Source of the DNA: Planctomycetota bacterium
GTDB lineage: Bacteria > Planctomycetota > SZUA-567 > H5-PLA8
DNA: 64,000 nt
Reading direction: 5' to 3'
Assembly (NCBI GenBank): GCA_038227875.1
Contig: JBBRPR010000025.1
Coordinates: 32,001 to 96,000 of the forward strand
Shown piece after piece: positions 1 to 64,000 of the stretch. The notes beneath the pieces were generated by a model. The model was not told the DNA's origin. It was given only the letters and a program-made list of their open reading frames with translations, and ran no database searches. The position numbers and the translations under genes were made by a program. Numbering within the stretch: the stretch's first letter is position 1; each line of letters starts with the position of its first letter.

Positions 1-1
1 C

Positions 2-1282
2 CTTTGCATGCAGCATCGACCGCGTTTCGTCCAAAAGCATCTCGACATACGAGCCACGCAGGCGCCGCCACTTCGCGCGATCAAATGGCTGTGTACGGAT
101 ATCCACGCCGTGACGGCGCAGGAACTCCTCGACGACAGGCGCTCCGAAACCATAATTCTCCCAATCCAGGGACTCCGTGTGCGTGGTCATGCGGATGTCA
201 ACACCATCGCATCCGGCATCAACCGCACGCGAAGCCATGGCTGTCAACCATTGCCGCGCCTGGGGGTACGCCAGTTCGATCACGCCAGACAGATGCTTAT
301 TCCGACCTCGCGCCAGGCCGAGAAAACTCTGCGGCCCGAGCTCGATGCGGTGCCGCCCGCCGGACTCCGTCATCGTCCAGCCGCGTCCGGGAATGGGCGT
401 ATTAAACGCCGCGTCGAAAGCGATGCCGGCACTGCGCCAATCGGGAGCACGCTCTTGTGGCGTCCTGACCGGTCCCAATCCAAAGGTGAACGGCACACGC
501 TCGCCGGCGGAATCCTCGATCTCAACCAGAGCGGCTAGCGTATTGGCGATGGGTTTCGGCCCCGAGTAGGTAACCGCAATAAAAGGTGCGCCGATGTTGA
601 GGTCTGTGAATTCAAAACACGTGAATGCAGACTCTGCACCGAATGCCTTATCGGGTGCCGGAACGAAGACCGGCGGGCGGCGGTTATGCTCCTGACACGT
701 GATCGCCAAGTGCATCGCGACGCTTTGATAATCACGATTGTTCTCCGAAATGAACAACTGGAATTCGCCGCCCTTCAGGTCGGCGCTCTCATGCCATAAG
801 CGGATTTTTCGTATCGGTCGCCGTTCAGTCCTTTCCTGCAGAGTTGGATGTAATTCCGCGCGCATTTCAGGATGTTCGCGGATCCATCGGTGCGCCAATA
901 CCCCTTCCCCTCCGACAAGCGGAAGTCCCACCGGCGGTTCGTGCCTGTAACCCGCCGGTCGTGTGCACCACGGCATGCCGCAACACAGGTCAAAACACTT
1001 CAGCACGCTGTAGACCTGCATGCCATGCCGGTGCGCTTCATCCGCGACCACGCGGAGCGGATCGGGCACCCGACGAATGAAATCCCACGCGGTCCCCAGT
1101 CGGTCGATGTACCCGTTCTTATCGTGGATGCCGTCGTCTATACCACCTTGGTCCAGCCAGTGAATGCCACGAATACCGCGTTCGGCGTAAGCGCCAATCA
1201 GCCCACGCAATTTCTCTTCATCCCATGCCTGCGACGCGAACCAGAGGTCGTCGTTAAAATCAATACTTACATGGACATCCAT
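2..1282 (-). CDS. Putative glycoside hydrolase (GHL10/DUF187-like TIM barrel), 3' end beyond window start
   Basis: Absent from the ORF track because it runs off the window edge. I translated both ends by hand: ATG at 1282 after AAGGAG gives MDVHVSIDFNDDLW...DPLRVVADEAHRHGMQVYSV, and the same frame reads WRRLRGSYVEMLLDETRSMLHAK at the edge. DPL..v.eEAH..G resembles GHL10-type proteins. Confidence 0.65.
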   Translation of the reverse strand, partial: MDVHVSIDFNDDLWFASQAWDEEKLRGLIGAYAERGIRGIHWLDQGGIDDGIHDKNGYIDRLGTAWDFIRRVPDPLRVVADEAHRHGMQVYSVLKCFDLCCGMPWCTRPAGYRHEPPVGLPLVGGEGVLAHRWIREHPEMRAELHPTLQERTERRPIRKIRLWHESADLKGGEFQLFISENNRDYQSVAMHLAITCQEHNRRPPVFVPAPDKAFGAESAFTCFEFTDLNIGAPFIAVTYSGPKPIANTLAALVEIEDSAGERVPFTFGLGPVRTPQERAPDWRSAGIAFDAAFNTPIPGRGWTMTESGGRHRIELGPQSFLGLARGRNKHLSGVIELAYPQARQWLTAMASRAVDAGCDGVDIRMTTHTESLDWENYGFGAPVVEEFLRRHGVDIRTQPFDRAKWRRLRGSYVEMLLDETRSMLHAK

Positions 1283-1350
1283 CAGCCGCTCCTTCGCCGT
1301 TCGAAATGCAGGCGTCACCAGGCAGACTTTTTAGCACTAAAATCATTTCT

Positions 1351-1362
1351 CTGACATGTCAG
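1351..1362. promoter_or_regulatory. Palindrome CTGACATGTCAG, candidate GntR operator
   Basis: Perfect 12-bp palindrome just downstream of a minus-strand TTGACT-17-GATACT promoter-like element. A 10/12 copy (CTGAAATGTCAC) lies at 2168-2179, upstream of the regulator. Confidence 0.45.
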
Positions 1363-1416
1363 TAGTATCCAACCTGCGGAGCCCTAAGTCAAGCCGGAAG
1401 TTTACTTCACCTCCAC

Positions 1417-2109
1417 TTATCGCAGGCCAACTACGTTTGCCACAAATTGATCTTTGGAAAGCAGCAGGTGTTTGAGCATGGCCTCCGCCGCGGCGTCGGG
1501 ATTCCCACTGCGCAGCGCCTCGACCACCTGGACGTGGCTCGGAATGTTTTCCGGGGGTGGCAACCGGCGCGGCGGAAAGGTTTGACTCATCAAAAATAGA
1601 TTTTCCAGTATCCCGTTTGCCTTCAGCAACTCCAATATCTTGAGATTCCCGCTGGCATTGGCGATGGTGTGATGAAACTCACGCTCAAGCGCGACGAGAT
1701 CCTCGTCACGAGACGCTGAATTTCCGAGTTCCAGCTCCTGTGCCGTCATACGTTCCGCACGATGATCCACACGCTTGGCAACCTTGGTAAGTTTCTCCAG
1801 TTCCAGCGAACTCAATCGCTTGCAGGCAAGTCGGGCAGCCATGCTTTCAAGCGCGGCGCGCAGATCCATCAACTCGCACCACTCCTGCAAGGTTACGCGC
1901 CGCACGAACGTTCCCGACCGCGCAATTCGTTCGAGCAGACCCGCTCGGGCCAGTTGGTCGAATGCCACTCGAACCGGCGCTCGCCCCATCTTCAAGCGTT
2001 TGGCCATCGCCACCTCGCCCAAGCGTTGACCGGCCTTCAATTCCTGTCGGCGAATCAAATCTACGATTTCGCGCGCACACTGCTGGCTCAAGGATGTTTC
2101 GGTAGTCAT
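1417..2109 (-). CDS. GntR family (FadR/FCD) transcriptional regulator
   Basis: N-terminal wHTH (LKAGQRLGEVAMAKRLKMGRAPVR) and FCD domain (EFHHTIANASGN...H...MLKHL). Start uncertain (2109, 2118 or 2133). Confidence 0.9.
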   Translation of the reverse strand: MTTETSLSQQCAREIVDLIRRQELKAGQRLGEVAMAKRLKMGRAPVRVAFDQLARAGLLERIARSGTFVRRVTLQEWCELMDLRAALESMAARLACKRLSSLELEKLTKVAKRVDHRAERMTAQELELGNSASRDEDLVALEREFHHTIANASGNLKILELLKANGILENLFLMSQTFPPRRLPPPENIPSHVQVVEALRSGNPDAAAEAMLKHLLLSKDQFVANVVGLR

Positions 2110-2550
2110 GGTAAACATCTTACGCCATCTCACATGGTTTCCAATAGAATCACCCGTTCCAAAGTCACTGAAATGTCACGCTGTTTCGGCATCCCTCGCG
2201 CTCTGCCGGCTATTCAATGTCAAATTACGCAACACTGGACTTATTAACTATGGATCGTATAAATCGCATAGTAGGAATGCCGAGCTAATTTAAATAACTA
2301 TTGAAAGTTAGGTGTCGCGACGGTGGTGCAATCTGCAAAACGTCCCTCTTCCATGTTTCCTGTACTTCTATAAACACATTAGCGCGAATCGACGGTCGCC
2401 GTACGATAGCTTCGGTTCAACAATTCCGTCATCCTCCGTCGTCAGCTCCGCATACTTTCATTGCTCTTTGAATTGGCCTTTGGTCGTTGAGGACACCACA
2501 ATGAAAGGTCACTGGCTTGAGCGCGACTTGTTGACCTGGATGCGTAACGC

Positions 2551-3768
2551 ATGAAGTGGGATGCCTTAATTATCGGCGGAGGCCCGGCGGGATCGACCGC
2601 TGCGTGTCTGCTCGCGCGCAAAGGCTGGCGCGTGGCCCTGCTCGAAAGCAAAGCGTTTCCGCGCCAGAAAGTGTGCGGAGAGTACCTTTCGGCTGCAAAC
2701 CGGCTGTTGATCGAGTCGCTGGGAATTGCAGAGGACTATGACGCGCAAGCCGGGCCGGAAGTCCGGCAAGTCGGACTGTTTGCGGGCAGCCGTTCTGTGG
2801 TCGCCCCGCTGGCGGCTCCAAAAAATCAACGGCATCCGAAGTGGGGCCGGGCGCTGGGACGGGACATCCTGGATACGATGCTGCTCCGGCACGCGCAATC
2901 AGCCGGCGCTGAGATTTTTCAGCCCTGCGTTGCAGAACATCTGGAACTGATCAACGGCGGAGTGCTGTGCAGAACGAAAATGTTGAAGAACGGCGAGCAG
3001 ACCGAGTTTGAGGCGCGGGTGGCCATTGCCGCGCATGGCTCATGGGAGCCCGGTAATCTGCTGACCCAGCATTCGCCGCCGGTGCCGCGGCCTGGGCATC
3101 TCTTTGGTTTCAAAGCCCATTTAACCAATGCCGAGCTTCCGGATGGACTCATGCCGCTGCTCGCATTCCCTGCCGGTTATGGCGGACTGGTTCACAGTCA
3201 AAACGGACGGGTAAGCCTTTCCTGCTGCGTGCGACGGGACATGCTGGTGCGCCTGCCCCGAACTCCGTCCGGTATGGCCGGCGATGCCGTTCTCGCCCAT
3301 ATATGTGAGACCTGCCCTGCAGCGCGAGCGGTCCTGCAGCACGCTCAACTGGCGGACCGGTGGCTTTCGTCCGGGCCGATTCGTCCGGGCATCCGACCCA
3401 TGTATCGCGATGGAATCTTTCGCATCGGCAATGCGGCCGGAGAAGCGCATCCCGTCGTGGCGGAGGGAATCGGAATGGCGATGCAATCCGCCTGGCTCCT
3501 GGCGGAATCGCTGCCCGATCAACCTGCCTCATTTGATGAAGATGCGCGTCAGTGGGCCAGCCGGGAGTATACCCGGCGCTGGCATCAAACCTTTGTCTCG
3601 CGAATCCGCGCTGCGCGGCTTTTTGCGAATCTCGCGATGCGACCGTTGCTTTCAAACTTTGCTGCCGCCTCCATTCAATGCTTTCCTTCCGTGCTGACGC
3701 TGTGTGCGGCGTGGAGCGGAAAAGCGGCATTGCCGTTCTCGATCAGAGAAGTTGGGTATCAAGTCTGA
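2551..3768 (+). CDS. FAD-dependent oxidoreductase (geranylgeranyl reductase/FixC-like), type III PKS-associated
   Basis: GGGPAG dinucleotide-binding motif, FPRQKVCGE, RIGNAAGEAHPVVAEGIGMA. Confidence 0.85.
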   Translation: MKWDALIIGGGPAGSTAACLLARKGWRVALLESKAFPRQKVCGEYLSAANRLLIESLGIAEDYDAQAGPEVRQVGLFAGSRSVVAPLAAPKNQRHPKWGRALGRDILDTMLLRHAQSAGAEIFQPCVAEHLELINGGVLCRTKMLKNGEQTEFEARVAIAAHGSWEPGNLLTQHSPPVPRPGHLFGFKAHLTNAELPDGLMPLLAFPAGYGGLVHSQNGRVSLSCCVRRDMLVRLPRTPSGMAGDAVLAHICETCPAARAVLQHAQLADRWLSSGPIRPGIRPMYRDGIFRIGNAAGEAHPVVAEGIGMAMQSAWLLAESLPDQPASFDEDARQWASREYTRRWHQTFVSRIRAARLFANLAMRPLLSNFAAASIQCFPSVLTLCAAWSGKAALPFSIREVGYQV

Positions 3769-3871
3769 GCGTTGATTGCTGTTGTGCTGTGAAGAAACTC
3801 TGAAAAGTAATCCGTTTAGCCCGCGAGGCGTCGTAAAGTAATGGCTCGTTAATAGAGGGACGAAACCAATC

Positions 3872-4525
3872 ATGACGCGATACCTCCGTACGCTGCTGCC
3901 CATCCTGTTGGTGTCTTTTACCTGCGCGTCACTCATTGCAGAAGACAACGACGCGCCGAAAACTTCCCCACCGTCGATCAAGGCGGAATGGAAAGACGAT
4001 CTCAAAATCGTGTCCTATCGTGGCCGTGAATATATCGTGGGCGCGCGTAACGATAAGGCCCGGGAATTCCCGCTCGTCGGACGCCGCACGCTACACGCGA
4101 CGGTCTACTCCGCGGACACCTATCCGATGACGTTGCAGGCTCAGGAAACCTTCGTGATCTTCGACAAATCGCGCCAAGTGACGCTGGTTTACAACATCGT
4201 TACTTGCCTGAAAGGCAAGGATACCGAGAACAGCGAGAAGACCGATTGGGTGGGCGAGATTCAGCCGGCCGGCGAGCACTATCAGGGCGACATCATGCTC
4301 TTTCGTAAATACGACAAGAAAGGCCCAGCCATGAAAGCGCCGTATTATTCAATGGGCCGCGATTTTCCGATCGGCCTTAATGGCGAAGGCGGCGTCACCG
4401 TTCAATACAATTATCTCGGTGACGTGAATCTCGATCTTGCGGCGCGCGAAGTCAGCGATGAAATGGTGCAGCGCATCGTCGACGATCACGACAAGCATTA
4501 CAAAAAGCAGGAATCAAAAGACTGA
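3872..4525 (+). CDS. Hypothetical secreted protein
   Basis: Signal-peptide-like N-terminus, coding-like composition, followed by a hairpin. Confidence 0.7.
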   Translation: MTRYLRTLLPILLVSFTCASLIAEDNDAPKTSPPSIKAEWKDDLKIVSYRGREYIVGARNDKAREFPLVGRRTLHATVYSADTYPMTLQAQETFVIFDKSRQVTLVYNIVTCLKGKDTENSEKTDWVGEIQPAGEHYQGDIMLFRKYDKKGPAMKAPYYSMGRDFPIGLNGEGGVTVQYNYLGDVNLDLAAREVSDEMVQRIVDDHDKHYKKQESKD

Positions 4526-4530
4526 TCCAG

Positions 4531-4559
4531 AACCAGGGGAAGAATTCGTCCCCCTGGTT
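4531..4559. terminator. Hairpin between convergent genes
   Basis: AACCAGGGG...CCCCTGGTT inverted repeat. Confidence 0.55.
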
Positions 4560-4590
4560 AGAATCCAATACTACCTATTGCCCTACCGGC

Positions 4591-6771
4591 TCAACGCTTT
4601 TCCCAAACTCGGAAAATCTGCACGCAGGCTGGCGTGAGCAGCAGCGTCCCGGCCAGAGCTGTGAGCATGGTAACTGCAGTCAGCACGCCAAAATAGACCA
4701 GGGGTTGAAATTGCGCGAACGCCAGGATGCCGAACCCTGCGGCTGCCACGATGGACGTAAACGTGATTGGTCTGCCGATGCTGTTGAATGTCGACTCCAC
4801 GGCGACGAGCGACGCGATGCCCGAACGCTTCTCGTCGCGGTAGCGTGCGAAAAAGTAGATCGTGTTGTCGACGGCGATGCCGATCGCGACACTGGCGATC
4901 ATGACCGTCGCCGCGTCGAGATGAATTCCGCGCAGCGCCATCCAGCCGAACGTCAGCATGATCGGCACCAGGTTGGGCAGCACCGATGCGGCCGCGGCGC
5001 GTATCGAGCGGAAGAGCAGTGCCATCATCACCACGATAATCCCGAACGCCGACGCGAAGCTCTTGATCTGCGTCTCCACCAGCGCGCCCTGCGCGTCGTT
5101 GAGCAGCGAAACGATGCCGGTGATGCTCACGTTTGCGTCGGGCGGAAAGTCGGCGCGTTTCACGGCGTCGCGGATGGAATCCAGCAGCGGAAAATATTCC
5201 GACGAGCCCATTGCATTCACGAGAATGCAGACGCGAAATGAGACCTGGTCGTTCTCTTCGGAATAAAAGCGGTCGGACAGTCCGCTCAACGGCGACGTTC
5301 CGCTTTTGGTCCTTCCCGCGGACGCGGCGGATTTGGGCAGCGAGTCGATTTTTCCGAGATGATCGACGCGCACAACATGCGCCAGCGTGCTGGCCTTTTT
5401 GTCCAGTCGCTTGATCCCATCGAGCACTTCGTACGCGCGATCGGCGGGGCTCGTGACGTCCAGCTCGACGGTGTAAAACCCGGTGAGACGCGTGCCGATA
5501 AACGCATAGTCGCGCGCCACCGTGGATTCCTCCGGGAAGAATTTAAGCACGTTGGACTCGGCTTGGAGCCGTGGCAGCAGCGCCGCGCATCCGGCGAGAA
5601 TCACCAGCGCGATGCTCAAGGCCAGCCACGGATGCCGCGCGATTGACACACCGCTGCGCGCACTCCAGTGATGGGGCATCGCCTCCGTGGCGCCACTGAG
5701 GGGACTGCCTGGTTTTGCGTGCGGCCGCAGCAGCGTGAGCAAACCTGGTACGATCAGCACATTCGAGAAAAACGCGATCATCAAACCCGCGGCGGAAAAG
5801 GTGCCGAGTTCTACGACGGGATCAAGATCGGAACTCAGCAGCGCGAGGAAACCGATCGCCATCGTCACGCTCATGAACAGCAGCGGCAGAAACAATTCGC
5901 GCAGCGTTTCCCGCACGGCGCGGTCGGCATCGCCGTAACGCTGTAAATTCGTGTCGTAACGCGACGCCAGCCGGATTCCATTGGACAAGCCCAGCACAAA
6001 ATGAAGCGTTGGCATGACGACGGTGACGACGTTGAGCATGTGGCCGGTCATAATCATTAATCCGACCGTCCACGCGGCGCTGACTCCGACGGCGCACATC
6101 GGCGCGACGACACCTGCGACACTGCGAAGCATGATCAGCAGCGTGACGATGCAAACGGCAATCGCCACGGGCAGAAAAATGCGGGAATCGTGTTCGGATG
6201 CCCGGTCGAGAGCGACATTGAGGCGCGGGGTGCCGGCCAGATGAGTTTCAAAATCCGGCTGCGAAAAGCCTCCAAGCACATCCTCGATCTTTCCCACGAT
6301 ATTGCGCCGCGCGTCCGGACCACTGGCGTCGCGCAGGAAGACGAACATGCCGATGGTTTTTCCGTCAGGCCCGAGCACCATATTTTTAAGGAAGGGAGAC
6401 GATTGTGCGTCGTGTTCCCACCCGGGTTTGCCCGCCCAGAGCGCATCTGCCAAATCCGGCAGATCCCAGACCCTGTCGACGCCAGGAACGTCGCGCAATT
6501 TCTGAGCGAGTTTGCGCTGGCGATCCAGCGTATCCGGGGCAAACGGGTCGTTGACCGCGGCGCCCAGAATCACAAATTCGTCCGATCCGTATTTTTTCAA
6601 AAATGCCTTGTACCGCGCGTAGTCGGCACTGGCACGCGGCAACCACACCTCCAGCGAATTGTCGATGCGCAGGCGCGGCAGGTAGAGTGCGGGAATAACA
6701 ACGCTAAGCAGGGCGGAAATCAACGCGACGCGGCGGTGGCGCGTCAAGAAATCGAGCAGGCGATCGATCAC
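4591..6771 (-). CDS. MMPL/RND-family lipid exporter
   Basis: Two repeats of TM + periplasmic loop + 5 TM, with GIAVDNTIY motif; GTG start with GGAG RBS. Confidence 0.85.
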   Translation of the reverse strand: MIDRLLDFLTRHRRVALISALLSVVIPALYLPRLRIDNSLEVWLPRASADYARYKAFLKKYGSDEFVILGAAVNDPFAPDTLDRQRKLAQKLRDVPGVDRVWDLPDLADALWAGKPGWEHDAQSSPFLKNMVLGPDGKTIGMFVFLRDASGPDARRNIVGKIEDVLGGFSQPDFETHLAGTPRLNVALDRASEHDSRIFLPVAIAVCIVTLLIMLRSVAGVVAPMCAVGVSAAWTVGLMIMTGHMLNVVTVVMPTLHFVLGLSNGIRLASRYDTNLQRYGDADRAVRETLRELFLPLLFMSVTMAIGFLALLSSDLDPVVELGTFSAAGLMIAFFSNVLIVPGLLTLLRPHAKPGSPLSGATEAMPHHWSARSGVSIARHPWLALSIALVILAGCAALLPRLQAESNVLKFFPEESTVARDYAFIGTRLTGFYTVELDVTSPADRAYEVLDGIKRLDKKASTLAHVVRVDHLGKIDSLPKSAASAGRTKSGTSPLSGLSDRFYSEENDQVSFRVCILVNAMGSSEYFPLLDSIRDAVKRADFPPDANVSITGIVSLLNDAQGALVETQIKSFASAFGIIVVMMALLFRSIRAAAASVLPNLVPIMLTFGWMALRGIHLDAATVMIASVAIGIAVDNTIYFFARYRDEKRSGIASLVAVESTFNSIGRPITFTSIVAAAGFGILAFAQFQPLVYFGVLTAVTMLTALAGTLLLTPACVQIFRVWEKR

Positions 6772-6955
6772 GCCGGTAACTCCAGCGTGAGCGAGTGTGA
6801 CAGTTCATACGAAGTGCTTGAAAACTGCCATGCGGTCAACGTCATGGCGAGGATTTATAACCGCGCCGCAACGTGACGCAATCGCGCTCAAAACAAATGA
6901 TACTTCGAGGTTCAGTGTTGTAGGCAATGTCAATTTCCGCCCGTTGAGCTATGAT

Positions 6956-6972
6956 TTGGCGCAATATCTGCA
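6956..6972 (+). promoter_or_regulatory. Putative sigma54 (-24/-12) promoter of the methyltransferase-PKS operon
   Basis: TTGGCGCAATATCTGCA fits TGGC-N8-TGCA with GG-N10-GC spacing, 60 bp upstream of the ATG at 7032. Confidence 0.5.
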
Positions 6973-7031
6973 TGTTCCACCCAACTTCATGAAAGGATGC
7001 GACCCTGCAACGAGAACGTGAAGCTGAAATC

Positions 7032-7691
7032 ATGGATGACGAATCCCTCGATGAGCGCCTGCACGTCGAGGCGCTTCGCGGTTTGGGACGCATCAATCAG
7101 TTGAGTTTCACGGCTCGAACCTTGTGGGACCCAATCGCAGCATTTGCACGGAATGCCGGACGGCCAATACGTGTTCTAGATGTGGCAACCGGCGGCGGCG
7201 ATGTGCCGATCGCGTTGGCCGCAGCGGCCGAACGTCACGGCGCCGATATCACGTTCGCGGGCTGTGACAAAAGTGAGGTCGCGCTCCAGTGTGCGCAGAA
7301 GAAGTGCAAAGAACATTGCCAGCAAGTCACGTTTTTCAAATGGAATGCAATGACTGACTCATTTCCGGTCGATTATGACATTGCGATCAATACACTTTTT
7401 CTCCATCACCTCGATCCACAAGACACAATTAATCTGCTGGTCAAAATGAGTGCAGCCCGGATGGTGCTCGTCAGTGATCTCGTGCGCTGCAAAACCGGGT
7501 TGGCTCTGGCACACGTCGCCACGCGGTTGCTTTCCCGCTCACGCGTTGTTCATGTCGACGGCCCGCGCTCCGTCCGCGCTGCGTACACGTGTCAGGAAAT
7601 GCTAGAGATGGCCGAAGCAGCCGGGCTGCATCACGCTTCCATCCGGCCGTGTTGGCCGTTTCGAATGCTACTCTCCTGGTCGAAGCCTTGA
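7032..7691 (+). CDS. Class I SAM-dependent methyltransferase (type III PKS-associated)
   Basis: VLDVATGGGD motif I, LFLHHL, SDLVR, DGPRSVRAAY. Confidence 0.9.
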   Translation: MDDESLDERLHVEALRGLGRINQLSFTARTLWDPIAAFARNAGRPIRVLDVATGGGDVPIALAAAAERHGADITFAGCDKSEVALQCAQKKCKEHCQQVTFFKWNAMTDSFPVDYDIAINTLFLHHLDPQDTINLLVKMSAARMVLVSDLVRCKTGLALAHVATRLLSRSRVVHVDGPRSVRAAYTCQEMLEMAEAAGLHHASIRPCWPFRMLLSWSKP

Positions 7692-7746
7692 GCGGCGCGC
7701 TCACTGGTCCCTTCACTTCAACCGCACTCGCAGGAAGCCGGATTTC

Positions 7747-8835
7747 ATGAATGCAACAATTCTGGGTCTGGGCGCCGCGGTTCCTGCGCACACGATCACA
7801 CAACATCAGGCGTTGGAATTAGCGCGCGTCTATTGCGGCGAAGGACACAATCCGCGCGCCCTTGACGTGCTCTACCGCGGAACGCGGATCAAGACGCGCT
7901 ATTCCGTCGTGACTGAATCGGCCGGGGAGGGCCGCGTGCCCTTCTTTCCCCCTCCTATCACCGTAGAAGATCGCGGTCCGGGTACGGCGCAGCGCATGCA
8001 ACGATACGAGCAGGAAGTCGTGCCGATGGCGCTACGTGCCTGCCGCGAGGCGTTCGCCGATTCCCGCGTCGACGCGGGCGCGATCACGCATGTCATTGTG
8101 GTGACGTGCACGGGATTTTTCGCGCCAGGACTCGACATCGCTTTGATCCAGTCGCTGAATTTACGCCCGAATGTACAGCGGCTGCAGGTGGGTTTCATGG
8201 GCTGTCACGGTGCGTTGAATGGACTGCAGGCTGCGCGCGATATCCTGAACGCCAACTCAGACGCATGCGTGCTGCTGTGCGCGGCGGAGCTCTGCAGCCT
8301 GCACATGCAGTACGGAAACCAGGACGGCTCGGCGGTGGCTAATGCGCTTTTCGCCGATGGCGCCGCCGCGGCGATCCTGGGCCGCAGTTCGGACTGCGCG
8401 AGTAGGCTCGGCAGCATCGCGGCCGTTGGTTCGCTAGTGGTGCCGGAATCCCGCGACGCGATGTCGTGGCGCATCGGCGACCACGGATTTGAGATGACGC
8501 TTTCGTCGCGCATTCCCGATCTGATCGAACGGCATGTGCCGCAATGGATGGATAATTGGCTGGGAAGTGCAGGACTGAAGGTCGGGGAGATTGCCGCCTG
8601 GGCCGTTCATCCCGGCGGTCCGCGAATTCTGGATGCCGTCGAAAAGTCGCTCAATCTTCCGTGCCCAATGTTGAAAGTCTCGCGCGAGATTCTGGGCGAC
8701 CACGGCAACATGTCGTCGCCGACGGTGCTTTTTATTCTCGATCGATTGCGGCAGACTGCCGGAAAAATGCCGCTACCGTGCGTGATGCTGGGCTTTGGCC
8801 CCGGATTGACGATTGAAGCTGTGCTTTTACGATAA
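7747..8835 (+). CDS. Type III polyketide synthase (chalcone synthase-like; probable alkylresorcinol/pyrone synthase)
   Basis: Catalytic triad Cys (GFMGC), His (HPGG) and Asn (HGNMSS); also LFADGAAA and GFGPG. Confidence 0.95.
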   Translation: MNATILGLGAAVPAHTITQHQALELARVYCGEGHNPRALDVLYRGTRIKTRYSVVTESAGEGRVPFFPPPITVEDRGPGTAQRMQRYEQEVVPMALRACREAFADSRVDAGAITHVIVVTCTGFFAPGLDIALIQSLNLRPNVQRLQVGFMGCHGALNGLQAARDILNANSDACVLLCAAELCSLHMQYGNQDGSAVANALFADGAAAAILGRSSDCASRLGSIAAVGSLVVPESRDAMSWRIGDHGFEMTLSSRIPDLIERHVPQWMDNWLGSAGLKVGEIAAWAVHPGGPRILDAVEKSLNLPCPMLKVSREILGDHGNMSSPTVLFILDRLRQTAGKMPLPCVMLGFGPGLTIEAVLLR

Positions 8836-9142
8836 CTAGCGACACGGCATCCGCAGGGCAACCGCAACGGGAACCGGCGGTTAGTCCGGTTACGTCGGGT
8901 GAGAGTAATTTCCAAAATGCCGGCGCTTAGACTGCCATAGAGTAATCCGCCCAACCGGATTGTCGATCTCCCCCCGAAAACACCCCGTACGGATCCCTCT
9001 TAAATTCGCCAGAGCAGCGTGTTAACAGCGTGCATCTCGGTTACGAGACTGCTGGGTATTGTCGGCACTAAAATCCGAGGTGTGGTGTACCTATTATGTT
9101 CGTGTGGTACTCCAAAACTCTGGACGGCTCGAGGAATGTAAT

Positions 9143-12100
9143 ATGCCCATTGTGACTCCGCTGGCGAACGTGCGATGTCTGGCTCTGGCGCTGCTTCTGG
9201 CAATGGGCGTGGCCGGTGCGGCGGAGACGGGGGCGGGGGACTCCGTAAAAGGGCGGTTATCGGCGTCGGAGGTGATCAAAAAATCGGGCGTGGCGGGTGG
9301 GTTCTGCGTGTTTCCGCAGGCTTCCAAAGACGATGCGCCGCTGCTGCTCGAACTGGCGAAGAAGCCGTCGTTCATTGTGCTGGCGATGGCTTCGGACGAA
9401 AAAGTCGTCGCCCAGCTCCGCGCGGCGGCCAGCGACGCGGGATTGCTCGAGCGCTCGCTGTACGTGGAGCAGGGATCGGGAACGGTGTTGCCGTTCGCGG
9501 ATCGGCTCGTGGATCTGCTCGTCGTCACTGAATTGACGGACGCGGCGTTGAAATCGGAACTGCGCACCGAATGGTCGCGCGTGATTGGGCCGGGACGCGG
9601 GACGGTGCTGTTCGGGCGCGCGGCGGCGGCCGGGGCGGGACTGTCGAAGGATGCGTTGACGTCGTTCGCGAAAGTGCTGCCGGCGGCGACGGTCTCCAGC
9701 GACGAGAGCGGAATGTGGGCGGTGTTGCACACGGCGCTGCCGGTGGGCTCCAACGCGTGGACGCACCGGCTGCACGCGGCGGACAACAGCCAGGTGTCGT
9801 CGGACACCACGCTGAAGGCGCCGTTTTTGACGCAGTGGTGGGGCCTGCCGCGGCAGGAAGGATTCTGGGGCACGACGGTGGTGGCCTGCAACGGGCGTAT
9901 GTTCACCATTCGCGGCAGCCGCGGGACCAATGAGCAAGTGACGATGACGGCGCGCAGCCAGAACAACGGCGTGATTCTCTGGCAGCGAGATTTGAGTCAG
10001 AAAGGCCCGAAGGGCGAACGGCTGCTCCACGGTGGCTATGTGCCAGGGCGATCGTGTACGTTTGCCACGGACGACTCGCTGTTCATCGTGGAACATCACG
10101 CAGTGATGCAGCTGGACGCGGAGACCGGTGAGATTCGCACGCGGATCGAAGGTCCGAAGCCGGAAGGGCAGATCAAGTGGATCGCCGGTTCGGGAAAAAT
10201 GCTGGTGATGCTGGCCGGCGAGATCGACGGCGTCACGCCGATTTCGTACCAGACTGTTTCAAACACGCCGGTCGGCCGTGAGCTGGCGGTCTACGATCTG
10301 GAATCGAACAAGGTCCTGTGGCACGAGACGGTCGCCGGGGACATCGACGAGCGGATGATCGTGGTCCGCGACGGGCAGCTGTATTATCTGGCGCAGGGCG
10401 TCGGCGTGGTTGGGCGCGATGTGAAGACCGGCAACGTGGTCTGGACGGATTCCGACGCGGATGTGCAGACGGAATTCAAAACGCCGGAATTGAAAGTGAT
10501 CAAGGAATTTCTGGTTTCGCTTCCGGTGCTGAGCGCACTGCCGGAGGAGCTGGTCTTCCGCGCCAAGTGGGTGAAGAACACGATCGTGCTCTCGCGAAAG
10601 GACGGCGCGATCCTGTGGAAGAAGCCGACCGAAGGCGGTTCGTATCGCGGACTGACGGCGTGCCCGGTGGGCAACCTGTGGATCGGCGGCGGCAAGCCGC
10701 TGGACCTGAAGACCGGCGCGCCGGTCACGGGCCCCAATTTTATTTCCAGCGGCTGCGGCCCGACGACCGGTACGCCGGATTACCTGATCACGTGTTTTGG
10801 CAAGGTGATGGACATCAAGACGCAGAAGGTGGTGCGCTTCGAGGACATCAAATCGCCCTGCGACGTCGGGACGATTGTCTCCGACGGCAACATGATCACG
10901 ATGCCGTCGGAGTGCGGCTGCTATTTTGAAATGAAGGGCTATCGCACGCTTGCGTCCGCCGGATCAATCACGCCGCACACGGCCGGACCGTGGAAGGAGC
11001 GGCTGACGGTTGCCGACCCGGCGGAGCCCGCGGCGCTGGCGCCGACGGACGCGGACTGGCCGTCGTACCGCCATGATGCTCAGCGCAGCGGCGCGAGCGC
11101 GTCGACAATCGGCTTTGCGGGCGTGGCGGCAAAGATTCTGTGGCAATGGGACGCGCCTGGCAGCGGAGCGCACACGTCGCCGTATCCATTTTCAATCGGA
11201 CAGAACGTGCGTCCCGATTTTGTTTCGACGGCGCCGGTCGCGGCTGACGGGCTGGTGATCTTCGGCTCGCCCGACGGGTTGATCCGTTGCCTGAAGGCGG
11301 ACAGCGGCACGGAAGTCTGGAACTTCGCCACGCATAGTCTGCTGTTCAAGCCGCCGACGATCTGGCAGGGGCGCGTGCTGGTTGGCGGCGGCGACGGGCA
11401 CATCTATTGCCTCAGCGCGCAGAGTGGAAAGTTGCTCTGGCAGCTGCAGGCGGCGCCGCACGATCGGCGGATCTTCTGGTACGGGCATTTGATTTCCACG
11501 TGGCCGGTGATGACGGGCGTGGCGGTGCAGGATGGCATTGGGTACGCGATCGCGGGTTATCAGAAGGAGAACGGGCTGCACGCGTACGCGTTCGATCCGA
11601 AGACCGGCCAGGTGATTTGGGAGAACGATGCGGCCGGCTCCGGCGGCGCGGGCGGCCCGGCGGCGGGATTCAGCTCCGGCGGCAGCCTCGCGGTCGGGCA
11701 GGGAAAACTGTGGACGCCCGCGGGCTGCTACGACATCAAGAGCGGCGAACCGAAAGCGTTGAGCGGGCAATTCGGCGGCGAAGTCGCGGTCTTCGACGCG
11801 TGGGTAATCAAGGGCGGCCGTCGTATCAGCGAGACGGAGGACACGCTGTTCAAGCCGATGGGGCAGAGCGGTTTTGCGGCGTCGAACGTCGATCCGAAAC
11901 TGGGCATTGCAACCCTCTCCGACGCGGGCGTCGCGCTGCCGGCGTGGGACGCCAGCGACGTGCTGCTGCCGCCGCGCGCGGTGAGCGGCAGCCTGACGCT
12001 CACGCCGGTCGCGGCGTTTACGAAATGGATGAGCGACTTTCCCGCGGCGCATGTGGCGTACGAGAAAGCGCCGAAAGAGTCGAAGCCGAAGCTCACGGAG

Positions 12101-12352
12101 TTGCCTGACCTGAAGACGTGGGCTAGCGATGTGGTGACGCCTGCGGCGTTCGCGCTGACGAAGGATCAGGCGGTAGTGGCGTACAGCGACGGCAAGAAGC
12201 ATCACGTCAGCGGCTATCTTCGCGCGGACGGGAAGAAAGCCTGGACGATCGACATTCCCGACCAACCGGCGATGAACGGCATCGCAGTGGACCGCGAGGG
12301 GCGGGTGCTGGTGACGCTTTGCAATGGAGGGGTGGTGTGTATCGGGAAGTGA
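9143..12352 (+). CDS. Large secreted protein: SAM-methyltransferase-like N-domain plus PQQ-like (BamB-type) beta-propeller repeats
   Basis: ATG at 9143 after GAGGA, then a signal peptide. LPFADRLVDLLVV, repeated D..TG..lW blades, DWPSYRHDAQRSG, and Cys cluster SGCG...SPCDVG...ECGC. Confidence 0.8.
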   Translation: MPIVTPLANVRCLALALLLAMGVAGAAETGAGDSVKGRLSASEVIKKSGVAGGFCVFPQASKDDAPLLLELAKKPSFIVLAMASDEKVVAQLRAAASDAGLLERSLYVEQGSGTVLPFADRLVDLLVVTELTDAALKSELRTEWSRVIGPGRGTVLFGRAAAAGAGLSKDALTSFAKVLPAATVSSDESGMWAVLHTALPVGSNAWTHRLHAADNSQVSSDTTLKAPFLTQWWGLPRQEGFWGTTVVACNGRMFTIRGSRGTNEQVTMTARSQNNGVILWQRDLSQKGPKGERLLHGGYVPGRSCTFATDDSLFIVEHHAVMQLDAETGEIRTRIEGPKPEGQIKWIAGSGKMLVMLAGEIDGVTPISYQTVSNTPVGRELAVYDLESNKVLWHETVAGDIDERMIVVRDGQLYYLAQGVGVVGRDVKTGNVVWTDSDADVQTEFKTPELKVIKEFLVSLPVLSALPEELVFRAKWVKNTIVLSRKDGAILWKKPTEGGSYRGLTACPVGNLWIGGGKPLDLKTGAPVTGPNFISSGCGPTTGTPDYLITCFGKVMDIKTQKVVRFEDIKSPCDVGTIVSDGNMITMPSECGCYFEMKGYRTLASAGSITPHTAGPWKERLTVADPAEPAALAPTDADWPSYRHDAQRSGASASTIGFAGVAAKILWQWDAPGSGAHTSPYPFSIGQNVRPDFVSTAPVAADGLVIFGSPDGLIRCLKADSGTEVWNFATHSLLFKPPTIWQGRVLVGGGDGHIYCLSAQSGKLLWQLQAAPHDRRIFWYGHLISTWPVMTGVAVQDGIGYAIAGYQKENGLHAYAFDPKTGQVIWENDAAGSGGAGGPAAGFSSGGSLAVGQGKLWTPAGCYDIKSGEPKALSGQFGGEVAVFDAWVIKGGRRISETEDTLFKPMGQSGFAASNVDPKLGIATLSDAGVALPAWDASDVLLPPRAVSGSLTLTPVAAFTKWMSDFPAAHVAYEKAPKESKPKLTELPDLKTWASDVVTPAAFALTKDQAVVAYSDGKKHHVSGYLRADGKKAWTIDIPDQPAMNGIAVDREGRVLVTLCNGGVVCIGK

Positions 12353-12420
12353 GCCGAATTGGAATGTCGAACGGCTAACGCGGAATTTTGAATGGCGTGT
12401 GTTTAAAGCCTGAGCTGGGT

Positions 12421-13542
12421 TTACGAAATCGTCTCCTGCCAATTGGCCGCGCCGTCGGACCAGCGTGTGGGAACTTTGAGGTGCTGCGGCGGGCGGGCGG
12501 GTTCGTTCAGCAGGAGTGCAGCGCGGCGGCCGATTTCTTCGAAATCCACGCGGGGGCCGGGCAGGGCGGGGTAGGGTGCGTGAATGCCCTGAAACGTCGC
12601 GACGTAGAGATTGCGCAGACGCTCCTTTCCCAGCGCGCCGGATTGGATCAACAGACGCGCGCCTCGGACGATCAGCGCCGCGATTGTACATTGGACGGTG
12701 AGGATCGCGGTGTACGGCGGAGTAGTTTCGAGCAGGCGGCGGATGGTGACGCTCTGGGGACCATCGGACGGGAATGAATTGTAGATGCATTGCTGTCCGG
12801 CCTTCAGACCGGCGGCGGCCATGCCGCGCAGAAAACCAATCTGGCGCTCCTTGGAATCCGGATCGATCTTGCGCGTCGTAAAATGGACGTACTGCACGAA
12901 GGCAATGCGCTGGTGGCCGAGTGCGGCCAGATGCAGTACAGCGTCGTGCGCGGCCTGCCTGTTATCGACACTGACGGAGTGAATCGCCCAGCCTTCGGCG
13001 GGGCTGTCGCACATGACGATGGGCAGACGGAGCTTTTCGTAGCGCTTGAGCGTGGCAGCGAGGAAACGTCCGTAAAGCAGAATGCCACGCGGCGAGAGCC
13101 GGGGCAGGTGATGCGGGAGATGCGTCTGCAACTCCCGGTCGTGGACGATCAGCAGCGGTGCGTAGAGTTTTCCCACTCCGGCCGTCATGCCGGTTTGCAG
13201 GTCGACGAAGTCGGCATTTCCCATCGCATCGGCTAGCGGTTCGGTGACGAGCTCCAGGATCAGATTGCCGTCGACGTCGAGACTGCGCTTGGGATTGCGC
13301 GCAGTGAGACGGCGCTGAGCGGTGAGCGTAAGCCAGCCGTCCTGCTTGAGCGTGTCGATGGCCAGTGCGGCGGTGCGCTTGCCGACGCGGAACTCTTCGG
13401 CCAATTTGCGCAGCGACGGTAGCAGCTTTCCTCCCGCAAAGGATCCTGCGGCAATTTTGCGCTGCAGCTCCGCGGCGATGCGCCGGTAGAGCGCGTCGGA
13501 ATTTGGCGGACGGCCGGGGCCTCGGGCGGACGGGGCTTTCAT
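12421..13542 (-). CDS. GntR-HTH / LacI-type sugar-binding-domain regulator (AraR-like architecture)
   Basis: LPSLRKLAEEFRV wHTH plus SVSVDN...HLAALGHQRIAF and ERQIGF sensor-domain motifs. Confidence 0.85.
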   Translation of the reverse strand: MKAPSARGPGRPPNSDALYRRIAAELQRKIAAGSFAGGKLLPSLRKLAEEFRVGKRTAALAIDTLKQDGWLTLTAQRRLTARNPKRSLDVDGNLILELVTEPLADAMGNADFVDLQTGMTAGVGKLYAPLLIVHDRELQTHLPHHLPRLSPRGILLYGRFLAATLKRYEKLRLPIVMCDSPAEGWAIHSVSVDNRQAAHDAVLHLAALGHQRIAFVQYVHFTTRKIDPDSKERQIGFLRGMAAAGLKAGQQCIYNSFPSDGPQSVTIRRLLETTPPYTAILTVQCTIAALIVRGARLLIQSGALGKERLRNLYVATFQGIHAPYPALPGPRVDFEEIGRRAALLLNEPARPPQHLKVPTRWSDGAANWQETIS

Positions 13543-13692
13543 TTCTGAAGCGTATCCGCGCGATGGTTTCGGGCAACGTATTTAAGGGGACAATAATTAT
13601 CCGAGAGTGGAGCCCAGTGAGTTTCATGGATCACTTCGGTGTAGTCACGGGTACGCTGTGCTGATACGAGCGCGATAAAGGATGGGCTGAGC

Positions 13693-16600
13693 ATGAAGCG
13701 AACTTCGAACGAAAATTCCATATTGCTACTGGCGCTGAGTCTGCTTTTGGCGGCCAACGCCACTGCGGCAGCGAGTGACGCCGCCGGAGATGCGGCTGCG
13801 GCGAAAAGCATTCTCGACGCTGCCAAAGTCAACACGGGACTGTGTGTGCATCTGGGTTGCGGACGCGCGGACTCGCCGGGATTGACAGCGGCGCTGGCGG
13901 AATCCAGCGAGATGGTTGTGCACGGTCTGGCGCTCGACGATGCGGCGGTGACGGCCTCCCGCAAAGCAATCGAAGAGCGCGGCGTTCCGGGACGCGCGAT
14001 GGTGGAGAAGCTGAGCGACAAAGCGCTGCCGTATGTTTCCGATCTGGTGCGGCTGGTAGTTGTCGAAGACCTGGCCGCGGTGACGGCGGCGGGGATCACG
14101 CGCGAGGAAATTCTTCGCGTGACGTGTCCCGGCGGGTCGCTGTGCGTCCGCGAAAGCGGGAAGTGGAACGTCACCGTGAAGCCCCGACTGAAAGAGATGG
14201 ACGAGTGGACGCATCCACACCATGGGGCCGATGAGAATTTGGTCTCCAACGACAAGGCGTTTACATTTCCGATCAACTTGCGCTGGCTCGATGGTGTGCC
14301 AACCAACCGCGGCGGTTTTGGCGAATGCGCGGCGTGCCGGGCGGTGGTGGTTGGCGGCGGCCGCTGTATTACGGTGAGCATGGAAGACTTGAAGAACATC
14401 ACCAACGCCAAGCCTACGGCGTACGTAATGGCGCGAGACGCCTATAGCGGCATTCCACTGTGGAAGCTCAATTGCGAAGGCTCGTACAGCAAAGTCGAGC
14501 TGGACTGGCGGAACGTCTGGCCGATCGTCGTCAACGACACGACGGTGTTCACGGCGCGCAACAGCGAAGTGATTTTTATCAACGCGGCGTCGGGCAAGGT
14601 GGAGACCACATGCGCGACGAAATATCAGCCACGGAGACTTTTGCTCCTGGAGAAGACGCTCGTCGCCGCGTGCTGGGAGAAGACGGAGGATTCTCACGAA
14701 AAAGATGGCTTCGAAAACGATGGCATTCGCGCGGTGTGGTGGCCGGCGGGCAGCGGCAGCGTCGAGGCCTTTGATCCGGAAACGGGAAAGCCGAAGTGGT
14801 CTCTGCCGATCACGGCCGTCACCATCGCTGCGTCCGACGGCACGGTGTATCTGCTGACGCAAAAGGGAAATCCGCCGACCGAGCGCGATCTGATCGCGGT
14901 CGATCTGGCCACCGGCAAGGAAAAGTGGCGCATGCCCTACACGGCATTCGGCGAAGAGCCAGACACGATCTTGAGCTTCGCGGGGCCGTCGTGCGTGGTG
15001 GTGTCGAAATCGAAGGCCAAGGACAAGCACGGCGTGTTTGTGCTGGCAGCGGCCGACGGAAAAGTGATGTTCAATGTTCCCAACACGGCCGCGCGCTGCA
15101 TCGTGAACGGGGAACTCTGGTGCACCGATGGCCGCTACGATCTCAAGACCGGCAAGAAGACGCCCGGCCCGGGTCTGGGTGGCGTCTACGCAGGCACCAA
15201 CGTGATCGGCGGTTGCGTTCCGCCGATCGTGGTGGGCAACAAGTACATCACCGGCTCGCGCGGCTGTGCGTACACTCAACTGGCTGAAAACCCGGAGAAG
15301 CCGTCGACGCGACTGACCTACACCGGCGCGCGTGGCGCGTGCATTCAAGGCATGGTGCCGGCCAACGGCATGTTCTACACGGCTCAGAATAATTGCGCGT
15401 GCGTGGGGGCTCAGGTGCCCGGGTTCCTTGGCATTGGACCCAGTGTTGACGCGCCGAAGCCCGAAGAGTTCGAGAAAAAGCGCCCGGTCGAAAAGGGACC
15501 GGCGTTCGGTGCGTCCGCGGCGCCGCTTTCGGCCGACGAGTGGCCGATGTACCGCCAGAACACGGCGCGCAGCGGTGGGTTTTCCTCGAGCATTCCCGAC
15601 GTCTTGAAAATCCTTTGGACGTCGCCGTGCGTCAAGCCGCCGGAAGGACATCTAGCCGATGCGTGGGATACGCGCATCGGCACGCCACAGCCACTGACAG
15701 CGCCGATCGTGTGCGGCGGCATGGTCATCGTTGCCGGGCTGAACTCCGGGCAGGTCATGGCACTCAATCCAGATTCGGGCTCGAAGTTGTGGACGTCGTC
15801 GCTCGGCAGTCGCATCGATTCGCCACCGACGTACTTCAACGGCCTGCTGCTGGTCGGATGTCACGACGGCTGGGCCTACGCGCTGCGCTCCAAGGATGGC
15901 GTGCAGGCGTACCGCGTGCGGATCGCGCCCATCGAGCGGCGATTGGTCGATCACGGTCTGGTGGAATCAGTCTGGCCGGCGACGGGCGCGGTGCTGGTCC
16001 ATGAGGGCGTGGCCTTCGCCACGGCGGGGCGTTCGACCGAAGCGGATGGCGGCATTGCCATTGTGGCTTTCAAGCCGGAGAGTGGTGAAATGGTCTGGGC
16101 CAAGTCGATGGGCACGGGGAAGGGGATGCTCAATGACATTCTCTCCGTTCAAAACGGAGAACTGGTCTGGCATTGGATGCGCCTGGATCCCAAGACCGGC
16201 GAGCCGCTGACGCCAGCTCAAAAATTCTACAGCCATGGCTCGATGATCGACGGTTCCTGGACGGTGGGTTTTGGCCAGCGCAGTGGTGGCGGGTTTTCTC
16301 TGGGCCGCGTCAACAGCGGCATGATGGCGTGGAACGATCAATTGGTGGTCACGTCGCAGTTCGCCGTTCCGCGAGCGAAAGCTGACGCGCCGAAACCTTT
16401 GCCGACTGCCGCTCCCAAGCATCCCGATGGATTCAAAGCTGAAGAGCTAGCGTGGCGGTTTGAGCTGGAGCCGCACATCGAATGGGCGCGCGTGTACGCC
16501 ATGGCGCTGACGAGCAACACGGCGCTTTACGCCGGAGCAGTGTTCAACGGCTGGGCGAACGGCAAATACGACGGCAGCTTTCTGTGGATCAAGTCGACCG

Positions 16601-16728
16601 TCGACGGCAAATCGCGCCAGGCCCCGTTGCCGCTGGATGCGCCAATCTGCTACGACGGCCTGGCCGTGGCCGGCGGAAAGGTGTTTATGGCGCTGCAGAA
16701 TGGGACGGTGGTGTGCTTGGGGAAGTGA
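13693..16728 (+). CDS. Large secreted methyltransferase-like/PQQ-like beta-propeller protein (paralog of 9143..12352)
   Basis: Signal peptide, GLCVHLGCG, EWTHPHHGADEN, GGCVPP...RGACIQGMVPANG...NNCAC, EWPMYRQNTARSG, and the same C-terminus (NG.VVC.GK) as the paralog. Confidence 0.8.
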   Translation: MKRTSNENSILLLALSLLLAANATAAASDAAGDAAAAKSILDAAKVNTGLCVHLGCGRADSPGLTAALAESSEMVVHGLALDDAAVTASRKAIEERGVPGRAMVEKLSDKALPYVSDLVRLVVVEDLAAVTAAGITREEILRVTCPGGSLCVRESGKWNVTVKPRLKEMDEWTHPHHGADENLVSNDKAFTFPINLRWLDGVPTNRGGFGECAACRAVVVGGGRCITVSMEDLKNITNAKPTAYVMARDAYSGIPLWKLNCEGSYSKVELDWRNVWPIVVNDTTVFTARNSEVIFINAASGKVETTCATKYQPRRLLLLEKTLVAACWEKTEDSHEKDGFENDGIRAVWWPAGSGSVEAFDPETGKPKWSLPITAVTIAASDGTVYLLTQKGNPPTERDLIAVDLATGKEKWRMPYTAFGEEPDTILSFAGPSCVVVSKSKAKDKHGVFVLAAADGKVMFNVPNTAARCIVNGELWCTDGRYDLKTGKKTPGPGLGGVYAGTNVIGGCVPPIVVGNKYITGSRGCAYTQLAENPEKPSTRLTYTGARGACIQGMVPANGMFYTAQNNCACVGAQVPGFLGIGPSVDAPKPEEFEKKRPVEKGPAFGASAAPLSADEWPMYRQNTARSGGFSSSIPDVLKILWTSPCVKPPEGHLADAWDTRIGTPQPLTAPIVCGGMVIVAGLNSGQVMALNPDSGSKLWTSSLGSRIDSPPTYFNGLLLVGCHDGWAYALRSKDGVQAYRVRIAPIERRLVDHGLVESVWPATGAVLVHEGVAFATAGRSTEADGGIAIVAFKPESGEMVWAKSMGTGKGMLNDILSVQNGELVWHWMRLDPKTGEPLTPAQKFYSHGSMIDGSWTVGFGQRSGGGFSLGRVNSGMMAWNDQLVVTSQFAVPRAKADAPKPLPTAAPKHPDGFKAEELAWRFELEPHIEWARVYAMALTSNTALYAGAVFNGWANGKYDGSFLWIKSTVDGKSRQAPLPLDAPICYDGLAVAGGKVFMALQNGTVVCLGK

Positions 16729-16740
16729 AGCATGCAGTGT

Positions 16741-18615
16741 TTATTTGTAAGTTGCCGCCACCTTAAAATCGAGCGGCTCGGACTTCATGATTAATTTGCC
16801 GTCCGCTCTGATTTCCCGCTTGAGGGCGTTCATAAACGGTAGCGAGAGAGAATGCCAGACTTGCACGATCTCGACTAATTTCCCATCTGCATTCAGGACC
16901 TCGTACTCCTCCCATGTACAATCCACTTCGCGTCCGCCGATAGGCTGGAGACTGCGACCTCTGGATTTGAGCCTCTGGGTTTGCCCGTCCTCCAGATAGA
17001 CTCCCCCGAAGACGATAGCCTTGGTGAACGTCTCGGAGCTTTTTTTCGAATGGCCATTTATCGTTGCAGTCGTTTCCACGGAAATTTCGTCGCTGGTTAA
17101 TTTTGTCACTACGTAGCGTAGCTGTACCGAATTCGCCAGCGTCCCTTCGTAATAGGTTTCCTTGGAGGAAAACCAATCGCCCACTTGAATTTTATCCGGC
17201 GGCCCAAGTTCTTCGCGGTTCGAAGCACATTGTAGATGCGGCAGCGCGGCTTTGGCGATAAACCATGAACCCATACGGTTGTTCAGCATATCATTGTCCA
17301 GGATTTTGCCATGATTCGTGTCGCTCGCTTCCACGGCGAACATGCCGTTGTCGTGAATCCGGTTTCCGCTGAGGTCCGCGCCGCTTTCATCCATCAATTC
17401 GATGCCGCTGAATAAATTTCCATAGATTTCATTGTTAGTCAGGGTGGCAAATCCATGCCCTTTCAACAGCACGCCGCGATTATTGCTATTGCCATGAATT
17501 TTGCAGTTTTTCACATCGGCCTTGCCGTCCTCCATCACGCAAAATGCGAATCCATTGTCGAAAATTTCACAGCCATCTACTTTGATATTGCCCGTCTGGA
17601 TTACGCACACGCCGTTTTCTTTGTTATTGTGAATCCGGCATCGCGCCATGTCTGCATTGCCCGTAATGCACAGACCGACATTCCTGCACTCAAGGACTTC
17701 GTTGTCCTCTATCCGGCAAATACCTGAACCGTGAGCGCAAATGCCCTTGAAGGAACCTTTAATAGTATTGCCAGTAACGACAGCCACTGCCGTTGAGTTT
17801 ACGGTAATTCCTGCGTATTCATTTTCCGAGTTTGTCACGGAATTCCTTTCGTAAATGCCGCTGGCTGATTGGTCGACAAAGATCCCGGAATTGCCGCTGT
17901 TGAGAATTTTATTTCCGCGCACCGTGGGATTTGCCGTACCGTTCACCATAATGCCAAAGGCCTTATTTTCCGCGATTGAATTGTTTTCGATCAATAGTTT
18001 ATCACCTGAATGATCGATTGTAATGCCGTCGTTCAAATTGGCATTGATTTGCGAATCGTGAATCTCAATTGATCCCACAGAGTTGATGGTCAGACCGGCC
18101 TTGGTATTGGCGGAGATGTCGCAGTGCTCCCCATAAAGCCCGCCAAACACGGAAATTCCACTGGCCTTGCATTCGATCAAATGGCAGTTCTTAAGTCGTG
18201 CAGTGGCTGTGGTGGAAATTAGAAGTCCATTTCCGCCGGCGCTGCTGAGCGTACAATCCTCGGCCGTCAATGTGCCCAATCGGACATCCATACAATCGAA
18301 AGGTGACGTGGAGGTCTCGCGGACGACGAGGTGTTCCAGAGTGACGTCCGACGCCACGATAACGCACGTTCCCGAATGCTTCACGACAACTTCCCCTTCC
18401 GGATTTCCTTTTAAAGTGAGAATTTTGTCGATTTTGAGTTCTTCGTTATAGGTGCCTGTCTTGATCAGGATTGTATCCCCGGACTTGGCCGCTTCCATTG
18501 CTGCATCAATCGTCGCATAGTCGCCACTGCCTCCGGCATCCACGGTCCAGGTGCGCGGACCGCCGCATCCGTCGAGCAGCAGAAGAAGGCTAAGTGTAAG
18601 AAATGCATTTCGCAT
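16741..18615 (-). CDS. Lipoprotein with right-handed parallel beta-helix (pectin-lyase-like/NosD/CASH) repeats
   Basis: Lipobox LDGC, GDYATIDAA...SGDTILIKTGTY, many N.I..N...GI repeats. Confidence 0.8.
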   Translation of the reverse strand: MRNAFLTLSLLLLLDGCGGPRTWTVDAGGSGDYATIDAAMEAAKSGDTILIKTGTYNEELKIDKILTLKGNPEGEVVVKHSGTCVIVASDVTLEHLVVRETSTSPFDCMDVRLGTLTAEDCTLSSAGGNGLLISTTATARLKNCHLIECKASGISVFGGLYGEHCDISANTKAGLTINSVGSIEIHDSQINANLNDGITIDHSGDKLLIENNSIAENKAFGIMVNGTANPTVRGNKILNSGNSGIFVDQSASGIYERNSVTNSENEYAGITVNSTAVAVVTGNTIKGSFKGICAHGSGICRIEDNEVLECRNVGLCITGNADMARCRIHNNKENGVCVIQTGNIKVDGCEIFDNGFAFCVMEDGKADVKNCKIHGNSNNRGVLLKGHGFATLTNNEIYGNLFSGIELMDESGADLSGNRIHDNGMFAVEASDTNHGKILDNDMLNNRMGSWFIAKAALPHLQCASNREELGPPDKIQVGDWFSSKETYYEGTLANSVQLRYVVTKLTSDEISVETTATINGHSKKSSETFTKAIVFGGVYLEDGQTQRLKSRGRSLQPIGGREVDCTWEEYEVLNADGKLVEIVQVWHSLSLPFMNALKREIRADGKLIMKSEPLDFKVAATYK

Positions 18616-18879
18616 TCAATTTCCCCAGTGGGTAAAAGGACATCAAAATGATAACAAGCCGGCCGGAAAGCGTTGGGGATAAAAAATCGAGACGGCGTAG
18701 CCCGGACGCGCTGTGACACCCCGTAGAACCATTCACGCCCAATACTCAGCATGTAAAATAGTCTGAAAATGACATCCATTAGTCCATCTTTGTCATCCGA
18801 AATCCCATGAACTAGAGTGTATGCTGCACCAGCAGATTGTAGCGGTGGTCGGAGATTGACATTAGTGGAGGGCTTTCCT

Positions 18880-21807
18880 GTGCGCTTCGGCAGAATCCTG
18901 TGCATGGTCGCGTTCGTGTCCGCAACGGGCTCCTGGGCGGCGGATCTCCGGGACGTGACGCCGGTCACGGACACCATCCTGATGGTCCACTTCAACGAAG
19001 GCCACATCGATCAGGCACTCAACGAGAAGGACGCCAAGCCGTACATTTCCAAGCTGGACGTCAAAGCCGCCGTCATCGCCGAGAATTACAGCATCTCGAG
19101 TGAAGACGATCCGCGCTTCAAGTCGGAACAACATCCCACCAAGCTCGGTCGCAAGGCCAAGGCTGTCGACACGCTCTCTTTATTCCGGCCAGAAAAATTC
19201 GTGCTCGACCATTGGATCTACCTGACGCTGCCGCAGGCGCTCCAGCACGGCTGCACATACACACTGCGCGTCGAAAACCTGGCGAGCAACGCGCCGGCGT
19301 TTACGTTTCTATTTCTCGAAAACAGCCTCCACTCCGAAACGATTCACGTTAATCAAATTGGATTCACGCCTGACGGACCCAAGTACGCGTACCTGTCGCA
19401 CTGGATGGGCGACCTGGGCGGCGTGAATCTCGACGCGTACACCGGCAAGCCGTTTCACGTGATTCGCGTCGGCGATGGTGCGACGGTCTTCAGCGGGAAC
19501 GTGGCCAAGCGCAAGGACCTGAAAACGGGCGCGCCGCAGACGTCGGCGCCGGTGGACGGGACGCCGTTCAGTCCCATCAAGAAGGCCAACGTGCCCAGCA
19601 ATTTCACCGAAGCGGATGTCAGTGAGTGCGATTTCTCCGCGTTCAAAACGCCCGGCAATTACCGCGTGGCGGTGGAAGGAATGGGCTGCTCGTTCACGTT
19701 CGCGATCGACGAGGACGTCTACCGCAAAGCCTACTACGTGGCCAGCCGCGGACTCTTTTTTCAGCGCGCCGGCATCGAAAAGGAAATCGAACCCGGCATG
19801 AACTATCCGCGCGATCATCATCCCGACGACGGCATCAACACCTTTGAGTACGACAAGAACTGGCGCTGGATCGACAAGCCCGACCACGGCAACAAGATCA
19901 CCCCGACAGGCACGCTGAAAGTTTGGGGCTGGTACCACGACGCTGGTGACTGGGACGGCTACCCCGGCCACGTCAACGTGCCGATGTGTCTGCTGATGCT
20001 TTACGATCTGGCCGGCGAGAAATTCGCCGATGGCCAGGTTTCCAACCGCTACAAATCGAACACGGACAAATCCTGGATTGACGAAGGCAAGAACGGCATC
20101 CCCGACGAACTGGACGAAGCCAGTTGGCTGATCCAATACTACAAGCGGGCGCGCGCAGTTGGCCTGAAATCCGGCGTGACGACGGGCGGAGTTCCCGGCG
20201 GCTACAGCGGCGTCGATTCCTGCGCCGGAGACGCGTCGTGGAAGGACACCCGCGCGCTGATGTTCTCGGCCGAAGATCCGGCGACAACGTATCAATACGC
20301 CGCCGTCGCCGCGTGGCTGGCGGCCTGCCTGGACAAGGCGGCCGGCGGTTCGAGCCCCGACAGTGCGGAGTGGATCAAGGAAGCGAAGGAATCGTACGCG
20401 TGGTCCAAGGCCAACATGCGCGCCGGGGACGAAGACAAAGTGATCCGTCAGCGCGCGCTGGCCGCGCTGTGCCTCTTCCGCGCAACCAAGGACGCCGCGT
20501 ACCACGAGCAGTTTGCGGCCGACATGCAAAAAGACGTGTCGTTTCAACAGGGTGCCGACGGCTGGTACGGTCCGGAGAACTGGGAATACGCGGCCGCCAT
20601 TTACGCGCTGCTGCCCGCCAGTTTTCCCGGCGTAAACGCGGAGCTCCAGAAAACATTCCGCACCAAGGTGCTCGACGCAACGGAGAAGAAATACATCAAG
20701 ACGGCCGCGGACCGCGGATACCGCCTGGGCTTTGACTGGTTCAAGATGCACCAGCTCGGCACGTTCAGTACGCCGATCCTTTTCGAGCCGGCGATGGCGT
20801 ACAAACTGACGCGGGAAAAGAAATATCTGGACGTGATGCAGACCACCGCGTCGTACTGTCTCGGCGGCAATCCCATGAACATGGTCTGGATGACGGGACT
20901 GGGCCAGCGTTCGGTGAAATCTCCGTTCCACCCCGATTCGTGGGCTCTGTTTCGTTTCAACAGTATGGTCTACGACAATGAGTTCCTCCCAGGCTACGTG
21001 CCCTATGGCAGCACGGACGTCGATTTCTTCGGCCCGGGGTTCCACTTCTCCGGCAGTGAAAATTACAGCCGTTCGTCGGCCTACCCCGCGGTGGAAACGT
21101 GGCCGCTCAGCGAGACGCGTTTCGAAAACCGGTACAGCATCGCCGCCGGTGAATTCACCATCACGCAGAATATGGCGCCGTCCATTTTCGCCTACGGATT
21201 CCTCTGCGCCAACGCTGCGGCGATGAAGTCGCCCGCGTCAATCACGCGTCCGGGCGTCGCGATGGAATTTCCCAAAGACGCAGCCGTTTTCAAAGCTGGC
21301 GGCGATGTGGCGCTGCGCGTCAAAACCACCGCAAACGTCGACCACGTGGAATACTTTTACAACGAGCACTACATCGGCACCGCCGACGCGCCGCCCTTCG
21401 CGCTCACCTGGCACGCCGCGCCGCAGGGCGAATGGCTGATCACCGCCAAAGCTTTCGACAGCGCCGGCAAAGTGTCGAAGCCCAACGATCCGGCCTTCAA
21501 GGTCGACGTAAAAATCCGCGTCGACGCAGCCGCACCGGCGGTTGCGGTGGAGAAAGCGGAAATTCTGAACGCGCCCAAGAATGCGCTGATCGCCAACACC
21601 GAATGGAATCTGGTAGCGTCCGTCCTGCCGCTCACGGCGTCCAATCAGGCCGCCGTGTGGTCGTCGAGCGACGCCGCGATCGCGTCTGTCAACAGTCAGG
21701 GGGTGGTTGTCGCGAAAGCCCCCGGCAAAGCGACGATCACGCTCAAAACCACCGACGGCGGTCGCACGAGCGAATGTCAGATTCAGGTTGCATCGGCCAA
21801 GCCTTGA
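18880..21807 (+). CDS. Glycoside hydrolase family 9 with N-terminal Ig-like and C-terminal Ig-like (Big) domains
   Basis: GTG after GGAGG, signal peptide, IHVNQIGF, GWYHDAGDWD, GEFTI (putative catalytic Glu), C-terminal WSSSDAAIASV...G.ATIT..T.DG Big_2 motif. Confidence 0.85.
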   Translation: MRFGRILCMVAFVSATGSWAADLRDVTPVTDTILMVHFNEGHIDQALNEKDAKPYISKLDVKAAVIAENYSISSEDDPRFKSEQHPTKLGRKAKAVDTLSLFRPEKFVLDHWIYLTLPQALQHGCTYTLRVENLASNAPAFTFLFLENSLHSETIHVNQIGFTPDGPKYAYLSHWMGDLGGVNLDAYTGKPFHVIRVGDGATVFSGNVAKRKDLKTGAPQTSAPVDGTPFSPIKKANVPSNFTEADVSECDFSAFKTPGNYRVAVEGMGCSFTFAIDEDVYRKAYYVASRGLFFQRAGIEKEIEPGMNYPRDHHPDDGINTFEYDKNWRWIDKPDHGNKITPTGTLKVWGWYHDAGDWDGYPGHVNVPMCLLMLYDLAGEKFADGQVSNRYKSNTDKSWIDEGKNGIPDELDEASWLIQYYKRARAVGLKSGVTTGGVPGGYSGVDSCAGDASWKDTRALMFSAEDPATTYQYAAVAAWLAACLDKAAGGSSPDSAEWIKEAKESYAWSKANMRAGDEDKVIRQRALAALCLFRATKDAAYHEQFAADMQKDVSFQQGADGWYGPENWEYAAAIYALLPASFPGVNAELQKTFRTKVLDATEKKYIKTAADRGYRLGFDWFKMHQLGTFSTPILFEPAMAYKLTREKKYLDVMQTTASYCLGGNPMNMVWMTGLGQRSVKSPFHPDSWALFRFNSMVYDNEFLPGYVPYGSTDVDFFGPGFHFSGSENYSRSSAYPAVETWPLSETRFENRYSIAAGEFTITQNMAPSIFAYGFLCANAAAMKSPASITRPGVAMEFPKDAAVFKAGGDVALRVKTTANVDHVEYFYNEHYIGTADAPPFALTWHAAPQGEWLITAKAFDSAGKVSKPNDPAFKVDVKIRVDAAAPAVAVEKAEILNAPKNALIANTEWNLVASVLPLTASNQAAVWSSSDAAIASVNSQGVVVAKAPGKATITLKTTDGGRTSECQIQVASAKP

Positions 21808-22710
21808 TCAACCTTTAAATTGCTTCCGCCAGAATTGGGGCGGCAAGCCCGCGTACGCTTTGAACGATTTTGAGAACGCGAACGCATCGGAGAAGCCCAG
21901 CGCACAGGCGATCACTTCCACCGTGCGATCGCCTTCGCGGAGCCAGACGCTGGCCTGTTCCATTTTGCGCCAACGCAGGTGCTCTGCGGGCGTGACGTCG
22001 AACCGTGCGCGGTAAGCGCGGCTCAGGTAATCGGGATTCAAATCCAGCGCGGCCGCCAATTCGCCCAGCGACGTGTAGCGCTGGAATTGCTCCTCGATCA
22101 ATTCGCGGCAATGGTCGGCGTGAGCATCGCTGCGCGACCGCGCGGGCAGATCGAGCGTCTGGTCACCCGCGACGATATTCAAGAGCGCCTGAAAATAATG
22201 CAGCGCTGCAACCCGGTCTGTCTCGGACCAGGACGGCGCATGTTGAATCACGTCTTCCAAGTCACGCTCGATTTCCCGTCGCCGGCGAACTTTCAGCAGC
22301 GTGGGGCTTGGACCGCCAAGGGCCTGCCAGAACCGGTCGAACGCGGTTCCGTTGGCGTGAGCGATCGCGAGTTCGAGATCCCCTTTGGGTTCGACCCAGA
22401 AGCGGTAGCGGGTATCGGGCGGCACTGCGATGAACTGCGCGGGACCCACAGTTACCGCACGTTCGCCGCCCGGTGCGCCATGCTCAAGACGACAGGTACC
22501 GCGGTAGACGTACAGCAGTACCGTCGCGTGAATCTGGCTGAAGTAGATGCCTGTATCGCGTACCCATCGCTCGCGTGCGATGCGCTGGATGATCAGATCC
22601 CCTGACTCGGTCTGGAGCGGCTGCGACGACGCGCGGTGCACCAGGACTTTCAGCGGTCCGGCGTCGAAAAGACGGGAAGTTCCCATGGGCGCATGGTCGT
22701 CTATTGACAT
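21808..22710 (-). CDS. AraC family transcriptional regulator
   Basis: Cupin region plus C-terminal LGFSDAFAFSKSFKAYAGLPP; start uncertain. Confidence 0.85.
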   Translation of the reverse strand: MSIDDHAPMGTSRLFDAGPLKVLVHRASSQPLQTESGDLIIQRIARERWVRDTGIYFSQIHATVLLYVYRGTCRLEHGAPGGERAVTVGPAQFIAVPPDTRYRFWVEPKGDLELAIAHANGTAFDRFWQALGGPSPTLLKVRRRREIERDLEDVIQHAPSWSETDRVAALHYFQALLNIVAGDQTLDLPARSRSDAHADHCRELIEEQFQRYTSLGELAAALDLNPDYLSRAYRARFDVTPAEHLRWRKMEQASVWLREGDRTVEVIACALGFSDAFAFSKSFKAYAGLPPQFWRKQFKG

Positions 22711-22885
22711 GCCGGAGTCAATGACTGTGCAGGATTCGCGCGCTGATCCAATCGACAAATCCCAGAGCAGACGCAAGTATAAGTTGGGGCGGCCGTTCTA
22801 TAAATATTGCGGCGCTATTGCCGGATTTGCTGTATACAAAAATCTAGGTGGCCTTCCCTGTTTAGTTGAATGAGAAAGGTAGCAG

Positions 22886-23302
22886 ATGAAGAAGCTCCAA
22901 CCCAAAGCGGCCGGCAAAGCCGCCTCAAAACTCATCAGCGAAAAGATTGCCGAACTGGGTGACTGGCGAGGCGCGACGCTGAAAAAAGTGCGCGAGCTGA
23001 TCCACGAGGCCGATCCGGAAGTTCTGGAAGAATGGAAGTGGATGGGAACACCAGTCTGGTCGCATGACGGAGGCATTTGCACGGGTGAGTCGTACAAACA
23101 GGTCGTGAAGCTGACCTTCTTCAAGGGTGCGGCGCTGAAGGATCCGGCCAAGCTTTTCAATTCCAGCCTCGACGGAAACGTCCGTCGCGCGATCGATATT
23201 CGTGAGGGCGAGGAACTTGACGCGACGGCATTCAAAGCGCTTATTCGCGCGGCCATTGCGCTGAATTCTACGGGCGGCAAGAAACCCGCGAAACGGAGGT
23301 GA
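22886..23302 (+). CDS. DUF1801 (YdhG-like) protein
   Basis: RELIHEADPEVLEEWKWMGTPVWSH...GESYK..VKLTFFKGA.L.DP..LFN. Confidence 0.85.
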   Translation: MKKLQPKAAGKAASKLISEKIAELGDWRGATLKKVRELIHEADPEVLEEWKWMGTPVWSHDGGICTGESYKQVVKLTFFKGAALKDPAKLFNSSLDGNVRRAIDIREGEELDATAFKALIRAAIALNSTGGKKPAKRR

Positions 23303-23368
23303 ATTCCTGCGGTTGCTCGGGTGAAAAGTCCGCCAGATAATCCGTCACAAGAAGGACCAACGACGCCT

Positions 23369-24193
23369 ATGAATGCTAGTTCACGTAAAATCAAGGTCAA
23401 CGCCACTCGGCGCCGACCGCACAGCGGGTCCTGTTCTTTGGCGATACCGCCATTCGCCGCAACTGTCTGCAAGCTTTTCGAACCGATGGACGATGTTCAG
23501 TTCTGGATCAAGGACACAAACGGACGGTACTGCTGGATCAACCGAAGCTTCTTGCTTAACTATGGGCTGGAGCATGCGCGGGATGTCCTGGGCAAAACAG
23601 ACTACGATCTGTCGCCGGCCCACCTGGCCGATCAATATACGCTTGATGACCGCCGGGTGCTGCGCGGTGAAAGCCTGGCGAAACGCGTTGAACTGGTCGG
23701 ACGGTACGATCACAGCGCCGGGTGGTCCGTCACACACAAACTGCCGCTGCGCGACGCAAAAGGAAAGATCGTCGGAACCACAGGTACTTCGCGAGCAATG
23801 TCGTCCGCCTCACCTCAGGCGGACGTGCAGGATAGCGGTCTGGCGCGCGCGGTGGCCAGCGTGCGTCAGGATCCGTCGAAAAACTGGACCAATCGAGAAC
23901 TGGCAAAGCTGGCCCATCTTTCGGAGCGCGTTTTCGAGCGGCGCTTTCAGCGTGCGTTTCACGTTTCTCCCCACGACTATATCCGCCGTTTGCGCGTGAG
24001 GTTGGCGTGTCACGCGCTTGTTTATAGTGCAGCTACTCTGGCGCAGGTCGCGTCGGACTTTGGCTTCTCCGATCAAAGCCACTTCACGCGCGAATTCCGG
24101 CGTGAGACGGCCGTTACCCCCGGTGCCTATCGGCGACGCTACGGCGCCGCAAAAACAGCAAAAGAAGTGTGGCGGTTTTATTCCAAAACCTGA
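23369..24193 (+). CDS. AraC family regulator with N-terminal PAS domain
   Basis: FWIKDTNGRY...GKTDYDL...K.PLRD..G.IVG PAS fold plus GFSDQSHFTREF HTH; ATG after GAAGGA. Confidence 0.9.
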   Translation: MNASSRKIKVNATRRRPHSGSCSLAIPPFAATVCKLFEPMDDVQFWIKDTNGRYCWINRSFLLNYGLEHARDVLGKTDYDLSPAHLADQYTLDDRRVLRGESLAKRVELVGRYDHSAGWSVTHKLPLRDAKGKIVGTTGTSRAMSSASPQADVQDSGLARAVASVRQDPSKNWTNRELAKLAHLSERVFERRFQRAFHVSPHDYIRRLRVRLACHALVYSAATLAQVASDFGFSDQSHFTREFRRETAVTPGAYRRRYGAAKTAKEVWRFYSKT

Positions 24194-24283
24194 CGGTCTT
24201 CATCTATCTCCAAACCACGCTGCCGATCTATAAGGACCGCGTTGAACGCAGACGTCTCTTATGGTTTTCCCACAGGAGCAGCC

Positions 24284-25156
24284 ATGAAGATTGGAATCGA
24301 CAGCTATTGCTACCACCGCTTTTTTGGCGAGGTCTATCCGCAGCAACAACAACCGCCGCGCCGGATGACACTTGAGAATTTCATCGATCGGGCGAAAGAG
24401 CTCGGGGTCAATGGAGTCTCCCTGGAAACCTGCTTCATCACGCGCAAGGACGACGCGGGATATCTGGAGTCCGTGAAGGCACGGCTGGACGCGTACGGGC
24501 TCGACCGGGTCTATGCGTGGGGACATCCGGACGGCCTGGAGGGCGGACGGAACCGCGCGGAATATCAGAAGATGATCGCCGCCATTCCGCAGGCGCAACG
24601 TATTGGCGCAACCGTGATGCGGATCGTTGGGTCGAGTCTGCAGTTCAGATTCGAAGACCATCGTGAGCAGATTCGAGGGCTGGTGGCGATGTTGCGTGAA
24701 GCGGTCAAAGTCGCTGAGGCGCATGACGTGAAGCTCGCCATCGAGAATCACATCGATTTCACCGCTCGCGAAATTCTGCAGATCATCGAAGAGGTGGGAT
24801 CACCTTACCTGGGCGTGAACTTTGACACCGGCAACTTCGCGCGACTTCTTGACGATCCGATCAAGGCGATGGAATTGCTTGCCCGTCATACTCTGGCCAC
24901 ACACGTTAAAGACCTGCGGGTCAACCGCGCAGCCGCTGTCGACGATTGGTACTTCTTTTCAACCACGCCCGTTGGCGACGGGTTCATAGACAATCTGCGG
25001 CTGGCTCGGCTGTTGAAGCAGGCGGAGTACAAGGGTTTCCTGGCGATGGAATTAGATTTTCTGCATCCCGACTACACCGATGAAGATGCGGCCGTGGCAG
25101 CGAGCGTCGTGGAACTGCGCCGCATCGCCCACCACCTGGCTGAGGAGGTTCGATGA
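24284..25156 (+). CDS. Sugar phosphate isomerase/epimerase family (xylose-isomerase-like TIM barrel)
   Basis: LAIENH, NFDTGN, THVKD, MELD metal ligands; AGGAG RBS. Confidence 0.9.
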   Translation: MKIGIDSYCYHRFFGEVYPQQQQPPRRMTLENFIDRAKELGVNGVSLETCFITRKDDAGYLESVKARLDAYGLDRVYAWGHPDGLEGGRNRAEYQKMIAAIPQAQRIGATVMRIVGSSLQFRFEDHREQIRGLVAMLREAVKVAEAHDVKLAIENHIDFTAREILQIIEEVGSPYLGVNFDTGNFARLLDDPIKAMELLARHTLATHVKDLRVNRAAAVDDWYFFSTTPVGDGFIDNLRLARLLKQAEYKGFLAMELDFLHPDYTDEDAAVAASVVELRRIAHHLAEEVR

Positions 25157-26322
25157 AAACTCTGAATGTCGCGATGCTGGGCACAAGTTTCATGGGCCGT
25201 GCACACAGCAATGCCTGGAGCCAGGTGGGGAAATTTTTCTCGCCCGCCATCCAGCCAGTGTTGAAAATTGCGTGCGGCACAGACGTGCAACGCGCGCGTG
25301 AATTCGCCGGTAAATGGGGGTGGGAAGAGTCCTCGACCGACTGGCGCGAAGTCGTTTCCCGCAAGGACATCGACATTGTAGACATTTCACTGCCAACGCA
25401 TCTGCATCATGACGTGGCTGTTGCCGCCGCACGGGCCGGAAAGCATATTTTCTGCGAGAAGCCAATGGCTCTCTCGGCAGTTCAGGCCAAAAACATGGTG
25501 GCCGAGGTGGCGAAGTCGAAGGGTGTCCATTTCATCAATCACAATTACCGCCGTCTGCCGGCGGTGATGGTTGCCAAGCGGCTGATTGCGGAAGGTAAGT
25601 TGGGACGAATTTTTCATTGGCGCGGCGCTTATCAGCAAGATTGGATCATCGATCCGGAATTTCCGCTGACCTGGCATCTGCGCCAGGAAACCGCCGGCCC
25701 GGGACCTCATGCGGATCTGAATTCCCATAGCGTCGATCTGGCCCACTTTCTGATTGGCACCATCCGCAGCGTTGCGTGTATGACCACCTCTTTCATTTCT
25801 GAGCGCCCGCTGCCTGGCAAAGGCGCGGCCACGTTCAGTGCCGGAAAAGCCAGTGACTCCAGAGGCAAGGTCACAGTCGAAGACGCTGCGTTGATGATGG
25901 TCGAATTCGAGAACGGAGCCATGGGCTCCTTCGAAGCGACGCGATTTGCGAATGGCCGGAAGAACCGCAATACCTTTGAGATCTACGGCAGCAAGGGGAG
26001 CATGTGCTTCGACCTGGAGCGCTTGAATGAATTGTCGTTCTATGATGGGACAAACGAAGCTGACGAGCGGGGCTTCAGAAACATTCTCGTGACGGAACCG
26101 ACGCATCCGTATATTCGCCAGTGGTGGCCGCCGGGGCATACCATTGGTTATGAACACACGTTTGTTCATGCCGTGGCCGATTTTCTAGACGCGATCAGCA
26201 CGGGCGAAAAAGCCGCGCCCGACTTTCTCGACGGGTTGCGCGTGATGGAAGTGCTCGACGCCGGCCTGCGTTCGGCCAAAGAAGGTCAGAAGATCAAAAT
26301 TGAATACTCACGGGAGATTTAA
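25153..26322 (+). CDS. Gfo/Idh/MocA NAD-dependent sugar oxidoreductase
   Basis: G.SFMGRAH, GKHIFCEKP, HNYRR, DLNSHSVD; ATGA overlap with upstream gene. Confidence 0.92.
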   Translation: MKTLNVAMLGTSFMGRAHSNAWSQVGKFFSPAIQPVLKIACGTDVQRAREFAGKWGWEESSTDWREVVSRKDIDIVDISLPTHLHHDVAVAAARAGKHIFCEKPMALSAVQAKNMVAEVAKSKGVHFINHNYRRLPAVMVAKRLIAEGKLGRIFHWRGAYQQDWIIDPEFPLTWHLRQETAGPGPHADLNSHSVDLAHFLIGTIRSVACMTTSFISERPLPGKGAATFSAGKASDSRGKVTVEDAALMMVEFENGAMGSFEATRFANGRKNRNTFEIYGSKGSMCFDLERLNELSFYDGTNEADERGFRNILVTEPTHPYIRQWWPPGHTIGYEHTFVHAVADFLDAISTGEKAAPDFLDGLRVMEVLDAGLRSAKEGQKIKIEYSREI

Positions 26323-26324
26323 GC

Positions 26325-27203
26325 ATGACAGGCATCGACGTAGACATCGAGACGTACCACAAAAACGGGTTTCTTTTAATCGACGTGTTTCCCGAATCGG
26401 AAGTCGTCCTGATTCGCGACCAGATCGATGAACTTCTGAATCGCTACAGCCAGACCACGAAAACGGAGCGCGGTTTCCATTCGTCAGAGAATCAACACGC
26501 TGGCGATGCGATCGAGAATTTCCGAGCCAAGACCAAGCACTATTATTTCCATCTCCTGACCAACGAGCGCTTCCTGCCGATTCAGCACGTATTCCATCGG
26601 CCGGAAATCCTGAACACGATTGAACAGATCCTTGGCGCACCGTTGATTATCAACAATGCCTCACTCTTCGCTGCAGAACCGGGGACGTGCTACAAACTGG
26701 GCTGGCATCGCGACGTGATCCAGATTCCGCAGGATGAAATCAACGAGGATGCGATTTACAATCCATCGCGCTTTCACAATAGCGTTCAGATCAATCTACC
26801 TCTGTACGACGACGAGACGCTCTGGGTCGTTCCAGGCAGCCATCAGCGAAAGAACACAGCTGATGAAAACACAGCCTTCCGTGGATCGAAGCATTATGCG
26901 CCGATTGATGCGGAGATGCCTGGCGGTGTAAATGTGAAGATTCGGCCGGGTCAGGCGGTGCTCTACAATAACAACCTCATTCACCGCGGTTTCAATGCAT
27001 GCTTCACGGTGCCGCGTCGTTCCTTGCATATGGGTTATCATTGCGCTTTAAAGCCGCCGACCTGGCACTTCTATCTGCTCAACGAGGCCAATTTCACCGA
27101 TAGCTATCGAGCCAAGATGACCCCGCACGTACGTGCGATGATCGATGCGTATTTTGAGTGCCGAAAGTCCTATCCGAAAATGGAAGACACTTGGAAATTC
27201 TGA
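26325..27203 (+). CDS. Phytanoyl-CoA dioxygenase (PhyH) family Fe(II)/2OG oxygenase
   Basis: WHRD, VVPGSH, IHRG...RR canonical HxD...H triad. Confidence 0.85.
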   Translation: MTGIDVDIETYHKNGFLLIDVFPESEVVLIRDQIDELLNRYSQTTKTERGFHSSENQHAGDAIENFRAKTKHYYFHLLTNERFLPIQHVFHRPEILNTIEQILGAPLIINNASLFAAEPGTCYKLGWHRDVIQIPQDEINEDAIYNPSRFHNSVQINLPLYDDETLWVVPGSHQRKNTADENTAFRGSKHYAPIDAEMPGGVNVKIRPGQAVLYNNNLIHRGFNACFTVPRRSLHMGYHCALKPPTWHFYLLNEANFTDSYRAKMTPHVRAMIDAYFECRKSYPKMEDTWKF

Positions 27204-27247
27204 ATGGCGCTCGGTCCGAGCCGTCTGCAAATCATCAATTAGAGGAG

Positions 27248-27273
27248 CGCGCCGGCGTTGCCACGTCGGCGCG
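27248..27273. terminator. Hairpin between convergent genes
   Basis: CGCGCCGGCGT-TGCC-ACGTCGGCGCG. Confidence 0.5.
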
Positions 27274-27295
27274 GCTTACTCTTCCTTGGGTTGAA

Positions 27296-27754
27296 TCACG
27301 TCGCGTACGTTTTTGTGTATGCGAACGGACCCAGGACCGGTAATCGAAATGCAATTCCGTTATAGGCCTTGGACGCCAGTACACACAAAGTCGCAAGCAT
27401 CGCTAGACCGATCAATGAAAAAAACGGCAGCATCATCGTGGCCAAGGTTGGCATAATTACAACCATTGAGAACACAACGATCTGAAGCGCAATCGAAAGC
27501 GCCATGCAGACCACCTGCACCATAATCATCTGCATGGCATTGAATTTCACAAACTTCGATTCAGAGCTCTTGATGAGCAGGATGAGCAGCGGTCCGACCA
27601 TGAAAAGGGCAGACGCGTTGGCGATCATGCCCCACATCCTTTCGTCCTGCGTCGGCGATTCGGAAAGTTCAGTATCGCCCCAGACAAGTGGAGCGGGACT
27701 CCCAATGTGAACTGGCGGTGGTTCCAATGTCTGTTTGGCATTCTCGTTAAGCAT
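27296..27754 (-). CDS. DUF4870-like small membrane protein
   Basis: DERMWGMIA...GPLLI...SKFVKFNAMQ, three TM segments, KAYNG..FRLP. Confidence 0.75.
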   Translation of the reverse strand: MLNENAKQTLEPPPVHIGSPAPLVWGDTELSESPTQDERMWGMIANASALFMVGPLLILLIKSSESKFVKFNAMQMIMVQVVCMALSIALQIVVFSMVVIMPTLATMMLPFFSLIGLAMLATLCVLASKAYNGIAFRLPVLGPFAYTKTYAT

Positions 27755-28075
27755 GAGGTATCTCCTTTTGGAATGACGTTCACTGCCCGGTCAAATGGCC
27801 GAACGATAGATCTACGTCCATAGCCGACCTTCCGTGAGACCCTCAAATCACGCGGCGAACTTGTTCTTGGCAGGCAGTGCTGCAAAACAAGCGCCATGGA
27901 TCAATAAATGGAGCGACTCCGGAAGTGTGGGAGCGCGAAAGACTTGAAGCCCGAGCCGGAAACTATGGACGGCTGATCTCTCGTGGTATTGGGAACTTTT
28001 TTCGCAAGTATCGCTCCCACGCGACGATAGCGGGTCCGCAGATTGAGCTTGCGTTTCGCACGGATCTGCATATTA

Positions 28076-28089
28076 TGCCAACGTTGGCA
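28076..28089. promoter_or_regulatory. LacI-type operator 1 (TGCCAACGTTGGCA)
   Basis: Perfect 14-bp palindrome with central CG, abutting a TATTAT -10-like element upstream of the LacI gene; identical copy at 29120. Confidence 0.8.
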
Positions 28090-28122
28090 CATTTGCTGTG
28101 CGGGGCGGCTGGAGCGGTTGAC

Positions 28123-29100
28123 ATGGCGGGCTTGAAGGAAGTAGCTGCTGCGTCCGGAGTGTCGATCCGTACGGTTATGCGTGCACTATCCGGACAAGGC
28201 TACATTGATTCGCAAACGCGCGAGCGAGTGGTCACGCAGGCTCAGCGCCTGGGGTATCGCCCCAATCTTGCTGCGCGCAGTTTGAAGACGGCCAGAAGTT
28301 TTGACATTTCCGTCGTCGCCTGGTCCATGGATGAATTACATATCGCCAAGATCGCAGGCCTCGAGCAGACCCTGCGTCACGCCGGCTATGCGGTCAATGT
28401 GTTGCTGGAAAGTGCCGCGAATACCGGCGGCGATTGGCTTGAAAATGTCCTCCTGCATCGCCCTGCGGGTGTCGCGCTGTTCTCTTCTTCGCAATTCCAC
28501 AACGAACAAGCGTTGAGATTGCTGGATTCCAAGTTGCCGTACATCGTTTTCGACGCGCCAACCGGGCCGTTGGACAGCGTCCGCATAGATCGTCAACAGG
28601 GCGTCTACGAGGCGGTGCTGTACCTCGCCGCCACGGGACGTCGCGCAATTGCATACCTGGGAACGCAAGCCGATCGCTCCCGCCTGGATGGTTACCTGCG
28701 AGCGCTGGGACAACTGTCGCGTCGGCCAATCTATATCGAGCAAGCAGAGGGCGATCAGTACGCCGCGGGTATTGCCGCGTCGCAGCGGTTTTCGGAATTG
28801 CCCAAAGCAAAACGTCCTGATGCGGTTTTGGCCTACGCCGATGAAGTGGGATTGGGGTTCATGGCTGGGTTGCATGAACGCGGGATTAGAATTCCAAGTG
28901 ACGTAGCGGTAATCGGGTTCGACGACCGGCGCGCCGCAGCGCTCAGCTGGCCGCGCCTGACCACAGTGGCGCAGCCCAGTCGAGAGTTGGGCATCGCCGC
29001 TGCAGAAATACTACTTCGTAAAATCAAGGGTGAAGCTGAGCCATCGACAGGCTGGAGCCGCACGATGCCGACGAAGTTGGTGCTGCGGGAATCGGCATAA
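28123..29100 (+). CDS. LacI family transcriptional regulator
   Basis: MAGLKEVAAASGVSIRTVMRAL...LGYRPNLAARSL; VIGFDD; LTTVAQP; ATG after GGAG. Confidence 0.93.
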   Translation: MAGLKEVAAASGVSIRTVMRALSGQGYIDSQTRERVVTQAQRLGYRPNLAARSLKTARSFDISVVAWSMDELHIAKIAGLEQTLRHAGYAVNVLLESAANTGGDWLENVLLHRPAGVALFSSSQFHNEQALRLLDSKLPYIVFDAPTGPLDSVRIDRQQGVYEAVLYLAATGRRAIAYLGTQADRSRLDGYLRALGQLSRRPIYIEQAEGDQYAAGIAASQRFSELPKAKRPDAVLAYADEVGLGFMAGLHERGIRIPSDVAVIGFDDRRAAALSWPRLTTVAQPSRELGIAAAEILLRKIKGEAEPSTGWSRTMPTKLVLRESA

Positions 29101-29108
29101 GCGATTTT

Positions 29109-29137
29109 TTGAACATTTGTGCCAACGTTGGCATAAT
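29109..29137 (+). promoter_or_regulatory. Sigma70-type promoter with LacI operator 2 in the spacer
   Basis: TTGAAC-17 nt-CATAAT, with TGCCAACGTTGGCA at 29120-29133. Confidence 0.8.
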
Positions 29138-29183
29138 GAGAACAGAAACCTTTCAATTGCAATCATGGGAAAAGGAGCGCTCG

Positions 29184-30548
29184 ATGGCACGCAGGAAACG
29201 CTTTGTGCAGGTCGGAGTCGGTGGGCGAGCGGGGATGTTTTACGACGCCCTGGCTGGACGCTTTGCCGAAACGTGTGAACTGCTGGCGATTTGCGACCGC
29301 AATGAAGGGCGGCTTAACTTACGCGTACGTCAACTCGCCGAACGCGGTGTTACGGTGCGCGCTTACATCGCCGAAGAATTCGAACGGATGATCGCGGAAA
29401 ACAAGCCGGACACGGTGATCGTGACGACGCAGGACTCGTTTCATGATGTGTATCTTTGCCGCGCGATGGAACTGGGATGCGATGTCATTACCGAAAAACC
29501 AATGACCACCGATGCGCAGAAATGCAATCGCATCCTGAATACGCAGCGCCGCACCGGTCGCAAATGCACAGTTACTTTTAACTATCGCTACTCCCCGCCT
29601 CGCACGCAGGTCAAGGATCTGTTGATGAGCGGCGTGATTGGCGACGTGCGCTCGATGGATTTTCACTGGATGCTCGATACCAGCCACGGCGCGGACTACT
29701 TCCGGCGCTGGCATCGTCAGAAAGAAAATTCCGGTGGTCTGATGGTCCATAAGGCCACGCATCATTTCGATCTGGCCAACTGGTGGCTCTCGGCCGTTCC
29801 AGAAAGTGTCATCGCCACCGGCCGGCGGTCGTTCTACACACCCGAGACAGCCCGCCGCTATGGCCTGAACAACCGTGGCGAACGATGTCTGGACTGCGCC
29901 GAAGCCGCGCGCTGCCCTTTCCGTCTGGATCTTTCGAGCAATGCCAATCTTCGGACGGTCTATTTGGAAAACGAAGCCCACGACGGCTACCAGCGCGACC
30001 GCTGTGTCTTCAGCCAAGACATGGATATCGAAGACGAAATGCAGGCCATCGTTCGCTATTCCAATGGCGCGACGATGTCCTATTCGCTCCACGCGTTCAT
30101 GCCTTGGGAAGGTTACACCGTCGTGTTCAACGGCACTAAGGGCCGGCTGGAACACACGTGTCAGGAATCCGTCTACGTCAACGGTGACGGCACGATTCCG
30201 GGCCAACTCCGGAACGAAGGCACGCAGATCAAGATCTATCCTCATTTTCAAAATGGGTACGCGGTCGATATCTGGCAAGCGGAAGGCGGCCACGGCGGCG
30301 GCGATGCGCCACTGCTGGACGATTTGTTCAGCCCCAAACCGTCGTTGGATAAATACCTGCGCGCGGCCGATCAGCGTGCTGGCGCCTACTCCATCTTAAC
30401 GGGGATCGCGGCCAACCAGTCCATCGCAACGGGTCAGGCGGTGCGCATCGATTCGCTGGTGAACAACATCGGACTGCCCGAGTATCCACCGATGCCGTTA
30501 GCAACCGATCCGCTGCCGTTGCCCAGCGAAGTTGGCGCGCGGGTGTAA
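29184..30548 (+). CDS. Gfo/Idh/MocA oxidoreductase (YteT-like)
   Basis: VGVGGR, ITEKPM, FNYRY, HGADYFRRWHR, HKATHHFD, GGHGGGD; AAGGAG RBS. Confidence 0.9.
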   Translation: MARRKRFVQVGVGGRAGMFYDALAGRFAETCELLAICDRNEGRLNLRVRQLAERGVTVRAYIAEEFERMIAENKPDTVIVTTQDSFHDVYLCRAMELGCDVITEKPMTTDAQKCNRILNTQRRTGRKCTVTFNYRYSPPRTQVKDLLMSGVIGDVRSMDFHWMLDTSHGADYFRRWHRQKENSGGLMVHKATHHFDLANWWLSAVPESVIATGRRSFYTPETARRYGLNNRGERCLDCAEAARCPFRLDLSSNANLRTVYLENEAHDGYQRDRCVFSQDMDIEDEMQAIVRYSNGATMSYSLHAFMPWEGYTVVFNGTKGRLEHTCQESVYVNGDGTIPGQLRNEGTQIKIYPHFQNGYAVDIWQAEGGHGGGDAPLLDDLFSPKPSLDKYLRAADQRAGAYSILTGIAANQSIATGQAVRIDSLVNNIGLPEYPPMPLATDPLPLPSEVGARV

Positions 30549-30588
30549 GTCGCAGGGCGAGCAGACGTGAAATGTCGGACAACACGAG

Positions 30589-30615
30589 ACTCTCCGCAGG
30601 TGCGGAGAGTTTTTT
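30589..30615 (+). terminator. Intrinsic terminator
   Basis: ACTCTCCGC-AGGT-GCGGAGAGT followed by a T-run. Confidence 0.8.
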
Positions 30616-30751
30616 GTGGGCGCAAGAATTGTAGCGAGTGCAAAATAGTACAATCCCAAGTCAAATTCGTCATATCGAATGCGGGCAAAACGCTGAAACT
30701 TTCGGTGTACTTTCTACGACAGAACTCTTCCCGGTTATTCAAAAGGTAAAG

Positions 30752-32911
30752 ATGATGAGACATCGTGTTCCATGCCATGCTCTGGCATTTGCTATCCTGC
30801 TCTTCGTCTCAAATGCCATTTCACGCCAAGTTCCGGCGGAAGAAGGACAGTGGGTGGCACTGTGGCAGGATGCATACTCAGGCATGCCCAACCCGGGGCT
30901 TGACCCGGAACGAGTCGCGGCGGTTCCAGCCGTCGATCGCACGACCGGCGAGGTATATCTGTCGTTCTGGACATATGGAATCTGGAAAAGCACCGATGAA
31001 GGAAAGAGTTTTGTTCGCGTGGACGGAAAAAGTATTTCGGGTGACGGCTGCGGACCCATTCGCGGCGCGTCGTTCTACATTCATCCCGAGGGCAAGAAGA
31101 TCGCGGCCTTCAACATGAACAACAACCCGGGCCCGTCCGGGTTCTCAACCGACGGAGGTCAATCCTGGACCCGCTTCGAAGCGGTCGGACGTAATTGGGA
31201 TTTTGGCGCGATCGATTGGGAGAGCCAGTTGGTCTTTGCCGCCCGACACGAATTCGAAGCGTTGCATATAAGCGCGGACGCCGGAAAAACGTGGACTCAA
31301 TTGGACCGGGAGCGCTGGCCGGTTTCCGGGCTGGGGGTGGCGGGAAAAAGTCTGCTGCTGGCCACGGCGGAAGGCATTGAACGGAGCGAGGACAACGGCA
31401 AGTCGTGGAAAAAAATTTCAGCGCTTGTCGGTACAGGACCGACTCTGGCCTTCAATGGGAAGCTCTGGTGGCTCTCAGAGGCTGGGAAGGGTGTGCTGGT
31501 CAGCACTGATCAGGGCGCCACATGGGAGATTCAAGGCGTGGCCGCGCCGGGCGCTGTGGAACTCGGACCGTTCTTTGGAAAGGACGAGAACCATCTCGTC
31601 CTGGTGGGAAACGATGGGTTCTATGAGACGCTGGACGGCTGTAAGACATGGAAACTCGCAGTGGCCATGCCGCCTGACTTCAAATTGAGCGGCGCGGCGT
31701 TCGATCCCGTTCACGATATTTTCTATCTCACCGGTCATCAGCTTCCGGTCATGAAATTTCTCCGCGGTCGGAAACCGGAATACGTTACGCCATCCGCTGG
31801 CGGCGCTAACGGCGCAGAGAGCAGCGCGCCGCGCCCGAAAGCGGAATTCGTCGAGACGCCGAATTTCAAGACTCGCTGCACGGTCGGCGCGGCCGACGCC
31901 GTTCTCGACAACTACCTGTTTGTGACGGGCGAGGACGGCTTCATGATTTTCAGACGCGATCTTCAATCCGGCAAGCTGACGTTCATCGAGCAGCAACTCG
32001 AACTGAAGGCTGGCGGCTTTGCGCTCGTCGCCGCGGGCGGGAGGTTGTACGGCGTAACGCCGCATGATGGATACCGACGGATGTCGTGGCACGGATTGGG
32101 CTGGTTCGAGGTGGATCCTGCGACGGGTCATGCGTTGAAAAAAGGCGTGGTGGAATGTCCCGCGTCGCGCCAAATGCTCGTGGGTCCTGGGCAGAAAGAT
32201 CTTTATCTGAAGTCGTGCGGGGGAGAGCAGAACAGGGTTTTCTGGTATCGGATTGGCGACGACGGCACGCCGGTGAAATCCGCCGAAGTGGAGGGGAAGG
32301 GGATCGGCGCCTCGAATTTCAGCGACTATCCGGGCCTGCTGATTCAGTCGAAAGACGGGAGGGATCTCTACACCATCTCATCCAAGGACTATTCGATTGC
32401 GCAGATTCGGCGCGATCCGACGGGAGCGATTAAGTATGCCGGAGCAACGGATCTGGCAGTGGTGGCCAAAGCGGCCCCAGAGAACTATGGCTACCAATGG
32501 GTGTCGCTGGCCATCAGTCCCGATGGCGTATGGCTCTACGCCAGTGTGCGCAACGGAAAACCGACTCATAATTTCTACGGCATCTTCAAACGCGATCCAG
32601 AGACAGGCGCGCTGACGTTTCGGGAGACTGTGAACGGCGAACAAGATCCGCTGGCGAACATGAAGGGGTGGAACATGCTCTTTTCGCCCAGCGGCACCGG
32701 CGGATACTTGGGAAATTTCGCGGGGCCGCTGACGACATTCAATTACGATTCAAAGACGGGGCACTTGTCGAATGTCCAAGTCGTCAATGAGACCAAGTGG
32801 AACGGCACGTCAATCCTGGCGGCGGACACCGAACACGGATTGCTCTACGTCACCGGCCGGGAATATACTTGGGATCGAATCTTCTCGCTTAAGATCGATA
32901 AGGCCAAGTAG
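30752..32911 (+). CDS. Secreted two-propeller protein: BNR/Asp-box (sialidase/GH74-like) domain plus lactonase-like beta-propeller
   Basis: Signal peptide and six Asp-boxes (STDEGKSF, STDGGQSW, SADAGKTW, SEDNGKSW, STDQGATW, TLDGCKTW); C-terminal half has RD..TG.LTF and ISPDG repeats. Confidence 0.75.
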   Translation: MMRHRVPCHALAFAILLFVSNAISRQVPAEEGQWVALWQDAYSGMPNPGLDPERVAAVPAVDRTTGEVYLSFWTYGIWKSTDEGKSFVRVDGKSISGDGCGPIRGASFYIHPEGKKIAAFNMNNNPGPSGFSTDGGQSWTRFEAVGRNWDFGAIDWESQLVFAARHEFEALHISADAGKTWTQLDRERWPVSGLGVAGKSLLLATAEGIERSEDNGKSWKKISALVGTGPTLAFNGKLWWLSEAGKGVLVSTDQGATWEIQGVAAPGAVELGPFFGKDENHLVLVGNDGFYETLDGCKTWKLAVAMPPDFKLSGAAFDPVHDIFYLTGHQLPVMKFLRGRKPEYVTPSAGGANGAESSAPRPKAEFVETPNFKTRCTVGAADAVLDNYLFVTGEDGFMIFRRDLQSGKLTFIEQQLELKAGGFALVAAGGRLYGVTPHDGYRRMSWHGLGWFEVDPATGHALKKGVVECPASRQMLVGPGQKDLYLKSCGGEQNRVFWYRIGDDGTPVKSAEVEGKGIGASNFSDYPGLLIQSKDGRDLYTISSKDYSIAQIRRDPTGAIKYAGATDLAVVAKAAPENYGYQWVSLAISPDGVWLYASVRNGKPTHNFYGIFKRDPETGALTFRETVNGEQDPLANMKGWNMLFSPSGTGGYLGNFAGPLTTFNYDSKTGHLSNVQVVNETKWNGTSILAADTEHGLLYVTGREYTWDRIFSLKIDKAK

Positions 32912-32952
32912 CATCGGATATTTGGATTGAAGCAAGGTCCCTCGCACTCAAT

Positions 32953-33630
32953 TCAAATGCGCGAGGCCACCTTCTTCCTTACTTCCGGACTCGCACCCAG
33001 CCGCGCCAAAATGTTCTCCACGCCCGTTTTCGCGCGCTTCAAACTTTCCGGATCGTGCGTTTGGACGTAGAGATAATTCGCCGTCAGCATCATCGCCTCT
33101 ATTTCGAAGACGGATTGCGGCACGTCGACTTTGTCGTTGATTTCGCCGAGCGCGCGGCCTTCGACAAGGCAGTCTTTCAACAGCGCGAACCACTGAACCT
33201 GAACGGCCAGGACTTTGTCGCGGGCGGGGCCGGGGTGGGTGTCCAGTTCCATCGCGACCGACGCGAAAAAGCAGCCGCCAGGAAAGACGCGGCGCTCCAA
33301 GTGGCCCAGGAACGCGTTTACCATGGCCCGGAGTCGCTGAACACCGGCGGGAGCGGCCAGCGCGTGTTGGAGCACTTCCTGGTCAAAGATGGCGATGGCC
33401 GTGTCGATCGTCGCCAGCTCGAGTTCTTCTTTCGATTTGAAATGAGCGTAAAGACCGCTCTTGCTCATGCCCACGGCGGCGGCGAGGTCGCCGATGGACA
33501 GGGTGTGCAAGCCTTTGGTCGTGGCCAGTTTCGCCGCGGTATGCAGGATCGTGGCCCGGCTTTCATTTCCCTTGGAAAAAGAAAGTGCGGGCTCGGCTGC
33601 GTTCGATTTTGTTGAATTCTGTTCGCCCAT
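32953..33630 (-). CDS. TetR/AcrR family regulator
   Basis: SIGDLAAAVGMSKSGLYAHFKSKEEL; PGGCFF. Confidence 0.92.
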   Translation of the reverse strand: MGEQNSTKSNAAEPALSFSKGNESRATILHTAAKLATTKGLHTLSIGDLAAAVGMSKSGLYAHFKSKEELELATIDTAIAIFDQEVLQHALAAPAGVQRLRAMVNAFLGHLERRVFPGGCFFASVAMELDTHPGPARDKVLAVQVQWFALLKDCLVEGRALGEINDKVDVPQSVFEIEAMMLTANYLYVQTHDPESLKRAKTGVENILARLGASPEVRKKVASRI

Positions 33631-33641
33631 ACCTTGACAAT

Positions 33642-33691
33642 AGCACGATCGGTCGTATATTCAAGTCGTAAAAGAAACGAACGTTCGTGCT
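33642..33691. promoter_or_regulatory. Two TetR-type operators in a divergent promoter
   Basis: AGCACGATCGGTCGT and ACGAACGTTCGTGCT, inverted copies of each other and each near-palindromic. TTGACA at 33634 and TATATT at 33656 flank the first box. Confidence 0.7.
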
Positions 33692-33763
33692 TTTAATGGC
33701 TGGCAAGACGCAGGTAGTGGTGAACCGCAACAGGCGTCTCGCACTTCAAAGAGGAGAAAAACC

Positions 33764-33985
33764 ATGCCTTTCGTCAACGTTAAGCTGGTAGAGGGCGTTT
33801 TCACGCCGGCTCAAAAACAGGAGATGATCCGCAAGCTCACCGACACCATGGTCTCCATCGAAGGCGAGAACATGCGCCCAGTGACCTGGGTGGTGATCGA
33901 AGAAGTGAAAAGTGGCGAGTGGGGAATCGGCGGCAAGGGTCTGACCACAGCCGATGTGAAAACACTGGCGAAGAAGTCCGGCTAA
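33764..33985 (+). CDS. 4-oxalocrotonate tautomerase family protein
   Basis: N-terminal catalytic Pro (MPFVNVK), QKQEMIRKLTD, WVVIEEV..GEWGIGG; GAGGAG RBS. Confidence 0.92.
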   Translation: MPFVNVKLVEGVFTPAQKQEMIRKLTDTMVSIEGENMRPVTWVVIEEVKSGEWGIGGKGLTTADVKTLAKKSG

Positions 33986-34007
33986 GCCTGCGCCAACTTT
34001 GGCGGAC

Positions 34008-35159
34008 TCAACGTGCCTCTTCTTCTCCGAACGATAGTCCCGAGCACGCGAACAGGCCGGCGAGGCAGGTTAGCCCGACCATGAATTTTCCGACGGCACG
34101 GTTCTGGTAGTGGTTGAAGATCATCCAGACCATCACGGCCATTACCAGTGCCATGCCGGCCAAACCGCAGAGAATCCGCAGTACGGCGAAGCGGTCTTTG
34201 CGGATCAAGCGGCGCAGTCCGCCCAGCGCCCAGCCCGGAAACTGGAACAGATCCCATGGGCGCGTGAAACTGTTGCGCCCGGCCCACGCGGCACCGACAC
34301 CGAAGAGCACGATCCAGAATGAGACCATTGAAAACCGATTCACGGGGCGCGTAGTTTCTTGCTCTTCCATCGCGATAATTTCGGGTGACATCGTAAATAC
34401 CGCGTTGCTGACGTTGACCTCGCTGTGTGAATCGAGCCAATTGTGGGCGTATTCCGCGGCGCTCGTTGTCTGTTCGGCGGTGAGGGGTTCATCTTTGAAT
34501 CCAAGGGCGCGCGCCTCCTCAAGCCAGAGGCCGAACCAGACCCAGTTGGTACCGGCGTACGCCTTTGGGGCGAGAAGATATGCGAGCAGATCGTCCTGAA
34601 ACGCTTGTCTCGACGCGTATTTCTGGCACGACGCCTTTTTGCTGACGCGCGCTTCCAACGCTTGTACGGCGGTGGAATTCTCCCGCAGCCACGTCTTGAT
34701 CTGGTCGGGGCGTTCCGCGATGATTTTCGCGATCTCGGGCGCTTCCTCGTAGCCGTGCGCTTTCATGGTTGCGGCGGCTTGGACGGTCACGGATGAACGC
34801 TGCGATGGCGGCAGCGCCAGAGCGGCCGCGAGTTCCTCGTTCGACTTGCTCCGCGCGCTGGACCTGTCCACCGACATACCCAGCGACCCAACGACGTAGG
34901 GCGCGAGTAGAATCAGCACGCCAAGCACCGTGGTTCCAAGCGGTGCAAGTTGCACGCGTGAAGCCAGCAGCGCCATCGCCAGGACCGCCAGTGTTCCCAT
35001 GATCAAGTTGATGCCGCCGGTTTCGGGAGCCAGCGCCACGCCACCGATCGCGATGGCGGCGAGAATCAACCAAAGCAGCGCAAAAATCAGGAAGATCAAC
35101 ACTGCACGGTTGGGCGCCTTTATGTTGGAACCGTCGAAGAGCGAGTCATTGGTTGGCAT
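34008..35159 (-). CDS. Hypothetical membrane protein
   Basis: Three N-terminal and about three C-terminal hydrophobic segments around a soluble domain. Confidence 0.65.
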   Translation of the reverse strand: MPTNDSLFDGSNIKAPNRAVLIFLIFALLWLILAAIAIGGVALAPETGGINLIMGTLAVLAMALLASRVQLAPLGTTVLGVLILLAPYVVGSLGMSVDRSSARSKSNEELAAALALPPSQRSSVTVQAAATMKAHGYEEAPEIAKIIAERPDQIKTWLRENSTAVQALEARVSKKASCQKYASRQAFQDDLLAYLLAPKAYAGTNWVWFGLWLEEARALGFKDEPLTAEQTTSAAEYAHNWLDSHSEVNVSNAVFTMSPEIIAMEEQETTRPVNRFSMVSFWIVLFGVGAAWAGRNSFTRPWDLFQFPGWALGGLRRLIRKDRFAVLRILCGLAGMALVMAVMVWMIFNHYQNRAVGKFMVGLTCLAGLFACSGLSFGEEEAR

Positions 35160-35374
35160 ACGCGGGCTTCCTGAATAGTGGGTACAGTGTCATTTTGGCG
35201 GTGCATTATAGCTCAAGTTGGTGCGCTGATTCAAAAATTCGACAACTTTGCGTGTAACCGCTGCGCGTCCTGACTTCTCTGCTCCTCGTTACGGGATACT
35301 TGTCATGGACTGACGACGGGCTTATAAGATGAGCCTTCGTTTTCCATCCATCAGCCCATTAATCAGGAGGAGCA

Positions 35375-35794
35375 ATGAACACATCTCGCTGGATCTGGTC
35401 TGCCGTGTTGTGCGTGGGCTTGTTTGCCGTGAGTGCGCGTGCTGCCACGACCAAGGACGCAGCACCGGAAGTGATGAAGGGTCTGGAAGAAAAAGTCGAC
35501 AAGATGCTGAAAGCCTACAACGAAAATTCGTACAAGGATTTCTTCGCAGATTACGCCAAAGCAATGGCTGCTTTGGGTACCGAGTCGACCTTCAAGATGC
35601 TCTATGTCGACAAGGGGTTCGGTAAGTTTGTCTCGAAGAAACTGATCGACAAAGAGACGGTCTCGGCCGGAGACCTTCCGCTGCTGGTATACGAAGGTGA
35701 ATTTGAAAAGGAGAAGAAGGTCAAGATTTCCATTAATTTCACCAAAGACGGCGACCAGCTCAAGATCATGCAGGTACAGTTTAATAAGATGTAA
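35375..35794 (+). CDS. Hypothetical secreted protein (Lys-rich)
   Basis: AGGAG RBS, signal peptide ending ARA, terminator downstream. Confidence 0.75.
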   Translation: MNTSRWIWSAVLCVGLFAVSARAATTKDAAPEVMKGLEEKVDKMLKAYNENSYKDFFADYAKAMAALGTESTFKMLYVDKGFGKFVSKKLIDKETVSAGDLPLLVYEGEFEKEKKVKISINFTKDGDQLKIMQVQFNKM

Positions 35795-35834
35795 CCTTTG
35801 CATATATGGCGAATACAGCAGAGTGAATTTGTGT

Positions 35835-35869
35835 TAAAGCAGCCGCGAAAAATACGCGGCTGCTTTATT
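35835..35869 (+). terminator. Intrinsic terminator
   Basis: TAAAGCAGCCGCG-AAAATA-CGCGGCTGCTTTA followed by TTT. Confidence 0.8.
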
Positions 35870-35950
35870 TGTATATTGTCCGGCTTTCGAAACGCCGTTT
35901 TCACGCTACAATCACCAGCCCATAGGAATGGTTGGAACCTCTTTTATCCC

Positions 35951-38900
35951 ATGATGCGATTGAAAATTGTGTCCAAAGCGGCGAGCGTCACCCTCGTCGC
36001 TGTCGGCTTGATGGTGCTGACCGGCTGGACGTTTAACCTGATCCGACTGACCAGTATTGTCGCCGGCTACACGCCGATGAATCCGTTCACGGCCATTTTC
36101 TTCGTTATCCTCAGCGGTTCGTTGTGGCGGCAGTGCGACGCGGTGAGATCTGACCTCCTGGCTCGGTGTGTTGCCGCTGCCGTGGCCGTGGTCGCAGGAT
36201 TCGTTTTCCTCGACATCGTCTGCGGCTTGAACGTCGGCCTGGATCGCAGCCTGTTCACTGAAGGTCTGATGCGCGCAGCCAACGGACCCAATCGCATGGC
36301 GCCAAACACGGCGCTCGCGTTCGTATTCTGCGGCGTGGCCCTGGCGATGTTGGATTGGGAAACGTCCACCAGGCGCCGTCCGGCTCAATGGTGCGCGCTA
36401 GGCGCCGGTGTGCTCGCGCTGCTGGCTCTGATTGGCTACGCCTACAGTGCCATGTCCCTGGCGCGGGTCGCGCTCTACATCCCCATGGCCATTCACAGTT
36501 CGCTCTCGTTTTTAATGCTCTCCACGGGAATCATCTGTGCGCGGCCCGACAAGGGCATAATGCGCAGCCTCATGGCCGACAGTATCGGCAGCACGTTGCT
36601 GCGACGACTCCTGCCGACGGCGATTCTGCTCCCGATTTTCCTGGGCTGGCTGATGCTTCTGGCGCAGCAGAGCGGCATATTCACGACGGTCTTTGCTGTC
36701 TCGCTGCTGGCGATCCTGATCGTTTTGGTCTTTTCGACGCTGCTGTGGCTTACCGCAGCGCGCGTGCATGAGTTGGACGAGAAACGCAAGCTCGAAGAGC
36801 AGCGCCGCCGTATGATCATCGACAACTGCTACGACGTGTTCGTCGGCATCGACGGCCGCGGCGAGGTCGTCGAGTGGAATTCCCAGGCGGAAGTGGTCTT
36901 CGGTTGGACGCGCGCAGAGGCCTGTGGCAAAACGCTCGCGTCGCTGATTCTGCCGGAACGTTTCCGCGAGGCTCATCGCGCGGGGATCGTGAAATTTCTG
37001 GCGACTGGCGAAGGGCCGGTGCTGAACAAGCGTCTGGAGCTCTCGGCGCTGCGGCGCTCGGGCGTTGAGTTTCCCGTCGAGTTCACAATTTCGCCGATTC
37101 AAATCGGATCGGAGTGGCTCTTCAGCGCATTCATGCGCGATGTCTCGGAGCGCAAGCGCGCCGAGGCGGAACTGGCGCAGGCGCGTGACGAGGCGCTGCA
37201 GTCGGCGCAGATGAAGTCCGAATTCCTGGCCAACATGAGCCACGAGATCCGCACACCGATGAACGGGATCATCGGTATGTCCGATCTGCTGTTCGGCACC
37301 AAACTGTCGCCGCAGCAACGCGAATTTGCTTCGACCATTCAATCCAGCGCCGACGCGCTTATGACCATCATCGATGACATTCTCGATTTTTCGAAAATCG
37401 AGGCGGGCAAACTGGAGTTCGAGCTGCTGGACTTCGATCTTCGCAGTGTGGTTGAAGGCGTCGCGGATCTGATGACCGAGCGTGCCCACGCCAAGGGTTT
37501 GGAACTCGCTTACCTTATTCACCGCGACGTGCCGACCAAACTGCGTGGCGACCCGGGACGTTTGCGGCAAGTGCTGCTGAATCTGGTCAGCAACGCGGTC
37601 AAGTTCACCAATGCCGGTGAAGTGGTGATGCGCGTGACGGTGGAGTCCAAGTCGGACGCCCGGTGTACGCTTCGATTTTCCGTCACCGATACCGGCATCG
37701 GCTTGAGCGATTCGGCGATGTCTCGCTTGTTTCAGCCGTTCACGCAGGCCGACGGGTCGACGACGCGGCAATACGGCGGCACGGGGTTGGGCCTGGCGAT
37801 TTCGAAGCAGCTCGCCATCATGATGAAAGGCGAAATCGGTGCCGAGAGCCAGCAGGGCAAGGGCTCCACGTTCTGGTTCACCGCGGTGCTGGAGCGCTCC
37901 GCCCCGTCATCCGAGGCCCTGCCGGCGGTGACCGGTGCATTAAATGGCACGCGCGCGCTGATCGTCGATGACAATGAGACCAACCGCAAAATTCTGCAGT
38001 ACCAGCTCTCGTCGTGGCAGGTGCCTTACGAAAGTGCGGGAGACGGCCGCGAAGCATTGAACGCGCTGCACCGTGCCAGGACCGAGCATGCGGAATTCAC
38101 CATCGCGCTGATCGACATGCAGATGCCCGGAATGGACGGACTGGAACTGGCTCGCGCGATCAAGGCGGATCCCAGTCTTTCTGGATTGCGCGTGCTGATG
38201 ATGGCCTCGCAACAGACCGGAGCGCTCAGCGACAATGCGCGCGAGGCGGGCGTCGATGCGGTACTGATCAAACCCGTCAAGCCCGCCAAACTGCTCGATT
38301 GCATTACCTCTGCGCTCACCTTGCAATCACAGCCACAGTCCGCGCGGCCCGCCAGCCGGCCGCAGATCACGGTTCACAAGCGGCGCGGTCGAATTCTTCT
38401 GGCCGAGGACAATCCGGTCAATCAACGCGTGGCGTCGTTGCAACTGGAACGTCTGGGATTCGGCGTCGACATTGCCAACAGCGGGCAGGAGGCGATCGCG
38501 GCTGTTTCAAAATTCGACTACGATCTGGTCTTGATGGATTGCCAGATGCCGGACATCGACGGCTTCCAGGCGACCCAGGCGATCCGGAAACTGGAGCCCA
38601 AACGCAACGTCACGATCGTCGCGATGACCGCCAACGCCATGGAAGGCGACCGCGAACGCTGTCTTTCCGCTGGAATGAATGACTACCTCAGCAAACCCGT
38701 TGAGGCGCAGAAGCTCGAGGAAGTGCTGACCCGCTGGCTGCCCAACGGTACGGATAACCCGGAATCGGGATTGGACCTTGCCCGTCTGCGCGAAGCTTCC
38801 GGCGGCGACGATGCGGCGTTGCGTGAAATTGTCGCCGTGTATCTGGAATCCACAGAGCAGGAATTGCGCCGCCTGGGCACCGCAATCGAAACGGATAACT

Positions 38901-39112
38901 TCCCGGAAATGGAAAGCATCGCGCACACCTGCGCAGGAGGCAGTGCTACGTGCGGTGTCACGCCTATGGTCGTCGCCATGAAAGATCTTCAGCGGGCGGC
39001 GCTGCAAAAGGATGCCTTCGCCGCCCAGGCGCTGCAAGCCAAAGTGCGCGCGGAATTCGCGCGACTTAAAGTGCTTCTCGAAGCCGTCGCCGCCGACGGG
39101 ATGAAAACTTAA
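35951..39112 (+). CDS. Membrane hybrid histidine kinase (multi-TM, PAS, HisKA, HATPase, two REC, Hpt)
   Basis: FLANMSHEIRTPMNG, NLVSNAVKFT, DTGIG, GGTGLGL, two DxQMP receivers, AHTCAGGS Hpt. Confidence 0.93.
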   Translation: MMRLKIVSKAASVTLVAVGLMVLTGWTFNLIRLTSIVAGYTPMNPFTAIFFVILSGSLWRQCDAVRSDLLARCVAAAVAVVAGFVFLDIVCGLNVGLDRSLFTEGLMRAANGPNRMAPNTALAFVFCGVALAMLDWETSTRRRPAQWCALGAGVLALLALIGYAYSAMSLARVALYIPMAIHSSLSFLMLSTGIICARPDKGIMRSLMADSIGSTLLRRLLPTAILLPIFLGWLMLLAQQSGIFTTVFAVSLLAILIVLVFSTLLWLTAARVHELDEKRKLEEQRRRMIIDNCYDVFVGIDGRGEVVEWNSQAEVVFGWTRAEACGKTLASLILPERFREAHRAGIVKFLATGEGPVLNKRLELSALRRSGVEFPVEFTISPIQIGSEWLFSAFMRDVSERKRAEAELAQARDEALQSAQMKSEFLANMSHEIRTPMNGIIGMSDLLFGTKLSPQQREFASTIQSSADALMTIIDDILDFSKIEAGKLEFELLDFDLRSVVEGVADLMTERAHAKGLELAYLIHRDVPTKLRGDPGRLRQVLLNLVSNAVKFTNAGEVVMRVTVESKSDARCTLRFSVTDTGIGLSDSAMSRLFQPFTQADGSTTRQYGGTGLGLAISKQLAIMMKGEIGAESQQGKGSTFWFTAVLERSAPSSEALPAVTGALNGTRALIVDDNETNRKILQYQLSSWQVPYESAGDGREALNALHRARTEHAEFTIALIDMQMPGMDGLELARAIKADPSLSGLRVLMMASQQTGALSDNAREAGVDAVLIKPVKPAKLLDCITSALTLQSQPQSARPASRPQITVHKRRGRILLAEDNPVNQRVASLQLERLGFGVDIANSGQEAIAAVSKFDYDLVLMDCQMPDIDGFQATQAIRKLEPKRNVTIVAMTANAMEGDRERCLSAGMNDYLSKPVEAQKLEEVLTRWLPNGTDNPESGLDLARLREASGGDDAALREIVAVYLESTEQELRRLGTAIETDNFPEMESIAHTCAGGSATCGVTPMVVAMKDLQRAALQKDAFAAQALQAKVRAEFARLKVLLEAVAADGMKT

Positions 39113-39936
39113 ACCGCCGCGGTCGCTGCGGTGCGTCCCGGCGCCATGCGGGGTGCCACCGGTTGAATCAGCGCGCGGCGCTCCGGCGTGAGCCGTTCCA
39201 GCAATTCCTCCGACGGTACGTAATTGAAGCGCGTCGCGATGTAGTGGGGCGAGTAGCGGTAGATCAGGATGCGCCGGTCGCCGGGATTCGTGCGCGCGGC
39301 GGAGCCATGCGTCACCGCGTCGGTGAAGAGCAGCGCGTCGCCAGCTTTCAGGTACATCTCCTGCATGCCCATCGCCGCACTGGCCGGTTCGGTATCGCGG
39401 TAGACTTGGTTGGGGCCGGCGGCGATGAATGGGTGAATCACCGCGCACTTGTGGCTGCCGGGAATCAGCACCGTGGGCCCGTCGCCAGGACCGATGTCGT
39501 TGAGTGCCATAAGAATATTGATCTGGCCGACCATCCAATTTCCCGAATGGTGCCGCGTCACGCACGGGAACGCCGGGTAGTGACCACCGGAATGAATCCC
39601 GATGAAGCCGCCCGGTCCGCGCAGATTCAAGAAGCACTCGTTGATCGAAAGTCGCGCGAACTGATTGCCGATCCAGCGCTGCACGTCACTGTACCACGCG
39701 GGGTGGTCGAGCAGGTCCTCGAAGATGGTGCCGCCTTCGATGATGTTCTGATAATTCGTGCCGTCGTTGCCCTGGTACGAATGAACGTGAACGTTTCCGA
39801 TCCACTCTCCGGGCTTGCGCCGCGGCTGCTCATCGACCCAGCTATTGATTGCACGCAGTCGTTCGGGGCTGAGTACAGACTTGAGGACCAGGTAGCCCTG
39901 CAGGTCGAAGAGGTAGTCCCGTTCTTGTTCAGTCAT
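39109..39936 (-). CDS. PhyH-family Fe(II)/2OG enzyme with HxG motif (candidate halogenase)
   Basis: FDLQGYLV, H115-S-G, LIPGSHK, H210 and a distal RR; the family call is firm, the reaction is not. Confidence 0.8.
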   Translation of the reverse strand: MTEQERDYLFDLQGYLVLKSVLSPERLRAINSWVDEQPRRKPGEWIGNVHVHSYQGNDGTNYQNIIEGGTIFEDLLDHPAWYSDVQRWIGNQFARLSINECFLNLRGPGGFIGIHSGGHYPAFPCVTRHHSGNWMVGQINILMALNDIGPGDGPTVLIPGSHKCAVIHPFIAAGPNQVYRDTEPASAAMGMQEMYLKAGDALLFTDAVTHGSAARTNPGDRRILIYRYSPHYIATRFNYVPSEELLERLTPERRALIQPVAPRMAPGRTAATAAV

Positions 39937-40044
39937 GCTGTGATCCCTGTGAGTCGTCTAAGGCGTTCATTCGAGTTACCATATTACGCCGGAGTCTCTT
40001 GGGAGTCTTTGCATCAGCCATGCGACATGTTACCATTTAGCGCT

Positions 40045-40938
40045 ATGATTACTCCGACCAGATTGCCGCTGGACCGCGCGTTGGATGGAAAAGTGGAGCT
40101 GTCGCGCGCCCGGTGGACCAGCTCCCGACCCCACCGTCACGCGGAGCTGGAACTGAATCTGCTCGTCCGCGGCCAGGGCGAGTATGTCGTCAACGACCGC
40201 AAATATGTGTTGCGAGCCGGTACGATCGCGTGGCTGTTCTCCGGGCACAGCCATTTGCTGCTCAATCAATCCAGCGACTACGAAATGTGGGTGGTGGTCT
40301 TCAAACCGCGGCTGGTCCGGCGGGTCTGCACGGCGCCAGCGGCGCGGATTCTATGTCGAGCCAATCCGGCCGGGCACTTCTGCAAAAGCATTTCGGTCGC
40401 CGTATTCCAGCAACTCGATCGTCTCTGCCGGAACGTGGCTGCAGCGGATGCTGATCTTCCTCGCATGAACGCCGGCCTGGGTTACCTGCTGCTGGAGGCA
40501 TGGGACGTTTATCAACGCAGCACTGCGGCGCTGGAGAGTACCGCGCTCCATCCGGCTGTGGAGCGCGCGGCGCAATTGCTCAAGGAAGAAGGAAGCGATT
40601 GGGAATTTGAACGTCTCGCGCGCGCTGCGGGATTAAGCGCGTCGCGGCTGGGGCGATTGTACAAGGAACAGACCGGCCTGACGATCGTCGACTACCGCAA
40701 CCAACTTCGCGTGCAGCGTTTCATCGATCTTTTCGGCTCGGGGCAGCGCATTACCATGCTTCGTGCCGCACTGGAGGCCGGATTTGGCAGCTATACGCAG
40801 TTTCACCGCGTCTTCGCCAAAGCCGCCGGATTTCCTCCGCGCGTCTACTACCGTAAGCTGCGCGAAAATCGCTTCGCCGCGCAGCAGTCTCTTACACCTG
40901 CCCGCCGCAGAGATGAATATCTCCGTCCACCACCGTAA
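40045..40938 (+). CDS. AraC family regulator (divergent from the PhyH gene)
   Basis: HRHAELELNL cupin; AGFGSYTQFHRVF. The true start lies far downstream of the ORF-track start at 39163. Confidence 0.88.
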   Translation: MITPTRLPLDRALDGKVELSRARWTSSRPHRHAELELNLLVRGQGEYVVNDRKYVLRAGTIAWLFSGHSHLLLNQSSDYEMWVVVFKPRLVRRVCTAPAARILCRANPAGHFCKSISVAVFQQLDRLCRNVAAADADLPRMNAGLGYLLLEAWDVYQRSTAALESTALHPAVERAAQLLKEEGSDWEFERLARAAGLSASRLGRLYKEQTGLTIVDYRNQLRVQRFIDLFGSGQRITMLRAALEAGFGSYTQFHRVFAKAAGFPPRVYYRKLRENRFAAQQSLTPARRRDEYLRPPP

Positions 40939-41236
40939 CGCGGAACGATTTCACGCATTCGTGAACTTCGCTGCCTTTTCCAGTGCACAGATCGAATTTG
41001 TGGGCGTGAAGCGGACAGACGACCGAACCGTTTCCGGCCAGGCCATCGGCCAGCGGACCGCCACGGTGCGGACAGCGATTCTGCACGGCGAAAATCCGCC
41101 CGTCCCGCTGACGGAAGACGGCGACTTCTTCGCCCATGACCTGAAAGCAGCGACCGAGTCCGAACGGTACTTCGGAAGCGGGGCCCAGGTTGAAAACGGT
41201 CTGGCGTGGTGTTTCCAGAATGGTGTGCGTCGACAT
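40892..41236 (-). CDS. nirD: Nitrite reductase small subunit (Rieske-type)
   Basis: CPHRGGPL...CPLH Rieske motifs; directly downstream of nirB. Confidence 0.9.
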   Translation of the reverse strand: MSTHTILETPRQTVFNLGPASEVPFGLGRCFQVMGEEVAVFRQRDGRIFAVQNRCPHRGGPLADGLAGNGSVVCPLHAHKFDLCTGKGSEVHECVKSFRVTVVDGDIHLCGGQV

Positions 41237-41254
41237 CTTCGGTGTTCTCCTCAG

Positions 41255-43747
41255 TTATGATTTCACTTCAATTGCGGGTTCCACGCCGCGGAACTGGGAC
41301 GGCCATACCGGCGCCTGGGCTTCCGTCCAGGGATCGACATACGCATCGACGGCCTTCTGAATATCGGCGTCCAGTCGCGCGCAGATGCCTTCACTGTCGT
41401 TGACCAGAATGTCGCGCAGCAGTTCCACGCCGAGGCGTTCGAGGAAATGGTACGAACGCTCCTGGTACCGGCCGTGTTCGCGGTAGTACTGCATGAAGCG
41501 CCCCATGATCTTCAGCACTTCGTCGTGCGAAGTGACGGTGCAGAGCAGATCGCCTTTCCGCACTGCGCTGCCCGCCGCGCCGCCGACATAGATCTCCCAA
41601 AGTCCGCCTTCAATCGCGACGGCGCCGAGGTCCTTCACGTAGGCTTCTGAGCAGTTGCGCGGGCAACCGGCCGTGGCGAGCTTCATCTTATGCGGCGATT
41701 CGATGCCCTGGAAGCGGCGCTCGATCTTCTGCGCCAGCGCGATCGAGTCGCCGACGCCGTAGCGGCAAAAATCGGTGCCGACGCAACTCTTGCAAGTGCG
41801 GAACGCTTTCGTGTACGCATGTCCGCTGGGCATCCCCAGATCCTGCCAGACGCCAGGTAAATCTTCCTTCTTGATGCCGAGCAGATCGATGCGCTGGCCG
41901 CCGGTGATCTTCACCATCGGCACGTTGTATTTGATCGCAACGTCGGCGATGCGGCGGAGTTCATCGGGCGTCGTGACGCCCGCGTAGATGCGCGGGATCA
42001 CGGAGTACGTCGCATCCTTCTGAATATTGGCGTGCACGCGGTCGTTGATGAAGCGCGCGTCGCGTTCGTCTTCGTACTCATCCGGCCAGAGCGACTTGAG
42101 CAGCGAGGCCAAGCCCGCTTTGCTCGCCGCGTCTTCTTTGCCGCCGGCCAGTTCGCGGAAGACGGAACTGACCGACTTCAAGCCGCGCTTGCGAATCTCC
42201 TCGACCAGCGCCGCTTTTTCGTACGGCACGCCGGGCACGTAGTAATGTTCGCTCGGGTCGTCGCCCGCCGCGCCGCAGCCGGCGAGAATTTCGGTGATCA
42301 GCGGCTTGCAGCTTCCGCAACCCGATCCGGCTTTCGTGCAGGCTCCGATCTTGCCGACGCTGTTACAGCCGCCATCGCGAATCGCGGCGACGATCTGTCC
42401 TTTGCTCACACCATTGCAATTGCAGATCTGCGCTGCGTCCGGCAGGTCGGAGGCTTTGACCAGCGACTTGCCGGTTCGCGATCCGAAGAGCAGTTCCGCG
42501 CGCACGTCCGGCAGCGGCGTGTTGTTTTGGAAGAGCTGCATCAGCGACCCGAAATTGTCCGTCTCGCCCAGCAGAATCGCGCCGGCGAGCAGGTTGTCGC
42601 GGATGATCAGCTTTTTGTACACGCCGCGCGACGGCTCGCTGAAGGTGAGCACTTCGTCGGTCGGTTTCGCCGGACGCGTTTCGCCCAGTGAGCCGACTTC
42701 GACGCCCATCACTTTCAGTTTTGTGCCGAGCTTGGAGCCCAGGTACGCGGCGGTTTCGCGCGTGCCGGTGATGACATCGGCCAGCACCTTCGCCTGTTCC
42801 CAGATCGGATCGACGAGTCCATAGATGCGCCCGCGGTGCTGGACGCATTCGCCCAGCGAGAAGATATCGGGATCGCTAGTGCGCATCTGGTCGTCGACCA
42901 CGATCGCCTTCTCGACGGTCAATCCGGAAACCGATGCCACTTCCGTGATCGGGCGGATGCCGGCGCTGACGACGACCATGTCAGTCTCAAGGTACGAGCC
43001 GTCCTTCAGCGCCAGCCGCTTGATCGCGCCGTTTTCGCTCTCGATGCGCGCGGTGATTTTCTCGGTCAGCACCTTCACGCCCATCTTTTCCATCGCGGCG
43101 CGCAGCATCGCGCCGCCTTCGGTGTCGAGTTGCTGCGCCATGAGCTGCGGCGCGGCTTCGAGCACGGTGACTTCCACGCCATGCGTCAGCAGTCCGCGCG
43201 CGGCTTCGAGACCCAGCAAACCTCCGCCGATGACAGCGGCCTTCTTGCAATTCTTCGCGTAATGAGCGATGCGTTCGCAATCATCGATGGTGCGAAAGAG
43301 GAACGTGCCGGGCTGGCCGAAGCCTTCCATCGGCGGCACGAACGGCCGCGAGCCGGTTGCGATGATGATCGCGTCGTAATGCTCGGTGACCGGCGGCGTG
43401 TCTGGTTGCGACTCGGCATTTGCGGCGTAGGCCAGTGCGTCCTTCTTCAGCGGCGCGCCGATCACGACACGATTTTCGCGGTCGATCTTCGCGACCTTGA
43501 CGCCGGCATGGAGCGTGATGCCGTTCTGCGTGTACCAGCTTAGCGGATTGATGAAAATCTCCGCCGGCGCCTGCGTGCCGTTGAGCACGTTGCTGAGCAG
43601 AATGCGGTTGTAGTTCCCGTAGGGCTCGGCGCCGAACATGACGATGTCGAAGTGGTCGGGCGCGCGAGCGAGAATCTCCTCGACCACGCGGGCGCCGGCC
43701 ATGCCGTTGCCGATCACGACCAGCTTTTTGCGCTTCATCTTAACCAT
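41255..43747 (-). CDS. nirB: NAD(P)H-dependent nitrite reductase large subunit
   Basis: [26 protein letters not shown]...CGSC, and siroheme/4Fe-4S CKSCVG..FC and GCPRNC. Confidence 0.95.
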
Positions 43748-45992
43748 GTGTGAGCTCCTGACGGGAGCGCGCCGCCGTTGCTTTGTGCAACGCGACCGCG
43801 CCGGTTTTGTACGACGGTTGCTTGGAATGCGGATCGAAAACAGACGCCGTCAGCCGATTGACTTCCGGGTAATGCATGGGCAGAAAAACCTGGCCGCGCT
43901 GGATCATCGGCGTCAGCACCGCGCGCGCCGTGAGCGTGCCACGCCGCGAAGAGACTTCCACATCGCCGCCGTCCAGAATGTTCAGCGCCGCGGCATCTTC
44001 AGGGTGAATTTCAACGTACAGATTTTTCGGGTAGAGCGAACGCAGCGTCGCAGACTTCGAGGTGCGCGTCCCGGTATGCCACTGCGCCGAAGTTCCGCGG
44101 CCAGTGAGCAGCGAAAACGGATAGGCGTCGTCGGTAAGTTCGGGCGCGGCGGTCGGTGCATCGAAAATGAAGCGCGCGCGCTGGTCTTCGGTGAAAAATT
44201 TCCCGTCTTCGAAGAGGCGGCGTTCGTTCACGGAAAGATCCGTGCCCTCCGCGCAGGGCCATTGCACGCCGCCGCGCCGGTCGAGCATCGCGTAGCCGCC
44301 GATGCCCGTGATGTCGCAGGGCCGGCCGCGAGAAAGTCGCTGGAGAATGCGGAAGACGCTCTCCGGGTCCTTCCACTCTTGGAAGAGATCGCCGCAGCCC
44401 CAGTAATGCGCGGCGAGTTTGGAAATGTAAAAATCTGAGAGCGCTTCTCCGGGGGCGCGCGCGACTTTTTTCAGCAGGCCGATGCGCCTCTCGGAATTGA
44501 TGAACGTCCCTTCCTTCTCGCCCCAACCCGCGGCCGGTAACACGAGATGCGCGAGCTTGGCGGTGTCGGTGGTGTGGTACATGTCCTGGACGACGAGAAA
44601 TTCGAGCTTCTTGGCGAGCTCCATGAAATCGTTCTGATTGATCCAGGAATGCGCGGAGTTCGTGCCGAAAATCCACAGCCCTTTGACGACGCCGGAGCGC
44701 ACGCCGTCGATGATCTCGTTGTACGCCCAACTGTTGCGCGTGGGGATGCGGCTGGAGTCGAGATGGAGCAGCTCTGCGACGTCTTCACGGTCGGCTTGCT
44801 TGGTGAAATCGCGGCCGCCAAACAGATTTGTCGTGTTGCTGAAAATCCGCGAGCCCATCGCGTTGCACTGGCCGGTGATCGAATTCGCGCCGGTGCCGGG
44901 CCGCCCGATGTTGCCGGTCATCAGCGCGAGGTTGATGATCGCCTGCGCCGTCCGCGTGCCCTGGTGGCTCTGGTTCACGCCCATCGTCCACCAGAACGAG
45001 ACGCGCTTGCGTTCGTGAATCAGTTGCGCGAAGGCCGTGAGTTGCTCCGCGGAAATCCCGGTCGCCTGCGCAGTGCGTTCGAGCGTGAATGGCGCGACGA
45101 AGGCTTTGAATTCCGCGAAGCCGCCCGTGTGGCGTTCGACGAAACTCGCGTCGATCCAGCCGTTGTGAAAAAGAATGCGCGCGATGCCGTAGAGTAGTTC
45201 CAGGTCGGCTTTCGGCTTGAGCGCCAGATGGAGCGTCGCGGCCTGCGCGGTTTCGGTTTTGCGCGGATCGATCACGACGATCGCCGGATTGTTCTTGTTG
45301 CGCAGCACGCGCTCCCACAGGATCGGGTGCGCGATGCAGGGATTGGCGCCGAAGAAAATCAGCGCGTCGGACGCTTCAAAATCGGCGTAGGTGAACGGCG
45401 GCGCGTCGAAGCCGAAGGACTGCTTGTACGCCGTCGCGGCCGTGGCCATGCATTGGCGCGTGTTGCCGTCGCCGTGCTCAATGCCCATGCCGAACTTCGC
45501 CACCGCACCGAGCAGCGCGAGTTCCTCGGTCGGAAGCTGCCCCGAGCCGATCCAGGCCAGCGAATCAGCGCCGTGGTGATTTTGAATATCTTTGAAGCGC
45601 GACGTGAATTCCCGCATCGCGTGATCCCAAGTCACCGGCCGCATCGCGCCCTGGGCATCGCGTAACAGCGGGCGCGTGGCACGGTCGGGAGCGTGGAGCA
45701 CGTTCAGCGCTTCCCACCCTTTCGGGCAGGCCATGCCGAGATTAACGGGGTAGTCCGTGGACGCCGTGAGATTGATCGCTTCGCCATTGCGGAAGTGAAT
45801 GTTGAGTCCGCAACCCGTGGAACAAAAGCCACACACGGATGTCGTTGTCGCGTCCGGCGCGAGGCGCTCGGGAACTTGGCCGAGTCCAAACCCGCCGGAC
45901 TTCAGCGCGAGTTGCTGCGAGAGCACGCCATCCCACTGACGGAAGGCGTGGCGCAGGGATTCGGCCGTGAGATTCAGTCCCGGAACGCTCAT
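43740..45992 (-). CDS. nasA: Assimilatory-type molybdopterin nitrate reductase catalytic subunit (NasA/NarB-like)
   Basis: CGFCSTGC...[35 protein letters not shown]...QWHT; start 45992 overlaps the upstream stop (ATGA). Confidence 0.9.
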
Positions 45993-47617
45993 CGCGCGAG
46001 CCCTCCGGGCATCTTCAACGGCACGACGGCGGTGAAGTAGAGGTAGCGTTCGCACAGTTCGCTGACCAGCCAGAGCGCCGCAGCGACTGCCACCATCGCC
46101 ACAACACGTTCGGTCATGAACGTGGCGAGCAGAGGAAGCGCGATTCCGCCAACGATTCCGGTGACGAAGCGAGCGATGGTCGCGGTGCGAAGGTGATCGC
46201 GCATTAGCCGCGCGGATTTCTGATCGTAAGTCGCTTCCGCATTCGACGCGTGAAGCAGGTAGCGCAGTTCCAGCGCGAGTTTCAGTCCGCACAGCGTGGC
46301 AGCGAGCGCCGCGAAAGTCGGAAGACTCGAACTGCGCGAGAACGCCGCCGCGGCCAGCGAGCTCAAGCCGCCGGCGCAGAGCACGGAGAGATAGAATCGC
46401 GTCGCGCTGAGCGAAAAGCGCCAGAACGGGCGGCGCGTGTCGGCGTAAATCATCACCGAGCAGAAGACTGCGACGAGGCTCACCACCACCGCCACCGGAA
46501 GCAGCGCGGGAAGAAACAGCGCCGCACTATCCACGGCCGCGACGGCACCAAACGCGGCGACTTCGCGGCTGAGCCACGAGGTTCGCAGACCCAGGATCGC
46601 GCGGAATGCGAAGAGCGGACGGCCGAGATGCAGCAGCGCGCAGTGCATGCCAATCAGGTGCAGCGCCAGCGACGCAATCGTGGTGATGCGCGCCGGGCGC
46701 GCGTCGCCGTTGACGCTTAGCACCGACGCCGCCAGCATTCCGCCTGCGGCAAATTGGGTCAGCACCAGGGTCCAGACCAGCGCCATGTGACTGTGCGCGG
46801 GAGAAAGCTCGGTGGCGTCGCCGGCGTTCATCAGTTCTGGCAGCGGCTGCTGCGAACGGTAAATGGTGGAGGGGAGGGTATAGTCGGATTTCGGCGCGCT
46901 CGGAACGAGAACGGCAGCGCGCGAACGCTCGACAATTTTCTCGCGTGAAACGGTGGTGATGCGGATGGCGGTGTTCGGGCAGGCTTGCACGCAGGCCGGA
47001 GCTTCCTGCTTTTCCAGACGTGACGAACACATGTCGCACTTGCGGACGATACCGCGCGACGCGCTGTACTTCGGCACGTCGTACGGGCATTTTAGAATGC
47101 AGTACTGGCAACCGATGCACTGATCGTCGAGATGCTTGACGATGCCGGTCAGCAGATCCTTGTCGTACGCTTTGACCGGGCAGCCGTCCATGCAAGCGGG
47201 GTGCGCGCAATGGTGGCACGCGGCGGTCACCATTTTCATCAGTGGCAACTGCGGATCGGAACTGACGATCTGCCCGACCGCGCGCCACGTTTCGCCTTCA
47301 TCCAGTCCATTGAGGCTGTGGCACGCGGTGACGCAGGCTTTGCAGCCGGTGCAGGCGTCGAGGTCTACTTCAAACGCGTACTGTTCGCCGGGCCCCGGCG
47401 TCGTGAGTGGAATCAAGTCGCGGTAGTATTTGGACTGCACGGGCGCCACGGCGTGAGCGTGCTGCTGCGCGAAACGCTCAACGGCGGAGAGGTCGCGCTG
47501 ATCGCGAAGCAACTCGGCGATCAGGGATTCTCCGCTGGCCGGCAGTTCTGGAACGCGCCGTGTCGGTTCGGCCCGCTCCAGAACTGGCGTCCAATCGATG
47601 AGTGCTTCGTTTGACAC
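45989..47617 (-). CDS. Fused four-cluster ferredoxin (DmsB/NrfC-like) plus DmsC-type membrane anchor
   Basis: [18 protein letters not shown]...CP, CIGCQYC...CP, CDMC...PACVQACP; then about 8 TM with HLGRP and SWLSRE. Confidence 0.88.
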
Positions 47618-47640
47618 AATCGTCCTCAGAATTTTATCGT

Positions 47641-48453
47641 TTACTCAGCCGTTACCAGATGCGTGTCGCGTGCCGCGAGGTAATGCAGCAGGTGCTTACG
47701 GACGCGGTCGTATTCGGGATCGTCGAGCATGCGTTCGCGCGAGCGCGGACGCGTCAGCCCGACCTCGACCACTTCGCCGATGTGCGCGGCGGGTCCGTTG
47801 CTCATCAGAATGATGCGGTCGGAGAGATAAATCGCTTCGTCGACGTCGTGCGTGATCATCAGCACCGTCTTGCGCTCGCTCTCCCAGATTTTCAGCAGGT
47901 CGTCCTGCATGCGCCCACGGGTCAGGGCATCGAGCGCGCCGAAAGGTTCGTCGAGCAGCAGCACTTTCGGCTGAATCGCGAAGGCGCGCGCGATGCCGAC
48001 GCGCTGCTTCATGCCGCCGGAAATCTCCGATGGTTTTTTGTGCAGATGCGTGCCCAGCCCGACCTTCTGCAACTGTTTTTGCGCGGACGCACGGACTTCG
48101 TTCTTCGGCATCGCCGGGAAGACATTGGCGATCGCCATCTCCACGTTCTGCGCGACGGTCAGCCACGGCAGCAGCGAATGATTCTGAAACACTATGCCGC
48201 GGTCGGGGCCCGGTTCCCGGACCACCTTGCCTTCGAGCGTGACCGAACCGGACGTCGCCTGGTCGAGTCCCGCGACGATGTTCAGCAGTGTGCTCTTACC
48301 GCAGCCGGAATGTCCGATGATCGAAATGAACTCGCCCGCATCTATCGCCAGCGAAACGTCGCGCAGGGCTTCGTAGTCCGGACGCCCGGCGCCGCCGAAG
48401 AACACCTTGCTGACGGAGGCGATGCGAAGATAGGCTTCAGGTGTCGGAGGCAT
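47641..48453 (-). CDS. Nitrate ABC transporter ATP-binding subunit (NrtC/NrtD-like)
   Basis: GHSGCGKST, ISGGMKQRV, LLLDEPFGALDALTR. Confidence 0.92.
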   Translation of the reverse strand: MPPTPEAYLRIASVSKVFFGGAGRPDYEALRDVSLAIDAGEFISIIGHSGCGKSTLLNIVAGLDQATSGSVTLEGKVVREPGPDRGIVFQNHSLLPWLTVAQNVEMAIANVFPAMPKNEVRASAQKQLQKVGLGTHLHKKPSEISGGMKQRVGIARAFAIQPKVLLLDEPFGALDALTRGRMQDDLLKIWESERKTVLMITHDVDEAIYLSDRIILMSNGPAAHIGEVVEVGLTRPRSRERMLDDPEYDRVRKHLLHYLAARDTHLVTAE

Positions 48454-48472
48454 CAACGATTCCCTTCGTCTA

Positions 48473-48532
48473 ACCAGTGTGCCAATTGGCACACTGGTCA
48501 AAATCCAACGTCTGGCCAATTGGCCAGACGTT
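48473..48532. repeat. Two tandem perfect 26-bp palindromes
   Basis: ACCAGTGTGCCAATTGGCACACTGGT (48473-48498) and AACGTCTGGCCAATTGGCCAGACGTT (48507-48532). Confidence 0.9.
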
Positions 48533-48541
48533 CAGCATCGC

Positions 48542-49435
48542 TCAGTACGCGACTGCTTTTTCGATCTTCATCATGATCACATTGAGGATCAGTCCGATCG
48601 CGCCGATCAAGCCCATCGCCAGGATTGAGCGGTCGATCGAGCCGGCGTTGTATTGATCCCAGCAGAAGAAGCCGATGCCGTCCTGACCGTTGAGCATTTC
48701 CGCGGCCACAATCACCATCCACGCGATGCCCAGCGAAATGCGAAGTCCGGTGACAATGTGCGGCAGCGTCGCCGGCCAGTAGATCTGCCGGAAAATTTGC
48801 CAGCGCGTTAATTTCAGCATGCGCGCGACGTTGGTGTAGTCGGGGTTGATCTGGCCCACTCCGAAAGCGGTATTGAGCACCGTGGGCCAGAGCGAGCAGA
48901 TGAAGATCACAAACGTCGCGGCCATCGTCGGCGGCTTCAGCGTTTCGTTTTGCAGCGCCGGCGCGGAAAAGATCACCAGCGCGACCGGATACCAGGCCAG
49001 CGGCGAGATCGGGCGACAGAGTTCGATGATCGGATGAACCGCGCGGCGGACGAACGGCGAGCTGCCGATCACGAAGCCCAGCGGAATGGCGATGAACGCG
49101 CCGAGCGTAAAGCCGCAGAGCACGCGGGTGAGGCTGTAGAGCAGTAGCAGCGGCAAGCCGACGCGGTTCTGATCGCCCCAGAAATTCGCGCGGACGAATT
49201 CAATGCAAAGCTTCAACGTCACCAGCGGCCCTGGCAGATCGTGTGCGAAACAACTGATCAACGCCCACACGCACAGGGAAAATGCAATGCCAACGAGCGC
49301 CGGAAACGCGCGCGTGCGAACCCACACGGCAAACGGCCGGTCGCGCGGCGCAAGTTTCGCGACGGGTGCTTTCTTCGCCGCCGCCGGCGCAGCGGCAGCG
49401 GTCGCGTCAGTAAGTGCAAGGGCGGGCTGATTCAT
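48542..49435 (-). CDS. nrtB: Nitrate ABC transporter permease
   Basis: RPISPLAW, FICSLWPTVLNTAFGV, TGLRISLGIAWMVIVAAEML. Confidence 0.9.
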   Translation of the reverse strand: MNQPALALTDATAAAAPAAAKKAPVAKLAPRDRPFAVWVRTRAFPALVGIAFSLCVWALISCFAHDLPGPLVTLKLCIEFVRANFWGDQNRVGLPLLLLYSLTRVLCGFTLGAFIAIPLGFVIGSSPFVRRAVHPIIELCRPISPLAWYPVALVIFSAPALQNETLKPPTMAATFVIFICSLWPTVLNTAFGVGQINPDYTNVARMLKLTRWQIFRQIYWPATLPHIVTGLRISLGIAWMVIVAAEMLNGQDGIGFFCWDQYNAGSIDRSILAMGLIGAIGLILNVIMMKIEKAVAY

Positions 49436-49459
49436 TCCGTCTCTCCGTTGATGTTGCCA

Positions 49460-50737
49460 CTACGCCTTCAGCGCGAACGCCTGCGTGTACGCTTCCGGAT
49501 CGGCCGGATCGAACGTGACGCCATCGAAGAGCGTCTCCTTGCCGCGCGATTCCAGTCCGCCGGCTGGTGCCGCGACTCCCGCGCGCTTGCACGCTTCGGT
49601 GTAAATGTCGTGGCGCATGATCTTCTTCGCTTCGGCCAGGTAGTCGGGCTTGTCGGCGAGCATTCCCCAGCGGCGGTGCTGCGTCATGAACCACGTCGCG
49701 TGGCTCAGGTACGGCACAGTCGTGTCGCGCTCGAAAAAGCGCATGTAATCGGGATCGTCGACGACTGGCGCGCCGGGCGCGTGGACGTACTTGCCCTGCA
49801 GCCGGCCCAGGATCGTCTCCGGCTTGCAGTTGACGTATTCGGTTTTGCCGATGAGCTGCGCGGCTTCCTCGCGGTTTTTCATGTCGTCGAGCCAGCGGCA
49901 GGCTTCGAGCGTCGCGGCGGTCAGCGCGATGCAGGTCTTCGGGTTGGCCAGCGCGAACGATTCCATCACGCCGAGCACTTTTTCGGGATGGTTCTTCCAC
50001 AGCGCCTGCGTCGTGATCGCCGTGCCGCCGATGCCTTCGTCGACCGCTCGAGCACCCCAGGGTTCGCCGACGCAGAAGCCGTCCATGTTGCCGGTCTTCA
50101 TGTTGGCCACCATCTGCGGCGGCGGAATCGTGATCAGCTTCACGTCCTTGTCCGGATGCACGCCGCCCGACGCAAGCCAGTAGCGCATCCACATCGCGTG
50201 CGTCCCGGGCGGAAAGGTCATCGCGAACGTGAACTTCGCCTGCTTTTCGACGATCTGCTTTTTGATCTCCGCGGGCGTCTTCACGCCGGCGTCGAGCATC
50301 GGTTTCTTGATCGTGATTGCCTGGCCGTTGAGGTTCAGGCATTGCAGCACGCACATCGGCACTCTTTTGACCGGCGCGCCGACATCGCCGACGCCGAGCG
50401 AGGAGCCCACGCACATGCCGAGCAGAATGTGCGCGGCATCGATCTCGCCTTTTTGAATCGCATCGCGCGTTGCGCCCCAACTGGCCATCTTTTTGACGCG
50501 GACGTTTAAGCCGTATTTTTTGTAGAGGCCTTTCTCGGAAGCGATGACCAGCGGCGAACAGTCCGTGAGCGGAATGAAGCCGAGCGTCAGGTCGGTCTTC
50601 TCGACAGCGTCGTCGGCCCGGGCCACGCCGCTGAGCGGCTTGATCATCCCGCCAGCCGTCCAGGCTGCGGCCGCAATGCCGGCGAACTTCAGAAATCCGC
50701 GTCGATCCGTGTTCGTGTGTTCGGATTCGTTCTTCAT
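49460..50737 (-). CDS. nrtA: Nitrate ABC transporter substrate-binding protein (NrtA/CmpA family), Tat-exported
   Basis: RRGFLK Tat motif, LGFIPLTDC, TFPPGTH, PPPQMVANM, FCVGEPW, HPEK. Confidence 0.9.
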   Translation of the reverse strand: MKNESEHTNTDRRGFLKFAGIAAAAWTAGGMIKPLSGVARADDAVEKTDLTLGFIPLTDCSPLVIASEKGLYKKYGLNVRVKKMASWGATRDAIQKGEIDAAHILLGMCVGSSLGVGDVGAPVKRVPMCVLQCLNLNGQAITIKKPMLDAGVKTPAEIKKQIVEKQAKFTFAMTFPPGTHAMWMRYWLASGGVHPDKDVKLITIPPPQMVANMKTGNMDGFCVGEPWGARAVDEGIGGTAITTQALWKNHPEKVLGVMESFALANPKTCIALTAATLEACRWLDDMKNREEAAQLIGKTEYVNCKPETILGRLQGKYVHAPGAPVVDDPDYMRFFERDTTVPYLSHATWFMTQHRRWGMLADKPDYLAEAKKIMRHDIYTEACKRAGVAAPAGGLESRGKETLFDGVTFDPADPEAYTQAFALKA

Positions 50738-50773
50738 TTCAGTGCCGGCTCCCAGATTCAGAATTTTGGAAAC

Positions 50774-50843
50774 AAAAAAGGCGCAAGAATGAACGCCGTG
50801 CGTTCGTCCCCGCGCCTTCAACTTGCAGATCGCTTTCATCTGC
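50774..50843 (-). promoter_or_regulatory. 5' leader with intrinsic terminator and two upstream or overlapping hairpins (putative attenuator)
   Basis: mRNA AAGGCGCGGGGA..GAACGC-ACG-GCGUUC..UUCUUGCGCCUUUUUU lies 37 nt before the nrtA start; upstream hairpin GCAGAU-GAAAGCG-AUCUGC. Confidence 0.7.
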
Positions 50844-50905
50844 CCATTAAGGCGGCCCGCTGGATTGACTGCGAGCTGCGCTATGAATTGTCGAGGAGCG
50901 TTGAA

Positions 50906-50921
50906 AGCACGCGTCATGCCA
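50906..50921 (-). promoter_or_regulatory. Sigma54 (-24/-12) promoter of the nitrate operon
   Basis: Minus strand TGGCATGACGCGTGCT (GG-N10-GC); IHF-like ATCAATCAGTTA at 50951-50962. Confidence 0.7.
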
Positions 50922-51108
50922 GATCGACACGTGTGTACCGTCAATGTGCGTAACTGATTGATGGATTGATCTTTGAAATTTTAGAGGAGCTGAGCGCCAA
51001 ACAGAACTAAATGGAAGGGCTGGCCCTTATTGAACGAATAGTTGTGCGATGTTGAGCACAGCGGTTGAAGTTTGTCTTGTCGCAGACGAAGACCCCTGGC
51101 CTTTATCC

Positions 51109-51903
51109 TCAACATTTCGACGGCGTTTGCGTGTTCTGCGCGAGCAGATCCGAAAGCGATTTTCTCAGGTTTGCGAGTTCCTTCGACTTAAAGGAATCCT
51201 TCGTTTTTTCGAGCACATCGATAGTGCCGCGCAGCGCCAACTCGTACTGCGCCAGCCGCGGGCACTTGATCATGCGGCACAGATCGTTGCTGACGTCATT
51301 TTCGATCCGTCCGGTGCGCAGCACATCCATGGTCTGTTTCAGGCTGCTGGCGGAGTTCACGATGTTGTTGAGCGTCATTGCCAGGAACTGTTCCAACGTC
51401 AACGCGTTGGCCTGCGGCGCCGATGACGCGGAGAGCATCGCGCTGCGTTCCAGCGCCTGCAGTCGCTCCACGGAATGCGTCATGTCCTCCTGCGAACGCT
51501 TGATGTCGCGGAGCACTTCGCCCTTCTCCAGCGCGCGTGAGACCCGCTGCAGAAATTCGGTCTCGTCGATCGGTTTGACCAGGTAATCGACCACGGACAT
51601 GCGCAGCGACTGCACGGCCGATTGCACGGTCGGGAATCCGGTTACGACGATCACTGGCAGCCACGCCCGGCCGCTTTGCGTGTCGGCCAGAAATTCCAGG
51701 TCGCTGCTGCCGGGCATGTTGATATCAGTGATCAGCAGGTCGAAGTGCTTATTCTTCAACGCGTCCGCGGCTTCAATGGCGCTGAGCGCCGTGTCGCAGC
51801 GGTAGCCGTGATGGCGCAGCATCGCGGCGGTGGTACGCAGAAATATCTCTTCGTCATCGGCTAACAATATCGTCGCGGTCGGCGACTTTTTTGGCGCAAT
51901 CAT
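51109..51903 (-). CDS. Response regulator with REC domain and unrecognised helical output domain
   Basis: ILLADDE, LITDINMPG, VTG, YLVKP; C-terminal coiled-coil-like region with no HTH or AAA+ motif visible. Confidence 0.85.
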   Translation of the reverse strand: MIAPKKSPTATILLADDEEIFLRTTAAMLRHHGYRCDTALSAIEAADALKNKHFDLLITDINMPGSSDLEFLADTQSGRAWLPVIVVTGFPTVQSAVQSLRMSVVDYLVKPIDETEFLQRVSRALEKGEVLRDIKRSQEDMTHSVERLQALERSAMLSASSAPQANALTLEQFLAMTLNNIVNSASSLKQTMDVLRTGRIENDVSNDLCRMIKCPRLAQYELALRGTIDVLEKTKDSFKSKELANLRKSLSDLLAQNTQTPSKC

Positions 51904-52023
51904 TTCTTTTCCACCCCGTACCCACGTGCAGGAGTCGGTTGAACACAAGCAACGTACCAAACGCCCCACGAATAATTCCGTATGGGAAATGGCTGAACCG
52001 TGTGCGGCGTTTTGACGCGCTGG

Positions 52024-54330
52024 CTAAATTTGCGCAGAGTGGTGCGAGTTGTGCTCGCGTTTCAACACTTCATTCAGCGCGCGAAGTTGCGTGTCCGCAT
52101 CCGCCAGATCGCGGCGGAACGTGACAAAAATCGCGCGCGCCAGCTCCAAATTTCCAGCTCGGCAAGCGCTTTCCAGTTTTGACACGCCGTCCAGGGCACG
52201 CACCGCGCCGAGCGCCCCGGCGGCGCTTTTGATTGCATGCGCCAGTTGCGCGGCCTCGTTTAATTCGCCAACGTCAAGATGTTTTGCGATTCCGCTGACG
52301 CGTTCGGTGTTGCTTGTTTCAAAAATCCGCAGCAGTTCGTCGGGAAGATTGGGATCTTCCGGCGTCTGCAGTTGCCACAGTCGACGCAGCAAGCTCGCGT
52401 CAATTACCCGTTCGCTTGAGTTCGATGGAGCCGGCGCGGATTCGCTCAAATCAGGCGTTGGCGCGATCTCAATCCACGGCAGCAGCGCCGCACGGAGTTC
52501 CTCGATCTGCACCGGCTTGGCCAGATGCGCGTCCATGCCCGCAGCCAGACATTTTGCGCGCTCTTCGGATGAATTGTGTGCCGTCAGCGCGAGGATCGGA
52601 ATTCGCTTCCCCGCGCCTTCGTTTTCGCGAATGCGGCGGGCCGTCGCGTAGCCATCGAGCACTGGCATTTGGCAGTCGAGCAGGATCAGATCGAAGCGCT
52701 CGCGCTCGAGGCGCTCCAGCGCTTCCAGCCCATGACAGGCCAGTTCGCACGGAATGCCCAGATGCTTCAACTGCAGCGCGATGACGCGCCGGTTGACTTC
52801 GACGTCCTCCACGACCAGCACGCGGACGTGAGCCGCCCCGACCGCGGCCTTGCGCAGCGCCACGGCGATCGTTGGCTCATTCTCTGCGGCGATTTGGAAC
52901 TGCGCGGTAAACCAGAATTCCGAACCCTTGCCCAGTTCGCTCTCAACGCCGATGTCCCCGCCGAGCAGTTTCGCCAGTTCGCGGCAAATCGTTAGTCCCA
53001 GCCCGAATCCCGTGTGCTCGCGCGTCGGCGAATCGTCGGCCTGCGTGAACGGTTCGAAAATGCGCGCGCGATCCTGCGGCGCGATGCCCGGCCCGGTATC
53101 GCGCACACCGACGCGCAGCGTCACGCCGCGGTCCGTGCGCACCTGCACCGTCGCGCTGACGGTAATCTCGCCGCGCTCGGTGAATTTGATCGCGTTCCCC
53201 AGCAGATTCAGCGTGATCTGCCGCAGGCGGCGGGCGTCGCCGCGCAGGCGGGGCAGCAGATCGGCACTCAAATTCAGCTTCAGCGGCAGCGACTTCTGCT
53301 TCGCCGCAAACGACTGAATCTCCACCGCTTCGCGAAGCACCACGGCCGGATCGAATCTCTCCACGGCCAGCGACGCCTTTCCGGAGCTGAGCTGCGAATA
53401 GTCCAGCACGTCGTTGACCAGCGCATGCAACGTGTCGGCGCTGAGTTGCATCGTCTGAGCGAATTCCTGCTGCTCTTTCGTCAGGCGCGTGGTGAGCAGC
53501 AGTCCGCTCAAGCCTACGATCGCGTTCAACGGCGTGCGGATTTCATGGCTGACGTTGGCCACGAAGGCCGACTTCGCGCGCGTCGCGGCTTGCGCGTCCT
53601 CCAGCGCCTTTTCCAGCGCTGCGTTCTTGGTTGCGAGTTGCTCTTCGGCCGAAATCATGCGGGCAAACGACGAATGAATCTTGGCCACCGCAGGGCGGAA
53701 AACGAAGAGAGCTTCCAGCGCCAGCACCACCAGCAGCACGGCGAACAGGGCGAGTTCAAAGAGCTTCAACTTGGCCACGCGTGCGCGGGCGTCTTCGTCG
53801 TAGCGAAAGACGATATGGTCCATCGTGGAAAGAAACGCGCCTTCGTGAGCAAGGACCGTTTTCAGCGCGTCCTGCGGCAGCGCCGCGCCCAGCGCGTGGG
53901 CCTGCAAAATTGCTCGCGCGGCGCTGAGCATCGCCTCGAAATGCGGCGCCGCCTCGCCGTACATGCGCTGAATCTCGGCGGAATTCTCACCGGGAAGTTC
54001 CAGCTCCGCATCGCCCTTCTGCAACCCGCGGTTCGATCGTTCCCAGAGCTCCGCGACGGCTTTCAATTCGTCGAATCGCTGCGCGTCGTCGGGATCGGCC
54101 GTCAGCGCCAGCACGCATTTGCTCAAGCGCTGGCTGAGCATGCGCTGCCGTCCGGCGAGATTGACCACGCGCGCATCGCGCGATTGGGTGAGCAGCGCGC
54201 GCTGAATCAAAAACTGTCCGGCCAGCGAGAGCGCCGCAACCAGGCTCAATGCCACGATGTACCGGACGCGCAGTGAGTTGGATGCGATGCGCCGCGATAC
54301 ATTCAGGCGCGCTGAAGAGTCCATGTCCAT
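52024..54330 (-). CDS. Hybrid histidine kinase with NarX/PilJ-type nitrate-sensing domain (HisKA, HATPase, REC, Hpt)
   Basis: TM followed by [13 protein letters not shown] (P-box-like) and a second [29 protein letters not shown] Hpt. Confidence 0.88.
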
Positions 54331-54411
54331 CCCGGATCGTTCGTCCAAACGTAAGATGTTTCTTCCGATGCTAACAAAACGGTAAAGCCCAGGCGCAACC
54401 TTCGGGCCAAA

Positions 54412-54474
54412 TGCAGGCGGGACGCCCGCACCACAATTCATGGATCGCGATGCGCAACAGGCGTCCCGCTTGCA
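54412..54474. repeat. REP-like inverted pair
   Basis: TGCAGGCGGGACGCCCGCACCAC (reverse complement GTGGTGCGGGCGTCCCGCCTGCA) and GGCGTCCCGCTTGCA. Confidence 0.6.
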
Positions 54475-54552
54475 AACCCTTGCACGCTCCCACGTCTTGC
54501 CGTCCACCCTTAATGGGTTATCCTCACGACCGAACATCAGCGAAAGGCATGC

Positions 54553-56040
54553 ATGCTCGATCCCGCTCCGGACGTTCCGGAAATTCAGAAGACAGAATTC
54601 GAATCGTCCGCATCCGTTCCCCGCGAGTCCCAGCGCCTGGACCACATGGACCAGCTGGGTGATTCGTATTACGCGATCCTGCTGCTCACCGGACCGCTGG
54701 TCCTCTCGTCGACCGGCCTGATGCTGATGCATATTTTCGACGCCGTGCTGCTCTCGCGGTATTCGAAGCAGGCGATAGCGGTGGTCGGCTCGGCGAGCAT
54801 GGCGGCGTTCGTGTTGATCAGCTTTTTCATCGGCATCACCGCGTACACGGCCACGTTCGTGGCGCAATACATGGGCGCGCGGCGGCCGGAGCGCGTCGGC
54901 CCGGCGGTGTGGCAGGGAATTTATGTCGCGCTGGCCGCGGGCGTGTTCACGTCCCTCGTCGGAACGCTGATCGCGCCGCCGCTCTTTCACTGGGTCAATC
55001 ACGGCCCGGCGCTGGAACTGCTTGAACAGCGCTACTTCCGGATCATGTGCTACGGCGCGACGTTCAGTCTGCTCGGCGCGGCGCTCTCGGGATTTTTCTC
55101 CGGGCGCGGCGACAACCGTACCTTAATGATCGTCCAGTTGAGTGGCTTCGTGATCAACGCCGGCTTGAGCTACTGCGCCATCTTCGGCCGCTTGGGCCTG
55201 CCGGAACTCGGCGCGCTCGGCGCCGCCACTGCGACGGCCTGCGCGCAGGGTTGCGTCACGCTGATGCTCTCCGTGATTTTCCTGAGCCCCCGCCACCGCG
55301 CGAACTACCAGACGTGGACCTCGCGCGCGTTCGATTGGGCGCTGCTCAAACGCATGACCTATTTCGGTGCGTTCAACGGCATGCGCGCTGTAACCGAGCT
55401 TCTCGCGTGGACGCTCTTTCTCTGCTTCGTCGGACGGCTGGGTGAAGACGTGATGGCGATCACCAACATCGTCTGGCGACTCAACGGCATCGCGTTCTTT
55501 CCGCTGATCGGTTTGTCGACGGCGATCGCCACGCTGGTTGGACACGCGCAAGGCCGTCAGGATTCCCGCCGCGCCGAAATCATCACCTGGCGCGGCGTGA
55601 TCATGGCCGAAGGCTGGATGTTATTTGCCGCGTCGCTGTTCGTACTCTTTCCGCGCCCGCTGTTGAATCTGATCATGGGCGGCGAAGGCGCGTCGGAGCT
55701 GGCTCCGATGATCGAGACCGGCACGAGTCTGCTCCGCTTCGTGGCGCTCTATTGTCTGCTCGACGGACTGAACATTGTTTTCATGGGCGCGCTGCAAGGC
55801 GCCGGCGACACGCGCTGGACGCTGATCGCCTCGTTCATTCTCCACGTCATATTTCTGACGGCGCTGTTCGTCATCGACGCGTACTACCAGAACCTCTTGA
55901 TCTTCTGGACCGCCGCGACCTCGTTCGTGATGCTCCAAGCCGGCGTCTGGGTCCTGCGCTTCAAATCTGGGAAATGGAAATCGATGCGCGTCATTGAAGG
56001 CGATGGCGACGGTGAAACCGCACTGCCCTTTGCCCATTAG
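54553..56040 (+). CDS. MATE family efflux transporter
   Basis: About 12 [34 protein letters not shown]. Confidence 0.92.
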
Positions 56041-56266
56041 CGGCACTGGAACGGATAAGCCTAGACACCTGCGATGCTTGCCCGAATGTCGCAAATTTGA
56101 ATACGCTCAGATCCATAACGATTTCCTATCGCTCCTATCGACCAAAGGAAATGCGCCTAGTGGACTTTAAAAAATTCTGTCGAAAAGGCGTTGTGCCTAT
56201 TGACTGCTGGTTCCAAATGGGGTTTAGAGAGGAGGGATTTAGTTAACCTTATTTGGAGACCGATCC

Positions 56267-56677
56267 ATGCTCTACCCGACGACGCTGCCGAACCTGGACC
56301 TGTTGTGGACCGATAAGCGCCCCGATGTGATGGAAGCAAAGCTCCGCACATTGCTGGAGCCAGCGAAGTTCGCGGGGATTCAGACCTACTACCTGCAGCT
56401 CCTGACGCAGATCGCCCGCGCGCAAGCGCTGCAAGGCAAGATCGATGAAGCCAGCGCGACGCTCGATGCCGTCGAAGCCGACCTCACCGACGGCGTGACC
56501 GGCGCGCAGATCCGCTACCTGCTCGAACGCGGGCGCATCCAGTTGCTCCAGAATCACAAGGAGCCGGCGGACAAATTGTTCCACAAAGCCTGGCGCCTGG
56601 CGGAAGCCTCGCACCACCGCAACTACGCCACCGAAGCGCTGAAACTCTTCTCGCCCGAACAGCGCCGCGCGAGCTGA
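56267..56677 (+). CDS. Small TPR-like helical hypothetical protein
   Basis: GGAG RBS; LLTQIARAQALQGKIDEA..TLD, RYLLERGR. Confidence 0.65.
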   Translation: MLYPTTLPNLDLLWTDKRPDVMEAKLRTLLEPAKFAGIQTYYLQLLTQIARAQALQGKIDEASATLDAVEADLTDGVTGAQIRYLLERGRIQLLQNHKEPADKLFHKAWRLAEASHHRNYATEALKLFSPEQRRAS

Positions 56678-56678
56678 A

Positions 56679-58091
56679 TTATTTATTGACGGCGCGGAGC
56701 ACGTTCTTGGCTTCGCGCAGGCCCGACAGAAATGCGCCGTGGACCGTGTCGGGATACTTGTCGTTCGTGGCCTCGCCGGCGAAGAAGACCTTGTTGTCGA
56801 CGGGCTGGGCGAGGCTGCGGTAGTCGTCGAAGGTCGCGCCGACCGGCAAATACGAATACGACCCCAGCGCGAAGGGGTCGCTGGCCCACCGCGTCACCGC
56901 CGAGCTGGTCGGATTGGGAATCGACGATCCGAGCATCTTGCGCAGCACGTCCATCATCGCCGCGACCGAATCAGCGTCCGACTTCGTCTCCAGCGTCCGC
57001 GCAAAAGTTCCCGTGTTGAGAGCCGTCAAGATCGGATCCTGCGTGTACGCGTTCATGCACAGCAGTTCCGGAAATTCGTTGGCGTTGGTCGAGATGTACT
57101 CCAGAAATTCCCGCTGCGCCGGCCAGAAAACGCACGGAAACTTCAGCGAAAGTTTGTTGAGCAGGCCCATGCCCATGCGCTGAATCGCGCGCAGTTTCTC
57201 CGCTGGCAGCACCGGATCGAATGCCACGGTGCCGGCCTTCAGCACGCCCAGCGGCAGCGTCACGATCACGGCATCGGCGGTGAACGTGGCCTGGTTGGTG
57301 GTGACGGTCACGCCGGAACCCGTGTACGCGATCTTCTGGACAATCTGGTTGAGCTGAAACGTCAAACCCTGCGACAATCCCTGCACGATCTGGTCGTACC
57401 CGCCGGGAAAAACCGCGTCGTTGCCTTTGAATTCGCCGTCCTCGTTCAACTGCAGCAGCGAGAGGTCAGTCAAGTCCGCGCCCGCGTCTCCGCTGATCGA
57501 CGCCGATTCATCCCAGACCTGCGCGTTCAGATCCGTGGGCGACAGTGCCGCGTCCTGCAACGCCTGCTGAAATCCGGCGCCGACGGAAATATCCGTATCG
57601 AGATCGTGTTGTATCGCCGTCACTTTCTTGAAGATGCCATCGTATCGGTTTTCGATGCTTGTGACTTCGTCGGCACTGTAGAGCTTTCCGGCGGAATCGT
57701 ACAGCGAGTAGTTCGAGTAGGTGGTCGGCAGCGTTTTGACTTTGTATTTCTTCGCCAGCGCGCTGATTGGATTGCCCTTCACGCCGTGGATCCACGACGC
57801 GCCCATGTCCAGCGGCGAACCCAGCGAGCGATCGGTCCAGATCCGTCCGCCGACGCGGTTGCGCCCTTCCAAGATGGTGACATTGACTTTCCGGGACTTT
57901 AAGAAGGTGGCCGCGGCGATCCCGGCCATGCCCGCGCCGATCACCAGCACCGACGATCCGGCGGCCGCGCGGCCGTCCGCTTCGTCGCCGCCAAACGCGC
58001 GCCGCCCCAGCAGCGCCAGCGCCATCCACGCGCTACCTTTTAAGAAATTGCGACGTGAGAGTGAATTCGAGTGATCGGCGGATTCAGTCAT
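56679..58091 (-). CDS. Tat-exported flavin monoamine/polyamine oxidase family protein
   Basis: SRRNFLK Tat motif, GAGMAG, RVGGR, DMGASWIHG, RWASDP...GSYS, FAGEAT...TVHGA. Confidence 0.92.
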   Translation of the reverse strand: MTESADHSNSLSRRNFLKGSAWMALALLGRRAFGGDEADGRAAAGSSVLVIGAGMAGIAAATFLKSRKVNVTILEGRNRVGGRIWTDRSLGSPLDMGASWIHGVKGNPISALAKKYKVKTLPTTYSNYSLYDSAGKLYSADEVTSIENRYDGIFKKVTAIQHDLDTDISVGAGFQQALQDAALSPTDLNAQVWDESASISGDAGADLTDLSLLQLNEDGEFKGNDAVFPGGYDQIVQGLSQGLTFQLNQIVQKIAYTGSGVTVTTNQATFTADAVIVTLPLGVLKAGTVAFDPVLPAEKLRAIQRMGMGLLNKLSLKFPCVFWPAQREFLEYISTNANEFPELLCMNAYTQDPILTALNTGTFARTLETKSDADSVAAMMDVLRKMLGSSIPNPTSSAVTRWASDPFALGSYSYLPVGATFDDYRSLAQPVDNKVFFAGEATNDKYPDTVHGAFLSGLREAKNVLRAVNK

Positions 58092-58205
58092 AAGCGCTCC
58101 GGTTTGGGATCCAAAGTTACTCTACATTGGATTCCTGACGGAGCGCATTTATTTCAGCTTTGTGACAATAGTAACAAAGCGAATTTCACGAGTCGGAAAG
58201 AACTG

Positions 58206-58237
58206 CGCCCCTTCACGTGCATTGCACGGAAGGGGCG
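58206..58237 (-). terminator. Hairpin downstream of the VWA gene
   Basis: CGCCCCTTC(A)CGTGC-ATT-GCACGGAAGGGGCG. Confidence 0.55.
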
Positions 58238-58261
58238 TGAACTTCACGGACCTTGTTTGTT

Positions 58262-59419
58262 TTAGAACGAGGTCTCGCACTTGATGCCGAGCTTCTCGCC
58301 TTGCTTGTTGATCGTATCGGTCACGTTCTTCTCCAGCGTCGACTTGCCTTTGCCTTCCTGTTTCTTTGCTTCTTCGGCCAGGAACTGCTGGCGCTTGGCG
58401 TTCACTTCCACGATCTCTTTTTGAATGGCTTCGCGCTTGGCTTTCTTCTCTTCGACATACTTGGCGCGGTCTTCCGGATCGAGTTTCTGCATCTCGGCGG
58501 GGAGTTCCTCGGCCTTCAGCGCATCGAGTTTCACGCCGTTGGCGGACACGTCTTTGACGAGTTCCTTGGTGCCCGCGAAATTCTGTTCGCCGGCCGCGCT
58601 GCCCTGGAATGCCGCGCGTGACGCTTGCGCGGACGCCGGCGCACTCTTGTAAATGACCTTGGCCCCGTCCTCGCGCATTGCCTGCGCCTTCTTTTCGTCG
58701 GCGCTGCCGTAGCTGATGCGGGTGCCGTCGAGATCCTGCGCCAGCGCAGCGAGCTTCGCGTCATACGGCGTGCTGACCATCACGGCGCTGCCTTCCTGTT
58801 CGACCTGGAAGAAGTGGCCTTCGGCCTTCGCGGCGATGTCTTTCCAGACCGTCTGCGTCGAAACGGCACTGCCGCACTGGATCGTGTTGATGATGATCCC
58901 GGCGGTCGCGGCGAGCTTGCAGGTTTCCGGATACTTCACGTCGTCGGCGTAGTCCATGTGCGGGGGCGCGTCGCCGACCAGGAAGATCACGCGGTACACT
59001 TTGGAATCCTTCGACCACGCAATCCTGGTGATCGCGTCGTTCAAGGCCTGATTGACGCTCTCCGGTTCATCGCCGCCACCCGCGGCCTGAAAGCCCATCA
59101 GCTCGCGGTAGACGGCGTCCAGATCGCGGCTCAAGTCGGTGACTTTCGTGATGTACGCATCGCCGCGGTCGCGGTAGCCGACCAGGCCCATCTTGATATC
59201 CGGCGACGGCTTGGCCGTGGCCAGCGTGTTGGCGATCGACCAGATCTTGGTCTTCGCCGCCTGGATCAGGCCGCCCATGCTCCCGGTCGTGTCGAGCACG
59301 AAGACGACTTCGACGCGCGGCTTCTCCGGCTTTACGTCAACGGCCGCCACGCGCTGTTCTTCGGCGCGCAGTGCGAAAGTGCAGAGCAATAGTAGTGCGA
59401 AAAGTGGAATCAGGCGCAT
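58262..59419 (-). CDS. Secreted von Willebrand factor A domain protein
   Basis: AAGGAG RBS, signal peptide, MIDAS DTTGSM, GGGDEPE, VGDAPPH; coiled-coil C-terminus. Confidence 0.88.
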   Translation of the reverse strand: MRLIPLFALLLLCTFALRAEEQRVAAVDVKPEKPRVEVVFVLDTTGSMGGLIQAAKTKIWSIANTLATAKPSPDIKMGLVGYRDRGDAYITKVTDLSRDLDAVYRELMGFQAAGGGDEPESVNQALNDAITRIAWSKDSKVYRVIFLVGDAPPHMDYADDVKYPETCKLAATAGIIINTIQCGSAVSTQTVWKDIAAKAEGHFFQVEQEGSAVMVSTPYDAKLAALAQDLDGTRISYGSADEKKAQAMREDGAKVIYKSAPASAQASRAAFQGSAAGEQNFAGTKELVKDVSANGVKLDALKAEELPAEMQKLDPEDRAKYVEEKKAKREAIQKEIVEVNAKRQQFLAEEAKKQEGKGKSTLEKNVTDTINKQGEKLGIKCETSF

Positions 59420-59563
59420 GGGCATCTCCTTGAAATATGAAAGGTGAATCCGTTCCGTCCTGAAATTTGGACTGCGGCGCGGTCGGGAGGTTCCGGGAAT
59501 TCCGCTGCTTAAAGTGATATCACGCAAAATAGGGCGGGGTGTAACGCACGTGTAACAACAATC

Positions 59564-59677
59564 GTGGTCCGGGCGTCTCGCCCGGTCAGCGTCGGACGCG
59601 ATCTTTTTGCAATAGACGCATTGTCGGGAGAAGAATTCGATTGTTCCAAGACGGACCGGGCGGGACGCCCGGACTAC
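59564..59677. repeat. REP doublet (REPIN-like)
   Basis: GTGGTCCGGGCGTCTCGCCCGGTC and an inverted copy reading GTAGTCCGGGCGTCCCGCCCGGTC on the minus strand, 66-bp spacer. Confidence 0.75.
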
Positions 59678-59702
59678 AGTTACTACGGGCGAGCCGCCCG
59701 TT

Positions 59703-62700
59703 CTACAAAGGGCTCAACTTGGCGAACAGCGCGCCGAGCGCAGGCTCGTACTTGCGCCAGCGTTCGACGGAACGTTGATGAATCGGCTCGCGCACCTGCG
59801 TGATGCTGGCGGTGCGGACCACGCGGTCGGTCTGGTGGAAGTTCAAGCACGCCGGATCCCATTCGAGATTCGCGAACGCCAGCAGCTTCCGCGCGCTCCC
59901 TTCCAGATCGGCGACGGTCGCTTCGTAATCGACATCCAGGAACCGCCCGGGCAGCACCGTCCGCCAATGCGCCATGATCCGCTGGTATTGGGCGATGTGC
60001 GAAGCGATCGCGTCTTCGTTCGTCGCCCAGCGGATGTGGCGGAAGTTGGTCATCCAGCACGAGACGGCAATGTCGCGCAGGTCGCGGCGGCAATGGATGA
60101 TCTTTGCGTTCGGAAAAAGCAACGCAATCAGCCCAATATAAAGGTAGTTCTCCGGCATCTTGTCGACGACATGCTCGGCGCTGCTGTTCAGTGCCGCGAG
60201 CCGCTCGAGATGTCCGCGCGCCACGATCTGCGCGGCTTCGGGCGTGATCTGGCTCAGGCAGCGCAGCGCCGACTCCTTGGAATTCATGACGGCCGGCAGC
60301 GACTGCAGACTCGCGCGGACAAACGAAAGCTCACCGGCGCCGTGAACTTTCTTGTGGCTGGCGAGTATCTGTTCGGTCAGCGTCGTGCCGGAGCGCGGCA
60401 GGCCGAGCACAAAAATCGGTCGCGCGCTCGGCGAGCCGAAGCCGCTCGTGCGCGCGAGAAACTCCGGCGTGAAGATACCGATGAGCTCCGAGACCAGCGC
60501 CGCGTGTTCGGCGGGATCGTACCCTCTGCCGCGGCGCGCGCGTTCGCGCGTCGATGTCGCGTTGGCTTCACGCAGTAACCCCGCGGCGCGCTCGTACTGG
60601 CCCTTGCCGTCGAGGACGTGTGCGAGCGCGTATTGCAGCGGCGCGCGGCGGAAGGGCGTAAGCCGGGGGCTCTGCAGATACGCTTCCAGTGCGGCCTGAT
60701 CGTCGGCGGAGAGCTTGCCGCGGTGGAGCATCGCCAGTTGCGTGCTGGCCGACGGATTAAAGCGCCGCAAATGCAGCGCGTTGCGCAGGCAGCTTTCGGC
60801 GTCCTTCATTTTGCCCAGCTCGGCGTAGTACTCGCCAAGCCCCACGAACGCACTGGCGTGTGTGGGCTGGATGCGAATGGCTTCGCGGAAGTGCGCTTCG
60901 GCTTCGGCGTGGCGGCCGTCTTCCAGCAGTAGCGACGCCAGACCTTCGTGCGCTTCCACATAAGAAGGATCGGTTTCGAGCGCCTTGCGGAAAAGCGCTG
61001 CCGCTTCGCCGTTGCGGTCGAGCTCGCGCATCAGGCTCGCCACGTTGGTGTAGATGCGCGCGGACTTCGGATCCTGCTGCACGGCCCGCTGATACCAGTT
61101 GAAGGCCTCCGCCAGATCGCCTTCTTCTTGAAAGGCCTGCGCGATGTTGTTGCAGGTCAGCGCGGAATTGGGATTGAGGCGCAGTGCTTCGGCGTAACAG
61201 GATTTGGCGTCGGCGATGCGGCCCAGTTCGCGCAGCACATTGCCGAGGTTGTTGCGCGCGGGGAAGAATCCCGGGTCGAGTTCCACGGCGCGCTGGCAGT
61301 AGGTCCGCGCTTCTTCGTACTGAAATTCTTCGAGCAGCAACTGGCCGAGGTTGCTGTGCGCTTCGACGAAATTCGGATCGGCCTGCGCGGCCTTGCGGAA
61401 GTACGCCAGCGCGCCCTCGGTATCGCCGCTCCGGCGCAGCACGTTGGCCAGATTGTTCAGCGCCTGCGCGAAGTTGGGATTGTAGCGCAGCGCCGTTTCG
61501 TATCCCGCGCGCGCTTCGGCCAGATTACCCTGCGCTTCCAGCACCAGGCCGAGATTGTTGGCCGCTTCCGCATAGCGCGGCTGGTACTGCAGCGCGGCGC
61601 GGAAGCACTGCGCGGCAGTGTCGAACTGCCCCAGCCGCCGGAAGGCTTCGCCTTGATTGCAATGAAACGATGCTTCGGCCGGACGGAGCGCGATGGCGCG
61701 GCCGATCAGCTCAGCAGCTTTCTGCGGCTGATTCAACTGCAGCGCCGCGACGCCGAGCATGTGCAGCGCGTTGGGTTCGAAGGGATTCTCCTGCAGCACC
61801 GCTTGATAAATCTGCGCCGCCTGCTGGATCTGTCCGCTCTGATGCAGTTTCACCGCGGCCGCGATTTGCTGGCCGGCCTGCACGTTGGCGGCGCGCGCTT
61901 CGGGCGTGGGCAGATTCGGCGCAGGGGGCGGCGGCGCGGTGCTGACCACGTTGGCTTTGACGGAGCCGTCATCACTTTTGGAGAGCACCGCGACGGAATT
62001 CTTCCATGGCACGGTGGCCGTAATGCCCGTCGGTTGCGCTTTCGGATTCGGTTCACCGCGCGGCGTGTTGATGAGCTCGATGATCCGCGCGAAGAGTTTC
62101 TCGCCCTGCGCAATCGGATCGAGGTCCTTGTACTTCGCCGCAAAGCTCCGCGCGCCGGCGATGAGCTGCTTGGAATTCAGCGCCTTATTCAGGCAGTGCG
62201 GGAACTCCTCCGGCTTTTCCGGCTCCAGCGTCAGGCCCGCGCCTAGCGTTTCCAGACGCAGCGACATCAGGCGCTGTTCCAGATGCAGCGGCGCGGTGAC
62301 GACCGGCACGCCGGAGACGATCAGTTCCATCGTCGTCGCGTGATTGCCATTGGTGATGGCCAAGTCGCATTCCTTCGCGACGCGCTGCAAGTCGAGCGGT
62401 TCGGCCACGAACTTCAACGTCTCGGAGCGGAAGCGCTGGATCACGTCCTCGGGAATTTCATCGGGCACGATCAGCGTCGGCAGGCGCGAGGCGTTGAGAT
62501 TCTGGAGCAGCGAGGGCAGATGCTCGAAGGGCTTCAAGTACGCGAAGATCTTCTTATTCGGCGCGGTTGGCCATTCCGGCGTGGCGCCAGGGTAGCGTGA
62601 GATCAGTCCGTAGTAGTTCGCGCCCGGCCGCGGCGCGTAGTGATCGACTTCGGAATATGTGCGAAAGGCCAGTTCGTTGGGATTGCTGAAGAGTTCTCCC

Positions 62701-63251
62701 AGCCGTTGCAAATTGGGCGCGTCGAGTTTGGTGAGGACGGCGTTGACCGTCTGCAACATCGCGTCTTCTTCGGCGCGCAACGCGGCTACATCGATCTCCA
62801 TCCACAACCGCATGTTGGTCAGCGGATACGTGTCCGGAGGGATCAGAAATCCGGTGCCGAGGATCAACTGGCGGATCCCCAAGCCACGCAGAGCGACCAG
62901 CGCGGTCGGGCTATGGTCGGCGATGACGAGGTCCGGCTTGATGAGGTCAAACATCGTGCGCCATGCAGATACGGCTGAATTTAGGGTCGGCTCATGATCG
63001 AAAAATTGGTTTTGCAGAATGTGCACGTAGGACAGCGAAAGTTTTGCCGAATTTCTTGCAACCTGCTGCTTGACCGGGGCTTGAAGGACTCGTACAGTCA
63101 CGCCCTTAAACGCCAAATCGGCTTTGGAAACGTCGCGCAAGGCGAAGTAAACGGAGTGGCCCTGTTGCGTCAGGTTCTGCGCAAGTGCACGGTACTGGGC
63201 GAGGTGGCCCATCCCGGCGCCGAGTTCCCAAACGAAAAGCACGGATGACAT
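59703..63251 (-). CDS. Fusion protein: GT-B glycosyltransferase + TPR repeats + PAPS-dependent sulfotransferase
   Basis: WELGAGMGH, DLVIADHSP, AITNGNHATT, PLHLEQ; Pro-rich linker; more than 10 TPRs (A.NNLG); PIFVLGLPRSGTTL and RRDLRDIAVSC PAPS motifs. Confidence 0.88.
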   Translation of the reverse strand: MSSVLFVWELGAGMGHLAQYRALAQNLTQQGHSVYFALRDVSKADLAFKGVTVRVLQAPVKQQVARNSAKLSLSYVHILQNQFFDHEPTLNSAVSAWRTMFDLIKPDLVIADHSPTALVALRGLGIRQLILGTGFLIPPDTYPLTNMRLWMEIDVAALRAEEDAMLQTVNAVLTKLDAPNLQRLGELFSNPNELAFRTYSEVDHYAPRPGANYYGLISRYPGATPEWPTAPNKKIFAYLKPFEHLPSLLQNLNASRLPTLIVPDEIPEDVIQRFRSETLKFVAEPLDLQRVAKECDLAITNGNHATTMELIVSGVPVVTAPLHLEQRLMSLRLETLGAGLTLEPEKPEEFPHCLNKALNSKQLIAGARSFAAKYKDLDPIAQGEKLFARIIELINTPRGEPNPKAQPTGITATVPWKNSVAVLSKSDDGSVKANVVSTAPPPPAPNLPTPEARAANVQAGQQIAAAVKLHQSGQIQQAAQIYQAVLQENPFEPNALHMLGVAALQLNQPQKAAELIGRAIALRPAEASFHCNQGEAFRRLGQFDTAAQCFRAALQYQPRYAEAANNLGLVLEAQGNLAEARAGYETALRYNPNFAQALNNLANVLRRSGDTEGALAYFRKAAQADPNFVEAHSNLGQLLLEEFQYEEARTYCQRAVELDPGFFPARNNLGNVLRELGRIADAKSCYAEALRLNPNSALTCNNIAQAFQEEGDLAEAFNWYQRAVQQDPKSARIYTNVASLMRELDRNGEAAALFRKALETDPSYVEAHEGLASLLLEDGRHAEAEAHFREAIRIQPTHASAFVGLGEYYAELGKMKDAESCLRNALHLRRFNPSASTQLAMLHRGKLSADDQAALEAYLQSPRLTPFRRAPLQYALAHVLDGKGQYERAAGLLREANATSTRERARRGRGYDPAEHAALVSELIGIFTPEFLARTSGFGSPSARPIFVLGLPRSGTTLTEQILASHKKVHGAGELSFVRASLQSLPAVMNSKESALRCLSQITPEAAQIVARGHLERLAALNSSAEHVVDKMPENYLYIGLIALLFPNAKIIHCRRDLRDIAVSCWMTNFRHIRWATNEDAIASHIAQYQRIMAHWRTVLPGRFLDVDYEATVADLEGSARKLLAFANLEWDPACLNFHQTDRVVRTASITQVREPIHQRSVERWRKYEPALGALFAKLSPL

Positions 63252-63309
63252 TTGAGTTCCTTTTTAACCAGATAACTCATGTGACACAAGAACAACCAGG
63301 AGAGACGCC

Positions 63310-64000
63310 GTGACGTTGTCCAATTCGCTGAATGAACTGACCCAATCCCGCCGCGCCAAACAGCTGATGCAGACCGCCCCTTTAGTGGTCGCATTCTGGA
63401 TGATGCAAGGCAACGCCAACGCGTTGGACCAAACGGTGCTGAACACCAACGATAGCGGCGTGGGCAGTCTGCGCGCGGCCATTGCCGCGGCCAACGCGGA
63501 CGCGACGGATGACATCGTTTATGTGCCGACTGGCTTCTATCAGTTGGCTACGGAAATTCCGATCACCAAGGCTCAGGGCAAGCTGACGATCAAAGGCGTG
63601 GTCAACGCGACCGGACCGACGTACGGCGGAGCGGCGCCTTTAAATGCTGTTTCGATTTCCCCCTACGGCGGTTTTTTCCCGGCGCGCGCGTTTAATGTCG
63701 CGGCGGCCAAAGCCGAATTCGATGACCTCAAGATTACCGGATTCGTGGCTGGCAACAACGGCGGCGTGGCCGGCGCAGGTCCCAACGACCGCGTAGGCGC
63801 AGCGGTATTGAATCTCGGCGGCAACCTCACGTTCAAGAACGCCTTTTTCTACGGCAATGACGCGTTTGGAGCGGCGGGAAGCACAGGCCAGGATGGCGGC
63901 AGCGCGCAGGGCGGCGTGATCTACACCAGCGGCGGATCGTTGACGCTGATCAATTGCGATCTGACCAACAACGTCGCCAGTGGCGGAGCCGGCAATTCGA
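63310..64000 (+). CDS. Secreted beta-helix adhesin-like protein (CSLREA/Pmp-like), 3' end beyond window end
   Basis: Not in the ORF track. GTG after AGGAG and open to the edge; signal ending ANA, then TVLNTNDSGVGSLRAAIAAAN, FYGN and GGVIY motifs. Confidence 0.8.
   Translation, partial: MTLSNSLNELTQSRRAKQLMQTAPLVVAFWMMQGNANALDQTVLNTNDSGVGSLRAAIAAANADATDDIVYVPTGFYQLATEIPITKAQGKLTIKGVVNATGPTYGGAAPLNAVSISPYGGFFPARAFNVAAAKAEFDDLKITGFVAGNNGGVAGAGPNDRVGAAVLNLGGNLTFKNAFFYGNDAFGAAGSTGQDGGSAQGGVIYTSGGSLTLINCDLTNNVASGGAGNS

Follow-up and report, generated by a model that had tools for sequence, protein, structure and literature searches.

Two adjacent genes in a planctomycete contig probably encode (we put the probability at roughly 0.6) a two-polypeptide, three-module, cytoplasm-facing quinol:nitrate oxidoreductase that combines an SoeABC-like build with a Nas-like catalytic subunit and would serve assimilation together with NirBD. 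What we observed directly, in the window (the whole stretch of 64,000 nucleotides analyzed) and in homologous loci, comprises the anatomy of the genes, their motifs, the conservation of the pair, and the charge bias of the anchor.

Organization of the nitrate operon

All genes of the operon lie on the minus strand, in the order nrtA, nrtB, nrtC/D, 542-aa fusion, 750-aa reductase, nirB, and nirD (Table 1). The 542-aa gene has a GTG start with a GAGGA Shine-Dalgarno sequence 7 nt upstream, and its stop overlaps the ATG of the reductase gene as ATGA, which the original prediction had stated and which we read directly in the sequence. The reductase stop (TAA) in turn overlaps the first nirB ATG by 8 nt (junction sequence read). 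This ATGA coupling is not universal, the gap between anchor and reductase genes ranging from a few to ~300 bp in other loci.

The presence of nirBD and an ABC importer in the same operon was borne out by profile scores and gene order; the importer genes nrtC/D-nrtB-nrtA (47641-50944) lie upstream of the fusion gene, just beyond the region to which attention had first been drawn (40892..47617). NirB scored 841 bits on TIGR02374 (cut-off, 578), with the Pfam domains Pyr_redox_2, Fer2_BFD, NIR_SIR_ferr, and NIR_SIR. NirD was above the Pfam cut-offs for Rieske (65.9 bits) and Rieske_2 (52.4 bits) and below that of TIGR02378 (65 bits; cut-off, 74.65). The NrtC/D-type ATPase exceeded the cut-off of TIGR01184 (ntrCD; 337.7 versus 291.8 bits), and the NrtB-like permease, with a Pfam BPD_transp_1 domain, was slightly under that of TIGR01183 (191.2 versus 209 bits). 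The NrtA-like protein scored 318 bits on NMT1_2 and carries a TIGR01409 Tat signal at aa 79 to 110 of the listed open reading frame (ORF); its true start is probably internal to that ORF.

Table 1. Features of the nitrate operon and its flank (window positions)
Feature	Position	Strand	Basis
Fused FeS/anchor gene, P0001, 542 aa	45989..47617	(-)	ORF calls, Pfam
Four-cluster ferredoxin domain of fusion, ~aa 76-235	46913..47392	(-)	Pfam, PDB match, invariant Cys
DmsC/NrfD-type membrane domain of fusion, ~aa 277-530	46028..46789	(-)	hhalign, Foldseek, invariant residues
Catalytic Mo-bisPGD reductase gene, P0002, 750 aa	43740..45992	(-)	ORF calls, Pfam
nirB, NAD(P)H nitrite reductase large subunit, 830 aa	41255..43747	(-)	TIGR02374, Pfam
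nirD-like Rieske-type small subunit, 114 aa	40892..41236	(-)	Pfam Rieske, Rieske_2
Nitrate ABC transporter ATP-binding protein, NrtC/D type	47641..48519	(-)	TIGR01184
Nitrate-type ABC transporter permease, NrtB-like	48542..49435	(-)	TIGR01183, Pfam BPD_transp_1
NrtA-like periplasmic substrate-binding protein with Tat signal	49460..50944	(-)	Pfam NMT1_2, TIGR01409
Response regulator, possible operon regulator	51109..51969	(-)	Pfam Response_reg
Hybrid histidine kinase, PilJ-type sensor domain, possible regulator	52024..55002	(-)	HisKA, HATPase_c, PilJ PF13675, Hpt

The fused subunit and its catalytic partner

In the fusion, a poorly conserved N terminus (aa 1 to 27) and a conserved docking extension (aa 28 to 75) precede a DmsB/PsrB-like domain with four [4Fe-4S] clusters, which a linker joins to a DmsC/NrfD-type membrane domain of eight helices. 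Pfam assigned Fer4_11 to residues 127 to 220 (E = 2.2e-19) and DmsC (PF04976) to residues 277 to 528 (51.6 bits; cut-off, 22.3), and all 16 cysteines of four CxxCxxCxxxC-type motifs (C89/92/95/99, C134/137/142/146, C167/170/173/177, and C194/197/209/213) were invariant across 49 homologues, in agreement with the proposed fusion of a four-cluster DmsB-like domain to a DmsC-like anchor. NCBIfam DMSO_dmsB was matched at 123.7 bits, below its cut-off, and a PDB sequence match was obtained to PsrB (2vpw_B, 1.9e-20). The AF2 model (pLDDT, 83.3; pTM, 0.82) has 8 TM helices and matched FdnH, PsrB, and PsrC in Foldseek (PsrC 2vpw_C, target-normalized TM score of 0.66).

In the reductase, Pfam identified Molybdop_Fe4S4, Molybdopterin, and Molydop_binding only, with no BFD-like or other 2Fe-2S tail, and the protein stops 20 residues past the last domain. 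A clade-specific conserved N-terminal extension (aa 1 to 48) is followed by the FS0 [4Fe-4S] motif (C54, C57, C61, and C89), the Mo ligand C181 with M182, and D196, M337, and R382. Residues C181, M182, D196, M337, and R382 align with C140, M141, D155, M308, and R354 of Desulfovibrio desulfuricans NapA (2jim_A), which we take to mark nitrate reductase character, and all five were invariant among 46 reductase homologues. By alignment to FdhF, the ligand position is occupied by Cys/Sec-His rather than Cys-Met in formate dehydrogenases.

The PDB sequence match to NapA was strong (E = 7.6e-95). Databases already label members of this family "assimilatory nitrate reductase catalytic subunit," and no NCBIfam equivalog cut-off was reached (NasA_Halo, 464/1000; NasC, 445/1100; Fdh-alpha, 493/666). 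In a tree built with FastTree only (SH-like support, midpoint root, several long or compositionally odd rows), the anchored reductases grouped as a single clade, separate from the classical NasA, NasC-like, Tat-bearing/Nap-like, and FDH groups, which sustains the view that the enzyme differs from Nar, Nap, and classical Nas. Contig C53 of the same genome encodes another Cys-Met reductase, which scored 789 bits on the NasC model versus 445 for the enzyme described here, so that either of the two may serve assimilation.

Joint modeling of the two subunits, as had been suggested, gave complex scores of 0.92, 0.90, and 0.92, versus 0.00 for the best of three controls; the mark applied is reached by 116/157 solved complexes and 2/215 mismatched pairs. 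Contacts agreed by at least 92% between runs, partner pLDDT was at least 87, and the FS0 loop of the reductase (aa 85 to 94) was placed against the first ferredoxin Cys motif (aa 87 to 104). This outcome may reflect likeness to solved complexes (FdnGH, PsrAB) rather than independent evidence.

Membrane orientation and a putative quinol site

The NCBIfam Tat model detected no signal in the fusion or the reductase, whereas it matched NrtA; the description of a ~750-aa catalytic subunit lacking both a Tat signal and a C-terminal 2Fe-2S extension stands. A motif-plus-hydropathy scan, which recognized 4/6 control proteins, found Tat-like N termini in 0/49 anchors and 0/46 reductases. Lys+Arg counts (positive-inside) assigned the FeS domain, together with the putative quinol site described below, to the side richer in Lys and Arg in 49/49 homologues (mean, 15.1 versus 2.5), the opposite of E. 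coli DmsC (4 versus 8). Because of this bias and the lack of a Tat signal, the FeS domain was placed in the cytoplasm; FeS domain and quinol site probably face that side, the inverse of E. coli DmsC, and the cytoplasm-facing part of the original prediction is thus supported at the sequence level.

Profile alignment (hhalign) of the anchor with E. coli DmsC (probability, 96.5%; E = 8.8e-10; 266 columns) mapped His65, Ser82, Glu87, and Arg271 of DmsC to H330, S347, E352, and R524, which were invariant in 49/49 anchors in a set with a mean column identity of 51%. According to the available text of PMC8076601, His65, Ser82, and Glu87 are menaquinol-site residues of DmsC and Arg271 is conserved. 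On the strength of these four conserved residues and homology, H330, S347, and E352 probably form a quinol site at the cytoplasmic face, which lends sequence-level support to the proposed feeding by quinol. Three MqnA/D-family genes for menaquinone supply were above cut-off in the same genome.

Conserved pairing and distribution

When 80 genome loci were retrieved by means of the anchor, a reductase gene (58 to 65% identity) came next downstream on the same strand in 74 of them at a coverage of at least 50% and in 75 at a coverage of at least 30%; the other five loci end at a contig edge (coordinates read). Retrieval of 80 metagenome loci by means of the reductase gave 69 with the anchor directly upstream, 2 with it upstream after a gap of ~640 bp, and 9 without upstream DNA, so that the anchor preceded the reductase in 71/71 evaluable loci. 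The pairing is obligate, far beyond chance. Similar pairs had been expected in PVC genomes, and carriers were indeed found among Planctomycetota and Verrucomicrobiota and also in Sorangium and Poribacteria. Within its own phylum the family is patchy (13/201 sampled genomes, this genome counted), and it was absent from three other genomes of the host's family (0/3).

Our literature search found the arrangement noted in one sentence only and no biochemistry; the pairing is widespread and, in the literature found, biochemically uncharacterized. That sentence stands in the 2020 genome paper of Lacipirellula parvula, a carrier of the operon that tested positive for nitrate reduction, where the label "NapA" is used in the available text (PMC6995999).

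Comparison with known systems

A 2020 phylogenetic survey reports, in the portion available, no member of the Nas/Nap/Aio/FDH clade with a four-cluster/anchor partner (PMC7331816), whereas the reductase described here is always paired with such a protein. Compared by description, the closest architectural precedent, absent from the original prediction, is the cytoplasm-facing SoeABC sulfite dehydrogenase. In the accessible sections of PMC8076601, no NrfD/DmsC-anchored complex other than this sulfite:quinone oxidoreductase (Allochromatium vinosum and Aquifex aeolicus) is described as facing the cytoplasmic (N) side. Its anchor is inverted, free of haem, and made of eight helices, with His65, Ser82, and Glu87 listed as quinone-site residues, and its other subunits are a four-cluster protein and a Mo-bisPGD protein that lacks an export signal. 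SoeABC, however, oxidizes sulfite and reduces quinone, whereas here electrons would flow from quinol to nitrate; its B and C subunits are separate but have their counterparts fused here, and the catalytic subunit belongs instead to the Nas/Nap/FDH branch.

DmsABC and PsrABC share the same three modules, the anchor exceeds the Pfam DmsC cut-off, and the folds of the fusion match PsrB and PsrC. Those complexes are periplasm facing, whereas here there is no Tat export, the B and C modules are fused, the charge bias is opposite to that of DmsC, and the catalytic subunit falls outside the DmsA/PsrA type (108 bits on dmsA_ynfE; cut-off, 778). The reductase would resemble NasA, NasC, and NarB in being a cytoplasmic Mo-bisPGD enzyme, in its FS0 cluster and Cys-Met ligand motif, and in being encoded with a nitrate transporter and nirBD, but it scores far under their cut-offs, forms its own clade with the conserved 48-aa extension, and has neither a 2Fe-2S tail nor a diaphorase partner. 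With NarGHI it would share quinol feeding and a cytoplasmic active site; no NarG-type enzyme at cut-off was found in this 88%-complete genome (TIGR01580; best score, 60.6 bits versus 1084, from a different gene). In NarI, a di-haem cytochrome b, the quinol site lies on the outer side, whereas the anchor here is haem-free and of the NrfD type, with the quinol site predicted on the inner side.

Proposed mechanism and alternatives

In the scheme that we infer as probable with respect to electron donor, in vivo orientation, and physiological role, an NrtABC-type transporter would bring in nitrate, and the Nas-like 750-aa subunit would reduce it to nitrite at a Mo-bisPGD center in which Cys181 would be the ligand of the Mo. 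Menaquinol, in place of NADH or ferredoxin, would be the electron source. Its oxidation would take place in the 8-helix anchor, at the DmsC-type site facing the cytoplasm, and the electrons would travel along the four [4Fe-4S] clusters within the fused ferredoxin domain before reaching FS0 in the reductase; NirBD, using NAD(P)H, would then convert nitrite to ammonium. Because the quinol and nitrate sites would lie on the same membrane side, the quinol:nitrate step should be electroneutral. Even so, quinol as the donor would let NADH go through the respiratory chain first.

The same chemistry and architecture could serve a dissimilatory role, compatible with the main reading but rather unlikely in our judgment, as a respiratory or redox-balancing nitrate reductase that would either ammonify nitrate together with NirBD or lead to nitrite excretion at low oxygen. 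Quinol-linked three-module molybdoenzymes are typically respiratory, as far as the available texts go (PMC7331816, PMC8076601), and the Lacipirellula paper, in its available part, places the operon under anaerobic respiration, with a positive test for dissimilatory nitrate reduction (PMC6995999); the second, NasC-like enzyme could handle assimilation. A cytoplasmic-side quinol site, as the DmsC alignment and charge bias suggest, would, however, give no redox-loop charge separation, and the operon encodes the usual assimilatory set, namely an ATP-driven importer of the NrtABC type and an NAD(P)H nitrite reductase.

Quinol binding by the anchor is itself predicted, and the fusion might instead act as tether and wire, its membrane domain only keeping the enzyme beside the nitrate importer while NAD(P)H via NirB/NirD, or soluble ferredoxin, feeds the FeS chain. 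In Paracoccus NasBGC, NirB/NirD-type proteins can pass NADH electrons to the Nas enzyme via a Rieske protein, NasG, and NirD is likewise of the Rieske type (Pfam); by this precedent, the NirB and NirD of the same operon may count against quinol feeding. NirB-like genes flank the pair in 51/80 genome loci, but the other 29 (some of them short contigs) have none within 8 kb, an 8-helix domain is a costly tether, and the four quinol-site positions are invariant despite the 51% mean column identity, all of which makes this explanation improbable. Least probable is a periplasm-facing enzyme like Nap, as the "NapA" label implies, or a substrate other than nitrate: the sequence match to NapA and the lack of a substrate assignment by any curated equivalog model would allow it, but the Tat scans and the Lys+Arg bias argue for an inside location, and the retained NapA active-site positions and flanking nitrate transport and nitrite reduction genes argue for nitrate.

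The response regulator and hybrid histidine kinase genes upstream of the nitrate operon are possibly linked to it, by position only.

An operon coupling a nitrate reductase to a fused anchor

According to the gene calls in the window, seven minus-strand genes lie in a row, no two neighbours being more than a few tens of bases apart. The original prediction had described an ATGA-coupled gene pair in one operon with nirBD and an ABC importer, and all of these elements were indeed present in the sequence. The pair encodes P0001, a fusion of a four-cluster ferredoxin with a membrane anchor, and P0002, a Mo-bisPGD catalytic subunit. ATGA is common to the P0001 stop and the P0002 start, and an 8-nt overlap joins the P0002 stop with the first ATG of nirB. 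Neither a cytochrome gene (gene calls and Pfam) nor a separate diaphorase gene (Pfam) was found in the operon.

Genes of the operon and its immediate flanks (window coordinates)
Feature	Position	Strand	Remark
Response regulator and hybrid histidine kinase	51109-55002	-	directly upstream of nrtA
NrtA-like binding protein, Tat signal	49460-50944	-	Tat model match
Permease	48542-49435	-	
NtrCD-type ATPase	47641-48519	-	
P0001, 542 aa	45989-47617	-	GTG start, GAGGA 7 nt upstream
P0002, 750 aa	43740-45992	-	
nirB	41255-43747	-	
nirD-like Rieske gene	40892-41236	-	
AraC-type regulator	39163-40938	+	cupin and HTH_18; downstream of operon

In the response regulator, the receiver domain alone was recognised, and the hybrid histidine kinase has a PilJ-type periplasmic sensor domain; together they could plausibly sense nitrate for the operon. 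The AraC-type open reading frame shares 47 bases with the 3' end of nirD, and its long N-terminal part is probably non-coding.

The fused ferredoxin/anchor protein

Pfam placed Fer4_11 at residues 127 to 220 of P0001 and DmsC (PF04976) at residues 277 to 528, the latter with 51.6 bits against a gathering score of 22.3. The four cluster motifs hold 16 Cys residues, every one invariant in 49 homologues, and the best sequence matches of the ferredoxin part were PsrB (2vpw_B, 1.9e-20) and FdnH. The AlphaFold model, built from a 49-row alignment (mean pLDDT of 83.3, pTM of 0.82), had eight long (transmembrane) helices after residue 277. In Foldseek searches, the front half retrieved FdnH, PsrB, and ArrB, and the back half retrieved PsrC (TM score of 0.66 by target length) and ActC. 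Membership in the DmsC/NrfD family was judged by the Pfam gathering score and the presence of eight helices, haem ligands being unneeded; in score, helix number, and PsrC fold, the anchor has the traits of that family. A four-cluster DmsB-like domain fused to a DmsC-like anchor had been claimed from the sequence, and the Pfam matches and invariant Cys residues bore this out.

In a protein atlas, the membrane domain matched DmsC-labelled or unnamed clusters alone (scores of up to 0.91) and nothing new. A search for unfused anchors returned 44 short proteins at an E value of ≤1e-5, none of them named Soe. Most of these lie on contigs of 1 to 5 kb and are thus likely fragments; split forms may exist among them.

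Identity of the catalytic subunit

Molybdop_Fe4S4, Molybdopterin, and Molydop_binding were the only Pfam domains in P0002, which ends 20 residues past the last of them and thus has no 2Fe-2S tail. Its FS0 [4Fe-4S] motif (C54, C57, C61, and C89) is invariant. P0002 reached none of the NCBIfam equivalog cut-offs, scoring 493 of 666 for Fdh-alpha, 464.3 of 1000 bits for NasA_Halo (NF041323), 445.5 of 1100 bits for NasC (NF047855), and 332.7 of 930.55 bits for NapA (TIGR01706). Upon alignment with Desulfovibrio desulfuricans NapA, at positions that presumably line the nitrate site, C140, M141, D155, M308, and R354 corresponded to C181, M182, D196, M337, and R382 of P0002, all invariant in 46 homologues, and E156 corresponded to A197.

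Names in the source databases, which call the partner protein "formate dehydrogenase iron-sulfur subunit", and the best PDB match, FdhF, prompted the reading of P0002 as a formate dehydrogenase. In the alignment, the ligand of formate dehydrogenases is followed by His, and this identity was rejected because of the Cys-Met motif of P0002 and its gene context. P0002 shows the features of an assimilatory nitrate reductase in being cytoplasmic by prediction, in having a Cys ligand with an adjacent Met, and in being clustered with genes for nitrate uptake and nitrite reduction. The class is further defined by its donor, which is NAD(P)H (through a diaphorase or 2Fe-2S module), ferredoxin, or flavodoxin. 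A 2Fe-2S tail and a diaphorase gene are absent from the operon and NirBD is present; NirBD could in principle be the donor for P0002.

Predicted binding of the two subunits

The complex of P0002 with residues 28 to 270 of P0001 was modelled with scores of 0.92, 0.90, and 0.92 (best of three controls, 0.00), a pass that may reflect likeness to known pairs, since FdnGH and PsrAB have been solved. Of 157 solved complexes, 116 attain the mark used, as do 2 of 215 mismatched pairs. Complex modelling had been proposed as a check on the gene pair, which passed it with this caveat. The runs shared at least 92% of contacts, with a partner pLDDT of at least 87. The modelled interface brings the FS0 loop of the reductase (residues 85 to 94) up against Cys motif 1 of the ferredoxin (residues 87 to 104) and also involves the conserved N-terminal extension of each protein. 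The pair has the complex iron-sulfur molybdoenzyme (CISM) architecture in both its catalytic part, a Mo-bisPGD subunit with an N-terminal FS0, and its electron transfer part, with the 16 invariant Cys residues, the PsrB/FdnH matches, and the complex model at 0.92.

Predicted orientation in the membrane

The NCBIfam Tat model matched NrtA and neither P0001 nor P0002. A looser motif-plus-hydropathy scan, which recognised 4 of 6 controls, found Tat-like N termini in 0 of 49 anchors and 0 of 46 reductases. With helices taken from the AlphaFold model, loops on the ferredoxin side held a mean of 15.1 Lys plus Arg residues versus 2.5 on the opposite side, and the ferredoxin-side count was higher in all 49 sequences. 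The corresponding sides of E. coli DmsC have 4 versus 8, a bias opposite to that of P0001. By the positive-inside rule, these counts place the ferredoxin domain and the reductase in the cytoplasm, and the anchor is predicted to be inverted relative to E. coli DmsC. Both the cytoplasm-facing arrangement and the reductase lacking a Tat signal and a C-terminal 2Fe-2S extension had been claimed from the sequence, and both agree with these results. A DmsABC-type enzyme is marked by Tat export of its A and B subunits and a quinol site on the outer (P) side, neither of which was indicated here; the Lys plus Arg bias puts both the ferredoxin domain and the predicted quinol site inside.

The predicted quinol site and the probable electron donor

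Comparison of the 49-row alignment with the E. coli DmsC profile gave a probability of 96.5% (E value of 8.8e-10, 266 columns). In this hhalign comparison, His65, Ser82, Glu87, and Arg271 of E. coli DmsC corresponded to H330, S347, E352, and R524 of P0001, each invariant in 49 of 49 sequences. The available part of a 2021 review of NrfD-like subunits (PMC8076601) lists these four DmsC residues as those of the quinone site, cites mutants in which His65 and Glu87 matter for menaquinol oxidation, gives His65, Ser82, and Glu87 as site residues of SoeC, and expects an inverted placement, the site facing the N side, for SoeC alone. With the roles described there, P0001 keeps the equivalents of the DmsC quinol-site residues His65, Ser82, and Glu87. 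For the third part of a CISM, a membrane anchor in electron exchange with quinones, the domain and the predicted quinol-site residues are present and invariant (Pfam and hhalign). Menaquinone is the likely quinone, since three MqnA/D-family genes are present in the genome.

We conclude that a nitrate reductase of the Nas branch is joined here to a fused DmsBC/SoeBC-like module of predicted inverted orientation, and that the enzyme most likely oxidises menaquinol on the cytoplasmic side. The features noted in the original prediction are real, and its quinol-fed enzyme is the best-supported reading, with the DmsC quinol-site residues conserved throughout the 49 sequences. By analogy, the enzyme would work like a SoeABC running in reverse. 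It shares two traits with SoeABC as described in the available part of PMC8076601: export signals are lacking, and the anchor is predicted to be turned over so that its quinone site faces the N side. The catalytic subunit here falls, however, in the Nas/Nap/FDH branch, and the B and C parts are fused, whereas SoeABC has a sulfite-oxidising SoeA and separate SoeB and SoeC. The enzyme differs from DmsABC in lacking a Tat signal and in its Lys plus Arg bias, opposite to that of E. coli DmsC; from NapA in its score below the cut-off, the absence of Tat, and an operon without a cytochrome gene for a NapB partner; and from NarGHI in the absence from the genome of a NarG match over the cut-off and in an anchor of the DmsC type rather than the NarI cytochrome b. 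It seems to us improbable, at this stage, that the NrfD-type domain carries quinol protons outward or pumps protons, with nitrate assimilation conserving energy and the enzyme adding to Nar, Nap, and soluble Nas a fourth class of nitrate reductase that is widespread in prokaryotes and coupled to the respiratory chain on the cytoplasmic side. Invariant charged residues in or near the anchor helices are K446, R483, E520, E523, and R524.

In the textbook account, bacteria have three nitrate reductases, and assimilation is tied to NADH or ferredoxin. If the donor is quinol, metagenome surveys that score the reductase as plain "nasA" and its partner as "formate dehydrogenase iron-sulfur subunit" misjudge the energetics and redox wiring of nitrate assimilation in the carrier groups, and the inverted SoeABC design would gain a second example, one that runs in reverse. 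The available part of a 2020 survey (PMC7331816) describes the FDH/Nas/Aio/Nap clade as lacking canonical four-cluster or anchor subunits; a Nas-branch enzyme is here always paired with a four-cluster/anchor module that is predicted to be inverted. Fifteen kinds of NrfD-like subunit, none in a nitrate reductase, are given in the accessible portion of PMC8076601. The arrangement was noted in Lacipirellula parvula PX69, with a positive nitrate reduction test, in the part of PMC6995999 available; a phrase search for the same wording found no other relevant paper. No membrane-bound or quinol-dependent assimilatory nitrate reductase was found in the literature searched, which excludes most subscription journals. 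The gene arrangement has been noted once in print, and we found no characterisation. The reading is directly testable in cultured carriers, among them Lacipirellula parvula PX69, Adhaeretor mobilis HG15A2, Singulisphaera sp., and Sorangium cellulosum So0157-2.

Distribution and phylogeny

Relatives of the fusion made up at least 7994 of 8000 scored candidates at an E value of ≤0.001, and each of the best 120 had both the DmsC and the Fer4 Pfam families. By record title, the 80 genome loci fetched with P0001 belonged to Planctomycetota (55), Verrucomicrobiota (12), Sorangium/Myxococcota (9), Poribacteria (3), and a Yoonia-labelled metagenome-assembled genome (1); similar pairs in other PVC genomes had been expected, and they were found there and beyond. 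Carriers include abundant soil, freshwater, marine, and sponge-associated lineages. A reductase followed the anchor on the same strand in 74 of the 80 loci at ≥50% coverage and in 75 at ≥30%; in the other 5, the available sequence stops no more than about 630 bases from the anchor. Among 80 metagenome loci fetched with P0002, the anchor was directly upstream of the reductase in 69 and about 640 bp upstream in 2, and 9 have less than 900 bp of upstream DNA. The flanks contained a NirB-like gene in 51 of the 80 genome loci and in 16 of the 80 metagenome loci, which are shorter. Since anywhere from a few bases to about 300 bp can separate the anchor and reductase genes, the ATGA overlap characterises this genome and not the family. 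The fusion was present in 13 of 201 sampled genomes of the phylum (this one included). All 9 genomes of one family had it, but none of the 3 other genomes from the family to which this genome belongs. The family is common enough to matter for reading nitrate assimilation from genomes.

Of the 80 genome loci, the Yoonia locus (L033) alone is labelled as alphaproteobacterial. It matches with statistics (48% identity, query residues 30 to 540) identical to those of a Lentimonas locus (L031), which suggests mis-binning rather than a true occurrence.

Among 1.84 billion representatives, 1870 proteins were related to P0002 at an E value of ≤1e-30. A quick, midpoint-rooted FastTree phylogeny (SH-like support) was built from 82 full-length representatives (640 to 1000 aa) and 8 added rows; of the 150 representatives listed, 62 were shorter or longer than this and were left out, and 6 of the 88 within the range (P0278, P0293, P0304, P0321, P0325, and P0332) were dropped, the FS0 motif not being found or the start lying inside the protein. 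A clade with support of 95 comprised 11 rows with an N-terminal FGLG extension, P0246, and the long-branched P0264; its sister group is made up of reductases (P0251 to P0254) that lack the extension and are about 695 aa long, one of the group being from Cetobacterium. With a length of 0.5 changes per column and support of 100, a single branch splits both from the 880- to 950-aa NasA-like, Tat-bearing, NasC-like, and Cys-His formate dehydrogenase groups. The reductase is not in the Nar, Nap, or curated Nas families; with no equivalog cut-off reached and a FastTree clade of its own, it is distinct from Nar, Nap, and classical Nas, as proposed from the sequence.

P0246, from one 5.2-kb contig, is a 929-aa protein within the anchored clade, 56% identical to the reductase, in which an SdhB-like 2Fe-2S domain (Pfam Fer2_3) precedes the catalytic domains. 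This may represent another wiring of the same enzyme or an assembly artefact.

Other genes in the genome

In the 9.3-Mb assembly (88% complete), the fusion is single-copy, and no NarG match exceeded the cut-off. Among 8 sequencing runs, a single DNA run covered most of the stretch, and no RNA run was listed as covering it. A second cytoplasmic Cys-Met enzyme is encoded outside the window, on contig C53 at about 800 to 6700 (locus L086). This 739-aa protein has no Tat signal and scored 789 bits with the NasC model (cut-off of 1100). Upstream of it is a 380-aa protein with a weak TcuB-like match; downstream come a four-cluster ferredoxin, a Rieske protein whose membrane segment contains RRDFTKML, and an anion transporter of the TDT family. 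The C53 cluster may be another membrane-linked oxyanion reductase.

Follow-up and report, generated by a model that had tools for sequence, protein, structure and literature searches.

The nitrate-assimilation operon of a planctomycete lies downstream of genes for a hybrid histidine kinase and a response regulator, and its leader carries a conserved RNA element that ends in an intrinsic terminator. The output domain of the regulator (hereafter the tail) and the leader element are both new in this analysis – no description of either was found in the literature searched – and the two are tightly coupled across phyla. Because members of the tail family stand nearly always beside one conserved terminator leader, which here precedes a nitrate-uptake operon, the arrangement is probably a new RNA-level on-switch. 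The reading we favour, to which we assign a probability of roughly 0.6, is a phosphorelay that responds to nitrate and turns the operon on via transcription termination: the signal would run from nitrate through the kinase and its Hpt domain to the phosphorylated regulator, which would bind the leader and bring about antitermination. Positions (Table 1) are those of the window, by which we mean the whole stretch of 64,000 nucleotides that was analysed.

Table 1. Positions of the kinase, regulator, leader and operon features in the window.
Feature	Positions	Strand	Basis
Hybrid sensor histidine kinase, 768 aa from MDMDSS	52024..54330	(-)	ORF, Pfam; below every NCBIfam cut-off
PilJ four-helix sensor domain	53899..54189	(-)	PF13675, 5.8e-17
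N-box (P-box-like 13-residue string begins at 54165)	54130-54165	(-)	
Phosphorelay core	52096..53577	(-)	Pfam; coordinates computed from residue ranges
Kinase HisKA	53380-53577	(-)	Pfam (PF00512), 4.2e-19
Kinase HATPase_c	52897-53241	(-)	Pfam, 1e-29
Kinase REC	52483-52821	(-)	Pfam, 3.5e-26
Kinase Hpt	52096-52338	(-)	Pfam, 8.3e-10
Response regulator, 264 aa, REC + helical tail	51109..51903	(-)	Pfam finds REC only
Regulator REC	51541-51870	(-)	Pfam, 9e-22
Tail (output) domain, residues 128-264	51112..51522	(-)	Alignments A1, A2; AlphaFold2 models
Invariant tail block VLEKTKDSFKSKELANLRK	51160-51216	(-)	Alignments A1, A2
Sigma54-type -24/-12 promoter candidate TGGCATGACGCGTGCT	50906..50921	(-)	TGGCAYN6TGCW
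Conserved leader element	50772..50858	(-)	Fold and terminator scan; covariance model R1
Regulated operon (proposed)	41255..50737	(-)	Pfam, NCBIfam; start codon read from sequence
nrtA, NrtA-type binding protein, TAT signal, ATG at 50737	49460-50737	(-)	NMT1_2, 6.8e-95
nrtB (permease)	48542-49435	(-)	Pfam, NCBIfam
nrtC (ATPase)	47641-48519	(-)	Pfam, NCBIfam
4Fe-4S/DmsC fusion	45989-47617	(-)	Pfam, NCBIfam
NasA-like molybdoenzyme	43740-~45990	(-)	Pfam, NCBIfam
nirB	41255-43747	(-)	Pfam, NCBIfam

The kinase and its sensor

The first-pass annotation placed the kinase and regulator genes directly upstream of, and co-oriented with, the nitrate operon, and described a P-box-like string in a kinase of the HisKA/REC/Hpt type and not of the HisKA_3 type. 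Gene order and Pfam domains bear this out, the coordinates being right and all genes lying on the minus strand. The kinase occupies an open reading frame at 55002..52024 (-), with its likely start MDMDSS at 54330, and joins in one chain TM1, a periplasmic PilJ/N-box sensor, TM2, HisKA, HATPase_c, REC and Hpt. Its DHp domain is HisKA; Pfam found no HisKA_3 and, at E<=0.01, listed no HAMP. The NCBIfam models TorS, BarA and ArcB match the kinase core below their cut-offs, and the likeness is therefore one of architecture, not orthology.

Against PilJ (PF13675) the sensor scores 62.2 bits, the cut-off being 26.6; in a six-frame search it scored 68.1 bits and was the sole PilJ domain in the genome. 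A 12-mer within it matches, at 12/12 positions, the N-box pattern [IVL]-[ND]-x-A-G-x-Q-R-M-L-[ST]-Q, which the cited sections of PMC6381276 define for nitrate-binding PilJ domains; given this fit at every position, the likeness of the sensor to a P-box exceeds chance. PDB sequence matches included the PilJ structure 7zjr (E 1.5e-6) and the nitrate-bound ligand-binding domain of McpN, 6gcv (0.0019). Alignment with the latter pairs INVAGAQRMLSQ with the N-box 12-mer, and the residues reported to contact nitrate in McpN – G58, A59, R61 and M62 – lie within the block common to the kinase sensor (PMC6381276, cited sections). At E<=1 the PDB sequence search matched no NarX or NarQ chain. What survives of the original label, a NarX-type sensor, is the motif, with its complete N-box fit; the class is closest to McpN-type N-box PilJ and not to NarX proper. 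Together these features point to nitrate as the probable ligand.

McpN, the nitrate chemoreceptor of Pseudomonas aeruginosa (PDB 6GCV), has like the kinase a PilJ four-helix sensor with an N-box, but its output is an MCP signalling domain in place of HisKA-HATPase-REC-Hpt, and sensor identity is low overall (E 0.0019). N-box domains on sensor kinases have been noted before (PMC6381276, cited sections). NarX and NarQ likewise possess a periplasmic helical sensor between two transmembrane segments, with a P-box-like G-x-x-R nitrate site by TM1 (PMC8199190, cited sections). They differ in their HisKA_3-type DHp, common to all of the NarX/NarQ-type nitrate/nitrite kinases (NSHK) covered by the cited sections of PMC8199190, whereas the kinase here has HisKA, no detected HAMP and an added REC and Hpt. 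Their partners NarL and NarP are of the GerE-type HTH class; the partner here is not NarL-type.

The tail domain and its RNA element

The regulator probably starts at MIAPKK (51903) and stops at 51109, and D17, D60 and K110 of its receiver do not vary among 35 homologues. It reaches no NCBIfam cut-off (the best, FixJ, at 73 bits versus 255), Pfam finds no GerE or HTH domain in it, and its last ~135 residues gave nothing in Pfam at E<=0.01. The early description of a REC protein whose ~135-residue tail lacks HTH, AAA+ and clear ANTAR motifs thus stands, and the CxxxxC and LEKTKDSFKSKELANLRK strings are both found in the tail. AlphaFold2 models predict a long helix extending REC alpha5, followed by three to four further helices; a predicted tail homodimer scored 0.37, the mark being 0.42. 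At the core of the domain is the block [IV]xVLxxTKxxF[KR]SKxLxxLR, in which T, F and S are invariant (46/46), K/R occurs at +1 in 46/46 and R at +13 in 45/46. The window regulator, itself a row of alignment A2, scores 119.7 bits against the A2 profile.

The tail family comprises at least 1350 protein clusters, each counted by its representative; they occur in Nitrospirota, in anammox and other Planctomycetota, and in Verrucomicrobiota, Acidobacteriota, Gemmatimonadota, Methylococcales and further groups. The tail is also found behind PAS-PAS or MEDS in place of REC; judged by these domain contexts, it is a portable output domain. The planctomycete genome has a single tail gene. Closer homologues of the regulator are P0003 (95%), P0004 (77%) and P0005-P0007, of which the metagenome scan gave L088 alone.

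No match to the tail was found in Pfam, NCBIfam, PDB or fold searches. Foldseek against pdb with the tail-only model gave nothing at E<=0.001, and a fold search with the full regulator model matched receiver domains alone. Helical-hairpin matches in a VIA wide search (best Z 8.4) covered residues 1-75 only and were generic, within the noise stated for helical models; PDB profile matches were coiled-coil noise; and an ESM Atlas feature search returned one unnamed cluster at 0.76, under the lead threshold. Nor did the fold and PDB profile searches show the tail to resemble a known RNA-binding fold in structure or sequence. As the first reading of the tail would have it, Foldseek and profile searches matched no known DNA-binding fold either, and among 46 tails no HTH family recurred (one with HTH_28 at E 0.05, another with HTH_WhiA at E 0.025).

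The leader element begins ~250 nt past the regulator stop (51109), on the same strand. Its order is CCUU, a covarying hairpin, GUYGAAGGCRC and an intrinsic terminator; the hairpin is single, of 5-6 bp with a variable loop of 6-9 nt, and is flanked by the blocks CCUUGUCG and AAGUYGAAGGC. In the window the hairpin is GCAGAU/AUCUGC (50825-50843), the conserved block reads AAGUUGAAGGCGC, and a 5' GCCUU (50849-50853) is able to pair with AAGGC (50814-50818). The terminator, with its U-run, spans 50772-50818 and ends 35 nt ahead of the nrtA ATG. The 5' arm of the terminator belongs to the conserved block, and the orientation of the element is fixed, always leading into an intrinsic terminator. All five hairpin pairs (5/5) vary on both sides with 95% of cells paired, the observed covariation score was reached by 0/500 shuffles, and the terminator likewise covaries. 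For the CCUU/AAGG pairing, the proposed antiterminator, 87.6% of cells are paired but there is hardly any covariation, and some instances, such as L038, break it.

Against model R1 the nrtA leader scores 63.1 bits (E 3.4e-14), being itself among the 20 seeds of the model, and it has no Rfam match. It was the only copy found in the genome, in searches that – for this genome, the phylum and the G412 family alike – scored only part of the candidates. The exact 14-mer GCAAGTTGAAGGCG was discarded: it matched in 30 of 401 genomes of the phylum, always within unrelated sequence except at the locus itself, and the reversed control matched about as often. Four DNA runs returned near-identical contigs only, with no informative leader variation.

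Evidence for the coupling of tail and element comes from their distribution. Full-length R1 matches (E<=1e-4) occur in 31/45 tail-bearing loci; in 27/45, from many phyla, the element lies on the same strand and starts <=600 nt past the regulator stop (15 of these being R1 seed loci and 12 non-seed). REC-only control loci gave 0/29 at E<=1e-3 in 394 kb. Across 41 genomes of the G412 family, tail and motif occur together in seven, the tail alone in one, the motif alone in none and neither in 33, and in 7/7 of those with both, the tail ORF comes first and the motif after it, on one contig and one strand. Even a stand-alone 97-aa tail ORF (G036) has the element within ~15 nt downstream. No motif match was obtained in 14/45 tail-bearing loci, one of which (L013) has just 38 nt past the gene; the six loci of a Nitrospirales subgroup without the Cys pair gave no motif even with filters off (best E 0.0092, at a distant site). 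Two of these six (L027, L054) have in common, by eye, GACAAGTTGAG[GA]CGCC after a hairpin. Phylum-wide, a shallow RNA scoring of 151 genomes found the motif in two, and the tail occurred in two, numbers too small for a useful profile of one against the other. A weak motif match (30.7 bits) was seen in G138, with no tail on its 9.8-kb contig.

Elsewhere the genes after the element encode chemoreceptors, CheY-like proteins, CheR, kinases, Crp and porins, and the usual neighbours downstream of the tail family are mostly chemoreceptor and signalling genes, not nitrate genes. The co-occurrence with nitrate operons on which the first-pass annotation proposed to check the regulator family did not materialise: nitrate-assimilation genes were found in 0/45 tail-bearing loci elsewhere, so that it is this locus and the N-box that argue for the nitrate role. 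In many loci the element begins just 50-120 nt past the regulator stop, and its terminator could therefore merely end the regulator's own transcript.

Between regulator and leader lies a sigma54-type promoter candidate, the only match to TGGCAYN6TGCW in the window (0.58 expected by chance); rpoN is present in the genome. The same type of element precedes nrtA in three relatives with a 76%-identical NrtA, but these are without the kinase-regulator pair and without the terminator leader. L088, the one closer regulator homologue (54% identical) with a visible flank, has the promoter (by eye), the hairpin with two compensatory changes, and the terminator.

The proposed switch and its alternatives

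How might these parts work together? The periplasmic N-box PilJ domain would bind nitrate, as its motif suggests, and the phosphoryl group would pass from HisKA to REC to Hpt and on to the receiver of the adjacent regulator, a path consistent with domain order and adjacency. The tail, through its invariant basic helix-loop-helix block (TKxxF[KR]SKxLxxLR), would then recognise the leader element of the sigma54-driven nrtA transcript: CCUU, the hairpin and AAGUUGAAGGC, the last of which forms the 5' arm of the strong intrinsic terminator. By holding the AAGGC segment off the terminator, the bound regulator would let RNA polymerase enter nrtABC-nasA-nirB; without signal the 12-14 bp terminator would prevail. 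The sigma54 promoter, together with a separate AAA+ activator, would provide general nitrogen control. In this scheme the domain architectures, the exact N-box match, the leader structure and the cross-phylum coupling of tail and element are observed; we infer that the sensor binds nitrate, that the phosphoryl group reaches this regulator, that the regulator contacts the RNA directly and that the outcome is antitermination. An antiterminating tail was among the options first offered, within a nitrate phosphorelay replacing NasS-NasT, and it gains from the cross-phylum tie between tail and leader, the R1 score of the nrtA leader and the lack of a detectable ANTAR protein in the genome, RNA binding itself being predicted.

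The same coupling could have another cause. The leader might be recognised by some other factor or be a riboswitch; the tail might be a protein-interaction module contacting, for example, RNA polymerase, a termination factor or an AAA+ activator; and gene and element might travel together for some other reason. That the tail is an all-helical bundle with generic coiled-coil-like matches only, that 14/45 tail loci are without the element, and that conserved single-stranded blocks are typical of riboswitches too would all fit. We nonetheless consider this unlikely: the genes that follow the element have varied functions – nitrate transport here, chemoreceptors and others elsewhere – while the constant partner is the tail gene directly upstream, even as a stand-alone ORF; co-occurrence in the G412 family (7/1/0/33) follows the tail; and a short element with one small hairpin and variable loops makes a poor ligand pocket. 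Binding to DNA is the mode of most response-regulator output domains, and the tail could be a new domain of this kind, with the blocks CCTTGTCG and AAGTYGAAGGC as an operator near promoter or terminator (for a repressor, roadblock or co-activator). Both blocks are well conserved at the sequence level, and in the models the last two helices and the basic loop could form a helix-loop-helix-like reading head. Between the blocks, however, sits a hairpin that drifts in sequence but keeps its stem through covariation, a sign that selection acts on a folded single strand. The fixed orientation into a terminator whose 5' arm sits in a conserved block, the position of the element downstream of the promoter and within the transcribed leader, and the want of a consistent HTH family among 46 tails further argue against an operator, and we regard DNA binding as very unlikely.

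A further alternative accepts the leader as the target of the pair but supposes the opposite sign or another signal: the phosphorylated regulator would favour termination, or the kinase would respond to nitrite or another anion. Sequence cannot reveal direction; NarX-type sensors and PilJ sensors are not alike in how they discriminate nitrate from nitrite (PMC8199190, cited sections), and nitrate is not bound by PilJ domains that lack an N-box (PMC6381276, cited sections). The terminator, with 12-14 pairs, is however far stronger than the alternative pairing of 4-5 bp, so that termination is the unaided default and a regulator is needed for opening; the N-box is matched at 12/12 positions, and a place before an operon for nitrate uptake and reduction fits substrate induction. 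We judge a reversed sign or a different signal to be highly improbable, and return to nitrate-responsive antitermination as the preferred account.

Relation to ANTAR systems and implications

A 2025 review gives CAT and ANTAR as the domains through which antiterminators bind RNA, and for response regulators it names ANTAR as the output of this kind (PMC12591593, cited sections). The tail is not an ANTAR domain by any search made here: PF03861 matched 0/46 tails at E<=1, and hhalign of tail profile A2 against five ANTAR regulators (A6) gave a probability of 0.2%. Nor was an ANTAR protein detected in the genome, the best candidate reaching 14.2 bits against a cut-off of 27.3 (search at E<=10), while as a control the search recovered ANTAR proteins of 65-79 bits in 5/101 genomes of the phylum; there is thus no rival antiterminator of this class.

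The logic is nonetheless shared with ANTAR systems – EutW/EutV of Enterococcus faecalis, NasS-NasT and NasR – in which a signal-activated regulator beside its target sets a leader hairpin against a terminator (PMC3369931, PMC12591593, cited sections). As here, the leader in the nitrate cases (NasS-NasT, NasR) stands behind a nitrogen-controlled promoter, and ANTAR regulators have in common with ours a REC, a coiled-coil and a small helical output that is also found behind PAS and other sensors. The RNAs differ. ANTAR targets comprise two short hairpins with hexaloops bearing A1 and G4, the second overlapping the terminator (PMC3369931, cited sections); in place of this dual motif with its 3-bp stems, the element here has one hairpin, a variable loop and linear conserved blocks. 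Sensing differs too, nitrate being perceived by NasS or a NIT domain in those systems and, as predicted, by a membrane hybrid kinase here.

We lean, by a small margin, towards regarding the tail as the first known case of a second kind of RNA-binding output domain in two-component systems, without relation to ANTAR: a helical antiterminator reading a leader of hairpin, GUYGAAGGC and terminator, mainly gating chemoreceptor and signalling genes and here coupled to a nitrate-sensing hybrid kinase for nitrate assimilation. The protein-RNA pair is small and defined (~120 aa, ~50 nt), which makes it directly testable and a potential orthogonal switch. If the proposal is true, the classification of bacterial signal outputs would gain a branch, a second and unrelated domain with its cognate RNA, and more than 1000 proteins known as "REC plus unknown" would gain a function. 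It would also explain how nitrate assimilation in this planctomycete can be nitrate-specific without NasR, NasT or NarL, and would hint at the means by which chemoreceptor genes are switched in nitrite oxidisers, anammox bacteria and planctomycetes.

The kinase and its sensor domain

On its minus strand the window carries, in order, the kinase, the regulator, a sigma54-type element, a leader with terminator and nrtA, with nrtB, nrtC, a 4Fe-4S/DmsC fusion, a NasA-like molybdoenzyme and nirB following; the first-pass annotation had placed the kinase and regulator genes upstream of a nitrate operon and in its orientation, and this is confirmed. The sigma54-type element is the single match to its pattern in the window (0.58 expected by chance), and rpoN is present in the genome. 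The leader (158 nt; MFE -59.6 kcal/mol, z -2.5) ends in a strong intrinsic terminator. The fusion protein – a 4Fe-4S dicluster domain (DmsB/HybA-like) joined to a DmsC-like membrane anchor – is encoded between nrtC and the NasA-like gene, a pairing that suggests a quinol-linked assimilatory nitrate reductase and that is kept in a relative, G004, at 54% and 65% identity.

Coordinates of features in the window
Feature	Coordinates	Strand	Remarks
Kinase ORF	55002..52024	minus	likely start MDMDSS at 54330
Regulator	51903 (MIAPKK) to 51109 (stop)	minus	Pfam REC 9e-22
Sigma54-type element TGGCATGACGCGTGCT	50906-50921	minus	TGGCAYN6TGCW match
Leader element	50772-50858	minus	hairpin, GUYGAAGGC block, intrinsic terminator
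nrtA	ATG at 50737	minus	TAT-signal NrtA-type binding protein, after leader
4Fe-4S/DmsC fusion with NasA-like gene	43740-47617	minus	the two together
MatE efflux gene	54553-56040	plus	divergent from kinase gene
1182-aa protein	59703-63251	minus	many TPR repeats, sulfotransferase domain at end

The kinase start is the first methionine before a credible signal-anchor, and matches the coordinate annotated earlier. Pfam recognizes PilJ (5.8e-17), HisKA (4.2e-19), HATPase_c (1e-29), REC (3.5e-26) and Hpt (8.3e-10), with neither HAMP nor HisKA_3, which bears out the first-pass assignment to the HisKA/REC/Hpt type; the NCBIfam models TorS, BarA and ArcB match the core, each score falling under its own cut-off. 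A 12-residue block of the sensor agrees at all positions with the N-box, [IVL]-[ND]-x-A-G-x-Q-R-M-L-[ST]-Q, a pattern based on the McpN PilJ domain in its nitrate-bound form (PDB 6GCV), which is proposed to mark nitrate-binding PilJ domains and is reported from sensor kinases among other proteins (Martin-Mora et al., PMC6381276). A sequence search of the PDB matched PilJ (7zjr, 8wdf) and also 6gcv, the last aligning INVAGAQRMLSQ with the kinase N-box. The sensor had been described as NarX-type on the strength of a P-box-like block: the block stands, the NarX type does not, for the domain falls in the McpN-type N-box class and the kinase lacks the HisKA_3 that a review of NarX/NarQ states for all its nitrate/nitrite sensor kinases (PMC8199190). 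We read the protein as a phosphorelay kinase that carries a putative nitrate sensor of this class; it is thus a new representative of a group known from bioinformatics, with nitrate binding predicted.

The genome holds no PilJ domain besides this one. Just one further kinase with a PilJ sensor occurs in the order (locus L170, contig C104 of G004, 5012-6445). It is a plain PilJ-HisKA-HATPase kinase, its sensor 46% identical to that of the window; it lies away from the nitrate operon and is followed by a 181-aa receiver-only protein (4576-5121).

The regulator tail and its companion element

Pfam finds no domain in the regulator besides the receiver, and no NCBIfam model reaches its cut-off, in keeping with the earlier statement that the tail has no HTH, AAA+ or clear ANTAR motif. 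A word-indexed search returned ~35 full-length homologues (30–95% identity; best annotation "response regulator"), and across those aligned D17, D60 and K110 of the receiver are kept and the C-terminal block is invariant. In 46 tails from fetched loci this block, TKxxF[KR]SKxLxxLR, has invariant T, F and S; position +1 is K/R in every tail, +7 is K in 44 and +13 is R in 45, and CxxxxC occurs in 35. Searched against 1.84 billion proteins, a tail profile matched 1350 cluster representatives with E<=1e-3, of which 736 reach <=1e-10; nearly all are ~245–265 aa long with the tail at ~124–245. Among nine listed matches chosen for unusual length and scanned with Pfam, the tail follows MEDS in one and PAS domains in three, replacing the receiver. 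These MEDS-domain and PAS-PAS proteins (P0156, P0208, P0219 and P0245), with the tail at the C-terminus, are one-component versions of the same output; a stand-alone form of 97 aa also exists, and because all these forms occur the tail behaves as a portable output domain. AlphaFold2 predicts it to be all helices (pLDDT 77 for the tail alone). The homology and fold checks proposed at first pass found no specific relative by sequence, profile or fold: the tails form a separate family. Directly upstream of the tail-type regulator, 11 of 14 annotated loci have a PAS/GAF/Cache-type HisKA kinase.

Comparison of downstream DNA revealed the same element after regulator stop codons in distant phyla: (G)CCUUGUCG, a 5–6 bp hairpin, YAAGUYGAAGGCRC and the remainder of an intrinsic terminator, with the AAGGCRC of the conserved block serving as its 5' arm. 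The nrtA leader is one instance. Of the closer homologues, flanking sequence was seen for one alone, at locus L088 (regulator 54% identical); it contains a sigma54-type element, a hairpin in which two changes compensate, an identical GCAAGUUGAAGGCG and a terminator. Neither in the window nor in six other loci does the element match Rfam 15. A genome has few copies: three that were searched whole gave 1, 4 and 6 full-length ones, and the window's genome has one tail gene and one copy found. The whole-genome RNA searches, among them those of the window's genome and of the 41 genomes described below, scored only a share of the candidates.

The association of tail and element was quantified with R1, a covariance model of the element built from 20 instances and run over 1.30 Mb. 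Full-length matches at E<=1e-4 occur in 31 of 45 tail-bearing loci, and in 27 of the 45 the match lies on the regulator's strand and starts <=600 nt past its stop (15 of these loci had given seeds, 12 had not). In 29 control loci from the same scan, with a related receiver and no tail (394 kb), there was none at E<=1e-3; the best was one match at 0.047. In a separate set, 41 genomes from the family around G412, eight have the tail, seven the motif and 33 neither; all seven motif genomes carry the tail, with the motif just 3' of its ORF on the same contig and strand (hypergeometric probability ~4e-7 if independent, a figure that overstates the coupling because the genomes are kin). In G036 (L184, 8050-9698) the element comes within ~15 nt after the 97-aa tail ORF without receiver, and an OprB-family porin gene is next. 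R1 finds no motif at 14 of 45 tail loci, and six loci of a Cys-less Nitrospirales subgroup have no element even with filters off. We put at about 0.85 the probability that tails of this family work via the leader element. Since the element starts only 50–120 nt past the regulator gene in many loci, it may there also end that gene's own transcript.

The Nitrospirales loci (L027, L040, L041, L047, L054, L090) lack the CxxxxCPR pair as well as a nearby element; L027 and L054 share GACAAGTTGAG[GA]CGCC after a hairpin, by eye a degenerate look-alike and possibly a diverged target. In Candidatus Scalindua (L016, G414:C16) five full-length elements lie in ~26 kb around a tail-type regulator, with one further copy on another contig. 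Several copies stand ahead of genes for CheY-like receivers and Cache kinases, and the cluster looks like a small regulon. In Candidatus Scalindua rubra (L049, 1188-3517) a chemoreceptor with two PilJ domains follows one copy.

On the question of RNA or DNA, the hairpin has two-sided changes at 5/5 pairs and 95% of cells paired; its covariation score was reached by 0/500 shuffles, and slid controls drop to 26–49% paired. The terminator stem also covaries (one pair is GC:10 vs AU:10). A proposed antiterminator, CCUU/AAGG, is 87.6% paired and nearly invariant, and the pairing is for that reason consistent rather than demonstrated.

The proposed nitrate link and relation to known systems

Co-occurrence of the regulator family with nitrate operons, a check suggested at first pass, was not seen: in up to 10 kb of sequence per locus, tblastn with NrtA, NrtB, FeS/DmsC, NasA and NirB matched at none of 45 tail-bearing loci of other genomes. 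At other loci the element is for the most part followed by a gene for a chemoreceptor (at least 10 loci), a CheY-like receiver, CheR, a kinase, an HD-GYP regulator, Crp, a LuxR-type regulator or a porin, so the nitrate role is local. In the same family, nrtA recurs at 76% identity in three genomes, of which G004 has the whole nrtABC-FeS/DmsC-nasA-nirB row. By eye, the nrtA upstream regions of G004 (L167), G015 (L168) and G014 (L169) show sigma54-type -24/-12 elements (CTGGCATGCTCGGTGCT, TGGCACGGCCATTGCG and TGGCACAACCGTTGCA) and no terminator leader; no kinase or regulator match lies upstream of nrtA in G004 and G015, or in the ~3 kb covered in G014. G004 has a porin-like gene upstream of its nrtA. 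Of 20 genomes from the order, three have the tail and two the sensor. As the relatives have the sigma54-type element without pair or terminator leader, pair and leader appear together, and thus appear to have been overlaid on an older sigma54-controlled operon.

A scheme can be proposed in which nitrate would be bound by the N-box sensor, a His-Asp-His-Asp relay would phosphorylate the regulator, and the phosphorylated regulator would capture the leader so that the terminator is read through; sigma54 and an AAA+ activator would account for general nitrogen control. The domain architectures, the agreement with the N-box, the structure of the leader and the coupling of tail and motif are observed. 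We infer that the sensor binds its ligand, that kinase and regulator are cognate in phosphotransfer, that the RNA is contacted directly, and the sign of the effect, and consider the chain as a whole moderately probable.

That the tail might be an ANTAR domain was considered and rejected: PF03861 matches none of 46 tails at E<=1, and when the tail profile was compared with a profile of five bona fide REC-ANTAR proteins from the phylum, the probability was 0.2%. The best ANTAR match in the window's genome (88% complete) is 14.2 bits; among 101 genomes from the phylum, the same search gave matches of 65–79 bits in five. The ANTAR target is a dual hexaloop motif (PMC3369931), whereas the element here is of another kind. 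With EutVW, NasST and NasR the regulatory logic is common, but protein domain and RNA appear unrelated. A 2025 review names CAT and ANTAR as RNA-binding antiterminator domains (PMC12591593), and the literature searched yielded no description of the tail domain or the RNA element. There is a real chance that the tail represents a new class among RNA-binding output domains.
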